Translations under genes and position numbers: made by a program
NCBI GenBank assembly: GCA_050295515.1
Contig: JBNKPU010000168.1
Coordinates: 47,899 to 111,898 of the forward strand
Length of the DNA stretch: 64,000 bases
DNA from: Bacteroidales bacterium
GTDB lineage: Bacteria; Bacteroidota; Bacteroidia; Bacteroidales; UBA10428
Direction of reading: 5' to 3'
Notes under the pieces: generated by a model
Told to the model about the DNA's origin: nothing
The model's input: only the letters and a program-made list of their open reading frames with translations
Databases searched by the model: none
Shown here: positions 1 to 64,000 of the stretch, piece after piece
Layout of the letters: the number at the start of each line of letters is the position of its first letter
Numbering within the stretch: position 1 is the first letter of the stretch

Positions 1-40
1 ACGCTGCTTTTGTAAAGTGGTAGAAAGATCTGTGACAATT

Positions 41-997
41 ATGAGCCCTGAAAAATTAGTTGAATATATAAATAATACAGATCTGCTTGACGACAGCAGT
101 ATAGTGGACATTACCCTGTTAGCGGAGAACTATCCCTACTTTCAGACTGCTCAAATCCTTAGGGCCAAAAACCTCTATAACCTTTCACCCGAAAGAATCA
201 AACCGGTATTGAACTTTACTGCTGCTTATGTAACAGACCGTAAAATCTTATATTACCTTCTACACCCGATTGAAAACAGAAGGGTTGATGAGAAAAAAGC
301 ACCTGTTGAGGATGAGCCTAAACATACAGAACCTGTTTTAGCAAAAAAAACTCCCGAGAAAGAAGTTAAAGAAACCATCCAGGAAAACATATCTGATGCA
401 CTAAACAACCAAATTGAATTTCTCAATGCCAGCTCGGGTGATGAAATCGAATTCAGCACTTCAATCAACTTAAAAAAAGAATACGGTGAGGGCATAGAAT
501 TGGATGAATATGTCGTAACAATTAACAACAATGAAAAAGACGAATTCATTGAGCTGATTGATCCCGAAGAGAAAATTACTGAAACAGGTGAGCAAAAAGA
601 ACAAAATTCACTAACAGCTGACCCGGTTGAAACAAAAGAAGATATCCTTGCTATAATCAACAAGGGCATTGTTCCTGAAGATATTCAAGAGTCTTCGCTT
701 TCCCTTTCTGAAAGTCAGAAAAAGAAAAACTCTATCATAGACAATTTTATTAAAACCAATCCAAGGATTGACCCGGTAAAAGAACCCAAAGCCAACCCGA
801 TAGATGTTTCAGAAAAATCTATACAAGAAAACGACCACCTGATAACTGACACATTAGCAAATATATACCTCAAACAAGGAAATTATGCAAAAGCAATATT
901 TGCTTATGAGAAATTAAGTTTGAAATATCCGGAAAAAAGTGCTTACTTTGCCGGTCAAATTGAAGAAATTAAAAAATTAATTGATAAAAATAATTAA
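41..997 (+). CDS. TPR-like hypothetical protein
   Basis: The reading frame is open to the window edge, and the track starts it at GTG 17. ATG 41 (MSPEKLVEYI) is the more plausible start. The C-terminus LANIYLKQGNYAKAIFAYEKLSLKYPEKSAYF is a TPR-type helix pair. The middle is acidic/Lys-rich low complexity. Confidence 0.55.
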   Translation: MSPEKLVEYINNTDLLDDSSIVDITLLAENYPYFQTAQILRAKNLYNLSPERIKPVLNFTAAYVTDRKILYYLLHPIENRRVDEKKAPVEDEPKHTEPVLAKKTPEKEVKETIQENISDALNNQIEFLNASSGDEIEFSTSINLKKEYGEGIELDEYVVTINNNEKDEFIELIDPEEKITETGEQKEQNSLTADPVETKEDILAIINKGIVPEDIQESSLSLSESQKKKNSIIDNFIKTNPRIDPVKEPKANPIDVSEKSIQENDHLITDTLANIYLKQGNYAKAIFAYEKLSLKYPEKSAYFAGQIEEIKKLIDKNN

Positions 998-1000
998 CCC

Positions 1001-1348
1001 ATGTATACACTTGTATCTATACTTATTCTTATAGTTTGCGTTTTACTGGTATTAGTTGTATTAGTTCAAAACTCAAAAGGAGGCGGGCTGGCAGCAAATT
1101 TTCAAAGCTCAAATGCTATGATGGGTGTTCGTAAAACAGCAGATTTCCTTGAAAAAGCAACTTGGACACTTGCCGGTGCCTTAATTGTTTTATCTGTTTT
1201 GGCAAGTTCATTTATCGATAAAGGTGAAGAAAAACAATCACGGGTGAATACAGAAGCGGTTCAGCAGCAAGAACAGCCAATACAAGATAACATGATCCCA
1301 CAAACTCCCGGAGGTTTTCAGGATCAAAAAAAAGATGATGCTGAATAG
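1001..1348 (+). CDS. secG: preprotein translocase subunit SecG
   Basis: Two TM helices flank the motif VLVQNSKGGGLAANF typical of SecG. It is followed by a strong terminator. Confidence 0.85.
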   Translation: MYTLVSILILIVCVLLVLVVLVQNSKGGGLAANFQSSNAMMGVRKTADFLEKATWTLAGALIVLSVLASSFIDKGEEKQSRVNTEAVQQQEQPIQDNMIPQTPGGFQDQKKDDAE

Positions 1349-1376
1349 TTATACTGTTTATAAAGACTTAAAAAAA

Positions 1377-1411
1377 GTGTCAGTATGTCATACATGCTGA
1401 CACTTTTTTTT
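1377..1411 (+). terminator. rho-independent terminator after secG
   Basis: Stem GTGTCAG...CTGACAC (1377-1403) is followed by a T8 run (1404-1411). Confidence 0.8.
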
Positions 1412-1627
1412 ATTATTTCAAAAAACCCTCGAAAAAGTAATATGCTTCTGATTTAAAGGCAGTTGCTGCACGCAAAGTAGTTTTTTCACAATTTGCATTT
1501 ACCAGGGACATGAAAAAGTGTCTGCCTAAAACAACACAAAACGCCTGTTTTATGTATTGGCATAGATTGTGATAACAGAAGCAACGAAATAAATATTGAA
1601 TTGTTAAACTAAAAAATACGATCAACA

Positions 1628-1906
1628 ATGTCTGATGTAAAAATTAAACCTCTAGAAGACAGAGTGCTTGTTGAACCACAAGCAGCAGAAGAAAAAACTG
1701 CCAGTGGCATTATAATTCCTGACTCAGCTAAGGAAAAACCTCAAAAAGGAAGTGTTGTAGCTGTTGGATCTGGCAACAAGGATGTTGACATGCAAGTAAA
1801 AGTTGGAGATACAGTACTTTATGGAAAGTATGCAGGAACTGAGCTTTCTGTTGATGGAAAAGATTACCTTATTATGAGGCAATCTGACATTCTTGCAATT
1901 GTTTAA
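1628..1906 (+). CDS. groES: co-chaperonin GroES
   Basis: 92 aa. [12 protein letters not shown]...[17 protein letters not shown]...[13 protein letters not shown] is canonical Cpn10. It sits directly upstream of groEL. Confidence 0.97.
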
Positions 1907-1939
1907 TTAATCAGAAGAACTTTAAAAACATTTATAGAA

Positions 1940-3571
1940 ATGGCTAAAGAAATCAAATTTGACATTGAGGGCCGCGACCTACTTAAAAAAGGTATGGATC
2001 AGCTGGCTAATGCTGTAAAAGTAACTTTAGGTCCAAAAGGCCGCAACGTTATCATCGAGAAAAAATTTGGTGCCCCATCGGTAACCAAGGATGGTGTTAG
2101 TGTTGCAAAAGAAATTGAACTGGAAGATAAATTTGAGAATATTGGTGCACAATTGGTAAAAGAAGTTGCATCTAAAACAGCTGATGATGCAGGTGATGGC
2201 ACAACTACAGCTACTGTTCTTGCGCAGTCAATTGTTCAGGTTGGACTTAAAAATGTAACTGCCGGTGCCAATCCAATGGATCTAAAAAGGGGTATTGATA
2301 AAGCAGTTGTCAAAGTAGTTGAAACTTTAAAAGGGATGTCGCACGAAGTTGGCGATGACAATGAAAAAATCAAACAAGTTGCATCTATCTCAGCAAACAA
2401 CGATGATGAAATCGGACAACTGATTGCTGAAGCGATGAAAAAAGTTTCAAAAGAAGGAGTTATTACTGTTGAAGAAGCAAAAGGAACTGAAACAAGTGTT
2501 GAAGTTGTTGAAGGTATGCAGTTTGACCGTGGTTATATTTCTCCTTATTTTGTAACTGATACTGAAAAAATGGAAGCAGTATTGGAAAATCCTTATATCC
2601 TGCTTTTCGACAAGAAGATTTCTACAATGAAAGATCTTCTTCCAGTTCTTGAACCAGTTGCACAAGCTGGCCGCCCACTTTTGATCATTGCAGAAGATAT
2701 AGATGGTGAAGCCCTTGCAACACTTGTTGTGAACAAACTACGTGGATCTTTGAAAATTGCAGCTGTTAAGGCTCCTGGTTTTGGCGACAGAAGAAAAGAA
2801 ATGCTTGAAGACCTTGCTATTCTAACCGGAGGTGTCGTAATTTCTGAAGAAAAAGGATTAACACTTGAAGGTGCAAAACTGGATATGCTGGGTACAGCCG
2901 AAAAAGTCACTATTGACAAGGAAAACACTACTGTAGTAAACGGTAATGGTGCTAAAGAAAATATCGACGCACGTGTTGCTCAAATCAAATCTCAAATTGA
3001 GAAAACAACTTCTGACTACGACAAAGAAAAACTTCAGGAACGTCTGGCTAAATTAGCCGGTGGTGTTGCTGTACTTTATGTTGGAGCTGCTTCGGAAGTT
3101 GAGATGAAAGAGAAAAAAGACCGTGTTGATGATGCATTAAGTGCTACCCGCGCTGCTGTTGAAGAAGGCATCATTCCTGGTGGTGGTGTTGCTTACATCA
3201 GGGCTATTACTGCGCTAGAAGGTTTTGAAGGTTCAAATGCTGATCAAAACACAGGTGTAACAATAGTAAAAAGAGCATTGGAAGAGCCACTTCGCCAGAT
3301 TGTTGAAAATGCCGGACTTGACGGTTCTGTAATCGTTCAAAGAATCAAAGAAGGAAAAGATGACTTTGGTTACAATGCACGTACCGACAAGTATGAGGCT
3401 CTTTATAAAGCTGGTGTTATCGATCCTACTAAAGTTGCACGTGTTGCTCTTGAGAATGCTGCTTCTATTGCTGGTATGTTCTTAACTACAGAGTGTGTTG
3501 TTGCTGAATTACCAACTGAAGAACCACCAATGCCTCCAATGGGTGGCGGCGGAATGGGTGGAATGATGTAA
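1940..3571 (+). CDS. groEL: chaperonin GroEL
   Basis: 543 aa. It has [16 protein letters not shown] and a C-terminal GGGGMGGMM tail. Confidence 0.98.
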
Positions 3572-3597
3572 AATATTCCAAAATATATTCCTTAAAA

Positions 3598-3625
3598 CCT
3601 CCAATGTCTATTGGGGGTTTTTTTT
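3598..3625 (+). terminator. rho-independent terminator after groEL
   Basis: An 8 bp stem CCTCCAAT/ATTGGGGG with loop GTCT is followed by a T8 run. Confidence 0.85.
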
Positions 3626-3635
3626 GTTTAAATAG

Positions 3636-3917
3636 GTCTTGCTGAAAAAGTCAGCAAGTAGTGAGATGAATCATAGCACCGCTATGGTGAACCGACCATA
3701 GGGAGTTCATGAATGTAATAAAAATAAAGTGAGTATGAATAACCGAAACAAGTAAGTGAAACGACTTATATTGAAGCAATTTCAATAGGCAATAGATTTT
3801 CTAATGCATATTCGGGGTTTAAGCAATATTGAAGAATTCCTTGCTCGTAAAACTCATACTATCCATATAACATGCAGATAATGTGTTAAAAATGAGTTTT
3901 TCAACAGGCTATATGTA
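3636..3917 (+). repeat. mosaic MITE-like repeat, copy 1 (composite; lacks the usual left arm, carries the internal insertion module)
   Basis: 3661-3823 matches the copies at 49967, 52309 and 59679, sharing gtgagatgaatcatagcaccgctatggtg, cgaaacaagtaagtgaaacgacttatattgaagcaatttcaata and atagattttctaatgcatattcgggg. The leading hairpin cttgctgaaaaagtcagcaag (3638-3658) recurs at 57953. An imperfect inverted match to it (12 of 15) lies at 3894-3908. Confidence 0.75.
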
Positions 3918-3973
3918 GAATAAGTTAGATAATAAACCCATCAGGGAAATAAAAGTATCGCACCGGTTTATTA

Positions 3974-5200
3974 TTATGCACCAATTTCCCTGTCCCTGAA
4001 TCCCATTAAATAGAGGATTGCGTCCAGTCCAATGGTAGAAATGGCATGTTGGGCATTTTCTTTTACCTTAGGTTTTGCATGAAAAGCAATACCCAATCCT
4101 GCAATATTGAGCATAGGCAGGTCGTTCGCTCCGTCACCAATAGCAACGACCTGTTCTAAATGTATGTCTTCTTTAAATGCAATTTTTTTCAACCATTCTG
4201 CTTTCACCTCTCCATTGACAATTTCACCCAAATAATTACCTGTTAATTTTCCATCAACTATTTCAAGCTCATTGGCAAAGACATAATCAATATCGAACTT
4301 TCTTTGTAAGTACTTTCCAAAATAGGTAAATCCGCCAGATAAAATAGCCGTTTTAAAGCCATATTTTTTCAAAGTCTCAAACAATCGTTCAGCTCCTTCT
4401 GTGATGGGCAGGCTCTCAGCAATTTCCTGCATAACGCTCTCATCCAACCCTTTAAGCAAAGCAAGACGCTGCCCAAAACTTTCACTAAAATCGATTTCTC
4501 CATGCATGGCAGATTCAGTAATCCGGTCAACCTCTTCTCCAACTCCTGCCCGCTTTGCCAACTCTACAATAACTTCAGTTTGAATTAATGTACTGTCCAT
4601 ATCAAAACAAACAAGCCGGCGGTTACGGCGGTAAATATTATCGGATTGGAAAGCAATATCTGCACCTATTTCCTTTGAAACATCGATAAAGCTTTTTCTC
4701 ATATCCTCGGTGCTTTTAGGGTTTCCGCGGACAGAAAACTGAATACTTGCTTTATTCTTCAATTCTGACTCTTCACCTTCCAAAGGCACCCTTCCGGTAA
4801 GTCGCGTGATATTATCAATATTTAACCCCTGCTGATAAATGATATCGGTAACTTTGGACAATTGACGGGAAGTAACTTTACGGCTGATTAATGTAACAAT
4901 AAACCTGTCTTTACCCTGCAAATGCACCCAATCGTTATAGTTCGTTTCAGAAATTGGTGTAAACTTAACATTGATACCCAGTTCATAGGCTCTAAATAGC
5001 AGGTCTTTCAATACTGGGGCAGACTCTGATGAAGAAGGTAGTTCGAACAAAATACCCAAAGATAATTGGTCATGTATTACGGCCTGTCCAATATCCAGAA
5101 TATTTACATTATAGCTGGAAAGTAGTGTTGTTAATGTTGAGGTAACCCCAGGTTTATCCTCTCCTGAAATATTCAGAAGGATTATTTCTCTTTTGTTCAT
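3974..5200 (-). CDS. serB: phosphoserine phosphatase SerB with N-terminal ACT-like domains
   Basis: HAD motifs FDMDSTLI and GDGANDLPM are present. The N-terminal regulatory region (ILLNISGEDKPGVTS) resembles ACT domains. Confidence 0.85.
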   Translation of the reverse strand: MNKREIILLNISGEDKPGVTSTLTTLLSSYNVNILDIGQAVIHDQLSLGILFELPSSSESAPVLKDLLFRAYELGINVKFTPISETNYNDWVHLQGKDRFIVTLISRKVTSRQLSKVTDIIYQQGLNIDNITRLTGRVPLEGEESELKNKASIQFSVRGNPKSTEDMRKSFIDVSKEIGADIAFQSDNIYRRNRRLVCFDMDSTLIQTEVIVELAKRAGVGEEVDRITESAMHGEIDFSESFGQRLALLKGLDESVMQEIAESLPITEGAERLFETLKKYGFKTAILSGGFTYFGKYLQRKFDIDYVFANELEIVDGKLTGNYLGEIVNGEVKAEWLKKIAFKEDIHLEQVVAIGDGANDLPMLNIAGLGIAFHAKPKVKENAQHAISTIGLDAILYLMGFRDREIGA

Positions 5201-5295
5201 TCTTTAGATTAAATTTCCAGATCTCAAGATACTTTTGCAAAATAACAAGATCTGTATACGAAAAGTTCGTTATGCTAAATAAAATATAGAAATTA

Positions 5296-7269
5296 TTAAT
5301 ACTTATCAGTCTTGATCAAGTCACCTTCCTCAGTATAATACTTCCATTTGCCAGTTGGCTCATCATCTTCATATTCTCCTTTAATATAAATTTCCCCATT
5401 TTCATGATAGTACCGTAAATCTCCATTCTTTAGACCATCTTTAACTTCAACACTAATTTTAAGGTTGCCATTTTCGTAGAACTCTTCATAATTACGTGCA
5501 TCAAGATCAGAAATAAGAATTTTTGGAACAGTATCAATCTGCTCTTCTATTTCTGGTTTGGTGGGTTCCTCTACAGGTGTATACTGGAAGAGAGAAAGAA
5601 TTTCATTCGTATTATAAAATTGTTTTTTCCAATCTTCCAGCTCAGGTTGATATTGAGCTTTGAACACAAAATGCATCAATTCGTCTTTTTGGTTTAACTG
5701 CATTCCACCTCGAGAAAAACAGGTAATATATTTTTTGTTTTTTTTGAGTTTCGACCAACTCTCAGCGCTTGCAAACCCCCCCATGTTCTGATAAAGAACA
5801 GGAGGCTCGAAATACAGGTACATACTTGTTGAATTTTCGAATTGTCCACTAAAAGTCATATAATCCAACGACTTTTCAAAGGTGTTACCAGAAGTATAAT
5901 CATCAATAATATTTTTAAGGGTCTGAGGGTGGTTACTGATAATTATATTATCATTGATGACTATAAAATAAGGTTTTTCAATTTTTTCAAGGGCTTTACC
6001 AAACAATACTTTGATTATACCTGGAAAAGCTATATAATCAATTGAGAATCCCTTATAATTAACCGATTTGATTTTTACCGGTGTATTTTTTTTAATCTGT
6101 TTCCACAGGATTTGTAGATTCTCTGAAGCCTTAGCTGAATCGCTTGCATGCAGGACTACTGCAAACTCATTGGCACGTCCCAGGTTGGATGGTTGCGATT
6201 GGATCATGACAATCTCGTCCTTCATCCAGGAGAACAGGTTTTTATCGAGATCAATTTTTAGTTTCTTCTCAAGTTTTGCAATATTTTCGGTATACTCCTC
6301 ATAATCCTCTTCACCGGTTTGTCTCATAGATGTTTTAAAGAATTCGGAAGCATCGTCGAAGTTTATTTTGACCAAAGAAGCAATACGCCTTGGAACAACC
6401 GGGGCGGAATATATTTCCTGCTTTCCATTATCCAGTAGGGATAAATAATTAATATCATGCTCGTCGCCAAAACTGCTGTACCCTTCTATGGTCAACAATC
6501 CCTTTGGGGTCAGATTAAAAAACATCCCAGTATAGAGTATATCTCTGGTATATTTATCAAGTGTTTCTCGCATATCAGGCGAAAAGCTGGTCATAAACTT
6601 GGTGAAATTATTATGCACTAAATAAATACTAAAAAGTCCATCATTGCCTATTTTTGATGCTACCCTCAGATAATTGTAATCGCGACCAATGACCATTTGT
6701 TCTGCAGCATCTATCGATCTTTCAAGCAGTTTGGGATTGAACGAAAAGATTAGTTTTCCCTCGGCAAAGCACAGAAAATAATAATCTCTTTCTTCAATAT
6801 CTAACATTTCTATTATTTTATGTCCGTTATAATCACGGCTTGTAACCTCATAGCCCTTGCCCATAATAGATTGAATAGCTTTGGCCGGCTTTTTGTACCC
6901 GGCAATCTTTCCAACATCTATAATATAAATATAATCGTACCCACCACTTGGCACAGGGTGCTGTGACATTGTCACTGCTTTTTTCCCAACCAACTTCAAG
7001 AAAAACTTGCTAGATTTGACCAAGGAGTCATAGGACTCAATATCAGCATTCAACTCGCTAAAAAACTCATTTGTTTTATAATGCTCCCATACATTGCTAT
7101 GGACAATACTCCTCCAGGCGCCTATTGGATCATTTGACTCAACAATAACACTGGCATCTTCAGGAACAAAATAAATTGACCGGAATCCAGAGGAACTACG
7201 CAAATAGAAAAGGGTACCAACAACCGCCAGAATAAGGATTGCTGCAACGAAAATCAGGATTTTCTTCAT
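5296..7269 (-). CDS. membrane-anchored hypothetical protein with C-terminal MORN-like repeats
   Basis: N-terminal TM helix MKKILIFVAAILILAVVGTLFYL. The C-terminus YENGNLKISVEVKDGLKNGDLRYYHENGEIYIKGEYEDDEPTGKWKYY resembles MORN-variant repeats. Function is unknown. Confidence 0.6.
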   Translation of the reverse strand: MKKILIFVAAILILAVVGTLFYLRSSSGFRSIYFVPEDASVIVESNDPIGAWRSIVHSNVWEHYKTNEFFSELNADIESYDSLVKSSKFFLKLVGKKAVTMSQHPVPSGGYDYIYIIDVGKIAGYKKPAKAIQSIMGKGYEVTSRDYNGHKIIEMLDIEERDYYFLCFAEGKLIFSFNPKLLERSIDAAEQMVIGRDYNYLRVASKIGNDGLFSIYLVHNNFTKFMTSFSPDMRETLDKYTRDILYTGMFFNLTPKGLLTIEGYSSFGDEHDINYLSLLDNGKQEIYSAPVVPRRIASLVKINFDDASEFFKTSMRQTGEEDYEEYTENIAKLEKKLKIDLDKNLFSWMKDEIVMIQSQPSNLGRANEFAVVLHASDSAKASENLQILWKQIKKNTPVKIKSVNYKGFSIDYIAFPGIIKVLFGKALEKIEKPYFIVINDNIIISNHPQTLKNIIDDYTSGNTFEKSLDYMTFSGQFENSTSMYLYFEPPVLYQNMGGFASAESWSKLKKNKKYITCFSRGGMQLNQKDELMHFVFKAQYQPELEDWKKQFYNTNEILSLFQYTPVEEPTKPEIEEQIDTVPKILISDLDARNYEEFYENGNLKISVEVKDGLKNGDLRYYHENGEIYIKGEYEDDEPTGKWKYYTEEGDLIKTDKY

Positions 7270-7355
7270 GGAATAAAATTTTTCAGTTGTACATCTTGGC
7301 TGACCTATACCCTGGTTACAAGCTTAAATAAAGATGTCCAACGGGCTTACTCTGA

Positions 7356-8060
7356 TTACTTTAAAATTAATTTCCCAAGATAATCATTATGTGGTCCATC
7401 AGCAAGTTTGGTAAATATAAATCCTTCATCAACAGCAACCTCCTTCATTTTATCCGCATCGATAAATAACCAATCAAATGGTTCTCCGGTAATATTCTTA
7501 TAGGAAAGAGTATACCTAACCTCCCCATAATATTCGCTATTGAGGTTGATCCATTTGCTGCCATCCTTTTCATAATAAATGTAATCGATATCGCTCGAAT
7601 CAAACAGTATTTGTCCATCGGGGTTTAATAGAAGCTTTAAATGTTGAAGCAATTCCCGCAGGCCTTTAATTGAACCAGATATCCCTATACCATTCATTAA
7701 CAGAAGAATGGTATCAAACTTTTTAGCATTATAATCATAAATATTTCTACAAATAACTTCATGAATCCCCCTTTGTTCCATTACCTGACAACAGCCGGTC
7801 GATATTTCTAAAGCACATACCCTAATATCTTGAGATTGAAGAAACAATGAATGGCTTCCGGCTCCAGCTCCAACATCAAGCACATAGCCTTTGCACAATT
7901 CTAATGCTTTTTGTTCAAGAGCAGGCATCCTGGCAAAATCCCTGAATAAATAGCCAGGCTTTATCTTTTCTTCTCCGGAAATATTGGAAAATACCTTAAT
8001 CCTGGCTAATCTGAACCTGGATTTAAAATAATCAATAACAGCTGCTCCAAAAGGATCCAT
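7356..8060 (-). CDS. class I SAM-dependent methyltransferase
   Basis: Motif I VLDVGAGAGSHSL is present, with the expected downstream acidic and LLMNG motifs. Confidence 0.75.
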   Translation of the reverse strand: MDPFGAAVIDYFKSRFRLARIKVFSNISGEEKIKPGYLFRDFARMPALEQKALELCKGYVLDVGAGAGSHSLFLQSQDIRVCALEISTGCCQVMEQRGIHEVICRNIYDYNAKKFDTILLLMNGIGISGSIKGLRELLQHLKLLLNPDGQILFDSSDIDYIYYEKDGSKWINLNSEYYGEVRYTLSYKNITGEPFDWLFIDADKMKEVAVDEGFIFTKLADGPHNDYLGKLILK

Positions 8061-8081
8061 ATATATTAAGTTGAATAAAGA

Positions 8082-8717
8082 TCAAGTATATTTTGCCACT
8101 GCCCTAACAGGCGAACCATCTCCATTTTCTATCTTCAAAGGAAAACAGAAGAAATTAAAATATTTTCCGACCAACTCATCCAAACCGGTCAGATTCTCAA
8201 TAATAATTGCCCCTGAACCAAGTACTGCCTTATGATTTGGAAAATCTTCTGAACCGACCTCATCAATAGATATAGCATCGATTCCGATCCCCTTAAGTTT
8301 TAAAGAGCTTAAATACTGAAAAACCTCAAACTCTGGCAATGGAAATGATTTAAAATACTGATCTTTGCCCCAATACTGATCCCAAGAAGTTTGAAGCAAG
8401 ATAAAATCAATATGACCTAGTTTATTAATTGCTTCTTCCACTTGGTGAACAGTTAAAAGCTGAGCTTTGCTATGTGACAGAACTATACCTTTGCCTGTAA
8501 ACCGATCAATATCAAATTCGTTAATGGATTTACTTCCTTTAATAATATGTGCAGGGGTATCGATATGCGTGCCTGTATGAGAAAAGAAACTGAGCTTTAA
8601 TTCAGCAAAACCATCAGCATCAATGTTACAAACGTTTTCAAAAACAGGGGGTTCAGTACCAGGATATACCGGCATATCTTCATTAAGAATATGGCTAAGA
8701 TCAACTGTTTTCTCCAA
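8082..8717 (-). CDS. cyclase family protein (kynurenine formamidase-like)
   Basis: The HTGTHIDTPAH metal-binding motif is characteristic of the putative cyclase/arylformamidase family. Confidence 0.75.
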   Translation of the reverse strand: MEKTVDLSHILNEDMPVYPGTEPPVFENVCNIDADGFAELKLSFFSHTGTHIDTPAHIIKGSKSINEFDIDRFTGKGIVLSHSKAQLLTVHQVEEAINKLGHIDFILLQTSWDQYWGKDQYFKSFPLPEFEVFQYLSSLKLKGIGIDAISIDEVGSEDFPNHKAVLGSGAIIIENLTGLDELVGKYFNFFCFPLKIENGDGSPVRAVAKYT

Positions 8718-8745
8718 CTGCTTAAAATAAAAGGAAGCTTCTTAT

Positions 8746-9048
8746 TTACTCGTCATCTTCATCAGGTACATCTTCAGCTACTTCCAGACTTTCGAAATTG
8801 CCAAAATCTGAATCTGAACTACTAGAAGAGTCATAATCATCATCTTCATCGCGCAAGCTGTTTTGTGGCATTTTAATGAGATATGAAACTTCTTCGGTCT
8901 CAAGAGGTAGGGCCAAAGCTAATTCTCCTGTTGGAGTCTGAAAATTGATCAGATTATCTTCATAACCATCAGGATATGCCTGTTTCACTAATTGTAGCAA
9001 ACTCTTATCAAGAAGCTCGTACTTTTTTATAATTCTTTTCTTTCCCAC
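8746..9048 (-). CDS. small acidic hypothetical protein
   Basis: 100 aa ORF with a clean ATG and an acidic/Ser-rich tail DEDDDYDSSSSSDSD. No motif was recognised. Confidence 0.5.
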   Translation of the reverse strand: MGKKRIIKKYELLDKSLLQLVKQAYPDGYEDNLINFQTPTGELALALPLETEEVSYLIKMPQNSLRDEDDDYDSSSSSDSDFGNFESLEVAEDVPDEDDE

Positions 9049-9369
9049 AATAAAAAATAATATTGTATTTTACCTGAATACCTTAATATTAATTAGTTAC
9101 CCAGCTTCCGGGCGCCTTAATTTAATTGCGATAAATGTAGAAATTTTTTTCAATTCCAAATAGGTTTACCGATTAATTAATCAGTATTTTTTTAAACGTC
9201 CTAAATTTCGACATTTATATCTTTAAGTTAACTACTTTCTACCAAAACACATCTGTTTTCCAAAAATAATTCATGTCCTTTTTACTGAAAAAAGTTGAAT
9301 ATCCACCCTTTTGTATCGGGTTTGCACCAATATGAAATGAAATTTTATTGTAAAAACAAACGTTTTTTA

Positions 9370-9377
9370 TATATTTG
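9370..9377 (+). promoter_or_regulatory. candidate Bacteroidota -7 promoter element (TAnnTTTG)
   Basis: TATATTTG is an exact match, about 35 nt upstream of ATG 9411. It overlaps the TTG start proposed by the ORF track, which argues against that start. Confidence 0.4.
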
Positions 9378-9410
9378 CAGCCGAAATTTATGTTTATACA
9401 AAAAGGAAGT

Positions 9411-10358
9411 ATGTTCCGAAAAGAAATTAAAGTACTCGATTGTACAATAAGAGATGGCGGCCTAATGAACAATTGGCAATTTTCAGATGACTTCGTAAAA
9501 GCAGTTTACAATGCTTGCGTTGCTTCTGGAGTTGATTATATGGAAATAGGTTATAAAAGCAGCGAAAAAGCTTTCTCGAGAGACGAAGTAGGAGCATGGA
9601 AATTCTGTGATGAAAAGGATCTAAGAAGAATTGTTGGAGATAATAATACTTCTCTGAAATTATCGGCAATGGCTGATATAGGACGAATTGAGCCTGAGGA
9701 TATTCTTCCTGCAGAAGATAGCCTTCTTGACATGATTCGTGTTGCAGCTTATGCCCATCAGACCGATAAAGCTATTTGGCTTGCAGAACATTGCATGGAC
9801 AAAGGGTATGAGGTTACCATTAACCTTATGGCTGTATCAACAGTTATTGAACGTGATCTGGAAGAGGCCCTTACTGATCTTGCCAAATCAAAAGTTCCAA
9901 CAGTTTACCTTGTTGATAGCTTTGGTAGCATGTACTGCGAACAAATCGAAGACCTGGTTGAAAAATATATGCATTTCATGCCGGGAAAAACCATTGGCAT
10001 GCACATGCACAACAATATGCAATTAGCATTTTCAAATACAATTACAGGAATAATTAAAGGGTGCAACCTTCTTGATGCAACTTTTCTTGGAATTGGCAGG
10101 GGAGCTGGCAATTGCCCACTAGAGGTATTGCTGTCATTCCTGAAAAATCCAAAATTCAAAATTAAACCTATATTAAAGGTTATTCAAGACCATCTTGTTC
10201 CAATGCAGAAAGATATTGACTGGGGATATTTCATGCCTTACATGATTTCAGGAGCTCTCAATCAACATCCTAGAAGTGCAATGAAATGGATGGATAGTGA
10301 TAAAAAAGATAATTATGTTGCTTTCTACGAAAGTATGGCAGATAAAAACGACTTGTAG
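9411..10358 (+). CDS. HMGL-like aldolase / pyruvate carboxyltransferase domain protein
   Basis: KVLDCTIRDGG near the N-terminus and the HMHNN metal-ligand region are typical of the DRE-TIM HMGL-like fold. The start was moved from TTG 9375 to ATG 9411; ATG 9390 is also possible. Confidence 0.7.
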   Translation: MFRKEIKVLDCTIRDGGLMNNWQFSDDFVKAVYNACVASGVDYMEIGYKSSEKAFSRDEVGAWKFCDEKDLRRIVGDNNTSLKLSAMADIGRIEPEDILPAEDSLLDMIRVAAYAHQTDKAIWLAEHCMDKGYEVTINLMAVSTVIERDLEEALTDLAKSKVPTVYLVDSFGSMYCEQIEDLVEKYMHFMPGKTIGMHMHNNMQLAFSNTITGIIKGCNLLDATFLGIGRGAGNCPLEVLLSFLKNPKFKIKPILKVIQDHLVPMQKDIDWGYFMPYMISGALNQHPRSAMKWMDSDKKDNYVAFYESMADKNDL

Positions 10359-10390
10359 TTTTCATTGTTTTGATTTCATGGCAAAAGGGG

Positions 10391-10426
10391 AAGCCATCAG
10401 CCTTCGGGCTGGTGGCTTTATTTTTT
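10391..10426 (+). terminator. rho-independent terminator after the aldolase-like gene
   Basis: Stem GCCATCAGCC/GGCTGGTGGC with loop TTCG is followed by TTTATTTTTT. Confidence 0.8.
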
Positions 10427-10532
10427 AGGTATAGTTTGCTTGTTTATACAGATCAAACTTAATTGCCTTAATCCGATTTTATGGGGATTTAATAATATAT
10501 TACCAGATGTATTGATTTAGAATCCTGCCAGT

Positions 10533-11780
10533 TTATTTCCTTTTCTGTCCAGACCTCTTGCCTTTAGAGAATTGTTTGGGTTTTCCCTTCGAATGGGAAT
10601 ATTTTTTACCTCTATTGCCAGAATGTTTTCTTACAATATATTTCGGCGTCTCCCCTAAGTCCTTGGGCACGTGAGCTTTATGGACTTCACTCCCCAGCAA
10701 TTTTTCGATTCGCTGAAACTTTCCTTGTTCTTTCTCATTGATAAAGGTTATGGCTTCACCATCGGCTTCGGCACGTGCAGTACGTCCAATCCTATGGATA
10801 TAATCCTCTCCATCGTTAGGAACATCAAAATTCATGACCAGGTCAATATCTTCAACATCAATCCCTCTGGACATGATATCTGTTGCAACAAGAATTTGTA
10901 TTGTCCTGTTTTTAAAATCACGGAGTACCTTGCCCCTTTCGCTTTGTTCTAATTCCGAGTGAAATTCAGCACAGTTGAAACCATCACGTTTCAATTCCCT
11001 GTTAAGGTCTTTAACATTTACCTTGGTTGAACAAAATACAATTATGCTTTTATAGTTTTTTTCTTTAAGAAGTACCTTGGCCAATTTGTTTTTTTGGTGA
11101 TTGTAAACAACATAAGCCTCTTGTTTTATTTTTTCAGCAGGACGGGAAACTGCTATATTTATTTCTGATGGATGAAATAGTGTTTTTCGAGCCAATTCCC
11201 GAATTTTGGTCGGCATTGTGGCAGAAAATAAAAGGTTTTGTCTCTTTTCGGGCAAGTATGAAATTATTTTAACGATATCTTCATAAAATCCCATATCAAG
11301 CATTCTGTCGGCCTCATCTAAAACGAGAAATTGAAGGCCGTCAACTTCAACATTATCCATATTAAGATGGACTTTTAACCTACCAGGAGTACTTATTACA
11401 ACATCGGCACCAGTAGAAAGTGCTTGCTTCTCCCTTGAAAACAAGGACCCATCGCTCCCACCATAAACAGCGATTGAACTAACAGAGGTGAAATAGGAAA
11501 TGCCTTGCATCATCTGATCAATTTGCATTGCCAATTCTCGAGTAGGAACAATAATCAGAGCTTTGGTCGAACCATCGTTCTTGCTATGTATAATTTTTTG
11601 AATAATTGGCAAGAGAAACGCTGCAGTCTTACCTGTTCCTGTTTGAGCAGAAGCAATAAGATCATTGCCTTTTAATATTATAGGGATAGCTTGTTCCTGG
11701 ATTGGAGTAGGATTTTCAAAACCTAAAGCTTCAATGCCTTCATATATAGAATCATCAAAGCCGAAATCAGTAAAATTCAA
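10533..11780 (-). CDS. DEAD-box ATP-dependent RNA helicase
   Basis: AQTGTGKTAAF (motif I), DEAD, SAT and HRIGRTARA are present, with a basic C-terminal tail. Confidence 0.93.
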   Translation of the reverse strand: MNFTDFGFDDSIYEGIEALGFENPTPIQEQAIPIILKGNDLIASAQTGTGKTAAFLLPIIQKIIHSKNDGSTKALIIVPTRELAMQIDQMMQGISYFTSVSSIAVYGGSDGSLFSREKQALSTGADVVISTPGRLKVHLNMDNVEVDGLQFLVLDEADRMLDMGFYEDIVKIISYLPEKRQNLLFSATMPTKIRELARKTLFHPSEINIAVSRPAEKIKQEAYVVYNHQKNKLAKVLLKEKNYKSIIVFCSTKVNVKDLNRELKRDGFNCAEFHSELEQSERGKVLRDFKNRTIQILVATDIMSRGIDVEDIDLVMNFDVPNDGEDYIHRIGRTARAEADGEAITFINEKEQGKFQRIEKLLGSEVHKAHVPKDLGETPKYIVRKHSGNRGKKYSHSKGKPKQFSKGKRSGQKRK

Positions 11781-11859
11781 TAGTTAACAATTTAATATTT
11801 ATACAAAACCTCCCTGACAAGACCTTGGATTAAATCAGATACATCTTACCAGATTGTTA

Positions 11860-11867
11860 CAAAGGTA
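11860..11867 (-). promoter_or_regulatory. candidate TAnnTTTG promoter element for the helicase gene
   Basis: The minus strand reads TACCTTTG, about 80 nt upstream of the ATG at 11780. Support is a motif match only. Confidence 0.3.
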
Positions 11868-11936
11868 TGAAAATAATAAGCAGTATTCTAATTGATATTC
11901 ACACTAAACTGTTGAAAACCAGAAATCCAATGGATA

Positions 11937-12371
11937 TTATTTTTCAAGTAACCAGTCAATTGCTGGCTGTGTACTTTTAAAAAGCTTCATAGGAATTGAA
12001 AATTTGTTGAAAACCATTAGAAGCATATTTAAATAGTACATTTTAAAAGCATTGCCATCGAAAACTACCGCAGCCTTTGTTAGACCGCGTTCAATGGCTC
12101 CCGGAATAGCCACCAATTCAAACCATTTCCTGTCCTCAGGACCTACTACTCCTTGTTTACGAAGATCTGAAATAAAATAAATAGCATCGTTCTTCTCAGC
12201 AAAATCAAGAGCTAAAGTATAATTCTCTCTATACTTTTCGCCAGTACATTTTCTTATCCAGACAAAATGCATCACCTTTATTTCTGGATAAAAATATGCC
12301 TGAACATCTTCATTATCCACAAATTTTTCAGCTTTATAATTTACTGTTTCCTGTTCGTTTATTGTAACCAT
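11937..12371 (-). CDS. hypothetical protein
   Basis: 144 aa ORF in an otherwise ORF-free gap. No diagnostic motif was recognised. Confidence 0.5.
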   Translation of the reverse strand: MVTINEQETVNYKAEKFVDNEDVQAYFYPEIKVMHFVWIRKCTGEKYRENYTLALDFAEKNDAIYFISDLRKQGVVGPEDRKWFELVAIPGAIERGLTKAAVVFDGNAFKMYYLNMLLMVFNKFSIPMKLFKSTQPAIDWLLEK

Positions 12372-12676
12372 TTCTGTAAGTCATATTTCATTAAAACGGC
12401 AGTCTTTTATATTTTGTTCAATAATAATATGAATTAATAGACAAAACAAAAGACCATGTTGTTCCCTATTTATAACTGTTAAAATTTCTATGCAAAAAAA
12501 ACCTACCTAAGAAAAAAAACAAAAACATATTATACACACTTGCTATAATCAAACATACACCCTGAGGAATAAAATCCGGTTTACCTGTAAAACCTGCATA
12601 AATCCAATAGTATGGCAATATGCCAAATAACAAGGGCTAGTGTCAAGTTAAATATTGTGCATTATGCCAGATACCT

Positions 12677-14671
12677 CTACTGAAACAAGACCATCATAGA
12701 GATGGGTGGAACATCCACACTACCAGAAGCTTTCTTGATACCTTCCTCAACAATCCATGTATCCTTAACGGCAATTTGCCAATCTCCTTTAGGCAAGTTA
12801 TGTGTGTGTGGCCATTTATTGGCATTGTAAACAACCAAAATGTTTTTCCACTTGTCGTTGTTAGCATGATCAGATATAGAAAATGCTACTACATGGGGAT
12901 TGCCTGTTTCAAGAAAATGAAGCTTTTCTTTCAGCTCTTCTGTATTGTTCATGCGAAAGGCCGGATGGTTTTTTCGCAAGGCAATCAATCCACGGTAATA
13001 ATCAAAAACATCATGATGTTGAGATTTCCAATCCCAATCTATCTGGTTGACATTGTCAGAAAGGTTATATGAATTATGCTCGCCATCTTTTGTCCGCAAT
13101 ATTTCTACACCTGCATGAAGAAAAGGAATGCTTTGTGAGGTAAGCACGATAGCATTGGCCAGCTTATGCATCTTCTTAATCTCTTCCATGGGTGTATACG
13201 GACAGGAGGCCTTAAGTTTATCGAAGAGTGTAAAATTATCGTGGCATGATACATATCCAATAGTCTGAGAAGGAGTATTTGCCCAGGGCTGTTCTGAAGA
13301 TTTCACCTTTGACATATTAATTTCGGGATGATAGGTAGAAGCCACAATCCCAAATTTTATACTTTCACTTAATTGGTCATTGCCACTAATAAAGCCTGTA
13401 CTTTTAGATCCAAAAACATTGCCCTTGATGGCATCACGAATATCATCGCTAAAGGCTGCAACATCGGTTAAATGCAACGTGTTATGCTTTAAAGCTCTGA
13501 GCGAATCTGGTAATGGACTGCTGCCGCCGGCCCAGCCTTCACCATAAATGAATATCTTCGGATCTATCGTTTTTAGCTCCTGGCTAATCAGGTTTATTGT
13601 TTCAATATCATGAATACCCATTAGATCAAATCGGAAGCCGTCAATTTTATATTCAGTTGCCCAGAATTTACATGATTCCATAATAAATTTCCGGACCATG
13701 TAACGCTCGCTTGCTGTTTCATTGCCACATCCCGATGCATTTGATAAAGAACCACTTTCGTCCTGGCGGTAATAGTACCCGGGAACTTCCCTGTTGAAAT
13801 ATGAATCTTCACTTTTATAAGTATGGTTGTATACAACATCCATGATGACCCTGATCCCATTTTCATGGAGTTTCATGATCATTTGTTTAAATTCCCTTAT
13901 GCGAACTTCTGCATGGTATGGATCTGATGAATAGGAACCTTCGGGCACATTGTAGTTTTGTGGATCATACCCCCAGTTAAATTGAGGAGTGTCCAGGCTA
14001 GTCTCGTCTACAGTATGGTAGTCGAATACTGGCAAAAGGTGTACATGGGTAACACCCATTTTAATGATATGGTCAATCCCAGTTGTATACCCCTCTTTAT
14101 TTTTAGTGCCTCTTTCTACTAAACCCAAATATTTCCCAGGAGATGAACTGCCTGAACTTTCATGAATTGTCATATCCCTGACATGTAGTTCATAGATAAT
14201 AATATCATTAACTGATTCCAATGCTGGTCTTTGATGTGTTTCCCAACCTATTGGGTTTGTTTCCTGCATATCAACAACCATCGAACGTCTCCCGTTCACA
14301 CCAACAGCTGTCGAATAGATTCCTGGTGTTTCTTTCAACCATTCACCTTTAATTTTAACCTGATAGGTATAATAATTACCTTTTTGGTCACCTTTTGCTT
14401 TCAGAAACCAGGTTCCGGACTCTCCTTTGTTCATATGAGTGGACTTAAAACAATCTCCACCCTCACCGCTATAGTAAAAAAGGATTTTAGCATCCTCTGC
14501 CGTAGGGGCCCAAATTTTAAATTCGGTATATTTTGGTGTGTAATTTATCCAGAGGTCAGATCCATGGTACTCCGGATAAGAATTAAAGCTTTCATACTCT
14601 ACCGCTACATCCTCTTTTAAAACAAACAAACCCGACAAAAAAGCTAGCATGACAATTATTTTTAAGTACAC
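12677..14671 (-). CDS. type I pullulanase (GH13)
   Basis: The pullulanase signature FNWGYDPQNY is present, with GH13 regions VIMDVVYNH, GFRFDLMG, YGEGW and YVSCHDN. There is an N-terminal signal-like segment. The start is GTG 14671, with an alternative ATG at 14650. Confidence 0.85.
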   Translation of the reverse strand: MYLKIIVMLAFLSGLFVLKEDVAVEYESFNSYPEYHGSDLWINYTPKYTEFKIWAPTAEDAKILFYYSGEGGDCFKSTHMNKGESGTWFLKAKGDQKGNYYTYQVKIKGEWLKETPGIYSTAVGVNGRRSMVVDMQETNPIGWETHQRPALESVNDIIIYELHVRDMTIHESSGSSSPGKYLGLVERGTKNKEGYTTGIDHIIKMGVTHVHLLPVFDYHTVDETSLDTPQFNWGYDPQNYNVPEGSYSSDPYHAEVRIREFKQMIMKLHENGIRVIMDVVYNHTYKSEDSYFNREVPGYYYRQDESGSLSNASGCGNETASERYMVRKFIMESCKFWATEYKIDGFRFDLMGIHDIETINLISQELKTIDPKIFIYGEGWAGGSSPLPDSLRALKHNTLHLTDVAAFSDDIRDAIKGNVFGSKSTGFISGNDQLSESIKFGIVASTYHPEINMSKVKSSEQPWANTPSQTIGYVSCHDNFTLFDKLKASCPYTPMEEIKKMHKLANAIVLTSQSIPFLHAGVEILRTKDGEHNSYNLSDNVNQIDWDWKSQHHDVFDYYRGLIALRKNHPAFRMNNTEELKEKLHFLETGNPHVVAFSISDHANNDKWKNILVVYNANKWPHTHNLPKGDWQIAVKDTWIVEEGIKKASGSVDVPPISMMVLFQ

Positions 14672-14884
14672 AATAAAGATAGATACTGTAGTTCGGTTGA
14701 AAAAGCTTTGTTAATATCTTAAACTAATGTTGATAACTAAAGGTTGCAATATATCCCCTTTCATTGCTAAGGTTCGGTAAAAAGTAGTATTTGCCGTCAT
14801 TAAGCAAGGACAAATCTCACATATTCTTTTAGTGATTTATACCCTCTTTTTTGAAAGTTGATCGTAATATTCGTAATTTAAAAC

Positions 14885-16657
14885 ATGTTTGAGCTGACTT
14901 TTACCATAATAGTGTTGACAGTTATGACTGCCTTGCTTATAATGGATGTGTACAAGGCATCTGTTATCATGTTTGGAGCTTTATTGGCATTCTATTTTGC
15001 TGGAATACTGGATATCGAGGAAGCTTTATCTGGCTTTTCAAACCAGGGTATGCTTGCCATAGGAGTATTGTTTATTGTGGCCCGGGCACTTCAAAGTTCT
15101 TCTGGCTTCACCCAATTTGTTGAACTTTCCCTAAAAAGTAACAATTCAAGATTTCTGTACCTTAAATTTATGGTTCCTGTTTCTTTGCTTTCAGCATTTA
15201 TCAATAACATTCCGATAACAGCAGCTTTTATTCCTGTACTTAAAAGATGGTCGAAAAAAAACAATTTCCCTGCATCCAAAATTCTAATACCTCTTTCGTA
15301 TGCGGCAATATTGGGCGGCATGTGCACATTAATCGGAACTAGCACAAATTTAATTGTACATGGGCTTTTGCTTGAAGAGGGTATGCCCGGATTTTCTTTC
15401 TTTGAAACCGGGAAAATAGGATTGCCTGTCTTAATCATCGTGTTTGTATATATGGCCCTGGTCGGTCATCGGCTTTTGCCAAACCGGAAAGAAAATCTGA
15501 TAAGTTTTAATGAATCTTCCAGGGAATTTGTGGTTGAATTAAAAATCGAAAAAACATACCCCTATATTGGAAAAACAATAGACGATGCAAAACTCAGGCA
15601 TTTAAGGGGACTCTTCCTATTTCAGATCATTCGCAATGGAGAGGAACTGGTATCGTTAGGTCCTAATGAAAAGTTGTACCTAAACGACCGACTTTTCTTT
15701 ACAGGAATTCCTGAGACCATTTTAGATTTAGTAAAAACTCCGGGCTTACACCTTATGAAAGACCACGAATTTGATCTACAAAATATCGATTCGGACAAGT
15801 ACAAAGCCTATGAAGCAGTAATATCGATTAGCTCTCCTCTTATTGGGAATACTGTTCGCGACAGTCAATTCAGAAACAAATACGATGCTGTTATATTGGC
15901 GATTCACCGCAACGGACACCGAATAAATAAGAAGGTTGGGGATATAGTTTTCCTACCTGGTGATACAGTGTTTATCTTGGCAAAAAAAAATTTTGGTGCA
16001 AAATGGTACAACTCATTGGATTTTTCTCTGGTAAGTGAAAGTTTTACCGAATATTCGAAGCCCCAGACCAAAGGAAACCTTGCTTTGGTACTCATGCTGT
16101 TTATGATTATTGCTGTTGCAACCGGACTAATACCTTCCTTGCTTATAGCCGCGTTACTCACAGCAGGAATTATGCTAATATCGAAGATTATAAGTATTTA
16201 TGATGCTAAAAGTTCTGTTGATTTCAATGTGCTTTTAGTAATTATTTCTGCATTAGGTATAGCTAAAGCTGTTCAAAATTCAGGACTCGCAGAAAGCATG
16301 GCCAACTTATTTTTACAAACAACTGAGTCCCTTGGCACCTATGGAATTGTAGCTGGAATATTCCTGATTACCTGCTTATATACTGAAATAATAACAAATA
16401 ATGCAGCAGCTGCAATTCTATTTCCCGTTGCCTTGTCTGTTGCACACCTAAGTGGAATTGATGTCAGGGCCCTGGTTCTAACAGTTACTATCGCAGCCTC
16501 AACATCATTTGCAAGCCCAATAGGCTACCAGACCAACTTAATGGTTTATAGCCCTGGCGGTTACAAATTTGTTGATTTCCTTAAAGCCGGAGTACCGATA
16601 AATATATTGGTGGCGATTGTAACAACTTTTCTCATTCATTTTATATTCGCCATATAG
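14885..16657 (+). CDS. SLC13/DASS-type anion permease with central TrkA-C domains (putative sulfate transporter)
   Basis: Polytopic protein with two hydrophobic halves separated by a soluble region resembling tandem TrkA-C domains (GKTIDDAKLRHLRGLFLFQIIRNGE and IGNTVRDSQFRNKYDAVILAIHRNGH). It is adjacent to cysC. Confidence 0.75.
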   Translation: MFELTFTIIVLTVMTALLIMDVYKASVIMFGALLAFYFAGILDIEEALSGFSNQGMLAIGVLFIVARALQSSSGFTQFVELSLKSNNSRFLYLKFMVPVSLLSAFINNIPITAAFIPVLKRWSKKNNFPASKILIPLSYAAILGGMCTLIGTSTNLIVHGLLLEEGMPGFSFFETGKIGLPVLIIVFVYMALVGHRLLPNRKENLISFNESSREFVVELKIEKTYPYIGKTIDDAKLRHLRGLFLFQIIRNGEELVSLGPNEKLYLNDRLFFTGIPETILDLVKTPGLHLMKDHEFDLQNIDSDKYKAYEAVISISSPLIGNTVRDSQFRNKYDAVILAIHRNGHRINKKVGDIVFLPGDTVFILAKKNFGAKWYNSLDFSLVSESFTEYSKPQTKGNLALVLMLFMIIAVATGLIPSLLIAALLTAGIMLISKIISIYDAKSSVDFNVLLVIISALGIAKAVQNSGLAESMANLFLQTTESLGTYGIVAGIFLITCLYTEIITNNAAAAILFPVALSVAHLSGIDVRALVLTVTIAASTSFASPIGYQTNLMVYSPGGYKFVDFLKAGVPINILVAIVTTFLIHFIFAI

Positions 16658-16733
16658 AAACAACTAACTTTATTGAAAACATTGCGTATAGTTTCAAATA
16701 CTTGTAGATAACCACATATCATTATACTAGAAA

Positions 16734-17333
16734 ATGAGTGACAAAAATATATTCCCAGACAGGGATAAATTTGTAACAAGAGCAGAAAAAGAAAAAGTCA
16801 TTGGGCAAAAAGGGTTGGTCATCTGGTTTACCGGGCTGTCTGGTTCAGGTAAAAGTACACTTGCAACTGCTTTGGAAAGAAAGTTAATTCAAGAAGGACA
16901 TTTGACAGAAGTGTTAGATGGCGATAAAATCAGGAACGGGCTCAACAACAACCTTGGTTTTACCGAAGAAGGACGAGTAGAAAATATTAGACGAATTGCA
17001 GAGGTTTCAAAATTATTTTGCAACTGCGGTGTCATTACAATTTCAGCTTTTATTTCTCCTACCATACAGATCAGGCAAATGGCGCGGGACATTATTGACA
17101 ACAAAGACTTTTTTGAAGTATATGTAAGTACTCCACTTGAAGTTTGCGAAGATAGGGACATTAAAGGTCTTTACAAAAAAGCCCGTGAAGGAGCCATAAA
17201 GAACTTTACCGGAATTTCTGCCCCCTATGAAGTACCTGTCAAACCGGATATCAATATGAACACTTCTGGCAGGTCTGTAGAAGAATGTATTGAGGAGATT
17301 TTCTCTCAGGTTAGGGAAAAGATTCGTTTATAA
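16734..17333 (+). CDS. cysC: adenylyl-sulfate (APS) kinase
   Basis: P-loop GLSGSGKSTLA, with LDGDKIRNGLNNNLGFTEEGRVENIRR and ISPT motifs. Confidence 0.92.
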   Translation: MSDKNIFPDRDKFVTRAEKEKVIGQKGLVIWFTGLSGSGKSTLATALERKLIQEGHLTEVLDGDKIRNGLNNNLGFTEEGRVENIRRIAEVSKLFCNCGVITISAFISPTIQIRQMARDIIDNKDFFEVYVSTPLEVCEDRDIKGLYKKAREGAIKNFTGISAPYEVPVKPDINMNTSGRSVEECIEEIFSQVREKIRL

Positions 17334-17498
17334 AATTTAATCTACATAGACTATTATTTTAGATTTTCTTTTTTTCATTAAGCTATTTGACAAAATATTT
17401 TCAATATATTTTCTCAGCATAAGAAGATTAGTTACTTTTAAAATACCTATAAGACATACCAGAACTGAATTTTAAATAAAAAATTACAAAACATCTTT

Positions 17499-19046
17499 GT
17501 GAGGAAAAAGTCTTATCAAATATTTTTTGCGGACACTGCATTACTGTTGCTTTCGTTTTTTGCTATTCTCTTTATTAATAAAAGGGAAATGCAACAAACC
17601 CTCGAAAAATATGGCGTTTCCTTTCTAATTTTTGTTGCCATTTGGATTGTCACATCTTTGTTAATCAAAAAATACAAGCCTCATCAAAAGGAATCTAAAT
17701 TAATTGAGCCACTTAGTAAGATTTTTATTTCAAGCTCGATCGTCCTGGGTATTATATCAACCCTAATGTATTTGGTAAGGATTTGGCATTATTCGCGTTT
17801 TATTGTTTTTGGGACTATACTTCTAACTACCAGCATTGAAACCATTTTTTACATCTTATTTTATTGGTTTAGAACGGCTACAAAAGTTGAACCTGAGGAA
17901 GAAGACAAAATAGATCCAACACTATTTCTTTCAAAAGAGGAGTATATTGAAAGACTTAAAAGCAATAAACTTAAACCCTCCCTTTATTTAAGTAACGATG
18001 ATATTCGAAAGAGATGTGAGTCTATAGTGCATGAAATTGGTCGAGAAGCTTTTGAGTTTATTTTCACCTATGCGCCAATTGATTCAAAAAAAACCTTTAT
18101 TTTAAGTTCCATCTCATATCTGAATATTGATTTATTAAGTTTTAACTTTATTGATTCAATTATCAATCTTAAAAGGATAAATGATATAAGATATATTAAT
18201 AAATTCTTTGAGTCGGTAAATGAAAAACTTCAAATGGGAGGTGTATTTATCGATTTTTTAGAGACTAAAAATCAAAGAAAAAAAAGGATTATTAATAAAT
18301 TCATTTTCCCGTTTAATTCTATTTATTATTGTTTTGATTTTATTGTTAAGCGTATCTTCCCAAAGTTTCGCCTAACAAAAAAAATATATTTCATTCTGAC
18401 ACGTGGTCAAAATAGGGTTCTGACAAAGGCAGAAGCATTTGGTCGGCTATACAGCTGTGGCTTTCAGGTTATTGATGAGAAAGAGACAAATGGACACCTA
18501 TTTTTCATTGCCCTTAAAGTTTCAAAACCTCATTATCCGGTCAAGCCTACTTATGGCCCATTTATCCAGCTACAGCGTGTAGGTAAATATGGAAAAATGA
18601 TAAAAGTCTATAAACTTCGAACCATGCACCCTTATTCTGAATTTCTACAAGATTATGTATATCAGAAAGCAGGCTTACAAGAAGGCGGTAAATTCAAATC
18701 AGATTTTCGGATATCAAATCTAGGAAAGTTTTTCAGGATGTTTTGGCTCGATGAGCTACCCATGCTTGCAAACTTAATTAAAGGTGATTTAAAGATTGTT
18801 GGTGCCAGACCTCTGAGCAAGCACTATTTTGAACTTTACCCTAAAGAAATGCAAGAAAGAAGGATTAAATATAAACCTGGATTGGTACCTCCGTTTTATG
18901 TTCATAATCCGAAAAGCCTGGATGAAGTGATTGAATCTGAACGAAAATATTTTGATGATTACGATAAACATCCCTTGTGGACAGATATAAAATATTTCTT
19001 TACTGCATTTTATAACATCATTTTTAAAAAATATAGGAGTGCTTAA
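17499..19046 (+). CDS. initiating phosphoglycosyl transferase (bacterial sugar transferase family) with unusual N-terminal extension
   Basis: The C-terminal domain has KVYKLRTM, DELPMLANLIKGDLKIVGARP and KPGL. The N-terminus has about 4 TM helices plus a methyltransferase-like soluble insert. The start is GTG. Confidence 0.8.
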   Translation: MRKKSYQIFFADTALLLLSFFAILFINKREMQQTLEKYGVSFLIFVAIWIVTSLLIKKYKPHQKESKLIEPLSKIFISSSIVLGIISTLMYLVRIWHYSRFIVFGTILLTTSIETIFYILFYWFRTATKVEPEEEDKIDPTLFLSKEEYIERLKSNKLKPSLYLSNDDIRKRCESIVHEIGREAFEFIFTYAPIDSKKTFILSSISYLNIDLLSFNFIDSIINLKRINDIRYINKFFESVNEKLQMGGVFIDFLETKNQRKKRIINKFIFPFNSIYYCFDFIVKRIFPKFRLTKKIYFILTRGQNRVLTKAEAFGRLYSCGFQVIDEKETNGHLFFIALKVSKPHYPVKPTYGPFIQLQRVGKYGKMIKVYKLRTMHPYSEFLQDYVYQKAGLQEGGKFKSDFRISNLGKFFRMFWLDELPMLANLIKGDLKIVGARPLSKHYFELYPKEMQERRIKYKPGLVPPFYVHNPKSLDEVIESERKYFDDYDKHPLWTDIKYFFTAFYNIIFKKYRSA

Positions 19047-19241
19047 CTATTCGTCTTGAAAAATGGTGCTTGTTTGGTACTTTAACGCTTTAAAGTTGAA
19101 ATCACAGGACGTTGGCTTTTTAACTTTTCTGGTTCACACCAAATCTTCAAGTCTGGGAAATGGGTAAAAAATAATCCTTTATTATCTGTGTTATCTGTAG
19201 TGAAAATCTTAATATTGTTTTACAATCTTGATTAATAAAGG

Positions 19242-20882
19242 ATGAGAAGAGTTCGATTTTTGGTTTTCCTAATACTTCCTTTTCAATTTTTAAATCTATT
19301 CCTGAATGCCCAGGTAGTCTTCCAGGATATCAACAACAAAGCCATCTACAACTATCTGGATGAAATGGCCAACCTGCAATACATCGGGGTCAATTCTGTC
19401 GTAAAACCATATAGCAGGGAATTCATAGCAGAGAAACTGATGGAAATGGACACCTTGCGTATTATGTTAAACAGAAGACAGACAGCAGAACTGGATTTCT
19501 ATTTACGGGATTATCGCAAGGAAATTCTAATTGGCAAGTATGATAATAAGCGTTTTGATGTCTTTTATTATAGCGATTCCCTTTTTACTTTCTCATTAAA
19601 TGGCATCCTGGGCGGACAAGCCTGGTCGAATGAAAATGGCACCAACTATCACCGTTGGTATGGAGCAGAAGCTTTTGCCTATGCAGGAGAGCATTTGGGC
19701 ATATATGCCAGTCTGCGCGACAATACAGAAAAAATAAGGCTGGCAGACACAGGTATGATAAGCATAAGAAGTGGAGGAAAATATCGGGGAGGAGATTACA
19801 GCGAAATGCGGGGAGGAATTACTTATGGGTGGAACTGGGGGCATGTAGCTCTTGTAAAGGATTATGTGCACTGGGGGAGTTCCTATCGCTACCCGAACAT
19901 TATAGGTTCAAAAGCTCCTTCGTTTGTACAGCTTAAATGGAACATTAAACCAGCAGAATGGTTCGAATTTAACTACATACACGGTTGGCTGGTTTCAGAA
20001 ATAGTGGACAGCTCCCGGTCATACACCTACAATGGCGTACAGCGTAATGTCTACCACAATAAGTTTATAGCTGCTAATATGTTTAGCTTTTTTCCCTGGA
20101 AAAGATTGAATATATCGGTGGGCAATTCGGTGATTTATTCCGACCAAGTGCTTAATCCAGCCTACTTTGTCCCGGTTTTCTTCTACAAATCGGTAGACCA
20201 TACCTACAACGGGAATACCAATACGGCCGGACAAAATTCACAAATGTTTTTTAATATCAGCAACCGGCTAATTCCTAAAGTACATATATACTATTCGATG
20301 TTTATTGATGTGATGTCTTTCAGCACTGTTTTTAATAAAGAAGAACATGCCAATCACTGGAGCATGCAAGGTGGTTTCAAGTATAGTAATTTGTTGCCAA
20401 ATCTTGATATCACTTTTGAATATACCAGAAATAACCCTATGGTTTATAAAAACGATACGCCAACCACTTTATACAATTCTAACTGGTACAACCTGGGGCA
20501 TTACCTGGGAGATAATTCTCAGGAGTTATTTGTATCCTTGGATTTTAAGCCTATTAAAGGATTGGATATTAACACCTGGTATTCTTTAATTCAGAAAGGC
20601 CCTGATTATGAGTATGACAGAACCAATGATCCTATAACCGGAATACCTCAGGTATTAGGAAAACAATTTTTAGAATATGTTGAGTGGGAGAACAATGTTG
20701 TAGGACTGCAACTAAAGTACCAAACACTTAATGATTTTTTTGTTTTTATTGAGGTGGAAAAAAGAAAAATATCCGGGGCACGCGATGCAATCACGCGCCA
20801 GCTAAATGATGAAAGATATAATTCAGAGTTTTACCGGGGAGATACTTTTACATGGTCATTGGGAATGAATTTTAGTTACTAG
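19242..20882 (+). CDS. outer-membrane beta-barrel protein, Wzi-like capsule assembly candidate
   Basis: Signal peptide ending LNAQ. The N-terminal helix AIYNYLDEMANLQYI resembles Wzi. The protein is rich in aromatic-ended beta strands and ends in a terminal Y. The context is a capsule locus. Confidence 0.5.
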   Translation: MRRVRFLVFLILPFQFLNLFLNAQVVFQDINNKAIYNYLDEMANLQYIGVNSVVKPYSREFIAEKLMEMDTLRIMLNRRQTAELDFYLRDYRKEILIGKYDNKRFDVFYYSDSLFTFSLNGILGGQAWSNENGTNYHRWYGAEAFAYAGEHLGIYASLRDNTEKIRLADTGMISIRSGGKYRGGDYSEMRGGITYGWNWGHVALVKDYVHWGSSYRYPNIIGSKAPSFVQLKWNIKPAEWFEFNYIHGWLVSEIVDSSRSYTYNGVQRNVYHNKFIAANMFSFFPWKRLNISVGNSVIYSDQVLNPAYFVPVFFYKSVDHTYNGNTNTAGQNSQMFFNISNRLIPKVHIYYSMFIDVMSFSTVFNKEEHANHWSMQGGFKYSNLLPNLDITFEYTRNNPMVYKNDTPTTLYNSNWYNLGHYLGDNSQELFVSLDFKPIKGLDINTWYSLIQKGPDYEYDRTNDPITGIPQVLGKQFLEYVEWENNVVGLQLKYQTLNDFFVFIEVEKRKISGARDAITRQLNDERYNSEFYRGDTFTWSLGMNFSY

Positions 20883-21152
20883 TGAACATGGAGCAGTGAT
20901 CGGGATGAGTTGTTGGCAGGGTTGGCACCTTTAGGGATTAGGGTTAGCGGAGCGAAAAGTGAAGGATGAAGAGGAAGGAAATTATTAGCTTATTGCGAGC
21001 AGGACGGACGGCAAGGCATGGAATCCCGATAGTTTAGGGAGACCAATGTGATCTGTAATTTTATCTGATGCTAATTGTCAGGCATTCATCAAACAAAATG
21101 CATCGGAATATTAATTCGTAAGGCAGATAAAAAAGACAGTGTAATACCGGGG

Positions 21153-21584
21153 TTAGACAATAGTCTTAACCCTTTTTTTTTGAAAGGATAAAAATAAAAT
21201 AAATACCACCAGCCCAGCAAAGACTCCTAAAATATTCGCCAGTAAATCGTTGATATTGAAGGTGCGATAAGGCAGGTAATATTGAATAAATTCGGTAATA
21301 AAGGCAAAAAGAATACCTGAAAGTATTTTAATATTAAGTCTTTTGGTATAAGCCATATGAAATAACCTGGCAAAAGGTAGGTATAAAAAGAAATGAATTA
21401 AGTAATCTGCACGGAATTCCATTTTGAGCATTGGCAAATGAATATGTTTGCTTTTGCTAAAGGGGATAACTGATAAAACTAAAAGAGCAAATATATATGA
21501 GAAAAATATAAACTTACTTTTTTTGTAAAAGGAAATTTTATTTGAAAAAAGATGTATTAGATGCAATTTTAAGCGGTTTTTCAC
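21153..21584 (-). CDS. VanZ-like membrane protein
   Basis: 143 aa with 4 TM helices. The C-terminal NINDLLANILGVFAGL motif is typical of the VanZ family. Confidence 0.6.
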   Translation of the reverse strand: MKNRLKLHLIHLFSNKISFYKKSKFIFFSYIFALLVLSVIPFSKSKHIHLPMLKMEFRADYLIHFFLYLPFARLFHMAYTKRLNIKILSGILFAFITEFIQYYLPYRTFNINDLLANILGVFAGLVVFILFLSFQKKRVKTIV

Positions 21585-21596
21585 ATTAAAAATAAC

Positions 21597-22775
21597 CTAT
21601 ATACTAATATTATATTTTATAATTGCCGATAAGCATCTTTCTGCTGTTTGTCCATCCCATAGTTCAGGGCGGACTGGCTTTCGAAGCTTTTCCATTGTAT
21701 TAAAGTATTCCTTACGAATTCTCTCAACATTATTACCTACCAACACACTGGCACCACCATTTTCTCTGAGTGTAACCGGACGTTCGGTATTCCATCTCAA
21801 TGTTAAACATGGTGTCCCTAATACAGTGCATTCTTCTTGAAGCCCACCACTATCTGTTAACATTATTTTTGCATCCATGTTTAACCGCAACATAGCGTGA
21901 TAACCAAGCGGATGCAACAGAATTAATTCTTTACAAGCAATAACCTTATCCCACAATCCGAAAGTTTTAATTTGTTTCTCCGTTCTAGGATGAATAGGCC
22001 AAATAATATTAAGATCTTTTGAAACTTCTTCGGTTAAGAAGCTCAAAATTTGAGATAATATATCTTTATCATCAACATTTGATGGCCGGTGCAAAGTCAT
22101 CAAAGCATATTTATTTTCCCCCTTTAAAACTTGTCTGCTATTGACGGTTTGTTCAATCTTGTTTTCTGATAATGTGTTTTCAGTAATTATCTGCTCAATA
22201 TTAATTTTTTCAGCTTTAGACCTTTGTGACTCAAGCGTATCAATCATAATGTTCCCGACAAATTTTATTTGTTCAGGTAAGACACCTTCGTTTAAAAGAT
22301 TCTGCTCTGAAAGCTTATCCGGTATTAAAAGTAAATCGCTTAACCTGTCGGTAACCAAACGATTTATTTCTTCGGGCATTTTCATATCTCTACTACGCAG
22401 ACCTGCTTCGATATGACAACATTTAACATGTTCTTTTTTTGCAGTGACAGAACAAGCAAGAGTAGCATTTACATCACCAACCACAACAACCCAATCGGGC
22501 TTTTCTTTTTTAATAACCTTTTCAAAAGCAATCATTGTATTTCCGACCTGCTCTGCATGCGAACCGGAACCAATGCCTAGGTTAATGTCAGCAGGAGGTA
22601 TATCCAATGCTTCAAAAAAGGCCTTTGACATCCGATCGTCGTAATGTTGACCTGTATGAACAAGAATGTGTTCCACTTTATTGTCTGAATAGTTATTATG
22701 CTCCTTAATTACTCTGATGAATGGAGCTATTTTCATAAAATTTGGTCGTGCCCCTACTACGGATATAATTTTCAT
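21597..22775 (-). CDS. wecB: UDP-N-acetylglucosamine 2-epimerase (non-hydrolysing)
   Basis: The motifs MKIISVVGARPNFMKIAP, VHTGQHYD, DSGGLQEE and HRPSNVD are present. Confidence 0.9.
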   Translation of the reverse strand: MKIISVVGARPNFMKIAPFIRVIKEHNNYSDNKVEHILVHTGQHYDDRMSKAFFEALDIPPADINLGIGSGSHAEQVGNTMIAFEKVIKKEKPDWVVVVGDVNATLACSVTAKKEHVKCCHIEAGLRSRDMKMPEEINRLVTDRLSDLLLIPDKLSEQNLLNEGVLPEQIKFVGNIMIDTLESQRSKAEKINIEQIITENTLSENKIEQTVNSRQVLKGENKYALMTLHRPSNVDDKDILSQILSFLTEEVSKDLNIIWPIHPRTEKQIKTFGLWDKVIACKELILLHPLGYHAMLRLNMDAKIMLTDSGGLQEECTVLGTPCLTLRWNTERPVTLRENGGASVLVGNNVERIRKEYFNTMEKLRKPVRPELWDGQTAERCLSAIIKYNISI

Positions 22776-22787
22776 AAAATTTAATAC

Positions 22788-23882
22788 TTAGTTAAATGAC
22801 TCAACTAATTTTGGATTTTCAACTAAATGCTTCTTGCTATCAGGATAATCTTCAATAAACCATGTCAGAAATTTTGCAAGATCAATTTTTTCTGACAACA
22901 TTCTATCCCTTTTTTCTTTTTGCTTTTTAAAGAGCTTCTCATCTTTTACTAATTCTTCTACTTTTAAAAATAATAATTCTATATTAGGAGGTTTTATACC
23001 GTAACCCAGTTGGTATTTATTTTCCAGTTCATCTAAATAGCCAATTCTGCCGACAAAATCGTTAAATCTTACAAATGGGGTACCAAGAACTCCAGCTTCT
23101 GCTGCCATGGTTTGACTGTCGCCAATGTATATTTTTGCGAATGCCATTACATGATGGATATCAAGAGGATTGATAGCCATTCTATATTTTTCCAGTTCCG
23201 ATATCAGTTTAATTTCTGATGTAATATAAACTTTTCCATAAGGACTTAATATCTCAATTAGCTTAAGAGCAATATCAGAATTAATACCTGATATCCCGGT
23301 ATCATGATGTGCTTTAAGTTTAGCAAATCGTAAAATAAAATATGGTTCTTCTGCTGAAAAATATTTCTCAACAATAGATTTATCAGGAACAAAATGATTG
23401 GGATGTAAATAGGCTAGTTCATGATAACTTTGGTATTTTACAGATTTATTTTCCCATTTACCATTATTACAAACAACAGGAGAAAGTATTTCGCTTGCCC
23501 AGGGATAACTAAATTTTGCATAAAAGGGAACAACATCTGCATCATCTTCATTTAAATTTATAGAAGGAATACCCATGAATTTTGTTAAATGAGAATTCTC
23601 GACACTAGTTCCAACCAGAATATCAGGTTTGAATTTTTTAGCAAATTGGCGGGAACGAAAATCTCGTTTTAACATGCCCCACAGTATTCCCAGCTTTGAA
23701 TCTTTCCTCCCTTCAGATAAAATATTTGTGTAAGGTATATCAGCATGTTTAAGCAAATCTTCAAGTATATCTTTTTTCTTTATTAAAACTGCAATATCAT
23801 TTTTTTCGTTTTGAAAATATTTGATTACATTTTTCAATAAATGAAAATGAGCAGGATGCCCTAAATAGAATTGTACACGCAT
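22788..23882 (-). CDS. DUF354-family protein (GT-B-like, unknown function)
   Basis: The N-terminus LGHPAHFHLLKNVI matches my recollection of the DUF354 signature. A TAATG overlap links it to the upstream gene. Confidence 0.6.
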   Translation of the reverse strand: MRVQFYLGHPAHFHLLKNVIKYFQNEKNDIAVLIKKKDILEDLLKHADIPYTNILSEGRKDSKLGILWGMLKRDFRSRQFAKKFKPDILVGTSVENSHLTKFMGIPSINLNEDDADVVPFYAKFSYPWASEILSPVVCNNGKWENKSVKYQSYHELAYLHPNHFVPDKSIVEKYFSAEEPYFILRFAKLKAHHDTGISGINSDIALKLIEILSPYGKVYITSEIKLISELEKYRMAINPLDIHHVMAFAKIYIGDSQTMAAEAGVLGTPFVRFNDFVGRIGYLDELENKYQLGYGIKPPNIELLFLKVEELVKDEKLFKKQKEKRDRMLSEKIDLAKFLTWFIEDYPDSKKHLVENPKLVESFN

Positions 23883-25021
23883 TATTTTAATGACTTAAGT
23901 GTGGATAAAGCAGCAAACATCCACGCGTCGGACCAACGCATAAAAGATGTTCGAATCATATAGTTTTTAAATTTTCTGAAGTAAAAAGATCCATTCTTTT
24001 TCTGCATTTTTTCAATCATCCATTCTGAGACTTTCTGAGCAGACTTCTTATCCCCAAAACGAATAGTTGTAAGTATAGTTTGAGCTGCAGATGTACAATC
24101 TACAGGAAAGAGGTTGTTATTATAAAACCGTGGCATTCCTTCTTCCGTTATAAAAGTATTTCTATAATACGTGTATCCCAAAACTATACTTTCGAACCAT
24201 TGTTTATCGCCCGTTAATTCCTGGTATTCATGCAAGCAATCTAAAACATACCCCGTATGATAATTATCTGTCCAATTACCTTTATTAGCCAATGAGTAAT
24301 TCCAGGAGCCATCTATTTTCTGATTATCAATAACAAAAGCTGTTGCTTCTTTTGCTAGTTGATGGTATTCTTTATTTTTAGTTATATAATATGCCTGTGC
24401 CAGCAGCCTAACACCCTTCATGGACGCATTAAACACCTGTTGCTGATCGAATGGTGAATATGAAAAACAAAAACCTTTTTTAGCCGGAGTTCTGTTTAAA
24501 TCTTTAACAACAAAATCTGCTGCACTTACCACTAAATCAGCTGCTTCTTTATTGCCTGTTTCCTGGTGTGCTATATATAATGCATTTGAAATTATACCTG
24601 TTGCAACGACAGTTGGTTGATAGGCGGGAATTTTTGCATGTCGTGCTTCCCAATCGAAATCGTAGCCCCAACATGTTCCGCTATAACCTTCAGGAATCAA
24701 TGTTTTTAATTCATTTATTAGAAAGTCTATTTTCTGCAGATAAATATCCTGATTGTCTGGTTCTGATTTATACAAGCCTGCATAGGCCTGAATACAAAGG
24801 CCCAGCGTAACTGGATTATACCCTTTTGGAACAAATAACACTGGGCGAATGCTAAAAGGTAAACGTTTTACAAGTTGTTGTGTGCCAAAACGAAGAATTT
24901 TATTTGTTTTTAATACTGGCAGCTTGAAAAATGGTGATTTTAGTGCATCATAGGGATCGTAACCTCTATAATTATTTGTTTCAATGTATTGTTGTAGTTT
25001 TTTTAAACTTTGGTTCAACAT
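23882..25021 (-). CDS. hypothetical protein, possible (alpha/alpha)6-barrel fold
   Basis: 379 aa with repeated aromatic-rich helical hairpin pattern (GYDPYDALKSP, WGYDFDWE, DGSWNY). The assignment is tentative. Confidence 0.45.
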   Translation of the reverse strand: MLNQSLKKLQQYIETNNYRGYDPYDALKSPFFKLPVLKTNKILRFGTQQLVKRLPFSIRPVLFVPKGYNPVTLGLCIQAYAGLYKSEPDNQDIYLQKIDFLINELKTLIPEGYSGTCWGYDFDWEARHAKIPAYQPTVVATGIISNALYIAHQETGNKEAADLVVSAADFVVKDLNRTPAKKGFCFSYSPFDQQQVFNASMKGVRLLAQAYYITKNKEYHQLAKEATAFVIDNQKIDGSWNYSLANKGNWTDNYHTGYVLDCLHEYQELTGDKQWFESIVLGYTYYRNTFITEEGMPRFYNNNLFPVDCTSAAQTILTTIRFGDKKSAQKVSEWMIEKMQKKNGSFYFRKFKNYMIRTSFMRWSDAWMFAALSTLKSLK

Positions 25022-25084
25022 AGATTATTTAGTCAACTGTAAAATAATAACTAACCGATTATTCTTTTAACGTATAATATTTTA

Positions 25085-25345
25085 ATTCTATAAGTTTTTT
25101 AGAAATTTCTGCTAAAACCTGGCAGATTAGCTTTGTAAATTCTTTGTTCTCAAGCCGGACTGGCTCTTACTTTTTATTCACAAGCGTTTATTTTTATATG
25201 GGTTCATGAACTTGCTTTGCTCGGTTCCTTGGATGAAAAAGTAAGCAAAAAATCAAGAAAAGCCTTAGGCCACCCACCTGCCATGTCCAACCCGATTACG
25301 CGAGGCTTTTCATCCGCCCGCACTAACCATCAACATTTGTGCTAT
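25085..25345 (+). repeat. family-2 repeat, copy A (inverted partner at 58195-58480)
   Basis: 25162-25264 equals the reverse complement of 58289-58391 with 1 mismatch in 103 bp (hand alignment). The flanks are more diverged. It contains the long inverted pair cttacttttt/aaaaagtaag and the palindrome gttcatgaac. Confidence 0.85.
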
Positions 25346-25470
25346 ATATTGTTATACAGTATTATGAATTATTTTACGCCCAACTGAGAAGTATATTCTC
25401 AACACTAACTGATGGTTTAAATTAGTCCAAATGCATCTTGGAGATATGAAGATAAAAATTAACCGCCACG

Positions 25471-27618
25471 TTATAAAAGTATTTTTCTGTTTTCGGCAAT
25501 GCTTTGAAGGATCTTAAAAGTGGCCAGTGTGCTTAAATAAGATTCTTCAAATGGAATTGGGCAAGATTCTCTGTTTTTAATTGATTTAAGAAATGCTTGC
25601 ACACCTGCGGCATGTCCCTTGTCCTGTCCTTTATATTTTATCTTTTTCGACCGTTTCCCAAAAAGTTTAAAAGTTTTAAAATCGTCTATTTGAGCTACAG
25701 TTCCTCCACAAAAAACTTCGATGTACTCCTTGGGCACCGATTTATTGCCGTTTGCGAAATAATTTACAGAAGCTACACTTCCATTCGCCATTTTAAGATT
25801 AACAACTACCGTATTGTTTAAGTGATTGGCATCAGGAATTGCTTCGGCGGATACTGATACTATTGGACTATCGGCAATAAACATGGCCAAATCGATAAAA
25901 TGGCATGCTTCGCCAATTATTCGGCCTCCACCAATTTCGGGATCGTTAACCCAATGATCGGGTGGTACGATGCCAGAATTAATACGCATTACAATCGATT
26001 TAAATTGCTCGGGCAGAAAATGTTTTTTTAAAGTTTGAATTGCAGGAGAAAACCTACGGTTAAACCCTACCATCACATGTTTATCACTTTTATCTTTTAT
26101 GGCCTTTTCGTAAGCTTTTTTAATTTCTTCCAGTTCAGTCTCACTCATAGCAAGAGGCTTTTCAACAAACACATGCTTTTGTGCTGCAATGGCCTTTAAT
26201 ACAAATTCGGCATGTAAATTATGACGGGTAGTAATAAAAGTTGTGTTTATGGCCTTATCGGCTACAATATCATTAGCGGTTTCGGCACAGTAATTAAAAC
26301 TGTACTTATTAGCAACATAACTGGCTGTATTGCCTCTACCTGTTGCAACTCCTACAAAATTGCAATGCCCTTTCATATTCGGTAACAGAGAACCCTGGGC
26401 AAAGGTGCCCGCCCCAATAAAACCTACATTAACTTCATCGGGGGCAAAAGTGCTTTTTGCTAACTCAACTTTCCGATTTAAGGTTTTCTTTTCGTCGTAT
26501 TGAATTACAACTCCCGAGAAGGCTTTCTCTCGGGCCAATATCATATTGTATGCATCCGCTGCTTTTTCTAAAGGAAAAGTATGTGAGATAAGAGCTTCGA
26601 TGTTTAAGCGACCACTACTAAGTAAATCAATAAAGCTCTGCATGTTTCTGTTTTCGGTCCAGCGTACATAGCCTATTGGATAATCCACTCCCTTTTCTTC
26701 GTATTGCAAGTCGGAACGGCCCGGACCATAAGAAGAAGACATGCGCAAATCAAGCTCTTTTTTATAATAATTTTTACGACTAAAACCCGTTGGTACAGCA
26801 CCTACAATAACAACTTTAGCTTTTTTACGTGCTACTTCGCCGGCAAACTCAACCGGATCAAGCGAAGAGGTTCCCGCGGTTATAATAACAGCATCACTTC
26901 CGTTGCCCCTGGTAAAATTTTGTATCAGTTCTTCGATTCCTTCCTGATTCCGGTTATAGATATTACCTATTCCGGCATCTTTTGACTGTTGCACCTGTAC
27001 ATCTGAAACATCGATGCCAATAGGATACATTCCCGATGCTTCGAGTATTTTATAAGTCAACTGACCAATTATTCCCATACCGATAATCAGGCAATTCTCG
27101 CCCATTTTTAACTCAGCCTGACGTATGCCCTGTATTGCAATTGCTGCAAGAGTTGAAAATGCAGCCTGTTTTAAATCGATATTTTCGGGAAGCTTTACAG
27201 TTAAATTTTTAGGGACGGCAACAACATCGGCATGCGAGGCTGAGTTGCCTCCACAAGCCACAAAATCGCCAACTTTAAATCCGGTAATATCTTCGGCAAC
27301 AGCTATCACTTCGCCAGCACAGCTATAACCCAATGCTGCCGGTGCTTCAAGCTTATTCATAACCAGTTTGTAGGTAGGTAATAAACCATTGGTTTTTACC
27401 ATGTCGATAACCTGTTTAACTTCTTTCTGACGACTTTTGGCCTTTGCAATATAACCTTTTCGGGCATCGGTAACAGTTTTCCCTTCGGTACCGGCACTTA
27501 TTACTGAAAAATAGTTGCGAACCATTATACAGCCTTTGTTTAGCGCCGGGAAAGGTACTTCGGTAATTTCCATGTGTCCCGATTTAAGTTGTTGAGTAAG
27601 TTGTTGCATACTTGTCAA
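25471..27618 (-). CDS. bi-domain oxidoreductase (MDR zinc-ADH-like N-terminus + Gfo/Idh/MocA C-terminus)
   Basis: The N-terminal half resembles GroES-like/ADH folds, with Rossmann motif LIIGMGIIGQL. The second half carries VGFIGAGTFAQ and EKPLA, typical of Gfo/Idh/MocA. Confidence 0.8.
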   Translation of the reverse strand: MTSMQQLTQQLKSGHMEITEVPFPALNKGCIMVRNYFSVISAGTEGKTVTDARKGYIAKAKSRQKEVKQVIDMVKTNGLLPTYKLVMNKLEAPAALGYSCAGEVIAVAEDITGFKVGDFVACGGNSASHADVVAVPKNLTVKLPENIDLKQAAFSTLAAIAIQGIRQAELKMGENCLIIGMGIIGQLTYKILEASGMYPIGIDVSDVQVQQSKDAGIGNIYNRNQEGIEELIQNFTRGNGSDAVIITAGTSSLDPVEFAGEVARKKAKVVIVGAVPTGFSRKNYYKKELDLRMSSSYGPGRSDLQYEEKGVDYPIGYVRWTENRNMQSFIDLLSSGRLNIEALISHTFPLEKAADAYNMILAREKAFSGVVIQYDEKKTLNRKVELAKSTFAPDEVNVGFIGAGTFAQGSLLPNMKGHCNFVGVATGRGNTASYVANKYSFNYCAETANDIVADKAINTTFITTRHNLHAEFVLKAIAAQKHVFVEKPLAMSETELEEIKKAYEKAIKDKSDKHVMVGFNRRFSPAIQTLKKHFLPEQFKSIVMRINSGIVPPDHWVNDPEIGGGRIIGEACHFIDLAMFIADSPIVSVSAEAIPDANHLNNTVVVNLKMANGSVASVNYFANGNKSVPKEYIEVFCGGTVAQIDDFKTFKLFGKRSKKIKYKGQDKGHAAGVQAFLKSIKNRESCPIPFEESYLSTLATFKILQSIAENRKILL

Positions 27619-29477
27619 TTAATCCATTTCAGATACCATAAACGAAACGAAATTAGAGCATAAAGCAATGCTGAATTATCTTCATTCCCATTTATATGAT
27701 TATTAATAATTTTTTTTATCTGCTCTACGTTGAAAGCAGAGAAATTATTAAAGAAATCCAAGTCGATAAGTTTGGTAGATTTCTCATAGTCGGATAGGAT
27801 GCTCCTAAGTGGCATTCCAAAACCAGCTTTCCTCCTATTAATTAAATCGTCAGGCAATATTGATTTATAAGTATCTTTTAATATTTTTTTTGTGGTAAGG
27901 TTGTCGGCAATTTTATACTTTCTTGGTAAGCTATACGCAAAATCAGCAATTCGTTTATCTAAAAAGGGCACTCTGCCTTCCATCGCATTAGCCATACACA
28001 TTCGATCTGTGTAGTGTAAGTTTTTAACTAAAAAGTTATCAAGTTCAAACAAAAATAAATTATCAAAGGGGTCTTTTGAATTATTGAAATATTCGTTAAA
28101 AACAGGAATGGAGGTATTCGCGGGTTTATTCAAGATAGAAATTGCATTTTCATAATCTCCCACAATACTAAATAATGCATACTTAAGATTCGCATAACCT
28201 TCGGAATATCTTCCGAATTGCTTCAAATGTCTTTTATACGCTTTGAATCTACCCTTCCCAGGATTTACATTACTAAAAAATAAGCCTAGAGGCTTTGATA
28301 GAATATTTGGGAAAGAATCGAATTTTTGTGAGAGCAATGTCATGATATGACCTTTATAACCACAAAATAATTCATCGGCTCCCATTCCTGATAGTATTAC
28401 CGTTGAGGTTTTTGTTGCTTCTTTCGTTATAAGATATGATGGAATTTGGGAGCCATCGGCAATTAAATCGTCACTATAAAAAAGCGTTTTTGAAATCAGT
28501 TCTTCATTAGCTTCATCTGTACCAATATCTATTGGAACCATATTAAGGTCCCATTTTTTTGCTAATAATTGAGCAAATTCAAAGTCGGAGGTTGTGCCTT
28601 CTTTTTTTAAATCTTTCGATTCCTTTCGAGCTGTATAATGAGTAATATTCTTATTGTCTTTCAGATACCCTGCAATTATTGAGGAATCAATTCCTCCTGA
28701 GAAAAATGTACCAACTGGCACATCTGACATTAATCGCATTTTAACAGAACTTTCTAAAAGATGATAGAGTTCTTCTTTTATCTCAGAATAATTATTCGAA
28801 AGTTGAATTTTACTTACCTGCCAATAACGCTTTATCTCAAGATTAGCACTTTTAATATCAAATGATAAATAATGTGCTGGCTGTAATCGCTTAATATCTC
28901 TAAATAAGGTTTGGCTTTTCGGACTGTATTTAAATACCAAATAATTTTCGATGTTATTTAAATCCAACTCCGGCTTTATACCAAGAGATAATATACCCTT
29001 AATTTCAGATGAAAAAACTAATGACGCCCCGTTGTAATAATAATAAAGCGGTTTTACTCCAAAATGGTCTCTTGCAAGAAAAACCTTATTTTTTCTTCTA
29101 TCGAAAATAGCAAAAGCAAAATCTCCATTTAGTTTTTCAATAAACGATATACCAAATTTAATGTATAATTGAAGTACAACCTCTGTATCAGTTTGGGAAT
29201 GAAATTGAACATCTGATAGGTATTTATCGCGTAATTCTTTAAAGTTATATACTTCTCCATTATAAACAATACTTACTCTCCCATCAGAACTTGACATTGG
29301 TTGATGACCTGAAGGAGATAAGTCGATAATTGATAAGCGTGTTTGAGCAAGGCCAGAATTCAAATCTGGATACCAAATCACTCCTGAATCGTCAGGTCCT
29401 CTATGACCAAGTTGTTTAAGAGCTTCCTTTAATAAATTTTCGCTAGATGTATTTATTGTACCTAATATACCACACAT
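27615..29477 (-). CDS. asparagine synthase-like glutamine amidotransferase (paralog 1)
   Basis: MCGI N-terminal nucleophile, the SGGIDSS PP-loop, and FGMP near the C-terminus. An ATGA overlap links it to the downstream gene. Confidence 0.88.
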   Translation of the reverse strand: MCGILGTINTSSENLLKEALKQLGHRGPDDSGVIWYPDLNSGLAQTRLSIIDLSPSGHQPMSSSDGRVSIVYNGEVYNFKELRDKYLSDVQFHSQTDTEVVLQLYIKFGISFIEKLNGDFAFAIFDRRKNKVFLARDHFGVKPLYYYYNGASLVFSSEIKGILSLGIKPELDLNNIENYLVFKYSPKSQTLFRDIKRLQPAHYLSFDIKSANLEIKRYWQVSKIQLSNNYSEIKEELYHLLESSVKMRLMSDVPVGTFFSGGIDSSIIAGYLKDNKNITHYTARKESKDLKKEGTTSDFEFAQLLAKKWDLNMVPIDIGTDEANEELISKTLFYSDDLIADGSQIPSYLITKEATKTSTVILSGMGADELFCGYKGHIMTLLSQKFDSFPNILSKPLGLFFSNVNPGKGRFKAYKRHLKQFGRYSEGYANLKYALFSIVGDYENAISILNKPANTSIPVFNEYFNNSKDPFDNLFLFELDNFLVKNLHYTDRMCMANAMEGRVPFLDKRIADFAYSLPRKYKIADNLTTKKILKDTYKSILPDDLINRRKAGFGMPLRSILSDYEKSTKLIDLDFFNNFSAFNVEQIKKIINNHINGNEDNSALLYALISFRLWYLKWIN

Positions 29478-29490
29478 AAAATCGACAGGC

Positions 29491-30582
29491 TTAATCTAAT
29501 AATTGATTATAAATATCTAATATTCTACCACTAACTTTCTCGGGAGAGAAGCGTTGTTGAGCCATTAATGCATTTTTAGCTCCTATTCTTTCTCTTAGCT
29601 CTTTACTATTGAATAATTTAACAACATATTCTGCTAGTACTTCCGGATTATTCTCATCAGTGATAAAGCCATTTACATCCGTTTTAAAGAAAGTTGACAA
29701 ACCACCTACATTAGTAGTTATTACAGGTAATCCAAATGCCATTGATTCTAAAACCGATGATGGCATTCCTTCAAAATAAGAAGGGAAGAGGTAAACATTA
29801 GCTTGTCTATAGCAGTCGGCTTTTTCTTTACCTTGCACAAAACCTTTAAATACAACATCTTCTATCTTATTTCGCAAGCAATAATCCTTTACAATTTCCA
29901 ATTCGGTGCCATCACCTGCAATTGTAAGCGATACATTTTCCAACTTTGCTTGTACCAATTGATATGTTTCTATTGCTTCATAAATACCTTTAGTCTTTTC
30001 AATTCTTGCTAGGAATAAAATATTAAATTTTTCGCCAACTTCGGTATTTATATCCTCTAATTTGGGAACAAAAGGTATTAATTGAGTATCAACAACTGTT
30101 GTTTCTAAAAATACTTTCCTCTTATAACCCCAAAGAATTAATTGGTCAATATTTTTTTGACGCAAATCTATTATTGCATCTACCGAAAGATAAATCCTTT
30201 TTAAAACAGAATTAGGAAAAATATTCATCTTAGGAATTAATGCATCGTCCCAACCTCGAAAAAAAACTATGATTTTTAGACGAAACAGTTTACATAAAAC
30301 AATATAAACAGTATCTCTCCATAGAGCATTTTTTGAAAATGAAGTAGTTGTTTGAACGCATTTAATTTTATTTCTAAAAAGGAATTTAGTAAACAACAGG
30401 TAATCAGACAACATGCGAATAAACTCGCTATACCATCCTCCTCTGCTAGGCCAATTTCTTGCTCCTCTTTCTAGATAAAAAATTGACTGAGGAATATTTG
30501 AACGTATGGATTTATAATAATTTGTAATGCCTCCTCGTGCATTTTTACCAGGTATAAGAATTAATATATTTTTATTTGTCAT
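29491..30582 (-). CDS. glycosyltransferase family 4
   Basis: The C-terminal EGMPSSVLESMAFGLPVITTNVGG (E-x7-E type) motif is present. Confidence 0.8.
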   Translation of the reverse strand: MTNKNILILIPGKNARGGITNYYKSIRSNIPQSIFYLERGARNWPSRGGWYSEFIRMLSDYLLFTKFLFRNKIKCVQTTTSFSKNALWRDTVYIVLCKLFRLKIIVFFRGWDDALIPKMNIFPNSVLKRIYLSVDAIIDLRQKNIDQLILWGYKRKVFLETTVVDTQLIPFVPKLEDINTEVGEKFNILFLARIEKTKGIYEAIETYQLVQAKLENVSLTIAGDGTELEIVKDYCLRNKIEDVVFKGFVQGKEKADCYRQANVYLFPSYFEGMPSSVLESMAFGLPVITTNVGGLSTFFKTDVNGFITDENNPEVLAEYVVKLFNSKELRERIGAKNALMAQQRFSPEKVSGRILDIYNQLLD

Positions 30583-32440
30583 TTCCTATAACTTTATCTA
30601 GCACAAATAGCATCCATAATAGATTGCCATTATTCTCTTTACCTGATTGATGTTTCCTGACTATACCTATTAATTCACCCCGGCTAAATGGGAGGTTTTC
30701 TGATAATACTAATTGGTTAAGCACAGGTTCAAATTCTTTTGTTTTAAACCACTCTAAAAGCGGAACTACAAACCCTTTTTTAGGCGCCGATAACAATTCT
30801 TTCGGCAATTTTTTTGCTATAGTATTCCGTAATACAGATTTTCGTTCATAGCCCTTCATTTTAAGATCTTTATGAACCCCAGCCATAAACTCTATTAATC
30901 GATAATCTAGAAAAGGTGTTCTCGTTTCAAGACTATGAGACATACTCATTCTATCTACCTTTACAAGCATATCATCTGGTAATGAAAGCTTATAGTTTAA
31001 AAACATCAACTTATAAAAACCATCAGTAAAGCTACATGATTTAAGTAAGTCATTTAAATAATCTACAATAGGATAATAACTACCACTATTTTGCACTAGT
31101 CGATTAATAGAATCAAAATCGCCCCAACAGCCTTTCTGTGCAATTCGAGTTGTAAAGGGTTGTAATGAACTGTATAACACCCTTACCCTGCGGTTCATCT
31201 TATATTTATAATGATTGGATAAAGGTTGCGATATGCTTGACAATAGCTTTGGTAAACTTCCAGCAATAAAATTAGGTATCTTATTGTAGGCATGAGCAAA
31301 TTTCTCTCCTTGATATCCTGTATAGCCAGACAATAGCTCATCACCACCATCACCTGTTAGTACCATTTTAACTTTATCAACTGCAAATTCAGAGACATAA
31401 CCAGTAGGTATTGCAGATGAATCTCCAAAAGGCTCATCATAATAATTTACAATGTTATTTAAATCAGAATTAAAAGAGTGAGGAGTTACCGTCTTGGTAC
31501 TGTGGGTGGTATGAAACTTATCTGCAACTAATTGAGCAAGTGCTGATTCATCAAAACCTTTTTCACTAAACCCAATGTTAAAGGTATTTACAGGCATAGG
31601 ATGTAACTCCGACATTGTGGCAACTATACACGATGAATCTAACCCCCCACTTAAAAATGCCCCAAAGGGTACATCTGAACGCAAACGAATTCTAACAGAA
31701 TCGGTAAATAATTCTTCGAATCGTTTATGAACACTTTTTTCATCATTTAACATATCTTTTTCAGATAACTGAGGCAACTCCCAGTATTTGCTGATTTTAC
31801 AATTGTTTTCACTAACCAAGATACAATGACCTGGTTCGAGTTTATTAATATTTTTAAAGAATGTATAAGGAGCTGGAATATATCCAAGCATCATGTAAAG
31901 CTCTAAGATTTCGAAATTAAACTGATTGGGTATACCATACGCTTTTACGGCTTTAATTTCCGAGGCAAAAACAATTGAATTATCGATAATAGAATAAAAA
32001 AGTGGTTTTTCTCCCACACGATCACGCGAAATAAACAGCTCCTGGGTTCGATTGTTCCAGATAGCAAAAGCCCACATTCCATTTAACCGTTTTTGACAAT
32101 CAATGCCCCATTCTTCATAAGCTTTTATTATTACCTCAGTATCGGAATGTGTAACAAAATTATGTCCAAGAGCACGTAATTCTTTTCTAAGCTCTATGTA
32201 ATTATAGATTTCTCCATTAAAAACAATAGAAATGCTTTCATCCTGATTAAACATAGGTTGATCGCCTGTTTCCTGATCGATAATTACAAGCCTTCTATGC
32301 CCTAACCCCATATTATTCTTTACATAATAGCCTTCACCATCAGGTCCTCTATGGAAAAGCTTATTTGTCATTACTCGCAGAAGCTGTGAATCAACAGGTC
32401 TTAACTTATCAAAATGAAATATTCCGGCAATACCACACAT
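30572..32440 (-). CDS. asparagine synthase-like glutamine amidotransferase (paralog 2)
   Basis: MCGIAGIF, the SGGLDSS PP-loop and KKGF are present. It overlaps the next gene by 11 nt. Confidence 0.88.
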   Translation of the reverse strand: MCGIAGIFHFDKLRPVDSQLLRVMTNKLFHRGPDGEGYYVKNNMGLGHRRLVIIDQETGDQPMFNQDESISIVFNGEIYNYIELRKELRALGHNFVTHSDTEVIIKAYEEWGIDCQKRLNGMWAFAIWNNRTQELFISRDRVGEKPLFYSIIDNSIVFASEIKAVKAYGIPNQFNFEILELYMMLGYIPAPYTFFKNINKLEPGHCILVSENNCKISKYWELPQLSEKDMLNDEKSVHKRFEELFTDSVRIRLRSDVPFGAFLSGGLDSSCIVATMSELHPMPVNTFNIGFSEKGFDESALAQLVADKFHTTHSTKTVTPHSFNSDLNNIVNYYDEPFGDSSAIPTGYVSEFAVDKVKMVLTGDGGDELLSGYTGYQGEKFAHAYNKIPNFIAGSLPKLLSSISQPLSNHYKYKMNRRVRVLYSSLQPFTTRIAQKGCWGDFDSINRLVQNSGSYYPIVDYLNDLLKSCSFTDGFYKLMFLNYKLSLPDDMLVKVDRMSMSHSLETRTPFLDYRLIEFMAGVHKDLKMKGYERKSVLRNTIAKKLPKELLSAPKKGFVVPLLEWFKTKEFEPVLNQLVLSENLPFSRGELIGIVRKHQSGKENNGNLLWMLFVLDKVIGNDK

Positions 32441-32443
32441 AAA

Positions 32444-33046
32444 CTATCCATCAACACGGTTAAACTGCATATGAATACCCTTTATTTCATCATATGTATA
32501 TTTAGATTTAATCAATTTCAAATGTTTTTTAAGATCATCATCAGAAAATCTTAGCTTAATTATTTTACATGGCGAACCAATAGCAATACAGTAGGGAGGT
32601 ATTTCTTTTGTCACAACCGACCCTGCTCCAACAATGCTTCCTTCTCCAATCTTAACCCCTTTTAAAATTAAAACTCTAGCCCCTACCCATACATCATCTT
32701 CAAGAATTACCGGAATATTTACTCCTCCAGTTTTGACATAGCGCATCTGAACACCAATTTCTGATAAATTATGATCACCACCCATAATCATAACATCCGG
32801 TCCAAACATGACCCCATTACCAATTTTAACCAAAACCTCAGTATTTATTATTGTTCTTTCACCAAAAAACACATCATTGCCAATTTCAATTAAACGGTGG
32901 TCGTTAAAAATTGAACTAGGACTAAATCTAAAATTCTTTCCACATATTCTTAATGAACGCTTAAGTATTAACCACTTTAAGGGCCAAAGAAAATTCGGAA
33001 TTGAGCGTAAAATCCAGGTTAATTTTTGTGGTGACATTTTAAGCAT
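32444..33046 (-). CDS. hexapeptide-repeat (LbH) acetyltransferase
   Basis: Left-handed beta-helix repeats IGNDVFFGERTII, IGNGVMFGPDVMI, VGARVLILKGVKIGEGSIVGAGSVV. Confidence 0.8.
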   Translation of the reverse strand: MLKMSPQKLTWILRSIPNFLWPLKWLILKRSLRICGKNFRFSPSSIFNDHRLIEIGNDVFFGERTIINTEVLVKIGNGVMFGPDVMIMGGDHNLSEIGVQMRYVKTGGVNIPVILEDDVWVGARVLILKGVKIGEGSIVGAGSVVTKEIPPYCIAIGSPCKIIKLRFSDDDLKKHLKLIKSKYTYDEIKGIHMQFNRVDG

Positions 33047-33997
33047 TTACATTCTAGATTTATAGATTTTATTAAGCAATTTAGATGGAATTAAACATAA
33101 AGCTATATAAGGATAAACCTTGAAAAAAGAAGGAAACATTGTAATGACCTTGAAAAAGAAAGATAAGGCCTTCAGCTTTTTATTAGCATTTAAAAGATAT
33201 TTTTTACCAACATGAAAATAATAAATCATTAATTGATATCTTTTACTAATTTTTTTTACTGTTTTCTTAAGCAACAACCTCTCATCCTCAGTAGAGTAGC
33301 CTCTCATAATCATGTTTTTTGAGATTTCATGCATTACCATTGTCTCCTTCCCGGATTTAAGCGTAATTGCATTAGGAGTTAATCTATACTTAATTAAATA
33401 TTCGTTTAAATTACAGATTTTACCATATTTAGATAACTGATTCCAAAGTATTACATCTTCAAACCTATTTTTTATATCCTCATTATAATATCCAACCTTT
33501 TTTGCAATTTCTTTACGAAACATTGCTGAAGAATGAAATATTGGGTTTTTAATTAATCTTGTTTTTATATCCTCCCACGCAGTATAAGATTCATGATAGA
33601 AAATTTCCGCTCCTCCCTTTTCAATAATAATTGCCTTTGAACCAACAACAACATAATCTGGATTATCCAACAAAAAATGAACCTGCTTGTCCAATCTGGT
33701 TGGGAAGGAAATATCGTCTGAATCCATACGAGCAATATATTCACCATTTGACATTCTTATCCCCTTATTCAGTGAACGAGCCAACCCTTGATTCTCATGT
33801 TCAATTAGTTTTATTCGAGGATCACTATATTCTTTTATTATTTCTGAACTTTTATCAATTGATCCATCGTTAATAATAATAAATTCAAAATTTGTATACG
33901 TTTGATTAAGAATACTTTCAATGGCTTCTCTTAGGTAAAGATCCCCATTATAAACACTCATTACAACACTAACCAATGGTGATATTTGCATTTTCAC
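33047..33997 (-). CDS. glycosyltransferase family 2
   Basis: VSVVMSVYNGDLYLREAIESILNQTYTNFEFIIINDGS and ARMDSDD (DxD) are present. Confidence 0.85.
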   Translation of the reverse strand: MKMQISPLVSVVMSVYNGDLYLREAIESILNQTYTNFEFIIINDGSIDKSSEIIKEYSDPRIKLIEHENQGLARSLNKGIRMSNGEYIARMDSDDISFPTRLDKQVHFLLDNPDYVVVGSKAIIIEKGGAEIFYHESYTAWEDIKTRLIKNPIFHSSAMFRKEIAKKVGYYNEDIKNRFEDVILWNQLSKYGKICNLNEYLIKYRLTPNAITLKSGKETMVMHEISKNMIMRGYSTEDERLLLKKTVKKISKRYQLMIYYFHVGKKYLLNANKKLKALSFFFKVITMFPSFFKVYPYIALCLIPSKLLNKIYKSRM

Positions 33998-35151
33998 TTA
34001 AAGTTTAATGAATTAAATAGACTTTTATATCTGATTTGATATGTATGACATTTAATAGCCCTTTTATACCCTGCCTCTCGTATTTTATTTGCCGCTCCTT
34101 CATTAGCAATATAAAATTTTGCTTTATCTAATAGCTCGTACTCATTATTAAAAACAATTACTTCTTCATCTGGTACATAGTGTTCTGCAAGTTCATCACT
34201 AAAATTAGTCATATATAAACCACCACTCATTGGTACCTCAAATTCGCGTAAATGTATATGCTGTTTTAGTGTTAATGAATTATTATTGTCTGTGCTAAAT
34301 ACTTCTAAGAAACCTAAATTGATTTTACTCTTGCTAAAGGTTTTTACCATTTCATCATCAGAGATAGGGTAATTAAATTTTTTCGGAAATACTTTTAGTA
34401 AATAATTCTGAGAATCTATTTCCAGTATATTGTTTGATAATTTAAACCTCGAAATTGCATTAAAAGTGATAAACGATTGCAATAAATCCTTTGTACGGTT
34501 AAACTCCTTGTACATTCTTCTGGCTTTTGGATATGGCTTTTTATATTTCCAATTGCCACCAAAACAATTTAAGTCTATCCCATTTTCTAATAAGTGTCGC
34601 ACATAATAGGCCCTTCTTGCGTATCTAGAACCTATAAATGTCATATCAAACTCTTTTTTAACCGAAACTGGATGATAATAGGTAGGATTAGCTGCCATCT
34701 GAAACCAAATTGAGTTTAGGCCTAATGCATCAAATTTGCATTTTGCTTCTTTTTCGGAATACAAGCTATAATCAAACACCTTTGCCAGCCCTTCAACCAA
34801 ATAAAACTGATGTGTATTATTACAAGAGAAATTTAGCGTTGGCAATCCAAGTTTCTTAATCTCAGTAATAACTTCAGGAAAAATATCATCTTTTGTGAAA
34901 TACGAAAAAAACAGGTCAAAGGGCTCTCTCTTATGTTCCTTTTTAAAGATTTCTACGATATCGTTTGATAATTGCTCTTTATAAGCGGCAGTCCTAAACC
35001 CTAAATTATTGCTGGTACAATAATCATCTAAACGAAGAAGAAATACATCGTGCTCTAAATCGAGTAAGGGCTCATATAAATTCTTATACCAAGTTAAGCT
35101 ACCTGGCACAGACATATTACCTGATGGATGCAAAACTAAAAATATGCGCAT
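33994..35151 (-). CDS. CgeB-like glycosyltransferase family protein
   Basis: The C-terminal REFEVPMSGGLYMT and EEVIVFNN...ANKIREAGYKRA pattern resembles the CgeB/Glyco_trans_1_2 family. Confidence 0.55.
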   Translation of the reverse strand: MRIFLVLHPSGNMSVPGSLTWYKNLYEPLLDLEHDVFLLRLDDYCTSNNLGFRTAAYKEQLSNDIVEIFKKEHKREPFDLFFSYFTKDDIFPEVITEIKKLGLPTLNFSCNNTHQFYLVEGLAKVFDYSLYSEKEAKCKFDALGLNSIWFQMAANPTYYHPVSVKKEFDMTFIGSRYARRAYYVRHLLENGIDLNCFGGNWKYKKPYPKARRMYKEFNRTKDLLQSFITFNAISRFKLSNNILEIDSQNYLLKVFPKKFNYPISDDEMVKTFSKSKINLGFLEVFSTDNNNSLTLKQHIHLREFEVPMSGGLYMTNFSDELAEHYVPDEEVIVFNNEYELLDKAKFYIANEGAANKIREAGYKRAIKCHTYQIRYKSLFNSLNFK

Positions 35152-35155
35152 AATT

Positions 35156-36172
35156 TTATGAGAATAGTATATTCACTCCGGCCTTATATTTTCTATGTAG
35201 ATAATTAGCAGTAATAATTGCTTTAAATTGTATTTTTAATAAAAATCCGTTGATTGAGTAATTTTCATTTCTACTCTCTAATATATCGAAAAAACTCATA
35301 AGTTTTTTCGCGCTCAACTCCAAAGAAAGATTATTACGAATATACAGCTGAGGGTGAAAATCTTTATAGTTTTTAACCATTAAATTTATTGCCTCCATTA
35401 ACTCATTTAGCTCATAAATAATAATACCACATGTAGCATCGAAATAAGGGGCGCTCGTAGGTTTAAAGCTTCGCAGTTTTTTGGGAAACCTATAATCATA
35501 CTTGCCGGTTGCCTCAAAAAGCGAACTAACATTGCAAACTACTAACGGCATATTTGAGGCTAATGCCTCTTGCAAAGCTATACCCTGACTCTCCGTTATT
35601 CCAAGCCAGATACCAAACCAACACTTAGCCAACACCTCTTTAAACTCTTTTTCGGAATAGCTTCCATATTCAATTAGAATAGGATTAAATCCCATATTTT
35701 TAACAGTAGCTAATACCTCTTCTAATAAAGCTCTAGATCGACGTTTAAAATACACCATAACATTTTTCGATTCCGAACGATTTATAGAGAATTCGTCTAT
35801 ATCAATTCCAGCCGGCCAAGTTTCTAATTTACTCTTTTTATAGTTTAATTCCTCCCAAACATTAACACACCAAGCTGATGGATGCAAATACAAGCAATGC
35901 GATAGACTCGGCAAAAATGCTGGAAGGTCTTTGGGTAAAACCACTAAATTAGGCCCAACCACAGCCGGCGTTTTATAAACAGCAACTTCAACTAACCCTG
36001 GTAGAGAATCATGTACCCAATTCATTTTATACTTACCAATTGGCTGATTAAATACATAAGGTTGTTGTATTAAATCAAGACCTTTAATTGTATTTTGAAG
36101 TACCTTATTGGGGCCTCCAACCTTAAGGGTCTTTGCCGAATTTGATATAATATTTAAGGTGATGGTATTCAT
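35156..36172 (-). CDS. putative glycosyltransferase (weak GT-B C-terminal similarity)
   Basis: GIALQEALASNMPLVV resembles the GT4 donor-binding helix; otherwise unassigned. A TAATG overlap links it to the upstream gene. Confidence 0.4.
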   Translation of the reverse strand: MNTITLNIISNSAKTLKVGGPNKVLQNTIKGLDLIQQPYVFNQPIGKYKMNWVHDSLPGLVEVAVYKTPAVVGPNLVVLPKDLPAFLPSLSHCLYLHPSAWCVNVWEELNYKKSKLETWPAGIDIDEFSINRSESKNVMVYFKRRSRALLEEVLATVKNMGFNPILIEYGSYSEKEFKEVLAKCWFGIWLGITESQGIALQEALASNMPLVVCNVSSLFEATGKYDYRFPKKLRSFKPTSAPYFDATCGIIIYELNELMEAINLMVKNYKDFHPQLYIRNNLSLELSAKKLMSFFDILESRNENYSINGFLLKIQFKAIITANYLHRKYKAGVNILFS

Positions 36173-37701
36173 TAAGCTGTTTTTAAATCCTGACGTATTC
36201 TATTCTCCTCCAGCTTGGTATAATTATATGCATTAATTGCAAACGAAAAGTATAAAAGCAATACAATTCCGGTAGATTCAAACCCAACCATATAATGAAA
36301 TACTTGCCCAGATGTACTATGTATAATAAAAAAAACGAAAAAAATAATTATAAAAACAGGCAAGCCTTTCATATAATTATTTGCTGAAGAGCAAGTTTTA
36401 TAGAGGCGATATAACTTTATATTAAAAGCAAACCAAAACCCAACAAATAATAAATACCCAATAACTCCCCCGTTTATTAGCATATTAGTATGCCCAACAT
36501 GCCCATTAGAATTATTATGAAACTTATCTGAAAAAGCCCATCCAAAAATCGGACTTTCTTTAAAAATGACCATTTGCATAGGCATATATTCCGTAAATCT
36601 TTCAAAACCAGTTTCCCGAGCAGTATCCTCTTCTTTAAAATCATCCAGGGTAGTTAATCTCGAAGAAATAAAAGTAAACTGGTCTTTTACCTGAGGAAAA
36701 GCAAACAATAAAATTATTACAACAGCAACAATACTAACAGTGTATTGTATAATTGGCATAATGTTTTTAGAACTATATAATATAAATGCAACCCATGCAA
36801 AGCTAATTGCAACAATGTATCCACGGGTTGCTGTAAGTACAATTGAAAAAATTGCTACACCCATAATATACCGCAAATATCTCTTTGAAAAATAATCTTG
36901 TCGTATGGTCGAAAAATACATCGACCCTAATAGAATCGAAATATTCATCATGTACGAGTAAAATACCCGAGAACCAACACCTGATAACTCACCACTTGCC
37001 AACTTTTCGTAATAATTACCATACTGCTCATCAAATGGATTAAAGTTTGTGCCAAACAAAATAGCAAATTGCTGCCCCGAAATAAGTTCATATAACTGAG
37101 TTCCAAGATTAATAAAAACAATAGGAAATAATAATTTATAAAACTTAACCCATAACAATGGCGAATTCATTAGAGCGGGAATTGAAAATAATAGTGTGTA
37201 CGGAATAATAAATCGAATCGTGCGAAATAAACGTGTTGGAGAAATTCCAAAAAAGAAAGATAACACCAAAAGAAACACACAATAAACCGCTAATAGTGTT
37301 ATGCTATTCTTAAAATAGATTGGGACTTTCCGTTTTTTTAAAAGAAACTTTGCAAAAAGGCAAAAAATAACCAATTCCGGAAAATAAATATAACGCAACC
37401 CTGGAATTAGATATAATGGCACCGAATAATTATAATCGCGATTTGGGAAAAGTCCTCCTGGAGGATCTACTAAGAATACTAAAAAAACCAACCAAAAATA
37501 ATCAGCCTTAGATCGATACATTGCTACCAGAATTACCAAAAATAAAACGCTGGAAATTACATTAGGCAGGTAGTATATACTAATAACACTCAATAAAATA
37601 AGACCTATCAAAAGAGCATAGTCATTTTTTATACCTTTCTTAAACAAAGTATTCTTTTCCTGAAAAGACAAACGGCTATTTTGATTGCGACTTTTCTTCA
37701 A
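36172..37701 (-). CDS. Wzy-like O-antigen/capsule polymerase
   Basis: At least 10 predicted TM helices, a large loop and an ATRGY motif as in O-antigen ligase/polymerase-like proteins. The start is TTG, so it is uncertain. Confidence 0.6.
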   Translation of the reverse strand: MKKSRNQNSRLSFQEKNTLFKKGIKNDYALLIGLILLSVISIYYLPNVISSVLFLVILVAMYRSKADYFWLVFLVFLVDPPGGLFPNRDYNYSVPLYLIPGLRYIYFPELVIFCLFAKFLLKKRKVPIYFKNSITLLAVYCVFLLVLSFFFGISPTRLFRTIRFIIPYTLLFSIPALMNSPLLWVKFYKLLFPIVFINLGTQLYELISGQQFAILFGTNFNPFDEQYGNYYEKLASGELSGVGSRVFYSYMMNISILLGSMYFSTIRQDYFSKRYLRYIMGVAIFSIVLTATRGYIVAISFAWVAFILYSSKNIMPIIQYTVSIVAVVIILLFAFPQVKDQFTFISSRLTTLDDFKEEDTARETGFERFTEYMPMQMVIFKESPIFGWAFSDKFHNNSNGHVGHTNMLINGGVIGYLLFVGFWFAFNIKLYRLYKTCSSANNYMKGLPVFIIIFFVFFIIHSTSGQVFHYMVGFESTGIVLLLYFSFAINAYNYTKLEENRIRQDLKTA

Positions 37702-37753
37702 AATTTTTATGAGTTTTAGATAATATATTTAACTACTATGAGTTTTAAATTCT

Positions 37754-38839
37754 TTAGAAATCTCGAATCTCCTCATAATCAATCCCCAATGCCTCCCTAA
37801 GAATTTCTTTTAAATCATTCGAATTACGCTTTAGGTTTATGGCATCGCAACTTTTATAGGGGTTTGACTTACTATAATCGTTAATAACTATGCGCTTACA
37901 ATGTAACATACCCATTAATAGAGCATGGTACTTTAGCCCAAACTGTTCTAATTGCTCTACAGTAGTTTTTCGATACTTTTCGCTTCGGGCAGTGGTAATT
38001 ACAAACTGAAATTTCCCGGTTTTCTGAAGTTCTAATAAAATGCTAAGGTTATCACTTAATGGGCCTGTTTCACCATAATTTGGAGGAAAGTGAGAAGCAG
38101 AATGTTCACAAATAACACCATCCAGATCCAAGAACAAGGTAGCATAAGAACGTTTATATCGTTCCCAATCTTCAAGGGTACCCCAATCGTTGTAATTCGA
38201 AACCAATTCACCCTTAAACGTTTTTTCATCCAACAAACATTGGTAAATTACATTACTTATATACCTATCGGTTTTCATATCCAATTTATCAAGAATCGAT
38301 GTAAAAAGCTCGGCGTTCTCGAAACCATAACCTCCAACACAAAAATTTGGGCTAATTACTTCTTTCTCTACGATATTTGTAATATTCCCAAACTCGTCGG
38401 TTGCTAAATAGCTTTTATTGCTAGGCTTAATTAAGCCTGCACTATTTAAGTTACTATAATGTATAAAATTACCTGGTTTAATATCGGCAACAAACCGATT
38501 ATCTGAATCCTTAATAAATATTGGACCTGTAATATTTGCCTGCTTTATTGCCTGATAAATAGTTTCCGGCTGATCCCTTGTTGGCTCAGGAAGTTCCACT
38601 AAGGTTGTTTTATCCATTAAATCATTATCTGATAATTCTTCGGCAAATCCTTTCAGAAACTTGTAATGCTCTTCATGCTCTTTTAAATAAACAAAATATA
38701 TGTTGTCAAAATGGTTTAAATTAAAGCCTGAAATTGCTTCAAGTGCCATAAACTTACCATTCGGATGTGTTAACATCCACTTTGGCCTTACTCCTGGGAA
38801 GCGAGAGGAGCTTCCAGCCATTGGTACTATCAAATTCAT
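37754..38839 (-). CDS. nucleotidyltransferase (N-terminal) fused to HAD-like phosphatase domain (C-terminal)
   Basis: LIVPMAGSSSRF is the G-rich NTP-binding loop of sugar-phosphate nucleotidyltransferases. C-terminal LFLDLDGVI is HAD motif I, and VITTARSE is a motif II-like region. Confidence 0.6.
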   Translation of the reverse strand: MNLIVPMAGSSSRFPGVRPKWMLTHPNGKFMALEAISGFNLNHFDNIYFVYLKEHEEHYKFLKGFAEELSDNDLMDKTTLVELPEPTRDQPETIYQAIKQANITGPIFIKDSDNRFVADIKPGNFIHYSNLNSAGLIKPSNKSYLATDEFGNITNIVEKEVISPNFCVGGYGFENAELFTSILDKLDMKTDRYISNVIYQCLLDEKTFKGELVSNYNDWGTLEDWERYKRSYATLFLDLDGVICEHSASHFPPNYGETGPLSDNLSILLELQKTGKFQFVITTARSEKYRKTTVEQLEQFGLKYHALLMGMLHCKRIVINDYSKSNPYKSCDAINLKRNSNDLKEILREALGIDYEEIRDF

Positions 38840-39705
38840 AGACTAAATATTTTTGTTAGAGATTCTTCAATAAATAATAATTCATTCTTATTTTGCACAT
38901 AAGGTACAATTCGCAGAAAGTTAAGCTTTTCTAAATACAAATACCATTCTTTTATCTCAGGATTGGCACGAATATAATTTAACAATATTTCATCAAAGTA
39001 ACGAAAAACTTGTATAATTTTGGTTTCCTGATAGGAATTCAAGTTATTATCGATAAATGGTGTCCAGTGAAAAAAAGTATCCTGTCGTAACTTTACCAAA
39101 TCGTTAATGGGCGTATCAATAAAAGAATCTAAAAAATCGATTAAATACACCCTTGTGGGTGTAAATATTTGATTGGAAAAAGTTAAATCACCATGAGAAT
39201 ACCCAAGCGGAATAGCAACCTCTGGTATCGATTTCTCCAAAGTACTTATTGTATCATATACAATTGAAGATACATCCTTTCTACTTGTCAACAATTGTTT
39301 TATTTGATTAAGCTTGTTTAGAATAATCTCAGGCTCTAAAACCTCTAACGACGCCTCTTGCAAGTTATGCGCCACAAAATCGATAAGCTTATTAATTAAA
39401 GTCTTTAATTGTACAACATTAGCTTGCATTATATAATCTGCATAAGACTGGCCACGTATATACTGCATTTCGAAACTTGCGGTAGAACTACTACTCTCAA
39501 TAAAATCTTTAATAGAAGGTGTAACAAAAAAATTGTTCTGACTCCTTAATTCTTGAAATGTCTTTTGCTTTAAATATTGTTCTTTTAAACGGTTATTATA
39601 CTCAGAACTAGAAGATGTCTTTTTTACTAATAACGCACCTGATTTATCAATAATTTGCAAATTACACCCTGATCTTCCTTCCAAGCCTAATAAACCTTTC
39701 TCCAT
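38836..39705 (-). CDS. APH/choline-kinase-fold small-molecule kinase
   Basis: Brenner-type catalytic loop YSHGDLTFSN followed by YLIDFLDS (metal-binding D). A 4 nt overlap links it to the nucleotidyltransferase gene. Confidence 0.6.
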   Translation of the reverse strand: MEKGLLGLEGRSGCNLQIIDKSGALLVKKTSSSSEYNNRLKEQYLKQKTFQELRSQNNFFVTPSIKDFIESSSSTASFEMQYIRGQSYADYIMQANVVQLKTLINKLIDFVAHNLQEASLEVLEPEIILNKLNQIKQLLTSRKDVSSIVYDTISTLEKSIPEVAIPLGYSHGDLTFSNQIFTPTRVYLIDFLDSFIDTPINDLVKLRQDTFFHWTPFIDNNLNSYQETKIIQVFRYFDEILLNYIRANPEIKEWYLYLEKLNFLRIVPYVQNKNELLFIEESLTKIFSL

Positions 39706-39717
39706 CCTAGGTATATT

Positions 39718-40821
39718 CTAAAAGTATTTCTTTAGTCTTAAAAAATGTAATTCAAAAAAAGAATAGCTAATCCTAGCAATAACATAGGTAATAGCTAAAT
39801 AAACAATAAAAAACAGAAACCTATATAAAAAGCCATGTATTATATTTTCAAACACACCACCTACTACTTTAATAACTAACACATGGTATATATACATGCC
39901 ATACGATACTTGACCAATTTTTACAATAACCCCATTTTCAAATATTGGCTTAATAAATTTAACCTTTGAACTAATTAATAAGACAATTAAGGATGCAGCA
40001 AAGAAATTAAGGATGCTATACGACCAAAGATATTGATAATTTACTATGCTAACAAACGGGAACCCAAGTGTCGACAAATAGTCTAAAATGCTAAACGACT
40101 GTTGAATTGAGTTAACTATACCGGTCAGTAATGTTATAATAAAAATACTTGCAAAAATCTTACTTACAGAAACCTTAATATCCTTATAAAAAACTCCAGC
40201 AATACCCCCCAAAGCAAAGGCATCAAAATGACTAAATGTGAACCAATATATCGTATCTCCAATAATATAGTCTACATCAACTATGTTTTTCAAGTAACCT
40301 CCAAGTAAGTACCTTATCACAGGAACTCCAAGAATAAGCACTCCCGATACATAAAGCAATTGTTTCTTATTCAGAATAAAAACTAAAAATGGCCATATAA
40401 GGTAAAATTGTTCTTCCACGCACAAAGACCACAGATGATAAACTAACCCTTTTGAGGAGGAAAGTTCTGTGAAAAACGAGAAATTATATAAGTATGTTAG
40501 AATGTAGGGTAACTCCTTATTAAAATTTACAGGGTATTTATAAATAAGAAATATAATAAGTACTATAAAAACATATAAATAGTATAATGGAAATATTCTT
40601 AATATCCTTCTTGCATAAAAATTTCTAAGGTATTGTTTAAAGCCATATCTACTCTTATAACCATATAGTATTCTTGTTATTAAAAACCCTGATAACACAA
40701 AAAATACTTGTACGCCTATCCAACCAAAATTAAAGACCCCTGCATGAAACATTATTACCAGTATAACAGAGTAACCTCTAAGACCATCTAAGGCTGAAAA
40801 ATATTTATTATTATTGTCCAA
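39718..40821 (-). CDS. acyltransferase family 3 (membrane O-acyltransferase)
   Basis: The N-terminal FSALDGLRGYSVILVIMFHAG motif is present, with about 10 TM helices. Confidence 0.8.
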   Translation of the reverse strand: MDNNNKYFSALDGLRGYSVILVIMFHAGVFNFGWIGVQVFFVLSGFLITRILYGYKSRYGFKQYLRNFYARRILRIFPLYYLYVFIVLIIFLIYKYPVNFNKELPYILTYLYNFSFFTELSSSKGLVYHLWSLCVEEQFYLIWPFLVFILNKKQLLYVSGVLILGVPVIRYLLGGYLKNIVDVDYIIGDTIYWFTFSHFDAFALGGIAGVFYKDIKVSVSKIFASIFIITLLTGIVNSIQQSFSILDYLSTLGFPFVSIVNYQYLWSYSILNFFAASLIVLLISSKVKFIKPIFENGVIVKIGQVSYGMYIYHVLVIKVVGGVFENIIHGFLYRFLFFIVYLAITYVIARISYSFFELHFLRLKKYF

Positions 40822-40836
40822 TATCTGTGTTATAAG

Positions 40837-41568
40837 TTAGTTTGCCCGTTTAAAAACTCTTAAACGATCTACTTCAAACTCAAATTGTAATTCAGATGCA
40901 TTTCTAAGTTCTTCTGTTAGCATCCAGGGGCCACCGTCTTGCAAAAGATAAGCCTTATCTTCTTGAGTCATGCCCGGCGAGCAATTGTGAAAAATAACAT
41001 AGCCTTCCTTATTAAGCATGTTTATTGATGCCTCAAAATCGTCTTTGGTAGCCTTATAGGTATGATTGCCATCAATAAAAATAAGATCAAACTTTTCTTG
41101 ATTATTATCAAGTTCAGTTAAAACCTTTACAGAGTCACCTTTTATTAAACATAGCCTATCGGAGTTTAATGCTTCTCTTATTACTTCGACTTTATAATTT
41201 TGCCATAAATGAGTATTTGATTCCTCTGGTTTAAAATCTTCGAACAAGTCGACTCCTGTAAAATTGGTCTTTTGGGTTTTTTCTAATAAAAATTTAATTG
41301 TGCCTCCGGCATAAATTCCAACCTCAAGATACTTTACCATACTATTACTTTTCTCGAGCAATAGTAAATATGCTAATAACGACCATTTTTCTCTTTCGGT
41401 TAAATCACTCACATAATTTGCTTGTAAGTATGCAGCGGTAAATTTCTTTTTCTGATAATTCTTCTGAATCTTAAGGATAATAAAATACGGCGTGATATTT
41501 TTTATAAACTTCCGAAGTTTACTCCCATTCATAGTTGCCAGGCCATAGGGCAGAATCTGTTTTATCAT
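40837..41568 (-). CDS. class I SAM-dependent methyltransferase (Methyltransf_24-like)
   Basis: YLEVGIYAGGT (motif I-like) and FDLIFIDGNHTY are typical of this O-methyltransferase group. Confidence 0.7.
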   Translation of the reverse strand: MIKQILPYGLATMNGSKLRKFIKNITPYFIILKIQKNYQKKKFTAAYLQANYVSDLTEREKWSLLAYLLLLEKSNSMVKYLEVGIYAGGTIKFLLEKTQKTNFTGVDLFEDFKPEESNTHLWQNYKVEVIREALNSDRLCLIKGDSVKVLTELDNNQEKFDLIFIDGNHTYKATKDDFEASINMLNKEGYVIFHNCSPGMTQEDKAYLLQDGGPWMLTEELRNASELQFEFEVDRLRVFKRAN

Positions 41569-41608
41569 AATATAGGTTATTTTCTTAATCTACTTTAAAT
41601 ACTATTTA

Positions 41609-42691
41609 TCAAATAATATCCTTCGAAATTTCGTTAAGCATTTTCTTAACAACAATAGGCCACAAGTATCTATTCATTATAAATTCTTGCCCTTGCTCGC
41701 CCATAGTTTTCAATTTATATATATTGTTAAATGCCTCTAGAATGGTTTCGGCAATCCTTTCTTCATCCGGCTCTACTATAAAGCCATATTTACCATAACC
41801 GGCAAATTCAGGAAAAGCACAGCGATTTAAGCCAAGTATTGGGGTTTTACAAGCAAGTGCTTCCGGATAAACCATACCATTAGGCTCGAACAATGCTGGC
41901 ATAGCATACAAGGATGCATCTTTAAAAAGCTCAATAGTTTTTTCTCGAGGATATCCCTCGTAATAGGTTACACCTTTCTGTTTTGTATAAGTTGTGCCAA
42001 CTACCGAAAGTTTGAGGGTGTTATTCTTTTTGTATGCAATTTTAAATGCTTTTAGTAAAAGGTCAAGCCCCTTATTGTGCTCTAACCCTCGGCGAAGAAC
42101 AATAAGTATGTGCCCATTCGAATAATTCTTATGGCCATTAAATGGCTTTAGATTTGCCCCAAAACCGACATTGTATATTTTATCTTCCTGAATACCAAAA
42201 TCATGTACAAGGCTCTGCTTAGTCCATTCATTAAAAGTAAATAAGCTTTTAAATTTATCGGTATATAATCGCGTTCCCTTAATGTGTGACTTTATGAAAC
42301 TTTTCGAATACGAGGCTTTATTGTACTTAATGCCACCAAATATGGTAGCATCGCTATAGTTATATTGTGGTATGTAATTCGGTAGACTTTTCGGATAGCA
42401 TAATCCACTTATATGCATTATATAATCGGGGTTTATAGTAAGCCTTTTATAGTTGGCAGCAAAATTACGCTCAATAAAAAACCTTTCGAACCAATCGCGA
42501 TGACTAACATTTCCATATTGCAATTTGGTAATATTCTTATGCAAACCCTTAATTATTTTATTTTTAATAGAATAGTCGATAAATGCATGAATATCGCTTT
42601 GCTTTTGAAACTCATCAACAATTGCTTGTGTTGTTTTACCCCACGATGGGCTAACTGCTGTGTCTATTACTCCACATAAAATACCTTGCAT
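41609..42691 (-). CDS. glycosyltransferase family 4
   Basis: The EPNGMVYPEALACKTPILG motif is present in a GT-B C-terminal domain. Confidence 0.75.
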   Translation of the reverse strand: MQGILCGVIDTAVSPSWGKTTQAIVDEFQKQSDIHAFIDYSIKNKIIKGLHKNITKLQYGNVSHRDWFERFFIERNFAANYKRLTINPDYIMHISGLCYPKSLPNYIPQYNYSDATIFGGIKYNKASYSKSFIKSHIKGTRLYTDKFKSLFTFNEWTKQSLVHDFGIQEDKIYNVGFGANLKPFNGHKNYSNGHILIVLRRGLEHNKGLDLLLKAFKIAYKKNNTLKLSVVGTTYTKQKGVTYYEGYPREKTIELFKDASLYAMPALFEPNGMVYPEALACKTPILGLNRCAFPEFAGYGKYGFIVEPDEERIAETILEAFNNIYKLKTMGEQGQEFIMNRYLWPIVVKKMLNEISKDII

Positions 42692-42703
42692 AATATTCTT
42701 ACC

Positions 42704-43477
42704 TTAATACTCAGAAAACTTAATGAAAATATCGCCCATTATATCATCTTTTGGGCTATCCTTTATTAAGGTTATAATATCAGGATAATCTACATAGCTA
42801 TTAAAATGAAATTTGCCTTCGACACCTAAAAGAACATTTACTGAGAACTTTCCCAGCTTTTCTAAATGCTTAAAAATTTGGGTGGTTTCGGGCAAAAACT
42901 CTTTAGTAAATTCGAACGAAATATGATTGACAGGTTTATTTAAACCTCGTAACACATTTAACTCGAAACCCTCGACATCTATTTTAATGTATTTTGGGTG
43001 TCCATACTTTGCTAGAATATTATCAAGTGTTGATACTTTAACTGTTTCTGTTTTATTCCACTCGGCTGTATCAGAAAACCGTCCTTCATTTTTCCATTTA
43101 TCAGACATGGTGGATATCGTGTTTGCATAATCACAAATACTTAATTCCATTTCACCTTCGCAATCCGATACGCCCAAATTTAAAATTGTAACAGCCTTAT
43201 CTGCTTTATATTTTTTATTCAGGATTTTAATGCATTTCGATTGTGGCTCAATGGCTATTACACGAGCTCCTAATGTACGAAACACATTTGTTTTATCGCC
43301 AATATTTGCACCCACATCGATACATAAATCGTTCTCGTTAATAATTTGCTTGTAAAAAGCAATATCATTTAAGTGATTTTGCTTTTCAGCAGCTTTATTT
43401 TGCATGCTTTTTTCCAGGTTCTTTAACCAGGTATAAACCCCTGTTCTTATTAATATCTTCTTTAGCTTTGCATTCAT
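42704..43477 (-). CDS. FkbM-family methyltransferase
   Basis: CIDVGANIGD and IKIDVEGFELNVLRG are hallmark FkbM motifs. Confidence 0.8.
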   Translation of the reverse strand: MNAKLKKILIRTGVYTWLKNLEKSMQNKAAEKQNHLNDIAFYKQIINENDLCIDVGANIGDKTNVFRTLGARVIAIEPQSKCIKILNKKYKADKAVTILNLGVSDCEGEMELSICDYANTISTMSDKWKNEGRFSDTAEWNKTETVKVSTLDNILAKYGHPKYIKIDVEGFELNVLRGLNKPVNHISFEFTKEFLPETTQIFKHLEKLGKFSVNVLLGVEGKFHFNSYVDYPDIITLIKDSPKDDIMGDIFIKFSEY

Positions 43478-43505
43478 TTAATAAAGATTATTTAAAACAA
43501 TCTGG

Positions 43506-44231
43506 TTATATATTCTTGTTAATATTATAAGCCTTTAAAATACTACGCACCTCTTGTAAATGAGCCGAATTATTTGAAGCCCCGCTTAAGTTATTGGCAT
43601 GCAATTTGAACACACCAGCTATTTTATTGCACTTGTAAAAATTCAATTGTTTATTGGCTCGTAAGCACCATTCAAAATCGCCAACAATTTTATATTGCTC
43701 GTCGAAAAGACCTACTTTTTTTATTGCGCTTTGCTTTAGCATAAAAAACGGACCACAAAACATTCCTTCACTAAAAAGTACTTTATTGTAGTCGGGTACT
43801 TTGCCAATCGAAAATCTAAATACTTTTAGATTAAAGACCCTCCTTAACCGCACCCAACCCATAATTAAGTATGGAAAATAAATAACTTCCCAGTCTTTAT
43901 CGATTGCATCAATGGCATGCTTAAATAAGCTTGCAAATCTTATATCATCAACATTCCAAAAACCTATCAACTTTCCGGAAGCTAATTCCAAACCTCTGTT
44001 CCACGAAGCATATAAACTTTCTCGCGGAACCGATATAACTTTAACATGCTTGTTTTTAGACAATAGAGCTAACAAATCATTTTCAAAAGCAGTTGGTTCG
44101 TTTGCAACAATAATTACTTCGCAAAAAAAACCCAGATTTTGCTGTTTATTGAACAACCTCTGGATATTTCTAATGTATGTCGGAAGAAATTTCTCGCTTC
44201 TGTATAAAGAAGTAATTATTGAGATATCCAT
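43506..44231 (-). CDS. glycosyltransferase family 2
   Basis: ISIITSLYRSEKFLPTYIRNI and NVDD (DxD-like) are present, and the size is typical of GT-A. Confidence 0.7.
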   Translation of the reverse strand: MDISIITSLYRSEKFLPTYIRNIQRLFNKQQNLGFFCEVIIVANEPTAFENDLLALLSKNKHVKVISVPRESLYASWNRGLELASGKLIGFWNVDDIRFASLFKHAIDAIDKDWEVIYFPYLIMGWVRLRRVFNLKVFRFSIGKVPDYNKVLFSEGMFCGPFFMLKQSAIKKVGLFDEQYKIVGDFEWCLRANKQLNFYKCNKIAGVFKLHANNLSGASNNSAHLQEVRSILKAYNINKNI

Positions 44232-44248
44232 TTATTAATAAAAATGAT

Positions 44249-45166
44249 TTATTGGTTTAATGCCTTCCTAGATATTACTACCATGTGATCAAAAGCATTT
44301 ATTATACGATACGGTTTTTTTGGTTTTGCTACAAAAATAATTAGGGCCTTAAAAATATTCCTAATAAATATTTTTAAATTATCTGAAAACGACCCCATGT
44401 AAGACTTTCTATACGATGCAACCTCTTCAAAATTATTAATGTTTAAGAAATTTTTAATGCTGCTTAAAGAAAAGAAAGAGATATGTAAATAAGTACAAAA
44501 ATAGTTCCACCTCGACCGGCCAATTAGGGCATTTAAACTAGTTATGTTTCCGGTACCCAACACCAACAAACCATCATCTTTTAAATAATAATTTACGAGT
44601 TCCATCATCTCATTGGGTGCTACTAGATGCTCAAGAACATCAAACATTAAAATAACATCAAATTGCTCACCTTTAAATGTGTCTTTACTAAGATAAGTGT
44701 TTAGCAAATTTAGATTTAAATGATTCTTCCCAAATTCAACAGCCTCTTGCGAAGGATCGATACCTATGCATTGCCAATTATTCGGATTAAATGTTTGCAA
44801 TAAGAAGCCATATCCTGAACCAATCTCAAGCACTTTGCCCGATTTTTTAATTCTTTCGATTTTCCTCACAACAAATTCGTTGTCGGCTTGTCTATTATTA
44901 ACTGGTATAGTATCCTGAGGGTAATATTCTTTATTTAAACTAGAATAGTATTTGTCCAATAAATTGGGGTGTATTATGGGCGAACTAAATCTGTGTCCGC
45001 AATTATCACATTTATACAAAGCTATTTGAGGCTTTTCCTGAATACCCAACCCTTTTAGAACATCTTCACTTGTATATTCAAAATCAAATTGCCAATTAAT
45101 TTTGATGTTTGAACAGACTGGACAACTATCAATACTTAAATAACCTTTACCAATTTCTACCTCCAT
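44249..45166 (-). CDS. class I SAM-dependent methyltransferase with N-terminal Cys4 zinc ribbon
   Basis: CPVC...CDNCGH ribbon, then VLEIGSGYGFLL (motif I) and ILMFDVLEHL. Confidence 0.75.
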   Translation of the reverse strand: MEVEIGKGYLSIDSCPVCSNIKINWQFDFEYTSEDVLKGLGIQEKPQIALYKCDNCGHRFSSPIIHPNLLDKYYSSLNKEYYPQDTIPVNNRQADNEFVVRKIERIKKSGKVLEIGSGYGFLLQTFNPNNWQCIGIDPSQEAVEFGKNHLNLNLLNTYLSKDTFKGEQFDVILMFDVLEHLVAPNEMMELVNYYLKDDGLLVLGTGNITSLNALIGRSRWNYFCTYLHISFFSLSSIKNFLNINNFEEVASYRKSYMGSFSDNLKIFIRNIFKALIIFVAKPKKPYRIINAFDHMVVISRKALNQ

Positions 45167-45235
45167 AATAAGGAACTTACTTTATATATAGCCATATACC
45201 TAATGTTTAAAAATTAGACCTAGAATTACCCATTG

Positions 45236-46036
45236 TTAACCTCTGAAATGATTTAGACTGTAATTATAAATCAAATAATCCAAACTGTTTTTTTTCTTAA
45301 AAAGTTGAATGTCTTTCTCTGTTAAAACAGCTGCATTATTCTTTTCTCGCTTTGTTTTATTAATATGGGGTATGGCAACCTTTTTCTTTCCTAACTTATT
45401 AGCCAATATATCCAACGAGTCTTGAGCCTGCTCTAGTATTCCAACAAAATAATAATTGTCAATACATTCTTTATAATTATCATATGTACATCCCAGCTGA
45501 TTGCTAATATAATTTACATTATTGCATAAATAGGCATTAATTAGCGGATCTGCTGATAGTTGAATGTTTGAAGTAGGCTCTAAGAAAACAAACTGTTTTA
45601 ATGTTAAAATACTAGAATCTATTTGCTTTGTACGCACAGCATAATAGTATTTCGAGATAATGGTTTCGAGCGGATCGCGTAAAAAAGTAATTAGCCGATA
45701 GTTTGGATTGTTATAAATCTTTGGGTACACCTGCCATAAATGATATCCTTGTAGGTGGTAATGTCCTTTTAAACAACAAAAAGACCTAAGTGATTTAAAC
45801 TTAATAAAAGGTAAAGTGTAAACATAACGAGGCAACCCGATATCGGCAATTATTAAAAACCACTTACTTAATACCAAGCCAATGGATTCTCCACCACATT
45901 TAGGAATATGGTGAAATATGGTAATCGGATATTTCGAATAAAATGGAAATTTCAGGATAAATTTAAAATTAACCAGATAATGAATTAAGTAAGACTTAAT
46001 CATTTTATATACTAGTTTTATTTTATTTGCGTTCAT
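45236..46036 (-). CDS. sulfotransferase family protein
   Basis: HHIPKCGGES matches the PAPS 5-prime-phosphosulfate binding loop (HIPKTGGTS-type). TFLRDPLETIISKYYY matches the 3-prime-phosphate binding region. Confidence 0.75.
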   Translation of the reverse strand: MNANKIKLVYKMIKSYLIHYLVNFKFILKFPFYSKYPITIFHHIPKCGGESIGLVLSKWFLIIADIGLPRYVYTLPFIKFKSLRSFCCLKGHYHLQGYHLWQVYPKIYNNPNYRLITFLRDPLETIISKYYYAVRTKQIDSSILTLKQFVFLEPTSNIQLSADPLINAYLCNNVNYISNQLGCTYDNYKECIDNYYFVGILEQAQDSLDILANKLGKKKVAIPHINKTKREKNNAAVLTEKDIQLFKKKNSLDYLIYNYSLNHFRG

Positions 46037-46080
46037 ATGTATTGCTTATATCCAGAACTTACTCCTAATAAAGTAGGGCG

Positions 46081-47445
46081 TTATTGCCCCCAAATACCAA
46101 AGGCTCGCTTATTAATAATCTTATTATATTGCGTATATAGTATTAGTCCGATAAACAAAAACAAAATGCTTTGCGTAAGTACAATACCGGTTATGCCAAT
46201 AATTTTAGTTAAGTAAATAGCTAATGGAATATTTACCAAGGCAGCAGTTGCAACACAAATTAATTGAAGTTTTATTTTACTAACTCCATTTAAAAAATTT
46301 ATAAAAATAGTTTGCCAGGTAAACAGACTAAAATAAATAGCTATAATAACCGAAAGGCTAAAATCAATAACAATTTTATCGCCAACCCATAGTTTAATTA
46401 TAGTTTTGCTAAATAATAACATTGTTATAATTGCAACATTAGAAAGCAGCCATATTTTTTGTAATTTTTTAATTACACTTCTAATCCAGCTATAATCTCC
46501 TTTAACCCAAGCCTCTGTTGTTGCAGACCAGAAAGGAGCAATAATAATTCCAAACATCATGTTTACAACATTAAAATATCGGAATGTAACATGATAAGGT
46601 GTAACCTCTTCGGGACCTAATAAATGCGAAATAATAAAATTATTTGTATTAAAAAGAACCACGGTGCTAATTGATATAATAAAAAATTTGAGTCCTAAAT
46701 TAAGAAGCGAATTAGTGTACTTAAAATCTATAAACCTAAAACTTGGAGTATAATTATGATATCTTTTGCGGAATAAAACAAAAGTAAAAATTGTACTAGT
46801 TAATACGGGTCCAGCACTATAGCAAAAACTAAGTAAAAAAAGAGAGTCATTCGAAAACTGCATCACTACAATAATGGACACAAAACCGGTTACACTGCCA
46901 ATGGTATTAATAAGGTAAGCATATGCAGGTTTTTGATCAGCATTTAATACAGTATTTATTGTTTTAATTATAAACTGATAACAGAATAATGTAAATACAG
47001 TATTAATAACAAGCCTAAGTTCCTGCTCAAGTTCTCTAGGCGCATTAAGCACTTCGCTCCAGCGAATAAAGCGAGATGAAACTAAAAAAAGTATAGCAAG
47101 CGATCCGAAAATAAAGAGTAACAAGGCATAGGTGGTGCTTACGAGTGTCTTTGCTTCTTGTTGTTTATTTTGAGCTAATGCTTGGGCAAATTTATTCCGA
47201 AAACCACTTGTTAGGCCAACATCAAAAAGTCCAAACCAAATAATAATTGAACTAATTGTAACCCATATTCCGTATTTTAATGAACTAACATATGATATCG
47301 CTAGAGGCACAAGAGTAAGGTTAATTCCAATATTAACAATCCTTATTAAAAATGAGCCAGCAATATTTTTTTTTGCCTTTATGCTTCTTTCATGTCCTGA
47401 TAAAATTTTTCTATTTACTAAAAGTAATAAGTTATTTATGCTCAT
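46081..47445 (-). CDS. wzx: Wzx-type polysaccharide flippase (MOP superfamily)
   Basis: 454 aa with about 12-14 TM helices. The position is typical, next to wzc and the glycosyltransferases. Confidence 0.8.
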   Translation of the reverse strand: MSINNLLLLVNRKILSGHERSIKAKKNIAGSFLIRIVNIGINLTLVPLAISYVSSLKYGIWVTISSIIIWFGLFDVGLTSGFRNKFAQALAQNKQQEAKTLVSTTYALLLFIFGSLAILFLVSSRFIRWSEVLNAPRELEQELRLVINTVFTLFCYQFIIKTINTVLNADQKPAYAYLINTIGSVTGFVSIIVVMQFSNDSLFLLSFCYSAGPVLTSTIFTFVLFRKRYHNYTPSFRFIDFKYTNSLLNLGLKFFIISISTVVLFNTNNFIISHLLGPEEVTPYHVTFRYFNVVNMMFGIIIAPFWSATTEAWVKGDYSWIRSVIKKLQKIWLLSNVAIITMLLFSKTIIKLWVGDKIVIDFSLSVIIAIYFSLFTWQTIFINFLNGVSKIKLQLICVATAALVNIPLAIYLTKIIGITGIVLTQSILFLFIGLILYTQYNKIINKRAFGIWGQ

Positions 47446-47484
47446 AAATACTAATTAGGCCTTACACAAGGCTTTGATAGAATG

Positions 47485-49869
47485 TTAAAACCATTTTTTC
47501 CTTTTTTCCCTTTTGTCAACACTATAATACTCCTCATAATATCCATATCCATAACCATAGCGATATGAATAACCATAATACCCTTTTACCTGTATATCGT
47601 TAACCACAATACCCGCATTATTAATTAATTTCTTCTCGTAAATGTTGTTTGCCAATTCAATAACCTGTTTATCGGAATAATTGTGTCGGATAACAAAAAT
47701 GAACGCATCCAGCACATCTTTAAGTGTAAGAGTATCTGTTACAATAGCTATGGGGGGCGTATCCAGAACAATATAGTCGTATTCTTTTTTTGTCTGTTCA
47801 ATAAAATCACTCATCCTCTTTGATCCTATTAGCTCTGCCGGATTAGGTGGTATAGGACCAGAAGTGGCAACAAAAAGATTATTGATATTTGTTTCGCTTA
47901 TTATTTCATCGATCTGGTTTTTCTCAATTAGGTATGTACTCATACCTGTCTTATTCTCCAGGTTAAAAACCTTATGTACCTTTGGCCTGCGTAAGTCCAA
48001 ACTAACCAATAGTGTTTTTTTACCTGCCAAAGCCAGTATACTTGCCAGGTTTACCGAAGTAAAGGTTTTCCCTTCGCCGCTTACAGCTGAAGAAACAGCA
48101 ATTACCTTAGCATCCGGATCTTTTAGAATATACTGCAGATTGGTTCTTAAAGCACGGAAAGACTCTGCCAGGGAAGAACGTGGATTTTCATTTACCGGCA
48201 GTTCAGAGCCTTCCTTGTTATGCCCTATATTACCAACAATGGGAGCTTTCAGGTTAGCTTCCAGGTATTTTCTGTCGGTAATCTTTGAATTGAAAAAATC
48301 GATTAATAAAAGTAAAACAAGAGGTATGGTACCTCCTGCTGCCATTGCCATCATGTAATTCATCGACGATTTTGGCTTTATTAAGGTAGCATTCTCGGGT
48401 CGGGCAATATCCAGTATTTTATGATCGGAAGTGTTGGAAGCTCTTGTAATACCGGCCTCGGCGCGTTTCTCCAACAAGAAGGTATAAATCTGGTCGTTAA
48501 TGGTAAATTCACGTTCAATATTAATCATTTGCCTTTCGGTACCCGGCAATTTCTGTACTTCGATTTCAATCTTACCAATTCGCTCGTTGAGTTCGGTAAT
48601 TGCTATTTTGTTGCCTTCCACCAGGCTTTTCAGGTTTTCCTTTAAGGCGTTTTTGGTGTTATTTACCTGGTTGTTTACAATATTTAGCTGAGGTGAAGCC
48701 TCGGCAACACTTAAACTCAAGTTGCGGCGCTGTAAGTTTAATTCGTTTAATTCGCCAATCAGCCTGTTCAATAGGGGATCGGCAATTCCCACAACCGAAG
48801 GTGCTACCACATCGCTAAAATCAGCCTTTTGTTCTATGTATTCCAATAAGTACGAATAATACCGTTCCTTAATATCCAGCGCAGCTCTTTCGCTTTGTAA
48901 ATCCTGCATTTTTTCATACAGGAATGAACCTTCCTTGCTAAGGTTAATTACCTTATTTGCCGAACGAAAACGCTGTAATCTCAAACCGGTCGATTCCAGC
49001 GAATCAACTACTCCTCTTAATTGATCATCGATAAACTGGATGGTGTTTTCTGAGGCCCTATTTTTTTCTTCAAGGTTTGTACGAATATAAACTTCTGAAA
49101 GCTTATTCAGGTAATCGGCAATTTGTTGGGGAACAAAACCCGAGAGGTTCATCAAAAGTATTGAACCTTTCTCGGCATTTACATCAACACTTAAACTATT
49201 GCTGTATTTCTTGGCCTGTGCATTTATACTGTTTATGGTAAAATAGTATTTGTTAGAACGCTGGTTATTAAAATCAAAATTTTCAGGATTCCTGAGGACT
49301 ATATTAAACTTATTTTGTCCGGCTTCAACCTTTTTGCCGAAAACATAGGTGCCAAGAATGTTTTCACCTGCTGAAAGTTGGTATTTTTGGTTTGAAAGGA
49401 TGGCAACATTAAAGGTGCCAGCATTTGTTCGTCCATCGGTAGTGTCTGGTATTACAACAAAAGGGCTTGCTGTATAAAGCTGGCTTTCGGCTATGTTTCT
49501 TCGCCCAATTGCAGTGTAGGTTATACCAAAGTCAAGTTCTTCCAATGCCAGGCGGGCCATCTTATATGATTTTAAGATACTTATCTCATTTTCTACTACT
49601 GCTTTTCTTTGTTTGTTGCGACCCCTTGAAAGTTCATCCATTATGCTTTCGACACTACCGGCACCCCTTTCGGGCTCTCCAACTATTAATGAGCTATTTA
49701 CGCTATATATCTCCTGCGAATAGCGATTTACTAAATAGGCAATGGTAATTGATATAAAAAGTGTAATAGCAAACCACCACCAATGGGATAGAATGAGGTA
49801 GATGTATTTTTTTATGTCGATACCTTCTTCTTGGGGTATCTGGAAATTATTTTGTTGTTGTGGATCCAT
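47485..49869 (-). CDS. wzc: polysaccharide co-polymerase / tyrosine autokinase (Wzc-like)
   Basis: N-terminal Wzz domain with two TM helices and a coiled-coil periplasmic region. Walker A SGEGKT, Walker A-prime LLVSLDLRRP and Walker B YIVLDTPP are present. The tail is Tyr-rich: GYYGYSYRYGYGYGYYEEYY. Confidence 0.9.
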   Translation of the reverse strand: MDPQQQNNFQIPQEEGIDIKKYIYLILSHWWWFAITLFISITIAYLVNRYSQEIYSVNSSLIVGEPERGAGSVESIMDELSRGRNKQRKAVVENEISILKSYKMARLALEELDFGITYTAIGRRNIAESQLYTASPFVVIPDTTDGRTNAGTFNVAILSNQKYQLSAGENILGTYVFGKKVEAGQNKFNIVLRNPENFDFNNQRSNKYYFTINSINAQAKKYSNSLSVDVNAEKGSILLMNLSGFVPQQIADYLNKLSEVYIRTNLEEKNRASENTIQFIDDQLRGVVDSLESTGLRLQRFRSANKVINLSKEGSFLYEKMQDLQSERAALDIKERYYSYLLEYIEQKADFSDVVAPSVVGIADPLLNRLIGELNELNLQRRNLSLSVAEASPQLNIVNNQVNNTKNALKENLKSLVEGNKIAITELNERIGKIEIEVQKLPGTERQMINIEREFTINDQIYTFLLEKRAEAGITRASNTSDHKILDIARPENATLIKPKSSMNYMMAMAAGGTIPLVLLLLIDFFNSKITDRKYLEANLKAPIVGNIGHNKEGSELPVNENPRSSLAESFRALRTNLQYILKDPDAKVIAVSSAVSGEGKTFTSVNLASILALAGKKTLLVSLDLRRPKVHKVFNLENKTGMSTYLIEKNQIDEIISETNINNLFVATSGPIPPNPAELIGSKRMSDFIEQTKKEYDYIVLDTPPIAIVTDTLTLKDVLDAFIFVIRHNYSDKQVIELANNIYEKKLINNAGIVVNDIQVKGYYGYSYRYGYGYGYYEEYYSVDKREKRKKWF

Positions 49870-49966
49870 ATTATGTTCAAGTGATTAAGTACTTATGATA
49901 TTGAGTGATTGTGTCAGATCACTGTTATCACTTTTGCAACAACTCTGCAATTCTATTAGCTACAAG

Positions 49967-50140
49967 GGTTAAACCCGTAATATGCATTAGAAAATCTATT
50001 ACATATTGAAACTGCTTCAATATAAGTCGTTTCACTTACTTGTTTCGATGCACCATAACGGTGCTATGATTTATCTCACCAAGTCCTTCTATTTTTGCAC
50101 TTTCAACCTTCATAACGAAGTTCTAATACATAATCAGGGC
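49967..50140 (-). repeat. mosaic MITE-like repeat, copy 2 (short form) inside the upxY-wzc gap
   Basis: Its reverse complement aligns end to end with 59679-59851 at roughly 90 percent identity by eye. The termini are cccgtaatatgcattag / ctaatacataatcaggg. Confidence 0.85.
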
Positions 50141-50461
50141 TAAATTTAAAATGAATTATTTAGATTGTTTACTGCTTGCCATCCAAAGTTTCAACTTAAG
50201 CTAATTAAATTGAAAAATTGTCAAAATGTTGTATTTTATGCTTTGATTTTCTGATTATAAAATTTTAATCAATACACCAGCTCTCACAGTCAAACTCCTA
50301 GTGTTTCCATAGCTTCGCCCGGTCAGTTACAGGATTAAAATCTGCAATAACTTGGCTATCAGTAGTATAATTAAAATGCCAAAAATTAATTCGTCTGCTT
50401 GGCATACAGAAATTTAGTTAAATAAGGAGATATGCCCTAACTAAACCTTAAATTTAATTGT

Positions 50462-50977
50462 TCACTGAATAATTCTGAGGTAGGTTGGCGGTATTTTTAC
50501 TAACAAATTCTGATTAATATGGTGTATACGCAACAGAAAATGCTTTTCCCTCGCACGAGAGACCAGTTCTCCAATCAAACCTTTTAAGGAGCCAAGTACA
50601 ACTTCAACTGTTTGTCCTTTTTTGAAAGCAGTTTCTGTCAATTCAATTTCAGCATTGCTGTCTATTAAAAGTTTAAGGTGGTTAATCTGCTTCTCGGGAA
50701 TACTAACAGCCCTTCCTTCGAATGTTACATACCGAACTACCCCATGTGTTTGTAGTACCAGGTAATATTCCCTTAATGAAATGTGTACAAAGACATAAGA
50801 AGTAAATAAGGGTACTTCAACCAGTTTCTTGCGGTCGCTCCATTGCCGCAAAGTTTTGTATAAAGGCAGGTAGGCATCCATACCTTCTTTTTGAAGACTA
50901 TTAAATACTTTCTTCTCCCAGCGTGGTTTGGTATATACCGCATACCATATTTTATTTTCATCCTGAGTGCCCGTCAT
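50462..50977 (-). CDS. UpxY-family transcription antiterminator (NusG paralog)
   Basis: WYAVYTKPRWEKKV NGN-domain start and KOW-like KGQTVEVVLGSLKGLIGELV. The start was moved from TTG 51001 to ATG 50977. Confidence 0.8.
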   Translation of the reverse strand: MTGTQDENKIWYAVYTKPRWEKKVFNSLQKEGMDAYLPLYKTLRQWSDRKKLVEVPLFTSYVFVHISLREYYLVLQTHGVVRYVTFEGRAVSIPEKQINHLKLLIDSNAEIELTETAFKKGQTVEVVLGSLKGLIGELVSRAREKHFLLRIHHINQNLLVKIPPTYLRIIQ

Positions 50978-50998
50978 AATAGTACTTTTGTGATAATA

Positions 50999-51006
50999 CA
51001 AATGTA
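50999..51006 (-). promoter_or_regulatory. candidate TAnnTTTG promoter element upstream of upxY
   Basis: The minus strand reads TACATTTG, about 25 nt upstream of ATG 50977. An alternative TATCTTTG lies at 51192-51199 inside the palindrome tctatctttaccaaagataga. Confidence 0.3.
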
Positions 51007-51306
51007 CTACTGATTGAAACCAATAACAAGAAGAAAAAAGTATTTGATTTTCTTACTAATGATAGCGCTGTTTTGTAGGAATTGTTTGTTTATGAAATAG
51101 AATTAGCATCTTCCTTAACCGCTCCCATAAAGGTATTGCCCGGGAATGAATCAAACCTCGCTCCGTCATGAATATAGGCTTCTATCTTTACCAAAGATAG
51201 AACAGGCTGTAGGCCTTATTTATTTCAACCTGATAGCATGGCCCCGGAGATGAACAATAAGAAATTCAAGGTTCTAGGTTGATAGAAAAGATGTATTCTT
51301 TCCCTA

Positions 51307-52113
51307 TTATCGACTACTAACAGGTGAAAAATAATTCAGCACCAAAAACAGTGTTGTAATAGCCCCTAATGTCAAAGATATAGTAGGTATATTGTTCCTG
51401 AAGTTTTTGCTTTTTACTGGCTCTACATATACTATATCGTTAGGTAAAAGGAAAAATCCTTCGGATTTTAGAAGATCTGTACTGGTTAGGTCAAAACGGT
51501 AAGTCTTGGTTCCTTCTACACCTGGCCTTATTACCATAACCTTTCTTCTGTTTCCGAAAGTTGTAACATCACCGGCCGCACTGATCGCCTCAAGAACGGT
51601 TAGCTGGTTATTAAAATTGGTAAACATCCCAGGATTAGCTACCTCACCCATTACAGAATATTTAAAGGAAATAAGTTTTACTATAACTGTCGGATCTTTT
51701 AAAAACTTGTCTGTCTGGGCTACTATTGCAGTTTTGGCCTCCTCAAGTGTTTTTCCAACCACATTTACCTTGCCTATGACCGGGATTTCAACATTGCCTG
51801 AGTCATTGACATTATATCCATAAATATAAAAACTGGCGGCGTTATTATAAACATTTGCACCATACATTGGGGTAGTGTTTATAACTTCTGTGACTTCCTT
51901 ATTCATTGAAATGATCCTGATAAACAATACATCGCGTTGTTGAATTTTATAATCGGGAAAGCTATAAGGGAAAAAGTTGATTGAATCGGCATTTGATTCT
52001 GCAGACTGCAGGTAAACCAAATCCTTATAGCGGGTACAGGACTGTAAGCCTAAAAAAAGGACTATCCCAGAATAGAATATTAGTTTATATATTTTATGAT
52101 TTAGTATTTTCAT
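51307..52113 (-). CDS. wza: polysaccharide export outer-membrane lipoprotein (Wza-like)
   Basis: The lipoprotein signal LFLGLQSC follows ATG 52113; the track start TTG 52176 is less likely. Poly_export-like DYKIQQRDVLFIRI is present, followed by an SLBB-like region. Confidence 0.8.
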   Translation of the reverse strand: MKILNHKIYKLIFYSGIVLFLGLQSCTRYKDLVYLQSAESNADSINFFPYSFPDYKIQQRDVLFIRIISMNKEVTEVINTTPMYGANVYNNAASFYIYGYNVNDSGNVEIPVIGKVNVVGKTLEEAKTAIVAQTDKFLKDPTVIVKLISFKYSVMGEVANPGMFTNFNNQLTVLEAISAAGDVTTFGNRRKVMVIRPGVEGTKTYRFDLTSTDLLKSEGFFLLPNDIVYVEPVKSKNFRNNIPTISLTLGAITTLFLVLNYFSPVSSR

Positions 52114-52308
52114 TGTTTTGCTATAAGTTCCAATTTTAGTTAAAAAAAATCTTTCCCTTAGAAAATAAAGATTCAAGTTAAAAATAAAACTTCATTTTTC
52201 AATATCTGATCCCTGTGGCAAATAATTACCAACAAAATGCCCTTAAACAATTAAGGGCGGCACAAAGGAGTATTAATTTAGCAGAATTCCAGGTATTATC
52301 AGAACGAC

Positions 52309-52503
52309 CTTAAACCCGAAATATGCCTTAGAAAATCTATTAACCTGAGTTCGATATAAGTCGTTTCACTTACTTGTTTCGGTTATTCATACTCACTTTA
52401 TTTTTATTGCATTCATGAACTCCCTATGGTCGGTTCATCATAGCGGTGCCTTCTATTTTTGCATTTTCAACCTTCATAACGAAGCTCTAATGCATAATCC
52501 GGG
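52309..52503 (-). repeat. mosaic MITE-like repeat, copy 3 (long form with internal insertion module)
   Basis: It contains both terminal arms plus the module accgaccatagggagttcatgaatgcaataaaaataaagtgagtatgaataac, shared with copy 1. It ends 3 bp from the gpmI terminator. Confidence 0.85.
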
Positions 52504-52505
52504 AT

Positions 52506-52537
52506 AAAAAAAACCGGGACTATAAAGGTCCCGGTTT
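52506..52537 (-). terminator. rho-independent terminator after gpmI
   Basis: The minus strand reads aaaccgggacctttatagtcccggtttttttt, a 7-8 bp GC-rich stem plus a T8 run. Confidence 0.8.
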
Positions 52538-52560
52538 AAATATTGAATTTGAAAAGTATC

Positions 52561-54075
52561 CTATACCAATACTTTTCCTGTCATATCAGCTGGCACTTCA
52601 AGCCCCATAATAGTCAGAAGGGTAGGGGCAACATCGGCAAGGATACCATCCTTAACACTTTTATATTTATCGCTTACTAGAATGCACGGTACCGGATTCA
52701 AAGAGTGAGCTGTATTTGGGCTGCCATCTTCGTTAACGGCATTATCGGCATTACCATGGTCAGCAATGATCATTGCTGTATAACCATTGTTTTTGGCGGC
52801 TTCAATAACATCACCAACACAAGAATCAACTGTTTCAACAGCTTTTACGATGGCTTCATAAATACCAGTATGTCCAACCATATCGCCGTTGGCGAAGTTA
52901 AGGGCAACGAAATCAACTTCACCCTTGTTGAGTTCTTCAACAATGGCATCGCGTACTTCAGGAGCACTCATTTCAGGTTGAAGGTCGTATGTGGCAACTT
53001 TTGGAGAATTTCTCAAAATCCTTGTCTCTCCAGGGAATTCATCCTCACGTCCACCGTTCATAAAGAAAGTAACGTGGGCATATTTCTCTGTCTCAGCAAT
53101 ACGGATTTGTTTTCCGCCGGCTTTAGAAACCACTTCTCCTATAGTGTTTTGTACATTTTGTTTGTCGAACAATACCTTTACACCTTTATAGTTCTCGTCA
53201 TAGGTAGTCATGGTAATGTAATTTAATGGAATGGTTTTCATCCCATGTTCAGGCATATCCTGTTGTGTAAGCACAGTGGTAATCTGGCGCAGACGGTCGG
53301 TACGGAAGTTGAAACAAATCACAACATCTCCTTCATTTATGGTGCCCACTGGCTTGTTTTCGCCATCAACCATTACAGTTGGTTTGATAAATTCATCGGT
53401 TACGCCTTCTGCATAAGATTCCTCAATTGTTTTTAGAACATCTGTTGAAGGGGTTCCTGTACCGTTTACCATCAGGTCATAGCCAAATTTAATACGTTCC
53501 CACCTTTTATCACGGTCCATTGAGTAGTAACGGCCAATCAGCGAAGCAATTTTTACCTTGCTGCCATCAAAGTGGGTCACAACTTCTTTCATAAAACCCA
53601 GTCCGCTTTTTGGATCAGTATCACGGCCGTCTGTTAAACAGTGAACAAATACATCATTTAGGTCAAAGTCAGCAGTAAGGTCTCCTAGTTTAAACAAGTG
53701 ATGGCTCATGGCATGAACCCCTCCAGGACCAATTAATCCTACAAAGTGGACAGCTTTATTGTTTTCCTTGGCATATTTATAGGCTTCAACCAATGTCTCG
53801 TTTTGGGCGATTGAATTGTCCTCAATTGCTTTATTTATACGCACAAGATCTTGATATACTACACGTCCTGCACCAATATTCAAGTGACCAACTTCAGAGT
53901 TGCCCATTTGTCCATCAGGAAGACCAACATTGTTTCCTGAAGTCAACAATTGTGAAGTTGGGTATTCAGCAGCAAGTTTGTCTATTACCGGTGTATTCGC
54001 CTGAAATACAACATCTCCTTTTCCGTGGTTTCCATTACCCCATCCGTCAAGTATTATCAGAATAGCTTTATCCAT
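52561..54075 (-). CDS. gpmI: 2,3-bisphosphoglycerate-independent phosphoglycerate mutase
   Basis: [22 protein letters not shown] and ADHGNA motifs are present. Confidence 0.95.
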
Positions 54076-54131
54076 TTATCTATATTTTTAGATTTATTAT
54101 CTATGATTTTTTACCGTCAAAAAATGAGCGG

Positions 54132-54139
54132 CAAATATA
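54132..54139 (-). promoter_or_regulatory. candidate TAnnTTTG promoter element for gpmI
   Basis: The minus strand reads TATATTTG, about 57 nt upstream of ATG 54075. Support is a motif match only. Confidence 0.3.
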
Positions 54140-54321
54140 ATTATAAACAACCAAATAGCTGTTAAGTTCATGTGAATTTTGGACCAAAAAAGTCTGAAAA
54201 AAGCTGTTTTACAATACTGTAAGCTCACTACAAAGAAAGATAACGTTGGTTTGACTCTTTTTGAGTCGAATGTTATCATTTGAGACAATAGCCAGGGATT
54301 TGTTGATATATTGAGCATACA

Positions 54322-54329
54322 TAATTTTG
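54322..54329 (+). promoter_or_regulatory. candidate TAnnTTTG promoter element for the 54438 gene
   Basis: TAATTTTG lies about 110 nt upstream of ATG 54438. Support is a motif match only. Confidence 0.25.
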
Positions 54330-54437
54330 GCTTGTATCTTATTTTAGGTTTTTTCGTAAAATAATACTTTCCTATTTTATTGGATTACACCAAAATACTT
54401 TAGAAAAGCCAAAAATCTTATTAATCCTCTAGTTATC

Positions 54438-55859
54438 ATGGACCGAACCTATCAATTACAATTTTGCAAAGTCTGTAAAAACAGTCGTTTTTCTACTCAA
54501 CATGGAATAATATGTGGATTGACAAGAAAACCTGCGGAATTCAAACAATCCTGCGAGCATTTCCTGGAGGTTGAGAATACAAAAGACATGTCCAGTAAAC
54601 CTATAACAGTAGGTGCAAGCCGAGCTTCAAGGCAAAACTTTGGAAATTTGCTTTCCGGTTATTTGGTTTCTTTATACAGTGCATTGGCCATCTTTGCTTT
54701 CGCAGGTATAATAGGACTAAGCGGACTGTCAATTCTTATTATGTTTTTTGGTAGTCTCATAGCATTGGGATCAATAATTATGGCCATTTCAATGCTTTAT
54801 AAACTATGGAGTTATATTATTGTAGAATATAGTATTCAGGGTTTAAAATTACCAGTAAAAAGTGCCGGTCAGGCAATAGGGTATCTGTTTATTCCATTCT
54901 TTAATTTGTATTGGGTATTTGTTGCTATTGGCCAATTGCCGATTTGTCTGAATGAATTGGCCAGAACAAGGCAGGTAAAAATCAATATAGGAGCAAACCT
55001 GGGTTTTATTATAGGGTTTTTATCTCCTTTGGCAATAATTCCTTATGCTGGGACTTTTTTCGGTTTAGTTTCGGCCTTTATACTAATGCCTGTGTTGTTA
55101 ACCAAGGCAATTAAATCCATTGCACTAATTCCTCCTTATACCAGATCTACAGTAGGAGGATTACACATTACTGAAAAGATTGATAGTGCGGAGATAAGGG
55201 ATTTTCGAATGTTATTTAAAACAGATGACCAAGGGTATAATTTCAAATTTGGCTTTCTATTTATAATTGCAGCGTTACTTTATAATCTTACTTATAATCT
55301 GATTAATAATGGATTAAGTTTTGATAATTATAAAGAAATCTATTCTTATGCATACCTGTTTTTTGATGCATTCTTCATTTTTGCTCTCATACTCATAAGT
55401 GGTTCTGTTAATAAATTGCTTTTTGTAATTTTTTCAGCTCTTTTCTACACAATAAGTGCAGCTGGTAGTATGGCTGTATTTTTTTGGAATTACAAGCATT
55501 CTATTCTAGGTACATTTTGGGGTTTTATGAATATAAATACTATTCTGTCATATATTGTTTATGGTGTTCTGTTTGCAGTTAGTCTCGATTTTGTTGTTTC
55601 GAAATGGGGAATAAAATTCTGTGCCATTTTAATCGCAATACTGACCGCTTCGGTTTCAAATCAAATTATATGGATTGCTGAAAACATCATAAACTCTGAA
55701 GAATTCGACTTTAATTATGAGTCTTTACTTTTTTCTGTATTGCATGTCGTATTTATCAGTATAAGTATTTATGTTGGCTTTAAGTGGCATGTTAATTGGA
55801 CATCTGGTTATATTTTCAACAGTCAACCTAAAGAAATATTGGACTACAATTTAGAATAG
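54438..55859 (+). CDS. polytopic membrane protein with N-terminal Cys-rich zinc-ribbon-like segment
   Basis: CKVCKN...GIICGL...C...H at the N-terminus, then at least 10 hydrophobic helices. The segment GYLFIPFFNLYW is vaguely DUF4328-like. Function is unknown. Confidence 0.55.
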   Translation: MDRTYQLQFCKVCKNSRFSTQHGIICGLTRKPAEFKQSCEHFLEVENTKDMSSKPITVGASRASRQNFGNLLSGYLVSLYSALAIFAFAGIIGLSGLSILIMFFGSLIALGSIIMAISMLYKLWSYIIVEYSIQGLKLPVKSAGQAIGYLFIPFFNLYWVFVAIGQLPICLNELARTRQVKINIGANLGFIIGFLSPLAIIPYAGTFFGLVSAFILMPVLLTKAIKSIALIPPYTRSTVGGLHITEKIDSAEIRDFRMLFKTDDQGYNFKFGFLFIIAALLYNLTYNLINNGLSFDNYKEIYSYAYLFFDAFFIFALILISGSVNKLLFVIFSALFYTISAAGSMAVFFWNYKHSILGTFWGFMNINTILSYIVYGVLFAVSLDFVVSKWGIKFCAILIAILTASVSNQIIWIAENIINSEEFDFNYESLLFSVLHVVFISISIYVGFKWHVNWTSGYIFNSQPKEILDYNLE

Positions 55860-55866
55860 GAAATAG

Positions 55867-55905
55867 AAAAAAGGGCTTCAATGTTTTCAAATGAAATCCC
55901 TTTTT
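55867..55905. terminator. bidirectional hairpin between convergent genes
   Basis: aaaaagggcttca...tgaaatcccttttt is an imperfect stem flanked by an A-run and a T-run. It could serve both the 54438 gene and pepF. Confidence 0.55.
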
Positions 55906-55925
55906 CTATAAATCAAAATGGATTT

Positions 55926-57809
55926 TTACTTCTCATCCAAAAGTTTCTCAATTTCATCCATAATAGCATTCATGGCTTCGATAGTCTTATCGAAAGGTTC
56001 TGAAGATGTCATGTCCACTCCTGCTTTTTTCAACAGTTCGATCGGATAATCAGAACTGCCCGAGGACAAGAATTTAAGGTAATTGTCAACCATTCCTTTC
56101 TCTCCTTTAAGTACTTTTTCGGCCAATGATACCGAAGCTGTAAAGGAAGTACTGTACTGGTATACATAGAAATTATAATAAAAATGTGGGATGTATGCCC
56201 ATTCCATTTCAATATAATCATCTACATAGCAAATACCCTTGTCATGTCCGTAATAGCGTTTTACGATATCGGTATATAGTTTCGATAGATATTCTCCAGT
56301 CAAAGCTTCTCCCTTCTCAGCAGCTTCATGCGTTTTAAGTTCGAATTCGGCAAACTGGGTCTGCCGAAACAAGGTACCTTTAAAACCATCGAGCCGGCTC
56401 ATTAACAAAGACAGTTTTGCATCTTTGTCCTTTATTGTTTTAAGCATTTCAGCAAACAAAAGCTCTTCGTTAAAAGTGGAGGCTACTTCAGCTACAAAAA
56501 TGGGGTAGTCGGAAGTAGGATAAGGCTGGAATTTATTTGAAAAATAGCTTTGCATAGTATGCCCTAGTTCATGGGCAAGTGTACTAACATCATTATACTG
56601 TCCGTTGTAATTGAGCAAGATGTAAGGATGCATATCGTATGCAGAACCCTGCGAATATGCACCTGACCGTTTGCCTTTTGTTGGATAAACATCTATCCAG
56701 TTATTTTCAAAAGCTTTTTTTATTGTGCTTGTATATTCATCGCCTAGTGGAGCAAGTGCTTTTAGCACCATATCCTGAGCCTCTTCATATGAATACTCCA
56801 GGTTAATATCCTTAACAACAGGCGCATATAGGTCAAGGTATTTAATAGTGTCTACACCCAACATTCTTTTTTTAATTTTCAAATACCTGTGAAAGGCATC
56901 CAGGTTCTTGTTTACATTTTCGATAAGTGAATGATAGACATCTGTTGAGATATTCTGGGGGAACAGGGCTGCATCTAAAGCTGATTCGTATTTTCTGGCT
57001 TTGGCATAGAATATATCTTTATTTATTGTCCCAGAAAGCATCTCTCCAAAAGTGGCTTCGTATTTTTTAAAGTTTTCGAAAAAAACTTTAAAAACCAGTT
57101 CTCGATCATCCCTGTTTTCTGAAGCACGATATTTACTGAAACCTGCACTACTCAGGACAACTTTTTCACCTGTGCTAAGGGTTACTTCAGGATTGATCAT
57201 TTCAGCATTTTTATATGTGCTGTAAACCGAACTGGTTGTAGAAGCCATTGGACCTGTAAGAGCTAAAATTCTTTCTTCGGCTTCGCTAAGCGAGTGCTCT
57301 TGCTTACGGAATAGATCAAAAAGGCCCATCCTGTATTGCCCAAGTTTTGGCTCTTCTTTTATGAATCCTTCAATAGTCTTCCAGTCTGTGGTCAATATCT
57401 CCGGGTCGATAAAGGCCGCTTTGGTAGAAAAATCTGAGAAAACCTGCAGCATTTCTTTTTGCATGCCCGAATATTTCATGTTCTTGGTATCCTCATCGGA
57501 ATGCATACTAGCATAAACTAAAAGTAGAAGGGCTTGTTTGCTTAAGTCTGAATTAAACTCAAGGCAGGTTAGCAGTTGTCCTGCCGATTGGGTTAAGGTC
57601 CCTTTGAAAGATTCAATCTGGGGAATTTTTTCGACCAATTGATCTTTTGATTCCTTCCAGGCTTCTTCTGAAGGGAATAAATCGTTCAGGTCCCATTTGT
57701 ACTTGGATTCAATTTCATCTCTAGTTTTTTGACCGTTGATGTGTTGGACCCCTAAAATAAAAAGGATAAAAATTGCACTGATGGCGGCTTGTAATGTTTT
57801 GATTTTCAT
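55926..57809 (-). CDS. pepF: oligoendopeptidase F (M3B metallopeptidase), secreted
   Basis: HELGHTM zinc motif, signal peptide MKIKTLQAAISAIFILFILG, and length and pattern typical of PepF. Confidence 0.9.
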   Translation of the reverse strand: MKIKTLQAAISAIFILFILGVQHINGQKTRDEIESKYKWDLNDLFPSEEAWKESKDQLVEKIPQIESFKGTLTQSAGQLLTCLEFNSDLSKQALLLLVYASMHSDEDTKNMKYSGMQKEMLQVFSDFSTKAAFIDPEILTTDWKTIEGFIKEEPKLGQYRMGLFDLFRKQEHSLSEAEERILALTGPMASTTSSVYSTYKNAEMINPEVTLSTGEKVVLSSAGFSKYRASENRDDRELVFKVFFENFKKYEATFGEMLSGTINKDIFYAKARKYESALDAALFPQNISTDVYHSLIENVNKNLDAFHRYLKIKKRMLGVDTIKYLDLYAPVVKDINLEYSYEEAQDMVLKALAPLGDEYTSTIKKAFENNWIDVYPTKGKRSGAYSQGSAYDMHPYILLNYNGQYNDVSTLAHELGHTMQSYFSNKFQPYPTSDYPIFVAEVASTFNEELLFAEMLKTIKDKDAKLSLLMSRLDGFKGTLFRQTQFAEFELKTHEAAEKGEALTGEYLSKLYTDIVKRYYGHDKGICYVDDYIEMEWAYIPHFYYNFYVYQYSTSFTASVSLAEKVLKGEKGMVDNYLKFLSSGSSDYPIELLKKAGVDMTSSEPFDKTIEAMNAIMDEIEKLLDEK

Positions 57810-57952
57810 AGCAATATAATTAATAATATGACATTAAGCTTCCTATAACCAATAGGTAGCCTTTAACTTACTCTATAAATATTGCCGCTATAAATCGCTA
57901 AAGTAAATGAAAATCTTGAAGATCGAAAAAGGAAAAAGGAAATATATCTAGG

Positions 57953-58153
57953 GCTTGTTGAAAAAGTCAGAAAGTAGTGAGATGCGACTTGACAAAATGA
58001 AGACGTATTAGCATACTTCGAATTGCAGGCAAAGAGGTAGATTGCTACTTTCTGGCTAATACTTTCGGATTTATTATCAACTTTTTAGGTGCACATAATT
58101 TTAACCAGGATAATGTATTAGAACTTCGTTATGAAGGTTGAAAGTGTAAAAAA
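57953..58153 (+). repeat. mosaic repeat fragments (leader hairpin module plus isolated left arm)
   Basis: 57953-57985 gcttgttgaaaaagtcagaaagtagtgagatg matches 3637-3668. 58105-58153 ccaggataatgtattagaacttcgttatgaaggttgaaagtg matches the left arm of copies 2, 3 and 6. The 10 bp inverted pair cagaaagtag/ctactttctg spans 57968-58054. Confidence 0.7.
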
Positions 58154-58194
58154 TATTTACAAGCTTGATCAATTTTTTAAAGTTGCTTGCGGGA

Positions 58195-58480
58195 AGGGCT
58201 GAACGTTAAAAAGCAACACTAAATGTGTTGTTTTAGTGAGGAGCCAGCTTGCAGGGCTGATAAAAAAAAGTTGCTAGTGGGCGGCCTAGGCTTTTCTTGA
58301 TTTTTTGCTTACTTTTTCATCCAAGGAACCGAGCAAAGCAAGTTCATGAACCCATATAAAAATAAACGCATGTGAATAAAAAGTAAGAGCCCGTCCGGCT
58401 AGAGGACAAAGGTTATTGACAGCTAATCTGCCAAGTTTTTGCAGGATTTTTAAAAAAGCTGGTAGAATTACAAGGATATT
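58195..58480 (-). repeat. family-2 repeat, copy B (inverted partner of 25085-25345)
   Basis: 58289-58391 is the reverse complement of 25162-25264 with 1 mismatch in 103 bp. The 66 aa ORF predicted here has no counterpart ORF at copy A. Confidence 0.85.
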
Positions 58481-58537
58481 TATCAACGCAACTATTTTTA
58501 TTTAGTTGATTATGTCGTATTTCATTTTTAACTATTT

Positions 58538-58571
58538 AATAGATTTTCTAATGCATATTCAGGGTTAAAGC
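58538..58571 (+). repeat. isolated right arm of the MITE-like repeat
   Basis: aatagattttctaatgcatattcagggttaaagc matches the right terminus of copies 1 and 6. Confidence 0.7.
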
Positions 58572-58634
58572 AAAGCGCGTTTAGACTTACTAAGCTAAAA
58601 GGATAAGGGAAACGGATAGAAGGAAAACAAGACA

Positions 58635-58886
58635 GTCCGTAAGGAAAGACCAAATGCCGATAAGGAGTAGACAAAGGTCCATAAGGAATACAAGAATGTC
58701 AGGTAACTATAGCCGAAATGCTTTAAGGAATACAAGAACGTCCATAAGGAACGCACAAAGGTCCATAAGGAATGCACAAACGTCCATAAGGAATGCACAA
58801 ACCTCCATAAGGAACGCACAAACGTCCATAAGGAATGCACAAACCTCCATAAGGAACGCATAAACGCCTTTAAGGAACAAGCAAAC
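58635..58886 (+). repeat. 21 bp tandem repeat array, 12 units
   Basis: TAAGGA recurs at 58640, 58661, 58682, 58724, 58745, 58766, 58787, 58808, 58829, 58850 and 58871, with a degenerate unit at 58703. The six central units (58740-58865) follow GTCCATAAGGAAYGCACAAAS almost perfectly. Edge units degenerate, with weaker echoes back to about 58598. Confidence 0.9.
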
Positions 58887-58947
58887 CATTCTCCAATAAA
58901 TATTGGGGATTTAAATAAATAGTTTAATTAACCTAAATTTCAATTAA

Positions 58948-59637
58948 ATGGGAACAAAAAAAACGTTATTGGAAGCTGAAACATTAGAACAGTAACGTGT
59001 CGCATTGGAAAATGCAGAAAACCAAACCGAAATTGCATCCGTAATGGCTGAATTGGGCTATGACAATGCAGAAATCACAGAAGGCAAGGCATTACTGGTT
59101 ACCACACGCCAAGCCTATGATTTCAACCAAACAGAAGACGAGGCATACGAGGGTTTTTCAAGTGTAAAATCAGAGCTGGAATCTACTTACAGGTCACATC
59201 GCAAAAAAGCGAAAGTCGTGTTCAGAAAAGATTCGCTTACAATGGATAAGCTGTCAATTTCTGGCAGTATTCCGCAGGCGTTTGTTCGCTTGTTGGAAAA
59301 AGCTAAAAAGTTTTATTCCACAGCAGGCGCAGATGAAGATATCCAAAACAAGCTGGCAAGGTTACAAATATCAGTAGAGGATATTACTGCTGGTGGTAAA
59401 CTAATAACTGATGTAGAAGCAGCAAGGGCTTTATACCTTAGAGAAAAAGGTGAATCACAAAATGCAACAAAAGTAAAAGATGCTGCATTTGCCAAACCAG
59501 ACCAACGTTTGCGGGAAGAGCTTACAAAACCATCCTGGTTTACCAAAAAGGCATTAGACTTTTCCCCTACACAAAAAAATAAATTAGCTCAGCTGAGCTC
59601 CACTTCGTTCCGGTTCGTGCTCCGTCAGCAACTTTAA
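58948..59637 (+). pseudogene. helical hypothetical protein interrupted by an in-frame TAA (candidate pseudogene)
   Basis: ATG 58948 opens MGTKKTLLEAETLEQ, then TAA at 58993-58995. The same frame continues into the 210 aa ORF from TTG 59005 (ENAENQTEIASVMAELGYDNAEITEGKAL). Alternatively the TTG start is genuine. Confidence 0.35.
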
Positions 59638-59678
59638 TGCAGTTTGCTAGAGAAACAAAGAGTAGTATAAACATTAAA

Positions 59679-59851
59679 TCCGGATTATGTAATTGAACTT
59701 CGTTATGAAGGTTGAAAGTGCAAAAATAGAAGGACTTGGTGAGATGAATCTTAGCACCGCTATGGTGCTTCGAAACAAGTAAGTGAAACGACTTATATTG
59801 AAGCAATTTCAATATGGTTTAGATTTTCTAATGCATATTTCGGGTTAAACC
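59679..59851 (+). repeat. mosaic MITE-like repeat, copy 6 (short form, complete)
   Basis: Left arm tccggattatgtaattgaacttcgttatgaaggttgaaagtgcaaaaatagaagg and right arm tagattttctaatgcatatttcgggttaaaccc. Internal hairpins are catagc/gctatg-type and tattgaa/ttcaata. It ends 4 bp from the stop codon of the VIT-vWA gene. Confidence 0.85.
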
Positions 59852-59855
59852 CAGC

Positions 59856-62768
59856 TTACTTCTTGAATTCTATTTCTCCAACCAAGAAGTCGCCTTGTTT
59901 GTTGGGCTCCAGCTGAAGTGTTATTATTTCTCTTTTCTCATTGGCAGAACCAAAATTTGTATATACAAAAGCACGTACTGTTACATTCCCTAATAGGAGC
60001 TGTTTTCTGGTTCCAAAAAAGTTCACATCTATTTTATATTTTCCTTCTATAGCATGTTTTAAGCGGAATTCCTCTGGTCCATATCCTTGTGTGATGTCAT
60101 TTGATATTTTGCCACCAATTTTTGTTTGGGTGTTAGAATAGCTACATCTTTCACTCTGGGGGTCGGTAACCCACAGATCGATATCTGTATCGTTGGCATC
60201 CCAGTCAATCACAATTCTTATATCAACTGGCATTTGCTTTATAAAGCATGCGTTGATTTCTGAGAAGTCAATTTTATTACCGTGATGGTGAATAATATTG
60301 TTTATGTCGTGAAGCACAATAAGCTCAATGCCAGGAAAACGTGAGATAATATCACTGTCCCAATCCTTATCAATAACCTGGTAAAGACTGTTAATTGCTT
60401 TCTGATATTCACCTTTTTGACTATAAGCCAGTCCAAGATCAATATAGGAATGAGGTTCAAATGAGCGGGTTTTCATTACTTCATGGAATACAGCCAATGC
60501 TTCATCGTAAAAATTATATTCCAATAATTTTCTTCCCAGTGTCCGCAGAAGTTCAGGGTCTTCCAGCTCGAGTTCTGCCAGGTTTGAAATTACTCTTAAT
60601 CCTTCATCCCGCTTTGATTTCTGGAACATATAGGTAGCTACATCGAAATAGAAGGATGGATTACCTTCATTGTCATCTTTAAGTTTTAAATAGGTTTTAT
60701 ATAGATTTTCTGTATCAGTAGCTTTCAGGTCATTCATATAAGGGGCATTGCTCTCCCATTTGTTTACGGTAATGGAAGAAGAATATTCCGATAGTCTGCC
60801 TTCTTGTTTTTTCTGTTTGCCCTCACGGCTTCGTGATACTGAACTTTGTCTTGGTGCAACAGTCTCTTCTAAATCTGCTTCTGCAGCCATATTAAAATCA
60901 ACTCCAGAAACTTCTAAATCATCGGTTGTGTTTAATTGATTTGGTGAAGATGGAGATGGAGCTATGTCATTATCATGTAGGATTTTTTCTTTAATTTTAT
61001 GGTCACCTACAGTTTCCCACCAATTGATATCTTCTTTAAACTGTTGGCAGATTTGATCTATACGATTTTGCCTGAATGTCTCTCTATCTTTTGTCTGTGT
61101 AGAAACAAGGGCATAATACTCATTCTGAAGCGATTTTGGTGGAACAATACCATACCTAACATAATCCTGAACATTATCCAGGACTATTAAAGAAGTTCCT
61201 GGTGTTACCAGGCTAAATTTCTTTCCGTGCGCCTTTATATCTTCGCTACTTCCTTCGACCAATAGCGATTTAAGCTTTTTCTGTGCCCATATACGTTCGC
61301 CAATGTTATTTTGTATGCGTTTACTATTGTCGACGAGTATTGTATGCGATTCAGTAATTGTATTTCCAAATCCAAAATGGAGCGTTATTTCATTTTGTGC
61401 ACCTTCAGCAATACCAGAACAGCTGAATTGATGTGTGACTGTTTGTCCGTTTTTTGGATAAAACTCCTTAATGCTTTCATTGTTGTATTCTGCACGAATA
61501 AACCTCTTTTGTTCATTTGTGAGGATTTGAAATGCATGCTCTTCAGAAATTCTAAATGCATCGATATAAGTTCCGTTTGATGAAGAAGAAATGAATTCCA
61601 AAAGATTATGGTCGGTAATGTTTGAGCTGTTTATAGCTATTACTGGCGATTTGAACCGGTATGTGGGTATCTCGCCAAAATTGGATAATCCATCAGTAAA
61701 CAGTAAAATTTCTTCTGACTGTAGTTGATGAAAATCTATGGCGCTTAGGTTTGTAGCTCCATCATAGGGGACAGATTTCAGCAAATTTATTAAATCAGGG
61801 CATTTTCCACCTTTTATGCTAAAGGTATTTGTTGAATGGAGTGTATTTGAAAAAGTGATTAAACTTATCGATCCCTTATTCATCCATTCCAGGTAACGCT
61901 CAAGAATCGATAGCTCTTTATCCAGGTCCCTGTTTTTTGCTGAGGCTGAAACATCCCATACAACGGTAATGTCAGCCGGTTTTGCCTTGTTTCTCATAGC
62001 CTCCTGAAGTCCCATGTTGATATAAAAATAGTTGTCGGAGGTTACAGTACCCTTATAGGTTAAAACTTCATTGATCTGATTTGGTTTTGGGATGGCGAAA
62101 CTTAAATAAGTATTTAGTTCGGCATCCTTTTCCTCGTATTTACTGATGAACGAGTTATGGATTTCTGTAAAATTTAAATTTATAGCCGGGTCTTTACTGT
62201 TTAGTGGCTTGGGTTTGTTCATGACCACTTCAACTTGAACAGAAAACTCGGCTAAAATGTGATTAAAGTTTAAAGGCAATTGGTATATAAATTCCTTTTC
62301 GTTGCCCCTCAGCTCTTGTTCAAAAGCAATAACAGCTTTTTTATACCCTTTGGCAGGAATAGGATAAATACGGGTTTTAAAATTATTGCCCTTGGTTACT
62401 TCTACTAATCCGGGGTCGATGTTTTGTCGAACAACAGCTTCAAAAGCTTGTGTAGCTTTTTCCTTATCAACAACAACGCCTTCGCGCATTTCACCATTTA
62501 CGTCCAAGGCATACCGTGAGACAGAAACTCCATTTGCCAATGGAAAATTCAATTCTCCTTCCATGATCCTGTTGTTGTGGTTGTAGAATTGCATTTCGAA
62601 AGTTGTTGTAGCAATATTTTCTACAACGAAAACAGAAATATCCAGTTTTCTTAACTCTATAGGCTTGTCATCTGACGAACCTGTTTCAATGGCGGGAATA
62701 CGAATGGTCTGTGCTTCTAACATAGTGGTAGATAGGATTATTTGGAGTAAAATTATTATTTTTTTCAT
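59856..62768 (-). CDS. secreted VIT - von Willebrand A - TPR - DUF2135 multidomain protein
   Basis: Signal peptide MKKIIILLQIILSTTMLEAQ from ATG 62768; the track start at 62813 adds 15 aa. The N-terminus is VIT-like (VENIATTTFEMQFYN...GELNFPL). The vWA MIDAS motif is VVWDVSAS. TPR helices include EALAVFHEVMK...GEYQKAINSLYQVI. C-terminal IDLWVTDPQSERCSY...DITQGYGPEEF resembles DUF2135. Confidence 0.8.
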   Translation of the reverse strand: MKKIIILLQIILSTTMLEAQTIRIPAIETGSSDDKPIELRKLDISVFVVENIATTTFEMQFYNHNNRIMEGELNFPLANGVSVSRYALDVNGEMREGVVVDKEKATQAFEAVVRQNIDPGLVEVTKGNNFKTRIYPIPAKGYKKAVIAFEQELRGNEKEFIYQLPLNFNHILAEFSVQVEVVMNKPKPLNSKDPAINLNFTEIHNSFISKYEEKDAELNTYLSFAIPKPNQINEVLTYKGTVTSDNYFYINMGLQEAMRNKAKPADITVVWDVSASAKNRDLDKELSILERYLEWMNKGSISLITFSNTLHSTNTFSIKGGKCPDLINLLKSVPYDGATNLSAIDFHQLQSEEILLFTDGLSNFGEIPTYRFKSPVIAINSSNITDHNLLEFISSSSNGTYIDAFRISEEHAFQILTNEQKRFIRAEYNNESIKEFYPKNGQTVTHQFSCSGIAEGAQNEITLHFGFGNTITESHTILVDNSKRIQNNIGERIWAQKKLKSLLVEGSSEDIKAHGKKFSLVTPGTSLIVLDNVQDYVRYGIVPPKSLQNEYYALVSTQTKDRETFRQNRIDQICQQFKEDINWWETVGDHKIKEKILHDNDIAPSPSSPNQLNTTDDLEVSGVDFNMAAEADLEETVAPRQSSVSRSREGKQKKQEGRLSEYSSSITVNKWESNAPYMNDLKATDTENLYKTYLKLKDDNEGNPSFYFDVATYMFQKSKRDEGLRVISNLAELELEDPELLRTLGRKLLEYNFYDEALAVFHEVMKTRSFEPHSYIDLGLAYSQKGEYQKAINSLYQVIDKDWDSDIISRFPGIELIVLHDINNIIHHHGNKIDFSEINACFIKQMPVDIRIVIDWDANDTDIDLWVTDPQSERCSYSNTQTKIGGKISNDITQGYGPEEFRLKHAIEGKYKIDVNFFGTRKQLLLGNVTVRAFVYTNFGSANEKREIITLQLEPNKQGDFLVGEIEFKK

Positions 62769-62867
62769 AATATACTTTTTAATGCTGTTTTTCTCAGTTT
62801 TTAAGTTGGACACCTTTGAAGTACTTTACTTCAATCGTATATCGAACAATTGAAAAGTTGTATGCCC

Positions 62868-62875
62868 CAAAAGTA
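62868..62875 (-). promoter_or_regulatory. candidate TAnnTTTG promoter element for the VIT-vWA gene
   Basis: The minus strand reads TACTTTTG, about 100 nt upstream of ATG 62768. Support is a motif match only. Confidence 0.3.
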
Positions 62876-63183
62876 ACGACCATCATTTTATTCTCTTGTT
62901 TATTATATGGATGCATATAAAGTTCAAATTCCATAAAAACTTTTATTTATTTACAGAATCCCATCTGTTGGGGCTCTAATTCAAGTTATTAGACAAAGAA
63001 AAAAAATTATTGCATATATAGTTTGATATAGATCTTTGTATTCTGTCAGGAAAGTATGGCTATACCTGGTGGCAATTAAACTTAGTGCCTTTTTATTGGT
63101 ATGGCAAAATTGTTCTTAATTTGTATCCAGATGAATATGTGCCTAATTTATTTATAACAGAAATGAAGGATTAAAATAACCTT

Positions 63184-63905
63184 ATGTGTACAAATAAACC
63201 AATCAAACTCATACAAGACTTAATTACTGAAATTCAAAGCTATCAAGACCTTGAATATCTTCAGCTTGTCAGGAGATCTGTTCCAACGCGTATGAAAATG
63301 ATTGGTATTCGTGGAGAAAATCTTAGGGAGATATTAAAAAATTAAGAGAAAGGACAAAAGGATACTCCGCCAGGGAAAAAATCGGTTTAGCTGTTCAAAT
63401 GGGGGATATAGGTATTTTCGAATGCCAGCAGATGGGATTTGAGTATTTGGGAAAGGACAAGCAGGCATTAAAAGAACTCATAGAGAGGGATATAGATGCG
63501 TTAATGGTAAATATGGATAATTGGGCAACAGTTGATAGTTTTGCACTCCACATTTTGGGGTATGCTTACAGAGAGTCCATTATCTCCATAGATAAATTAA
63601 AAACATTGTATCAGTCTGATGATTTTTGGTTGCGAAGGTTGGCAATTGTGTCAACAATTCCGTTGAACCTTAGGTCAAGAGGAGGAAAAGGAGATCCGAA
63701 ACGTACACTTGAGATCTGCGAATGGGCCATCGATGACCATGTAGATCTAATCAACAAGGCAATGTCATGGGCATTGAGAGAACTGTCCAAAGTTGAACCT
63801 ATACTAGTAGTTGATTTTATCAATCAATATGAAAGCAGGCTGCATTATAGAGTCCTAAGGGAAGTTCGGAATAAAATCAATACAGGAAGAAAAAACACAA
63901 ATTAA
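63184..63905 (+). pseudogene. AlkD-like DNA alkylation repair (HEAT-repeat glycosylase) gene split by a frameshift in an A6 tract
   Basis: ORF 63184-63345 (MCTNKPIKLIQDL...IGIRGENLREILKN*) and ORF 63399-63905 (WATVDSFALHILG, DFWLRRLAIVS, INKAMSWALRELSK) are in different frames. Adding one A to the A6 run at 63336-63341 fuses them into one 240 aa protein reading EILKKLRERTKGYSAREKIGLAVQMGDIG. Confidence 0.65.
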
Positions 63906-64000
63906 GCAGCACGATATAGGTTGCCTCATTAAAGGAAAGAAGTAATTTCTGAGTATAGGGTTGAATTGTTTGAAGTAGCACTACATTCGCATTTATATTC

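Follow-up and report, generated by a model that had tools for sequence, protein, structure and literature searches.

A putative UpxY-loading site and a MITE-like repeat in the probable leader of a Bacteroidales polysaccharide operon

The 592-bp gap between upxY and wzc in a 64-kb stretch of a Bacteroidales genome (hereafter the window, analyzed at its full length of 64,000 nucleotides) is probably the transcribed leader of a polysaccharide operon, in which an ops-like site would load the NusG paralog UpxY, a MITE-like repeat would be a passenger, and from whose control the export gene wza would have been displaced. The candidate loading site is a predicted hairpin followed by ACTGACCGGGCGAAGCTATG, together occupying positions 50304-50351 of the minus strand, and it had been overlooked in the initial annotation of the window.

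That annotation had drawn attention to the gap as a place where read-through by UpxY could control the downstream genes. Its observation was partly confirmed and its interpretation partly supported. By analogy with characterized systems, the NusG-like UpxY would very likely act on transcription of the downstream operon within this gap, and the gap does contain a conserved hairpin and GCGAAGC element; the structures that the annotation had chosen for this role, an A/U-rich hairpin and the repeat, were not supported.

The gap and the surrounding polysaccharide locus

Reading the minus strand from 5' to 3', the locus is ordered iPGM, wza, upxY, gap, wzc and wzx, and about 25 kb of packed polysaccharide genes on the same strand follow wzx down to position 21153 (Table 1). 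upxY lies inside this locus and is co-oriented with it, between wza and wzc, the latter beginning 28.7 kb of EPS genes. Gene spacing within the operon is tight except for one 449-nt gap (25022-25470). This second gap contains another repeat.

Table 1. Features of the upxY-wzc region discussed in the text. Positions are those of the window.
Feature	Positions	Strand	Description
iPGM	52561..54075	-	
second MITE copy	52309..52509		same orientation as the gap copy; the two bracket wza-upxY-leader
wza	51307..52113	-	outer-membrane polysaccharide export protein; Pfam Poly_export and SLBB
putative upxY promoter	50999..51029	-	TTG at 51029-51027, 20-nt spacer, -7 box TACATTTG at 51006-50999
upxY	50462..50977	-	UpxY-family NusG paralog, 171 aa; Pfam and NCBIfam profiles
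gap	49870..50461	-	592 bp between upxY and wzc
hairpin of the initial annotation	50376..50405	-	AUGCCAAG...UUUGGCAU with U/A-rich tail; chance-level fold
predicted nascent-RNA pause hairpin	50322..50351	-	GUUAUUGCAG [AUUUUAAUC] CUGUAA(C)UGAC
conserved ops-like core	50304..50333	-	ACTGACCGGGCGAAGCT at 50327-50311; GCGAAGC mini-hairpin at 50318-50312
leader spacer, ops-like site to MITE	50146..50303	-	A+U-rich; no ORF
MITE-like repeat	49967..50145		179 bp, non-coding, hairpin-rich; imperfect terminal inverted repeats
segment from MITE to wzc ATG	49870..49966	-	97 nt; no exact TAnnTTTG
wzc	47485..49869	-	first gene 3' of the gap
polysaccharide operon	21153..49869	-	about 28.7 kb; wzc, wzx, sulfotransferase, methyltransferases, glycosyltransferases, others

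The upxY product carries the NusG NGN domain (Pfam PF02357, 1.2e-19) and matches the NCBIfam profile NF033644 (antiterm_UpxY) over all of its 164 positions (1-164), at 155.7 bits where the cutoff is 100. Its score against the RfaH profile TIGR01955 (75.7 bits) is below that profile's cutoff of 144.5. Judged by these matches, upxY is an intact, bona fide member of the UpxY family. About 22 nt 5' of its ATG is the -7 box TACATTTG, an exact TAnnTTTG on the coding strand, and the arrangement TTG-N20-TACATTTG appears to be a good Bacteroidota-type promoter of upxY, of putative function. Among relatives, 47 of 80 loci have a TAnnTTTG in the 150 nt before upxY, where 11% would be expected to.

For comparison we used 83 upxY loci from GTDB species representatives. 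The nearest UpxY in a collection of 5.8 billion proteins is only 67% identical, so there is no sister genome with which to make an empty-site comparison for the repeat. The four closest loci (L002, L005, L006 and L007) share a neighborhood with the genes SprB, MacB/FtsX, RbfA and TrpRS and have the gene order epimerase, upxY, an untranslated gap of 177-313 bp, wza, wzc and wzx; none of the four has upxZ. The initial annotation had treated the long gap and the missing upxZ as unusual, but since these relatives also have such a gap and also lack upxZ, both are the norm in the lineage, and upxZ following upxY is a feature of Bacteroides. Two UpxYs of B. fragilis are themselves without UpxZ (PMC7593976).

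The window does depart from its relatives in the position of wza. Sequence identity of 56-75% over the full length to the wza found 3' of upxY in relatives identifies the window's gene as the true ortholog of the one that follows the leader there. On the same evidence wza is displaced, now lying upstream of both upxY and the ops-like site and outside the proposed control, and no second ops-like site able to serve it was found within the 64-kb window. The order wza-upxY-wzc was seen in 0 of the 83 upxY loci; wza-wzc-upxY is common among the Sphingobacteriia loci.

A gene order unique in this comparison, in a window taken from a MAG contig, could mean that the gap is a rearrangement scar or an assembly artifact and the ops-like site a relic uncoupled from the operon. 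The epimerase and kinase genes that flank upxY in relatives are missing in the window, and two direct copies of the repeat bracket wza, upxY and the leader, both of which are compatible with such an event. We nevertheless consider this explanation very improbable. None of upxY, wza and wzc is truncated or disrupted; the ops-like core follows its family consensus except for a single, compensated G-to-A change in the hairpin arm and stands at a normal distance from the upxY stop codon; and the repeat copies differ by about 8-12%, which makes collapse by the assembler unlikely. Pseudogene remnants of the relatives' wza, epimerase, kinase and APS-kinase were found in neither of the two large gaps (tblastn and six-frame translation). 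That the two direct repeat copies hint at repeat-associated rearrangement around wza, upxY and the leader is speculation.

The gap itself is real and non-coding. It separates two minus-strand genes and, as the initial annotation had noted for a gap of about 590 bp, contains no ORF of 60 aa or more; the longest has 45 aa, and six-frame translation gives stops in all six frames. We rejected as spurious a 35-aa ORF annotated in GenBank at 50298-50405, as it runs across the conserved site and has no called counterpart in relatives. Searching the whole window against Rfam yielded nothing at or above the gathering threshold, and around the gap only noise at E values up to 10. Neither the spacer between the ops-like site and the repeat (z = -0.69) nor the 97-nt segment before wzc (z = 0.15) folds beyond chance, and the spacer is unalignable with relatives.

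The hairpin with a T-rich tail that the initial annotation had singled out (Table 1) exists, with 8 bp, a 14-nt loop, 3 G-C pairs and a folding energy of -6.8 kcal/mol. Its stability is at chance level (z = -0.87, with 35 of 200 shuffles equally stable), it is not conserved in relatives, and it was not called by the terminator scan. We rejected it as an intrinsic terminator on the grounds of its long loop, its few G-C pairs, the missing scan call and the z-score. In addition, the hairpin is 5' of the putative loading site and would be out of reach of any UpxY that boards there.

A conserved ops-like site and its motif family

Reading the gaps of the relatives revealed a shared block, ACTGAC-N-GGGCG-R-AGCT, and in the alignment of the leaders the ops-like core is the only conserved block. 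Its distance from the upxY stop codon is 144 nt in the window and 128-147 nt in the four closest relatives, where the motif as a whole was placed 113-135 nt after that stop. Within the 64 kb there are no other matches to ACTGACNGGGCGNAGCT, even with 3 mismatches allowed, and a profile of the core has a single match in the window (20.8 bits, E = 1.6e-4). As DNA, the GCGAAGC within the core, d(GCGAAGC), is a classic mini-hairpin of extraordinary stability.

By the pause consensus and analogy with ops, taking the invariant T three bases after AGC as reference, RNA polymerase is predicted to pause at U50309, with G50308 as +1 (G-10, Y-1, G+1). The predicted nascent-RNA hairpin ends at about -14 from this position. 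Its 3' arm is the conserved block ending in ACTGAC, and it is present in the minimum-energy folds of both the whole gap and the local segment; taken alone in the window it is weak (-5.7 to -7.2 kcal/mol, z ~0). In the window an otherwise invariant G of TG(T/G)GACTGA is an A, for which a U in the 5' arm compensates.

To survey the motif we built a profile of the 37-nt core and applied it to the 83 upxY loci at a threshold of E < 0.01. It matched 23 of them, in every case on the strand of upxY: in 21 loci the motif lies 33-224 nt 3' of the upxY stop, and in two, both from Ancylomarina, it lies just upstream of the gene, about 110 nt before the start. An antisense control of the profile was flat, and GCGNAGC occurred 29 times in the 600 nt downstream of upxY compared to 5 times for its reverse complement. 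Pedobacter, Mucilaginibacter and Ancylomarina are among the genera with loci that carry it. This type of motif is absent from 58 of the 83 loci; no 8-mer is enriched 3' of upxY in these, the only enriched element being an upstream promoter box, TATCTTTG.

The consensus of the family is TG(T/G)GACTGA-N4-GCGRAGC-Y-N-T-R. The AGC is followed by Y-N-T in 27 of 27 genome-derived instances and then by R in 26 of 27, which fits the elemental pause consensus. The 5' arm and loop of the hairpin vary across the family, and the conserved block forms the 3' arm. Minimum-energy folds pair this arm in 100 of 105 motif instances, a count that has no shuffled control. Compared to shuffles of the upstream part, the family hairpin has a mean z of -0.87 (p = 8e-11), and replacing a locus's 3' arm by one from another locus costs 1.2 kcal/mol of folding energy (Wilcoxon p = 2e-5). 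Loop lengths were too variable for a MAFFT seed or covariance model, and it is these energy z-scores and the arm-swap test that, as a matter of modeled folding, support a nascent-RNA hairpin across the motif family.

In a reverse test, JGI metagenomes were searched with the motif alone (TGNGACTGANNNGGCGRAGCYGTG), giving at least 120 matches, for which 80 loci were listed. Among the matches listed, 55 loci were assessable, with either a detected upxY or flanks of 700 nt or more on each side, and upxY lay within 800 nt on the same strand in 35 of these 55. In 23 of the assessable loci upxY starts 4-537 nt downstream of the motif on the same strand, as in Bacteroides, and in 12 it ends 62-705 nt upstream, as in the window; the other 20 listed loci have neither layout. 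When the first ORF after the motif was tested in ten of these 20, it was a polysaccharide gene in six (two wza, two UDP-glucose dehydrogenases, one UDP-galactopyranose mutase (Glf) and one NAD-epimerase). By these counts, the motif is a strand-specific marker of polysaccharide-operon leaders, tightly linked to upxY.

The 20 of 55 assessable loci (matches listed) with no upxY within 800 nt could be taken to mean that the motif serves some other DNA- or RNA-binding regulator, or is a promoter element. We regard this as extremely improbable: the motif is strictly co-oriented with upxY and polysaccharide genes, its GCG-N-AGC core, upstream hairpin and pause context match experimentally defined ops and opsX sites, it is found downstream of consensus promoter boxes rather than at them, and no Rfam family covers it.

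In several loci the motif begins only 33-50 nt past the upxY stop. This spacing leaves no room for a separate promoter and favors co-transcription of the motif with upxY, which is the simplest reading. An unlikely alternative, though one with some claim to attention, is that the wzc operon has a promoter of its own within the gap, either upstream of the ops-like site or in or after the repeat. Exact TAnnTTTG motifs are enriched between the upxY stop and the ops-like motif in 5 of 22 downstream-type loci (8 motifs compared to 1.6 expected), so an internal promoter is possible in some lineages. The window and L002 have in common a near-consensus TAAATTTC (at about 50421-50414 in the window), and matches to 7 of 8 positions of the -7 box stand at similar positions in the window, L002, L005 and L007. 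Farther downstream, the wzc-proximal inverted repeat of the MITE contains the candidate TAGATTTT, use of which would bypass the ops-like site, and the MITE copies adjoining wza and wzc are oriented alike with respect to the gene that follows each.

Against a separate promoter, besides the short stop-to-motif spacing of some loci, the coding strand of the gap has no exact TAnnTTTG, and the only exact -7 box of the MITE points antisense. The initial annotation had likewise reported no TAnnTTTG between upxY and wzc. This holds for the minus strand of the gap (585 positions on one strand), but at the window's own motif rate a count of zero arises by chance with P ~0.68, so the absence is to be expected and is uninformative either way. 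A scan of the gap for sigma-70-type promoters gave no more promoter-like hits than expected from shuffles. Initiation at a promoter within the gap but 5' of the ops-like site would leave the role of that site, and with it the UpxY model, unaltered.

The MITE-like repeat

The initial annotation had also reported a complete, hairpin-rich repeat in the gap, and this was borne out. The repeat is bounded by 24-nt terminal inverted repeats (49969-49992 and 50121-50144, 75% complementary), has stops in all frames, and is present in at least five copies in the 64-kb window including the gap copy. Besides the copy 5' of wza (Table 1), the others are at 59673-59869, at 3633-3823 and, as a split copy, at 58096-58152 and 58527-58570, with 86-94% identity; the similarity of the gap copy to the one at 59673-59869 reaches position 49949. 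The sense RNA of the gap copy folds at -50.2 kcal/mol (z = -4.7), and none of 200 shuffles was as stable. The repeat is therefore real and far beyond chance.

Copies of the family occupy convergent, divergent and terminator-adjacent intergenic spacers. A terminator of iPGM lies at 52537-52511, and its T-run abuts the MITE copy 5' of wza. No consistent direct repeat flanking the four complete copies was apparent by eye, and by eye the TTWA ends of the copies are apparently part of the inverted repeat. A 24-mer common to the four complete copies had 0 matches in JGI metagenomes, from which the family may be lineage-restricted.

Small repeats of this kind are familiar from other bacteria: the Correia elements of Neisseria, the enterobacterial ERIC and BIME and the pneumococcal RUP and BOX are MITEs or intergenic repeats that are co-transcribed with operons and often adjoin terminators or sit in operon leaders. 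The repeat in the window resembles them in being small (~180 bp) and non-coding, with inverted-repeat ends, many copies and a strong RNA fold, but differs in having no evident target-site duplication, and the 64-kb window yielded no parent IS.

In the leader, 163 nt separate the predicted pause from the MITE downstream of it, and the distance from the ops-like site to the first gene is 449 nt, compared to a median of 75 and a maximum of 344 among 22 comparable loci. The initial annotation had suggested that the repeat may have been inserted into, or co-opted as, an attenuator. On the corresponding explanation, the hairpin of the initial annotation, the MITE, or both would attenuate or terminate transcription, and the operon would stay silent in the absence of read-through by UpxY. 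That explanation draws on the position of the MITE downstream of the putative loading site, on the great stability of its sense RNA, and on two features compatible with either tolerating or using structured inserts, namely that the site-to-first-gene distance is the longest among the comparable loci and that a second repeat occupies the operon's only other large gap.

We consider this explanation quite unlikely. The hairpin, as described above, is at chance level, not conserved and on the wrong side of the loading site. The terminator scan found no sense-strand stem with a U-tract in the gap, the MITE included, and the C-rich, G-poor tract characteristic of Rho loading was not seen in the leader (C/G = 0.79). 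The MITE family inhabits all kinds of intergenic sites, and the comparison with orthologous loci lacking the insertion, which the initial annotation had proposed, did not favor its attenuator: the four closest relatives keep the same leader, with its ops-like site, and have no MITE in it. Because the family is dispersed, has no terminator signature and is absent from related loci with the same leader, the MITE looks like a passenger. From its sequence and distribution, it looks like a later, lineage-specific insertion rather than an ancestral or demonstrably co-opted attenuator.

Proposed mechanism and comparison with known systems

We propose that the ops-like site is, most likely, where UpxY boards RNA polymerase, by analogy with the systems compared below. 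Transcription would start at the upxY promoter and run through upxY into the leader, where, about 150 nt past the upxY stop, RNA polymerase would meet a composite signal made up of the nascent-RNA hairpin (50351-50322), the non-template GCGAAGC mini-hairpin (50318-50312) and a G-10/Y-1/G+1 context that would set the pause near 50309. The complex paused at the ops-like site would be bound by UpxY from earlier rounds of transcription. The modified polymerase, now resistant to pausing and termination, would cross the remaining 440 nt, tolerating the MITE, and go on to transcribe the 28.7-kb operon. The MITE would have been inserted later, at a permissive position downstream of the loading site.

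The closest characterized counterpart is in B. fragilis, for which Saba et al. (Nat Commun 2024, PMC11685472) showed that the 5' leader carries opsX sites, about 40 bp long, that recruit UpxY. An opsX site combines two hairpins, a NusA-enhanced pause hairpin and, 3' of it, one in the non-template DNA whose stems are GCG...AGC (YGCGNAGCR); in Class-1 opsX (PSA, PSB and PSE) the pause hairpin ends about 9-14 nt before the pause and the upxY start codon lies at about +41 (PMC11685472). The window resembles this system in several respects. A regulator of the UpxY family is encoded inside its own polysaccharide operon, a composite signal of about 40 nt joins a predicted pause hairpin, weak when taken alone in the window, to a non-template hairpin of the GCG-N-AGC type, opsE (CTGCGAAGCATA; PMC11685472) has the identical 7-mer GCGAAGC, and a pyrimidine occupies the predicted pause position.

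The differences from opsX concern both sequence and layout. In the window GCGAAGC is flanked by G...T and not by the Y...R of Bacteroides, and in the motif family the 3' flank is always Y. A conserved TG(T/G)GACTGA block precedes the core, and its GACTGA might, in the terms of Saba et al., belong to the upstream-duplex DNA that the regulator touches. In position, the site is about 115-150 nt 3' of the upxY stop, unlike the B. fragilis site about 41 nt 5' of the start, there is no upxZ as in Bacteroides, and a MITE intervenes between the site and the first controlled gene. GCGRAGC is kept in relatives, and the arrangement with the site upstream of upxY is found at other motif loci.

The E. coli RfaH/ops system (GGCGGTAGnnTG, JUMPstart) is similar: in the leaders of long envelope-polysaccharide operons, a paused complex recruits a NusG paralog by means of a short non-template-strand hairpin of GCG/AGC stems, and the pause context is G-10/Y-1/G+1. 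The roughly one third of motif loci (matches listed) without an adjacent regulator gene recall the action of RfaH in trans. The ops 12-mer itself is not matched in the window, which reads GGCGAAGCTATG; the two have GGCG, AGC and the terminal TG in common, but the loop in the window differs and is one base shorter. The window has the 7-nt loop-stem GCGAAGC in place of GCGGTAGC and an additional upstream hairpin and duplex component, and its regulator is encoded in cis and scores as UpxY, not RfaH.

UpxY-type NusG paralogs are present in about half of Bacteroidota, and to our knowledge Bacteroides fragilis is the one species in which their recruitment sites have been defined, all of them upstream of upxY. 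The layout with the regulator first and the extended consensus of the ops-like site are new as far as our incomplete search of the UpxY literature goes; we found no description there of such sites outside Bacteroides. A broader proposal, which we offer tentatively and think unlikely to hold in full, is that many environmental Bacteroidota use a "regulator-first" UpxY switch, whose gate in the window has captured a MITE and lost wza from its control. In such a switch upxY would be transcribed unconditionally, and TG(T/G)GACTGA-N4-GCGRAGC-YNTR directly after it would gate the rest of the operon. If so, the circuit would work as a feed-forward device that sets a delay or a threshold, in contrast to the self-activating layout of Bacteroides, and the stable RNA structure of the MITE (-50 kcal/mol) would make downstream expression strictly UpxY-dependent.

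For the window, an odd gap becomes an interpretable leader, in which the ops-like site is probably functional and the MITE and the A/U-rich hairpin are probably incidental. For the family, sequence alone suffices to locate the conserved site of about 24 nt in genomes and metagenomes, and the leaders of polysaccharide operons that it marks fall into three layouts, with the site before upxY, after upxY or with no upxY adjacent. The site thereby provides a handle for annotating UpxY regulons beyond gut Bacteroides and allows tests of whether its placement after the regulator gene alters the logic of the circuit.

Signals around wza and upxY

The gene wza (51307-52113) lies upstream of both upxY and the ops-like site, the putative UpxY loading site, an order that occurs in none of the 83 upxY loci of our comparison set of GTDB species representatives. 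Ahead of wza are a terminator, a copy of the inverted-repeat element (MITE) and, at 52258-52239, a further hairpin; TAnnTTTG, the Bacteroidota -7 box, has no exact match in this region. Within the perfect inverted repeat in the spacer between wza and upxY (Table), the coding strand reads TATCTTTG, an exact -7 box; among the 8-mers ahead of upxY at other loci, this one shows the strongest enrichment (21 of 57).

In GenBank, the source contig is annotated with a 35-aa ORF at 50298-50405, overlapping the conserved ops-like site. Because of this overlap, and since the ORF has no counterpart in relatives, we consider it probably spurious. An uncultured Sphingobacteriaceae MAG (locus L041, 4610-4691) carries the ops-like motif twice in tandem, 49 nt apart, with both copies downstream of a single upxY.

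Table. Repeats and transcription signals by window position.
Feature	Position	Description
Tandem array	58598-58908	21-nt unit (about TAAGGAAYRCACAAACSTCCA), repeated at least 12 times
Second repeat family	25080-25265 and 58288-58473	186 nt, 89%, inverted
Intrinsic terminator 3' of iPGM	52511-52537	strong; 10-bp stem with 6 G-C pairs, then T-run
MITE antisense signal, other copies	52454-52461; 59721-59728 on other strand	same signal as in gap copy
Perfect 10-bp inverted repeat	51180-51202	TTCTATCTTT ggt AAAGATAGAA; in 329-nt wza-upxY spacer
MITE subfamilies	52309-52509 and 3633-3823 versus 49967-50145 and 59673-59869	
Split MITE copy	58096-58152 and 58527-58570	

Dispersed and tandem repeats

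The MITE copies fall into two subfamilies that have the same ends and differ in their internal modules. The right end of copy 3633-3823 is different and terminator-like, and is also found at 57949-57984. About 375 bp separate the two ends of the split copy, with the second repeat family inside this interval, in what looks like a nested insertion. The other second-family copy (25080-25265) lies within the only other large gap of the polysaccharide operon (449 nt, 25022-25470), and dispersed repeats are therefore present in three of the four large gaps of the polysaccharide gene cluster. The tandem array occupies the 1.2-kb spacer that separates the ORF at 59005 from the divergently oriented gene for an M3 peptidase; identity among its 3' units is 88-91%, and the repeat becomes degenerate toward the 5' end.

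MITE copies, terminators and antisense boxes

The T-run of the iPGM terminator directly contains the end of MITE copy 52309-52509, which suggests that the A/T-rich tails of terminators are targets of MITE insertion. Read on the strand opposite the operon, the MITE contains, at 50050-50097, a terminator-like hairpin (GCACC-loop-GGTGC with a T-rich tail) and, after it, TATTTTTG, an exact -7 box of the Bacteroidota type. In the gap copy, between upxY and wzc, this box would face the 3' end of upxY in antisense orientation.

What the first reader, a model, noticed from the sequence alone, without database searches (positions are those of the whole stretch)
58635..58886. Twelve-unit 21 bp tandem array with a phased TAAGGAA core
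Units of exactly 21 bp (consensus GTCCATAAGGAAYGCACAAAS) repeat head to tail. The six central units are almost identical, alternating C/T at position 13 and G/C at the unit junction. Edge units are progressively degenerate, which is the pattern expected for an array homogenised from the centre. A 21 bp period is two helical turns, so every TAAGGAA would face the same side of the DNA. That would suit cooperative protein binding of the iteron or operator-array type. The array ends about 60 bp upstream of the ATG at 58948. If transcribed, it would present 12 regularly spaced AAGGA motifs, reminiscent of protein-sponge RNAs. Because 21 is divisible by 3, five of the six frames stay open. This explains the three overlapping ORF predictions, which I regard as artefacts.
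Basis: partly seen in the sequence, partly recalled or inferred. Interest (0 to 1): 0.6.

Follow-up and report, generated by a model that had tools for sequence, protein, structure and literature searches.

The report
Repeat leader of a dead PQLLE gene
The 21-base repeat array is real and non-coding: it is a recently expanded copy of an apparently undescribed repeat region that sits in front of almost every gene of an uncharacterised protein family (PQLLE) across Bacteroidota, although here the gene behind it is broken.

Summary
**Observation.** It is confirmed: 12 units lie in exact 21-bp register at 58635-58886, and six central units are near-identical.

**Identity.**
- The ATG at 58948 starts a pseudogene of the 'PQLLE family' (NCBIfam NF052641). 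It has an in-frame TAA in place of an invariant Tyr, and the C-terminus is lost.
- In 79 of 83 homologous loci from many Bacteroidota genera, the 300 nt before the start codon are periodic at 21, 42, 63 or 84 nt.
- The unit sequences differ widely between loci (TAAGGAA..., GAAGCAA..ATGTAAC, GGAAAAATGCAA...). The period, the purine-rich sense strand (56-76% purines in all 67 arrays) and the phase relative to the ATG are kept.
- Forward frames carry stop codons in many loci, and substitutions show no 3-periodicity, so the ORFs are artefacts.
- The leader is better conserved than the gene's four-fold sites, for example 0.91 against 0.60 with no indel.
- A promoter-like box lies upstream of the arrays, which places them in the 5' leader.

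**Mechanism (inferred).** The array most likely acts as an unstructured, multivalent RNA platform that controls the downstream gene, possibly bound by the PQLLE protein itself. A DNA operator array is the main rival. [quoted passage not shown]

**Status here.** In this window the array is probably a relic.

The parts
58575..58634 (+). Start of the conserved leader (GCGCGTTTAGAC...) and two relic 21-nt units (58593, 58614) with AAGGA in phase.
   Evidence: It aligns with TAGCGTTTTAGGCAGAT...AAGGAA...ACGGCAATAAGGAATAC at the start of the leaders of L006, L009, L011 and L092. The register is shown.
58635..58886 (+). Twelve-unit 21-nt array. The consensus is GTCCATAAGGAAYGCACAAAS, with 63.5% purines on this strand.
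   Evidence: It has the same period, strand bias and position as the arrays upstream of homologous genes.
58740..58865 (+). Six near-identical central units (18-21 of 21 positions shared), read as a recent local amplification.
   Evidence: The close relatives L006, L009 and L011 have no such block, whereas the flanking units have orthologues there.
58845..58886 (+). The last two units (..AACGCATAAACGCCTTTAAGGAACAAGCAAAC), which are ancestral terminal units.
   Evidence: They are nearly identical to GCGCATAAACGCCTTTAAGGAACAGGCAAAC in L006, whose protein is about 65% identical.
58890..58909 (+). Hairpin TCTCCAATA-AA-TATTGGGGA followed by TTTAAATAAAT. It resembles a weak terminator and is specific to this lineage.
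   Evidence: A comparable hairpin occurs in only 13 of 69 loci, against 7.5 +/- 2.6 in shuffles.
58924..58947 (+). Conserved pre-start motif TTAATTAACCTAAATTTCAATTAA. The family consensus is ATTAtTAACCyTTAAAAatt, lying 8-25 nt before the ATG.
   Evidence: which lists the last 50 nt of 69 loci.
58948..59637 (+). Pseudogene of the PQLLE family. It reads MGTKKTLLEAETLEQ, then TAA at 58993-58995 in place of the Tyr that is invariant in the 12-sequence alignment A2. Homology continues to about 59500-59520, and the C-terminal ~40 residues, including the PQLLE motif, are replaced.
   Evidence: The same TAA is present in assembly GCA_050296555.1.

Best explanation
The array is this genome's copy of a conserved non-coding repeat region that precedes genes of the PQLLE family, which encode all-helical proteins of about 219 residues.

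**Architecture in intact relatives:**
- a promoter-like box;
- a purine-rich array of about 180 nt made of 21-nt units;
- the motif AACCyTTAAAA;
- the ATG and the PQLLE ORF;
- a hairpin with covarying pairs;
- a terminator-like hairpin.

**Most likely mechanism (inferred).** The array is transcribed as an unstructured 5' leader. There it offers 4-16 evenly spaced sites to a protein that binds cooperatively and sets translation or stability of the mRNA. The best candidate binder is the PQLLE protein itself, which has two homologous halves and the conserved basic motif HRKKAK..FR.D.

**Evolution.** Whole-unit slippage changes copy number but keeps the period.

**In this window.** The gene is dead (nonsense codon, lost C-terminus, lost 3' hairpin). 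The array is therefore probably a relic whose six central units expanded recently.
For: **Shown.**
- The best autocorrelation lag in the region -300..-20 is a multiple of 21 in 79 of 83 loci.
- 123 of 126 repeat-finder rows upstream of the gene have period 21, 42, 63 or 84, against few elsewhere in 408 kb of flanks.
- Arrays start at a median of -232 and end at a median of -34 from the ATG.
- The unit phase relative to the ATG is kept within 2 nt in 53 of 67 loci.
- All 67 arrays are purine-rich on the sense strand (56-76%, median 67%). The sequence upstream of them is 54% purine.
- The arrays have no significant fold: z is -0.2 for the window and the median is -0.7 over the arrays.
- Leader identity exceeds four-fold-site identity. 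For L022 against L049 the values are 0.91 and 0.60 with no indel, while the far-upstream sequence is at 0.52.
- Matches to the promoter-box pattern TAnnTTT[GA] are enriched just upstream of the arrays: 5.1 per kb, against 1.1 per kb between array and ATG. The box ttcgTTATATTTAACatt is conserved there.
- The association extends to a relative with only 23% identity (L157).
- The 3' hairpin has 13 of 18 pairs with compensatory changes.
- Four further loci (L011, L016, L034, L073) carry a hairpin inserted inside the pre-start motif AACC|TTAAAA.

**Inferred.**
- The compensatory changes in the 3' hairpin suggest, without proving, that non-coding RNA parts of this transcript are under selection.
- The inserted hairpin would keep the two halves of the pre-start motif adjacent only if the region folds as a single strand.
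Against: - No transcript data exist, and the promoter assignment rests on a motif.
- A 21-bp period is exactly two turns of B-DNA, as expected for a one-face DNA operator array.
- Nothing shows that PQLLE binds nucleic acid. Its model is a long-helix fold without significant matches to solved or viral structures.
- Period and phase could be kept partly by the mechanics of whole-unit slippage rather than by selection.
- Pairs of loci used in the conservation test are not phylogenetically independent, and recombination could inflate leader identity.
- Two arrays of this type lie before other genes (L073, L076), so the binder need not be encoded by the adjacent gene.
Confidence: 0.5

Rival explanations
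1. The array is a DNA operator or recruitment array. It would hold phased double-stranded sites, one per two helical turns, for a DNA-binding protein (PQLLE itself or a host regulator). That protein would coat one face of the helix and repress or activate the gene.
For: - The period is strictly 21 bp across very different unit sequences.
- Paralogues within one genome carry different unit types, as expected for cognate protein-site pairs: L016/L042, L030/L044 and L079/L086.
- PQLLE has a conserved basic motif and two homologous halves.
- The array lies next to the gene, as in autoregulated operators.
Against: - A strong, uniform purine bias on the sense strand in all 67 arrays has no obvious reason for a duplex site.
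- There is no sub-period at 10-11 bp.
- The arrays lie downstream of the promoter-like box and run to about -34 from the ATG, which leaves no room for a promoter between array and gene.
- The protein has no recognisable DNA-binding domain.
Confidence: 0.22
2. The module is a type III-like toxin-antitoxin or abortive-infection system. The repeats would be processed into small RNAs that neutralise a toxic PQLLE protein.
For: - The layout is the same: tandem direct repeats immediately upstream of a single gene on the same strand (PMC3401426).
- Many loci show a 42-nt super-period.
- Neighbours are often restriction-modification genes, AAA_21/RloB genes or integrases.
- Paralogues in one genome have different repeats.
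- A hairpin lies between array and gene in the window and in a minority of loci.
Against: - The units are 21 nt, degenerate (60-75% alike) and unstructured, with 4-16 copies. Known families have 31-62 nt units in 1.9-5.6 copies (PMC3401426, Table 2).
- The terminator hairpin is not conserved: 13 of 69 loci, against 7.5 expected.
- The protein has no hit in PADLOC or Pfam, and its all-helical model is unlike ToxN.
- The leader continues into a conserved pre-start motif.
Confidence: 0.08
3. The array is a neutral minisatellite. A slippage-prone repeat would persist and drift without function, at least in this genome, where the gene is dead.
For: - The window copy precedes a pseudogene and has a young amplified block of six near-identical units.
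- An assembly of a close relative breaks inside the array.
- Whole-unit gain is seen between close relatives: L017 and L019 differ by exactly 21 nt.
Against: At family level:
- The array is present in nearly every locus.
- Individual units are orthologous and conserved between loci whose four-fold sites are near saturation, without indels.
- Unit positions 1, 2 and 6 never vary in the L022 group.
Confidence: 0.15
4. The array encodes heptad repeats, such as SIRNAQT or VHKECTN, or a reverse-strand peptide.
For: - 21 = 3 x 7.
- Two of the three sites that vary among the central units are synonymous in the SIRNAQT frame (from the sequence).
- That ORF is in the same frame as the downstream gene.
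Against: - Four stop codons separate that ORF from the ATG.
- In relatives the longest forward open stretch across the array is often 27-40 codons (L006, L063, L079).
- There is no 3-periodicity of substitutions.
- The reverse frames are open in all three phases alike, which is a composition effect.
- Pfam matches are weak and below threshold.
Confidence: 0.02

Closest known systems
Type III toxin-antitoxin loci (ToxIN, CptIN, TenpIN)
   Same: - A tandem array of direct repeats lies immediately upstream of one protein gene on the same strand.
- Repeat sequences differ between homologues and between paralogues.
- The loci are often in accessory or defence regions.
   Different: - Units are 21 nt rather than 31-62 nt, with more copies, and are degenerate.
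- No fold is predicted.
- There is no conserved terminator between repeats and gene.
- The protein is all-helical, with no similarity to ToxN, CptN or TenpN.
- An extra conserved 3' hairpin is present.
Iteron arrays with their Rep gene (R6K, pPS10, F) and ParR-parC centromere/operator arrays (pSK41, R1)
   Same: Direct repeats with a period of about two helical turns lie next to the gene of the presumed binding protein. Different specificities coexist in one genome.
   Different: - No family member was found on any of 72,556 plasmids.
- The protein has no winged-helix or ribbon-helix-helix domain.
- The arrays have a strong strand bias.
- The arrays lie between a promoter-like box and the start codon.
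- Several copies can occur per chromosome.
Leaders with multiple protein-binding repeats (the TRAP-binding (G/U)AG repeats of the Bacillus trp leader) and CsrB/RsmZ sponge RNAs with repeated GGA
   Same: Many evenly spaced short motifs on a single RNA bind an oligomeric or cooperative protein to control expression.
   Different: - The period is 21 nt, not about 5 nt.
- The motif differs between loci.
- GGA is neither conserved nor presented in hairpin loops.
- The array is in cis to an ORF rather than a free small RNA.
- The binding protein is unknown.
Bacterial minisatellites (VNTR)
   Same: Head-to-tail units, whole-unit copy-number change and a young homogenised core.
   Different: The array and its individual units are conserved across genera at a fixed position before one gene family. 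They are better conserved than synonymous sites.

Membership tests
Type III toxin-antitoxin (criteria of PMC3401426) | [quoted passage not shown] | tested here: met
   Window 58635-58886. Arrays are present in 79 of 83 homologous loci.
Type III toxin-antitoxin (criteria of PMC3401426) | A short palindromic terminator between the repeats and the gene. | tested here: not met
   A hairpin is present in the window (58890-58909), but only in 13 of 69 loci, against 7.5 +/- 2.6 in shuffles. Most arrays run straight into the pre-start motif.
Type III toxin-antitoxin (criteria of PMC3401426) | Repeat length 31-62 nt in 1.9-5.6 copies (Table 2 of the paper). | tested here: not met
   Units are 21 nt, in 12 copies here. 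Across the family the median array length is 182 nt, with up to 16 copies. A 42-nt super-period exists in some loci.
Type III toxin-antitoxin (criteria of PMC3401426) | A toxin of the ToxN/CptN/TenpN endoribonuclease families. | tested here: not met
   No Pfam match for the window's remaining ORF, and no PADLOC match for intact relatives. The structure model is all-helical with pLDDT 96.8. There is no significant structural match.
Type III toxin-antitoxin (criteria of PMC3401426) | A toxic protein neutralised by the repeat RNA. | not testable with these tools
   This needs expression experiments.
Plasmid iteron origin with Rep gene | Direct repeats of 17-22 bp at about 21-22 bp spacing next to the gene. 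| tested here: met
Plasmid iteron origin with Rep gene | The gene encodes a winged-helix Rep initiator and resides on plasmids. | tested here: not met
   No Pfam family was found and the model is all-helical. A tblastn search found no match in 72,556 plasmids or 50,697 phages.
CsrB/RsmZ-type sponge RNA | Repeated GGA motifs presented in hairpin loops. | tested here: not met
   The fold z-score is -0.2 and no unit hairpins appear in the centroid structure. GGA is absent from most homologous arrays. There is no Rfam match.
CsrB/RsmZ-type sponge RNA | A CsrA/RsmA partner in the genome. | not tested
   The window was not searched for CsrA. From general knowledge, CsrA is rare in Bacteroidota.
PQLLE family protein (NCBIfam NF052641), downstream gene | A profile match above the curated cut-off. 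| tested here: inconclusive
   Relatives score 265 bits against a cut-off of 80. The window ORF was not scanned against NF052641 itself. Against a profile built here from alignment A3 it gives E 1e-61.
PQLLE family protein (NCBIfam NF052641), downstream gene | An intact reading frame that includes the C-terminal PQLLE motif. | tested here: not met
   TAA at 58993 replaces Tyr16, which is invariant in alignment A2. The C-terminal region is not recognisable in any frame.
PQLLE repeat leader (defined here) | A 21-nt period, a purine-rich sense strand, an end within about 100 nt of the ATG, and the pre-start AACCyTAAA motif. | tested here: met
   The window array is 63.5% purine, ends 61 nt before the ATG, and TAACCTAAA lies at 58929-58937.
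PQLLE repeat leader (defined here) | The covarying hairpin 15-25 nt after the stop codon. | tested here: not met
   It is absent from the window. A copy of the dispersed inverted-repeat element follows at 59680-59852.

The most novel reading that the evidence does not exclude
The PQLLE module is a self-contained, previously unrecognised RNA-protein system. It comprises the 21-nt repeat leader, an all-helical protein with two homologous halves, a covarying 3' hairpin and a conserved end motif, CCAG-N4-5-TAACA. In this reading the protein polymerises on its own repeat RNA, one protein per 21-nt unit. The system would act as a new kind of RNA-scaffolded switch, an RNA-antitoxin defence or addiction module, or a mobile cassette that moves between genomic islands of Bacteroidota.
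Probability: 0.15. Interest if true: 0.85.

Novelty: new variant of a known kind. Interest (0 to 1): 0.65.

Why it matters
**Scale of the family.** The PQLLE family has about 2,500 clusters at 50% identity. It has no known function, no Pfam domain and no paper in the library searched.

**What was found.** The family turns out to carry two conserved non-coding partners:
- a 21-nt periodic, purine-rich repeat leader;
- a covarying 3' hairpin.

Neither is in Rfam.

**Why this is useful.** Tandem-repeat leaders kept under selection across orders are rare in bacteria. Bacteroidota also start translation without Shine-Dalgarno pairing (general knowledge), so an unstructured repetitive leader may reveal a way of controlling expression specific to this phylum. 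The hypotheses are testable in cultured species that have intact modules, such as Draconibacterium, Labilibaculum, Tenacibaculum, Lutibacter and Saccharicrinis.

**Annotation.** The overlapping ORFs in such arrays should not be called, and some database proteins of 250-360 residues in this family may be N-terminally over-extended calls.

Tried and rejected
**RNA families.** Rfam gave nothing.
- At curated thresholds on the window and on 20 related loci, the only matches were a tRNA and a group II intron elsewhere.
- At permissive thresholds only chance microRNA-like hits appeared.

**Coding.** Rejected on frames and substitution pattern.

**RNA structure of the array.** Not significant on either strand.

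**Sub-periods.** Periods of 7 or 10.5 nt are absent.

**Function of the protein.**
- Pfam on the window's ORF, and PADLOC and PHROGs on intact relatives, gave nothing. Profile searches against the sequences of solved structures also gave nothing.
- Foldseek against the PDB and against viral models gave only generic long-helix hits, with E at least 0.05.

**Metagenome scan.** The scan for three phased TAAGGAA cores was too permissive.
- Most of the 80 loci fetched are unrelated 7- or 21-bp repeats.
- Only L092 and L157 belong to this family.
- The scan therefore says little about exclusivity.

**Copy-number polymorphism in close strains.**
- The identical protein P0001 could not be located.
- The contig of GCA_050296555.1 starts inside the array.
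- GCA_050294285.1 loses synteny at 58461, before the array.

**Literature.** Searches for PQLLE, for 21-bp repeats in Flavobacteria and for type III systems in Bacteroidetes found nothing relevant.

**Leader-hairpin pairing.** Units of the ATGTAAG type resemble one arm of the 3' hairpin. This does not hold for loci with other unit types, so pairing between leader and 3' hairpin was dropped.

Full report
**1. The observation**

The sequence at 58635-58886 consists of twelve units in exact 21-bp register.
- Tandem Repeats Finder reports period 21, 7.3 copies, 86% matches and score 217 for 58724-58877, and a weaker row for 58640-58688.
- The 18-base core occurs seven times with up to three mismatches, all inside the array. 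The chance expectation is 0.19.
- Units 6-11 (58740-58865) share 18-21 of 21 positions.
- Unit 4 has lost the core.
- Two further relic units lie upstream at 58593 and 58614.
- The array is 63.5% purine on the + strand and occurs once in the window.
- The window is 35% G+C. A housekeeping protein has its best named matches in uncultured Bacteroidales, Salinivirgaceae and Marinilabiliales genomes.

**2. The gene behind the array**

The ATG at 58948 opens MGTKKTLLEAETLEQ, followed by TAA at 58993. The same frame continues as RVALENAENQTEIAS... to 59637.
- Homologues are proteins of about 219 residues starting MATRPK.SEAETLEQYR(V/I)ALENAE. The TAA replaces a Tyr that is invariant in the 12-sequence alignment A2.
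- After about residue 171 the window sequence matches the family in no frame, so the C-terminal part with the name-giving PQLLE motif is gone.
- The family is NCBIfam NF052641, 'PQLLE family protein' (265 bits against a cut-off of 80). No Pfam, PADLOC or PHROGs family matched.
- No paper in the library mentions it.
- It is large, with 2,535 clusters at 50% identity at E up to 0.001.
- A model built with 112 sequences has pLDDT 96.8. It is all-helical, with two repeats of two short helices plus a 56-residue helix.
- Foldseek found nothing significant in the PDB or among viral models.
- A second assembly (GCA_050296555.1) has the same nonsense codon, and its contig begins inside the array.

**3. 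The array is a family trait**

I fetched 80 genomic loci of homologues from one genome per species, and several metagenomic loci. They span three groups:
- Marinilabiliales and other Bacteroidales;
- Flavobacteriales (Lutibacter, Tenacibaculum, Polaribacter, Mariniflexile);
- Cytophagales (Cyclobacterium, Ekhidna).

Periodicity:
- In the 280 nt before the start codon, the best autocorrelation lag is 21, 42, 63 or 84 in 79 of 83 loci (66 of 70 distinct sequences). These are only 4 of the 86 lags tested.
- Of 126 repeat-finder rows in these upstream regions, 123 have such a period. The remaining 408 kb of flanks hold only a handful.
- Averaged over 62 arrays, identity at lag 21 is 0.58 against about 0.30 at other lags. 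There is no sub-peak at 7 or at 10-11.

Position and composition:
- Arrays start at a median of -232 and end at a median of -34.
- Unit sequences differ greatly: TAAGGAAYGCA..., GAAGCAACCCAAWTGTAAC, GGAAAAATGCAAATGTAAC, GTAGGAAYRS.ATGTAAG and others.
- A common profile remains, nAAYRSA.AAWGYAAS...RAAG, with A-rich positions 1-2, 6, 12-13 and 18-19. Its phase relative to the ATG is kept within 2 nt in 53 of 67 loci.
- All 67 arrays are purine-rich on the sense strand (56-76%, median 67%). The sequence upstream of them is 54% purine.
- A relative with only 23% identity (L157) also has a nine-unit array 189 nt before its start.

**4. Not coding**

- In many loci all three forward frames are interrupted within the array. 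The longest open stretches are 33 codons in L006, 27 in L079 and 33 in L063.
- Reverse frames are open in all three phases alike, as expected for a pyrimidine-rich strand.
- Among nine distinct leaders of one well-sampled group, 57 variable sites in the array fall 22/18/17 over the three codon phases.
- In the window, four stops separate the SIRNAQT ORF from the ATG.

**5. Under selection**

- For pairs of loci whose four-fold degenerate sites are 55-80% identical (135 pairs, mean 0.63), identity was measured in three flanking regions. Unrelated sequences give 0.53 under the same aligner.

| Region | Mean identity |
|---|---|
| Leader, -250..-1 | 0.71 |
| Far upstream, -550..-300 | 0.61 |
| First 200 nt after the stop codon | 0.75 |

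- Clear single cases: L022 against L049 gives protein 0.92, four-fold sites 0.60, leader 0.91 without any indel, and far upstream 0.52. L009 against L010 gives 0.73 at four-fold sites and 0.94 in the leader.
- Individual units are orthologous between loci. The window's last two units and its first units align with those of L006, L009, L011 and L092, whereas the six-unit central block has no counterpart there.
- Whole-unit change is seen: L017 and L019 differ by exactly 21 nt.
- Caveats: the pairs are not independent, four-fold sites may be near saturation, and recombination on mobile islands could contribute.

**6. DNA or RNA?**

- A conserved box..GTATTTTCGTTATATTTAACATTT.., lies 20-60 nt before many arrays. 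From general knowledge, it resembles the Bacteroidota -7 promoter element TAnnTTTG.
- Matches to TAnnTTT[GA] are 5.1 per kb in the 110 nt before the arrays. They are 2.3 per kb further upstream, 1.4 per kb in the arrays and 1.1 per kb between array and ATG.
- The arrays run to about -34 and continue into the conserved motif ATTAtTAACCyTTAAAAatt, 8-25 nt before the ATG (window 58924-58947). This leaves no room for a promoter after the array.
- Together with the uniform strand bias and the lack of predicted structure, this favours a transcribed, single-stranded leader.
- The exact two-turn period remains the main argument for a duplex operator.
- No transcript data were available.

**7. Comparison with known systems**

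Type III toxin-antitoxin loci share the layout. Their published criteria (PMC3401426) are not met:
- the units are 21 nt, not 31-62 nt;
- there are many degenerate copies;
- there is no conserved terminator (13 of 69 loci with a hairpin, against 7.5 +/- 2.6 in shuffles);
- the protein is unrelated.

Plasmid iterons and ParR centromeres share the period. However, a representative intact family member (P0044) found no match in 72,556 plasmids or 50,697 phages, and the protein has no winged-helix or ribbon-helix-helix domain.

CsrB-like sponges are excluded as a family: GGA is not conserved among arrays and is not presented in loops.

Neighbouring genes vary between loci and form no fixed operon. 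They include:
- metal-efflux genes;
- type I restriction-modification genes;
- AAA_21/RloB genes;
- integrases.

Five genera share an identical 300-nt upstream region, consistent with horizontal transfer.

**8. What the array is in this window**

It is the leader of a decayed module.
- The gene has a nonsense codon and a replaced C-terminus.
- The 3' hairpin is missing.
- Copies of a dispersed inverted-repeat element abut both ends: 58527-58573 and 59680-59852.
- A genome that is 99.98% identical up to 58461 has different sequence beyond that point.
- The six near-identical units are best read as a recent slippage expansion, possibly under relaxed constraint.

**9. Verdict**

The array belongs to a conserved, apparently undescribed cis-element of the PQLLE family.
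- I rate its identity and its non-coding, selected nature at about 0.9.
- I rate the proposed RNA-platform mechanism at about 0.5.
- The DNA operator array is the main rival.

Noticed in passing
L022 3678-3745, and the same place in 39 other loci (15-25 nt after the PQLLE stop codon); absent from the window: A conserved hairpin lies just after the PQLLE stop codon: TTGTAAGC-ACA-TTGGCAAGC ... GCTTGCCAA-AGA-GCTTACAA, with a variable tip.
- 13 of 18 pairs show compensatory changes.
- The fold z-score is -4.5.
- There is no Rfam match.
- A strict pattern finds it only at this position in the 208 loci held.
- A terminator-like hairpin, AACCGCC-TTTAA-GGGCGGTT, follows.

It looks like an undescribed structured element.
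   Followed up: partly
L022 about 3900-3925 and the equivalent position in 17 other loci (about +262 after the stop codon): The conserved block after the gene ends at an invariant CCAG-N4-5-(T)AAC(A). In the L022 group the upstream edge of the module reads GTTGCTGATTTTTTAACAAAA and the downstream edge CAGTTGCTAACAAAG. These could be direct repeats or attachment-site cores of a mobile cassette of about 1.2 kb.
   Followed up: no
L073 5238-5440 (+) and L076 1404-1585 (-): Two further arrays of the same type are not followed by a PQLLE gene.
- One lies 150 nt before an alpha/beta-hydrolase gene. It has the TATTTAAC box upstream and AACCTTTAA before the ATG.
- The other lies about 210 nt before a lipoprotein gene.

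Both are within 2.5 kb of a PQLLE gene. They may be a portable leader or relics of lost genes.
   Followed up: partly
window 58993-58995 and 59500-59637: The gene after the array is a pseudogene. An in-frame TAA replaces an invariant Tyr, and the last ~40 residues are unrelated to the family in every frame. The TAA is shared with assembly GCA_050296555.1.
   Followed up: yes
window 3676-3823, 49966-50144, 52309-52509, 59680-59852; split copy at 58096-58152 plus 58527-58573: A dispersed element of 150-240 bp has terminal inverted repeats (CCGGATTATGTATTAGAA ... TTCTAATGCATATTTCGGG) and sits in intergenic regions, like a miniature transposable element. One copy appears split by about 375 bp of inserted DNA just upstream of the array.
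   Followed up: partly
window 58277-58473 and 25080-25277 (inverted): A second dispersed repeat of about 198 bp (89% identity between copies). The genome GCA_050294285.1 is 99.98% identical to window 49926-58461 and then continues with different genes (tRNA synthetase, RbfA, FtsX, SprB). The rearrangement breakpoint therefore lies inside this repeat.
   Followed up: partly
L011, L016, L034, L073 and L092, 17-35 nt before the ATG: The same small hairpin (GTCTGCC-loop-GGCAGAC/GGC) is inserted between AACC and TTAAAA of the pre-start motif. It occurs in lineages with different array types.
   Followed up: no
L020, L021, L025, L027, L033 (Paludibacter, Mangrovibacterium, Draconibacterium, Saccharicrinis, Lentimicrobium): These loci have an identical 300-nt upstream sequence in genomes of five genera, next to cation-efflux (CDF) and other metal-resistance genes. 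This points to recent horizontal transfer on a metal-resistance island.
   Followed up: partly
P0123 (331 aa), P0132 (299 aa), P0211 (359 aa), P0242 (280 aa) in the protein library: Some database members of the family carry N-terminal extensions of 60-140 residues. These are probably gene calls running through the open frames of the repeat array.
   Followed up: no
window 21597-49869 (- strand): A run of about 25 tightly packed ORFs on the minus strand, apparently one long gene cluster. It was not examined.
   Followed up: no

Follow-up and report, generated by a model that had tools for sequence, protein, structure and literature searches.

The Correia elements of Neisseria, the ERIC/IRU elements of enterobacteria and the RUP elements of Streptococcus pneumoniae are short, intergenic and multicopy, and are bounded by terminal inverted repeats. 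They form long hairpins when transcribed, display size variants arising by internal insertion (as in the long forms of ERIC) and occur across related genera; the target of Correia and RUP is TA, and the partner is IS630-like or not known. The termini of piggyBac transposons start with CCC, and the hallmark of the IS1380 family is a 4-5-bp direct repeat (ISfinder). IS1380 transposases are the prokaryotic outgroup of piggyBac (PMC10813416), and members of the family misread their ends, mobilise adjacent DNA and carry outward promoters (PMC9330008). Within Bacteroidota, MITECca01 and MITECca02 of Cardinium are IS982-derived and about 240 bp long (PMC9769881). In this study, we examined a 64,000-nucleotide stretch of a Bacteroidales contig (hereafter the window; 35% G+C), for which a preliminary description had proposed a mosaic, MITE-like repeat family. 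The repeats are very probably a non-autonomous DNA transposon (MITE), moved in trans by an IS1380-family DDE transposase common in Bacteroidota. The transposase would recognise termini of about 19 bp (CCCGNATTATGCATTAGAA) and insert the element at TTWAA, duplicating those 5 bp. Literature searches with the element's own sequence strings found no paper, and those combining MITE with Flavobacteri*, or IS1380 with MITE, found no description of the family; a large automated census of MITEs in Bacteroidota (PMC11602168) may list it without a name. What we add are its precise limits, the duplication of 5 bp at TTWAA, a partner from the IS1380 family, its wide occurrence and a fold supported by covariation.

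In roughly 74 kb of the source organism we found four full copies and four fragments or relics (table 1). The three copies first described as complete all exist, with boundaries 2-7 bases inside those originally given, yet the long form, first placed at 52309-52503, is not complete, since part of its apical region is lost. A repeat scan of the whole window aligned 49949-50145 with 59673-59869 (88% over 197 nt), and 3676-3788 with 52337-52449, the region of the long-form module (92%). The left arm, also recognised early, is borne out by the 20-mer CTTCGTTATGAAGGTTGAAA, which occurs four times in the window against 0.01 occurrences expected by chance; the short forms, at first judged about 90% identical, are 91-92% identical to each other. 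Coding capacity is nil, the longest stop-free stretch in the 166-189 bp window copies being 46-51 codons; the window element encodes no protein and is thus not an IS. The copies in the source genome look old: they have diverged by 8-9%, the duplication is mutated in two of four, and truncated relics are present. In the capsule-export region (49869-52561), copies occupy the leaders of the Wza-like (start 52176) and Wzc-like (start 49869) genes, both with the right end toward the gene, and a NusG/UpxY-like gene (50462-51001) lies between them.

Table 1. Features of the repeat family and of the family-2 core in the window and on adjoining contigs (L012, L016).
Feature	Position	Strand	Extent and evidence	Flanking pentamers	Surroundings
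Complete short-form MITE copy	59679-59844	+	166 bp; sequence, covariance-model score 164 bits, identical flanks	TTAAA 59674-59678 and TTAAA 59845-59849 (5-bp duplication)	Between convergent genes: 210-aa ORF (end 59637) and VIT-domain gene (end 59856)
Complete short-form MITE copy	49974-50139	-	166 bp; covariance-model score 177 bits	TTTAG 50140-50144 and TTTAA 49969-49973 (read on - strand; one mismatch)	85 nt upstream of Wzc-like gene start (49869), downstream of NusG/UpxY-like gene
Long-form MITE copy	52315-52503	-	189 bp; covariance-model score 108 bits; additional internal module, part of apical hairpin region gone	TTTAT 52504-52508 and TTTAA 52310-52314 (one mismatch)	Directly after the T-run of the iPGM terminator, 119 nt upstream of Wza-like gene
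Long-form copy, 5'-truncated	3661-3817	+	Covariance-model score 54 bits, repeat scan; keeps right arm, apical hairpin and module, without left inverted repeat and left arm	TTTAA next at 3818-3822	Just past the groEL terminator
Orphan left end	58105-58152	+	Inverted repeat CCAGGATAATGTATTAGAA and left arm with CTTCGTTATGAAGG hairpin; 43 bits	Preceded by TTTAA 58100-58104	
Orphan right end	58527-58564	+	Ends in …TAATAGATTTTCTAATGCATATTCAGGG; repeat scan and covariance model	Followed by TTAAA 58565-58569	
Further full copy outside the window	L012:9494-9657				About 3.9 kb past window end
Decayed relic outside the window	L016:1770-1890				About 6.2 kb before window start
Long-form internal module	52383-52436	-	About 55 nt; related to family-2 core		Within the long-form copy
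Family-2 core repeat	58276-58480	+			Between the two orphan ends
Family-2 core, second copy	25076-25278	-	89% identical		Without flanking MITE termini

The terminal inverted repeats, alike at both MITE ends, are 19 bp long and imperfect, as had been proposed: within the window copies 13-15 of 19 positions match, or 15-17 of 24, and in other copies (e.g. L003, L024, L035) the repeats are perfect or near-perfect. The element proper starts with CCCGG and ends with CCGGG; the adjoining TTTAA or TTAAA is duplicated target and lies outside the inverted repeat. When copies are placed in like orientation, the pentamers beyond CCCGG… and …CCGGG are repeated in the same direction rather than inverted. 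Target-site duplications, which the preliminary description could not identify with confidence, are thus present and 5 bp long. The count covered 39 full copies, drawn from the window, from 10 reference genomes and from metagenomes: the pentamers are identical on both sides in 27, with 14 copies flanked by TTTAA/TTTAA, 11 by TTAAA/TTAAA and none by one of each (Fisher p = 2.2e-7). Further matching pairs are TTCAA/TTCAA and TTTAT/TTTAT, and ATAAA/ATAAA in a paired-terminus scan of metagenome loci. The pentamer varies among near-identical members of the same subfamily (L068 vs L069, L066 vs L075, L119 vs L064), and hence derives from the target and is not inherited with the element. The target is TTWAA, a wider context not being evident. 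A rule of insertion behind terminators, suggested by the first copies, was rejected, as only about 6 of 45 copies adjoin one. At several loci (L072, L008, L137, L122, L007, L010, L134, and L021) the insertion falls exactly on the stop codon of a flanking ORF; given that TAA lies within the duplicated TTWAA, the duplication restores the stop.

For a partner transposase, a second terminus in inverted orientation was sought among the metagenome loci. Most terminus pairs lie 106-238 bp apart and represent short elements, but two enclose longer ones with the same termini, of 1393 bp (L031, flanks TTTAA/TTTAA) and 1403 bp (L126, flanks TTCAA/TTCAA), each encoding a protein of 434-438 aa. The L031 protein scores 242 bits against NCBIfam NF033539 (IS1380 family; cut-off 180) and matches Pfam DDE_Tnp_1_4 (PF13701) at 1.9e-45. 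Its C-terminal …SNA-stop (TCT AAT GCA TAA) lies inside the right terminus, and this location of the last codons and stop of the transposase explains why the inverted repeat hardly varies there. The complete genome of Polaribacter batillariae contains at least four identical IS copies (L140-L143) with termini CCTGAATTATGCAATAGA … TTCCTAATGCATAATGCGGG, and two of them display matching TTAAA or TTTAA duplications. Homologues of the transposase at 73-79% identity number in the thousands; the named ones are annotated as IS1380 family transposase in Lunatimonas, Fulvivirga, Algoriphagus, Polaribacter, and Solitalea, and one from Salegentibacter as DDE-domain transposase. Overall, the partner termini read CCCGG… or CCTGAA…, and the duplications are 5 bp long; L031, L126 and L140-L143 share the termini and the duplication length with the MITE. 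Shorter relatives of the IS also occur: elements of 987 bp with matching 5-bp flanks are internally deleted IS derivatives, and at least five unrelated short families (112, 162, 171, 174, and 220 bp) carry the same termini, again with matching 5-bp flanks. This IS clade thus serves several non-autonomous families, the window MITE among them. Its termini are closest to the IS right end; yet its interior has no similarity to that of the IS, and thus it is not a simple deletion derivative. A tblastn search found no transposase of IS1380 type in the window and about 30 kb of adjoining MAG contigs (some 94 kb of the organism), in line with the initial reading of the window as lacking a transposase; the IS1380-family elements with matching termini were found in other organisms. 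A transposase of this IS1380 type probably moves the MITE, and the organism of the window would then have, or formerly have had, such a partner. The initial view of the repeats as MITEs fits all of this: they are small and noncoding, with inverted repeats, 5-bp duplications, dispersed copies and autonomous elements with the same termini.

Copies of the family are not restricted to the window. The exact left-arm 20-mer was found at ten loci in species-representative genomes, from several Aquimarina species and from Kordia, Dokdonia, Maribacter and an uncultured flavobacterium, in units of 126-233 bp with the same ends, plus one internally deleted copy of 78 bp. The same 20-mer has no match in the metagenome and viral collections, the metagenome relatives differing there by 1-3 bases. 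With the terminus CCCGNAWTATGYATTAGAA we retrieved at least 120 loci in metagenome contigs, among which, as listed, a covariance model built from 12 units recovered about 35 more full-length members. In all, at least 43 full copies occur in about 40 contigs, and the family spans at least two orders of Bacteroidota, placed in different classes in the NCBI taxonomy. A terminus scan of viral contigs gave a single match, inside a coding region and attributed to chance, and a BLAST search for distant matches in a plasmid collection returned nothing matching. Closer to the source organism, the best named relatives of its iPGM are from MAGs labelled Bacteroidales, Salinivirgaceae, and Marinilabiliales. 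Near-identical contigs (99.8-100%) come from three NCBI MAGs and one Logan assembly; the near-identical MAGs all have the same insertions, and several of the contigs start or stop inside repeat copies, as expected of a multicopy sequence. In the nearest other relative (L018, iPGM protein 92% identical) synteny is lost and no copy is present; further relatives reach at most 75-87% protein identity, and those found through iPGM and the VIT protein lack usable synteny.

The family is also mosaic, as was first suggested: long and short forms differ by a module, extra hairpin modules occur at fixed points, and the orphan ends are fused to unrelated repeats. Relative to the short form, the long form has an extra stretch of about 58 nt after the apical hairpin, intact at 3661-3817. 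Kinship of this module of some 55 bp with the family-2 core, likewise noticed at the outset, is confirmed by a local alignment score of 46 against 18.3 +/- 2.5 in shuffles; the core itself is a repeat of about 205 bp, of which about 55 nt are common to both. The core occurs in no other fetched locus and has no Rfam match, and its candidacy as a structured RNA was dropped on fold z-scores of 0.4 and 0.8. Between 58100 and 58570 the arrangement is orphan left end, family-2 core, orphan right end; a single clean insertion or one long element at 58105-58564 was rejected because the flanks differ (TTTAA vs TTAAA). One MAG contig (L011, to 3615) is 99.99% identical to 44561-58461 of the window and departs at 58461/58462, precisely where the family-2 core ends, into a tyrS/rbfA/macB region, and another contig of the same MAG (L012:1) starts within the core; this breakpoint is either a strain rearrangement or a repeat-induced mis-assembly in one source. 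Other repeats lie nearby. A fragment of 36 nt with a small hairpin (GCTTGCTGAAAAAGTCAGCAAG) is found at 57949-57984 and 3633-3668 (92% identity); the former lies some 150 nt before the orphan left end, the latter to the left of the truncated copy (3661). A tandem array with a 21-bp unit (TAAGGAATGCACAAACGTCCA) follows directly on the orphan right terminus and precedes the 210-aa ORF; it extends over 58598-58908 (best at 58724-58877; 7.3 good copies, 86% identity), with degenerate copies upstream, and one MAG contig ends inside it. At L086:3748-3981, the arrangement looks nested or tandem: a full copy is adjoined, in opposite orientation, by a very short unit (about 60 bp) that has the same termini. 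In the right arm, a GC-rich hairpin (CCTGCCTGCC-GGCA-AAGGCAGG) and longer variants thereof occur at a fixed point between TAATA and GATTTTC in Aquimarina and some metagenome subfamilies (L006, L010, L008, L035, L094, and L122), and seem to be a small secondary module that is mobile or optional. These variants are multicopy in Aquimarina celericrescens (L006, L010), and three copies are found in one contig (L122); several variant copies per genome or contig point to amplification of the short unit itself. Mosaics would arise via secondary insertions and deletions inside the rod and recombination between copies, and possibly also from end-misrecognition, the misreading of ends by IS1380-type transposases being a plausible source of those in the window. 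Could the repeats instead be inert relics, deleted or broken IS and solo ends that never formed a mobilisable family of their own? The orphan ends and truncated copies of the window, the 987-bp IS deletion derivatives elsewhere, and the 8-9% divergence of the window copies, two with imperfect flanks, would suit such an origin. It is nonetheless very improbable: units of a constant size near 166 bp, whose interior is not related to that of the IS, recur across at least 40 contigs and several orders with their duplications intact, and lineage-specific subfamilies are multicopy within a genome or contig (L006, L010; three in L122).

Besides termini and target, the copies share a fold. In the consensus, the inverted repeats form the basal stem of a rod, with a side hairpin (CTTC-GTTAT-GAAG) on its 5' arm; above, GGTTGAAA pairs with TTTCAA, followed by two more stems and the apical hairpin CATAGC-ACC-GCTATG. 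The two hairpins named in the preliminary description are both present in sequence, and the first, catagc-acc-gctatg, is the conserved apical hairpin, but over 43 copies tattgaa-gcaat-ttcaata pairs better with the left-arm GGTTGAAA. We tested the fold on the 43 copies, aligned with MAFFT without any structural fitting. Standard pairs fill 91.5% of cells, against 81.8% in shuffles and 32-47% in slid registers, and the covariation score of 0.337 (vs 0.166) was reached by 0 of 500 shuffles, a control that overstates significance because the sequences are related, the slid registers being the fairer one. Both sides have changed in 27 of 46 pairs (191 cells). We counted 140 G-U pairs and 30 A-C mismatches overall, and 53 versus 19 when the count is confined to the internal stems. 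The rod is preserved by compensatory substitutions, with G-U tolerated on one strand only. Moreover, a window copy folds at -44.4 kcal/mol on the + strand and at -34.3 on the - strand, copies point the same way as the upstream ORF in 26 of the 36 cases that could be scored (p = 0.011), and both the 14-nt side hairpin (CTTCGTTATGARGG) and an unpaired GTAATAGATTTTC are nearly invariant.

G-U bias, strand energy and co-orientation together argue for selection on one single strand. Most likely, and most simply, this strand is the read-through transcript: an insert that folds stably on itself within 3' or intergenic RNA would be harmless or would stabilise that RNA. The covariation exceeds what transposition alone requires, and a second layer of function is conceivable. 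A more specific proposal, possible although rather unlikely in our judgment, is that the fold has a selected function, either as a stabiliser, processing site or insulator of the sense-transcript RNA, or as a folded strand needed by the IS1380-type transposase; it would explain the compensatory changes across orders, the one-strand G-U pairs and the invariance of the side hairpin and of GTAATAGATTTTC. A stronger version dispenses with transposition and takes the repeats for structured noncoding RNA genes or cis-regulatory RNA, kept for their RNA function and duplicated by ordinary recombination. The conserved fold with its many compensatory changes, the G-U asymmetry, the advantage of about 10 kcal/mol of the + strand and the co-orientation all speak in its favour, yet the copy-specific 5-bp duplications largely refute it as a stand-alone explanation. 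Termini identical to those of IS1380-family elements, neighbour genes that are unrelated from copy to copy, and the truncated and decayed relics also speak against it. Nor was a known structured RNA or conserved promoter found: Rfam 15 returned no match at gathering thresholds over the whole window, and around the copies only chance-level ones (E >= 2), and the window copies do not show the Bacteroidetes -33/-7 pattern. We thus consider this version very improbable. A tRNA/tmRNA scan gave nothing. An outward Bacteroidetes-type promoter in the right end (TTTG, 19 nt, TAnnTTT) was considered and rejected, the window copies having ATTG and so not matching; in the window as a whole the pattern occurs as often as expected (14 found, 14 expected). 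Finally, a REP/BIME-type palindrome or integron attC site, spread on folded single-stranded DNA by a RAYT transposase or an integrase, would also be imperfectly palindromic and intergenic, with one strand folding better and some copies right after terminators, but has next to no likelihood: the ends are CCCGG…CCGGG with 5-bp duplications and not a REP tetranucleotide or attC R''/R' (RYYYAAC / GTTRRRY), the neighbours are housekeeping genes (groEL, iPGM) and not cassettes, terminators adjoin no more than about 6 of 45 copies, and the matching autonomous element has a DDE transposase, which together with the duplications refutes it.

With defined termini, target and partner, the MITE explains contig breaks and intergenic repeats in assemblies of marine Bacteroidota, and the family can now be masked and annotated. 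It ties a widespread element of the IS1380 clade to short passengers with a TTWAA target, which is useful for understanding the choice of ends and targets by transposases of the IS1380/piggyBac type. To judge from their placement, the copies in the leader regions of the wza-like and wzc-like genes could alter the expression of capsule export. While a MITE is an ordinary kind of genomic parasite, the hairpin fold of this one is unusually well conserved, and lends itself to finding out whether selection acts on MITE hairpins as RNA; conserved and strand-biased, it is the one feature that might repay experiment.

Among known systems, the window MITE resembles Correia, ERIC and RUP as a hairpin-forming intergenic repeat with size variants; yet it has no sequence similarity to them, and differs in its TTWAA target with a 5-bp duplication, its IS1380 partner and its Bacteroidota hosts. 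MITECca01 and MITECca02 are likewise found in Bacteroidota and were recognised by inverted repeats common to the parental IS, but their parent is IS982, they are confined to a single lineage and they retain IS-derived subterminal sequence, which is absent from the window MITE. Eukaryotic piggyBac-derived MITEs have, as here, a TTAA-containing target and CCC termini, whereas the duplication is 4 bp (TTAA) in these and 5 bp (TTWAA) in the window MITE, whose hosts are bacterial. With the IS1380 family (IS1380, ISEcp1, ISPme1), the elements described here have in common a partner transposase above the NCBIfam cut-off, termini starting with CC and the 5-bp duplication; in contrast to its members, those of the window are 166-189 bp long and noncoding, with an unrelated interior and both ends like the IS right end.
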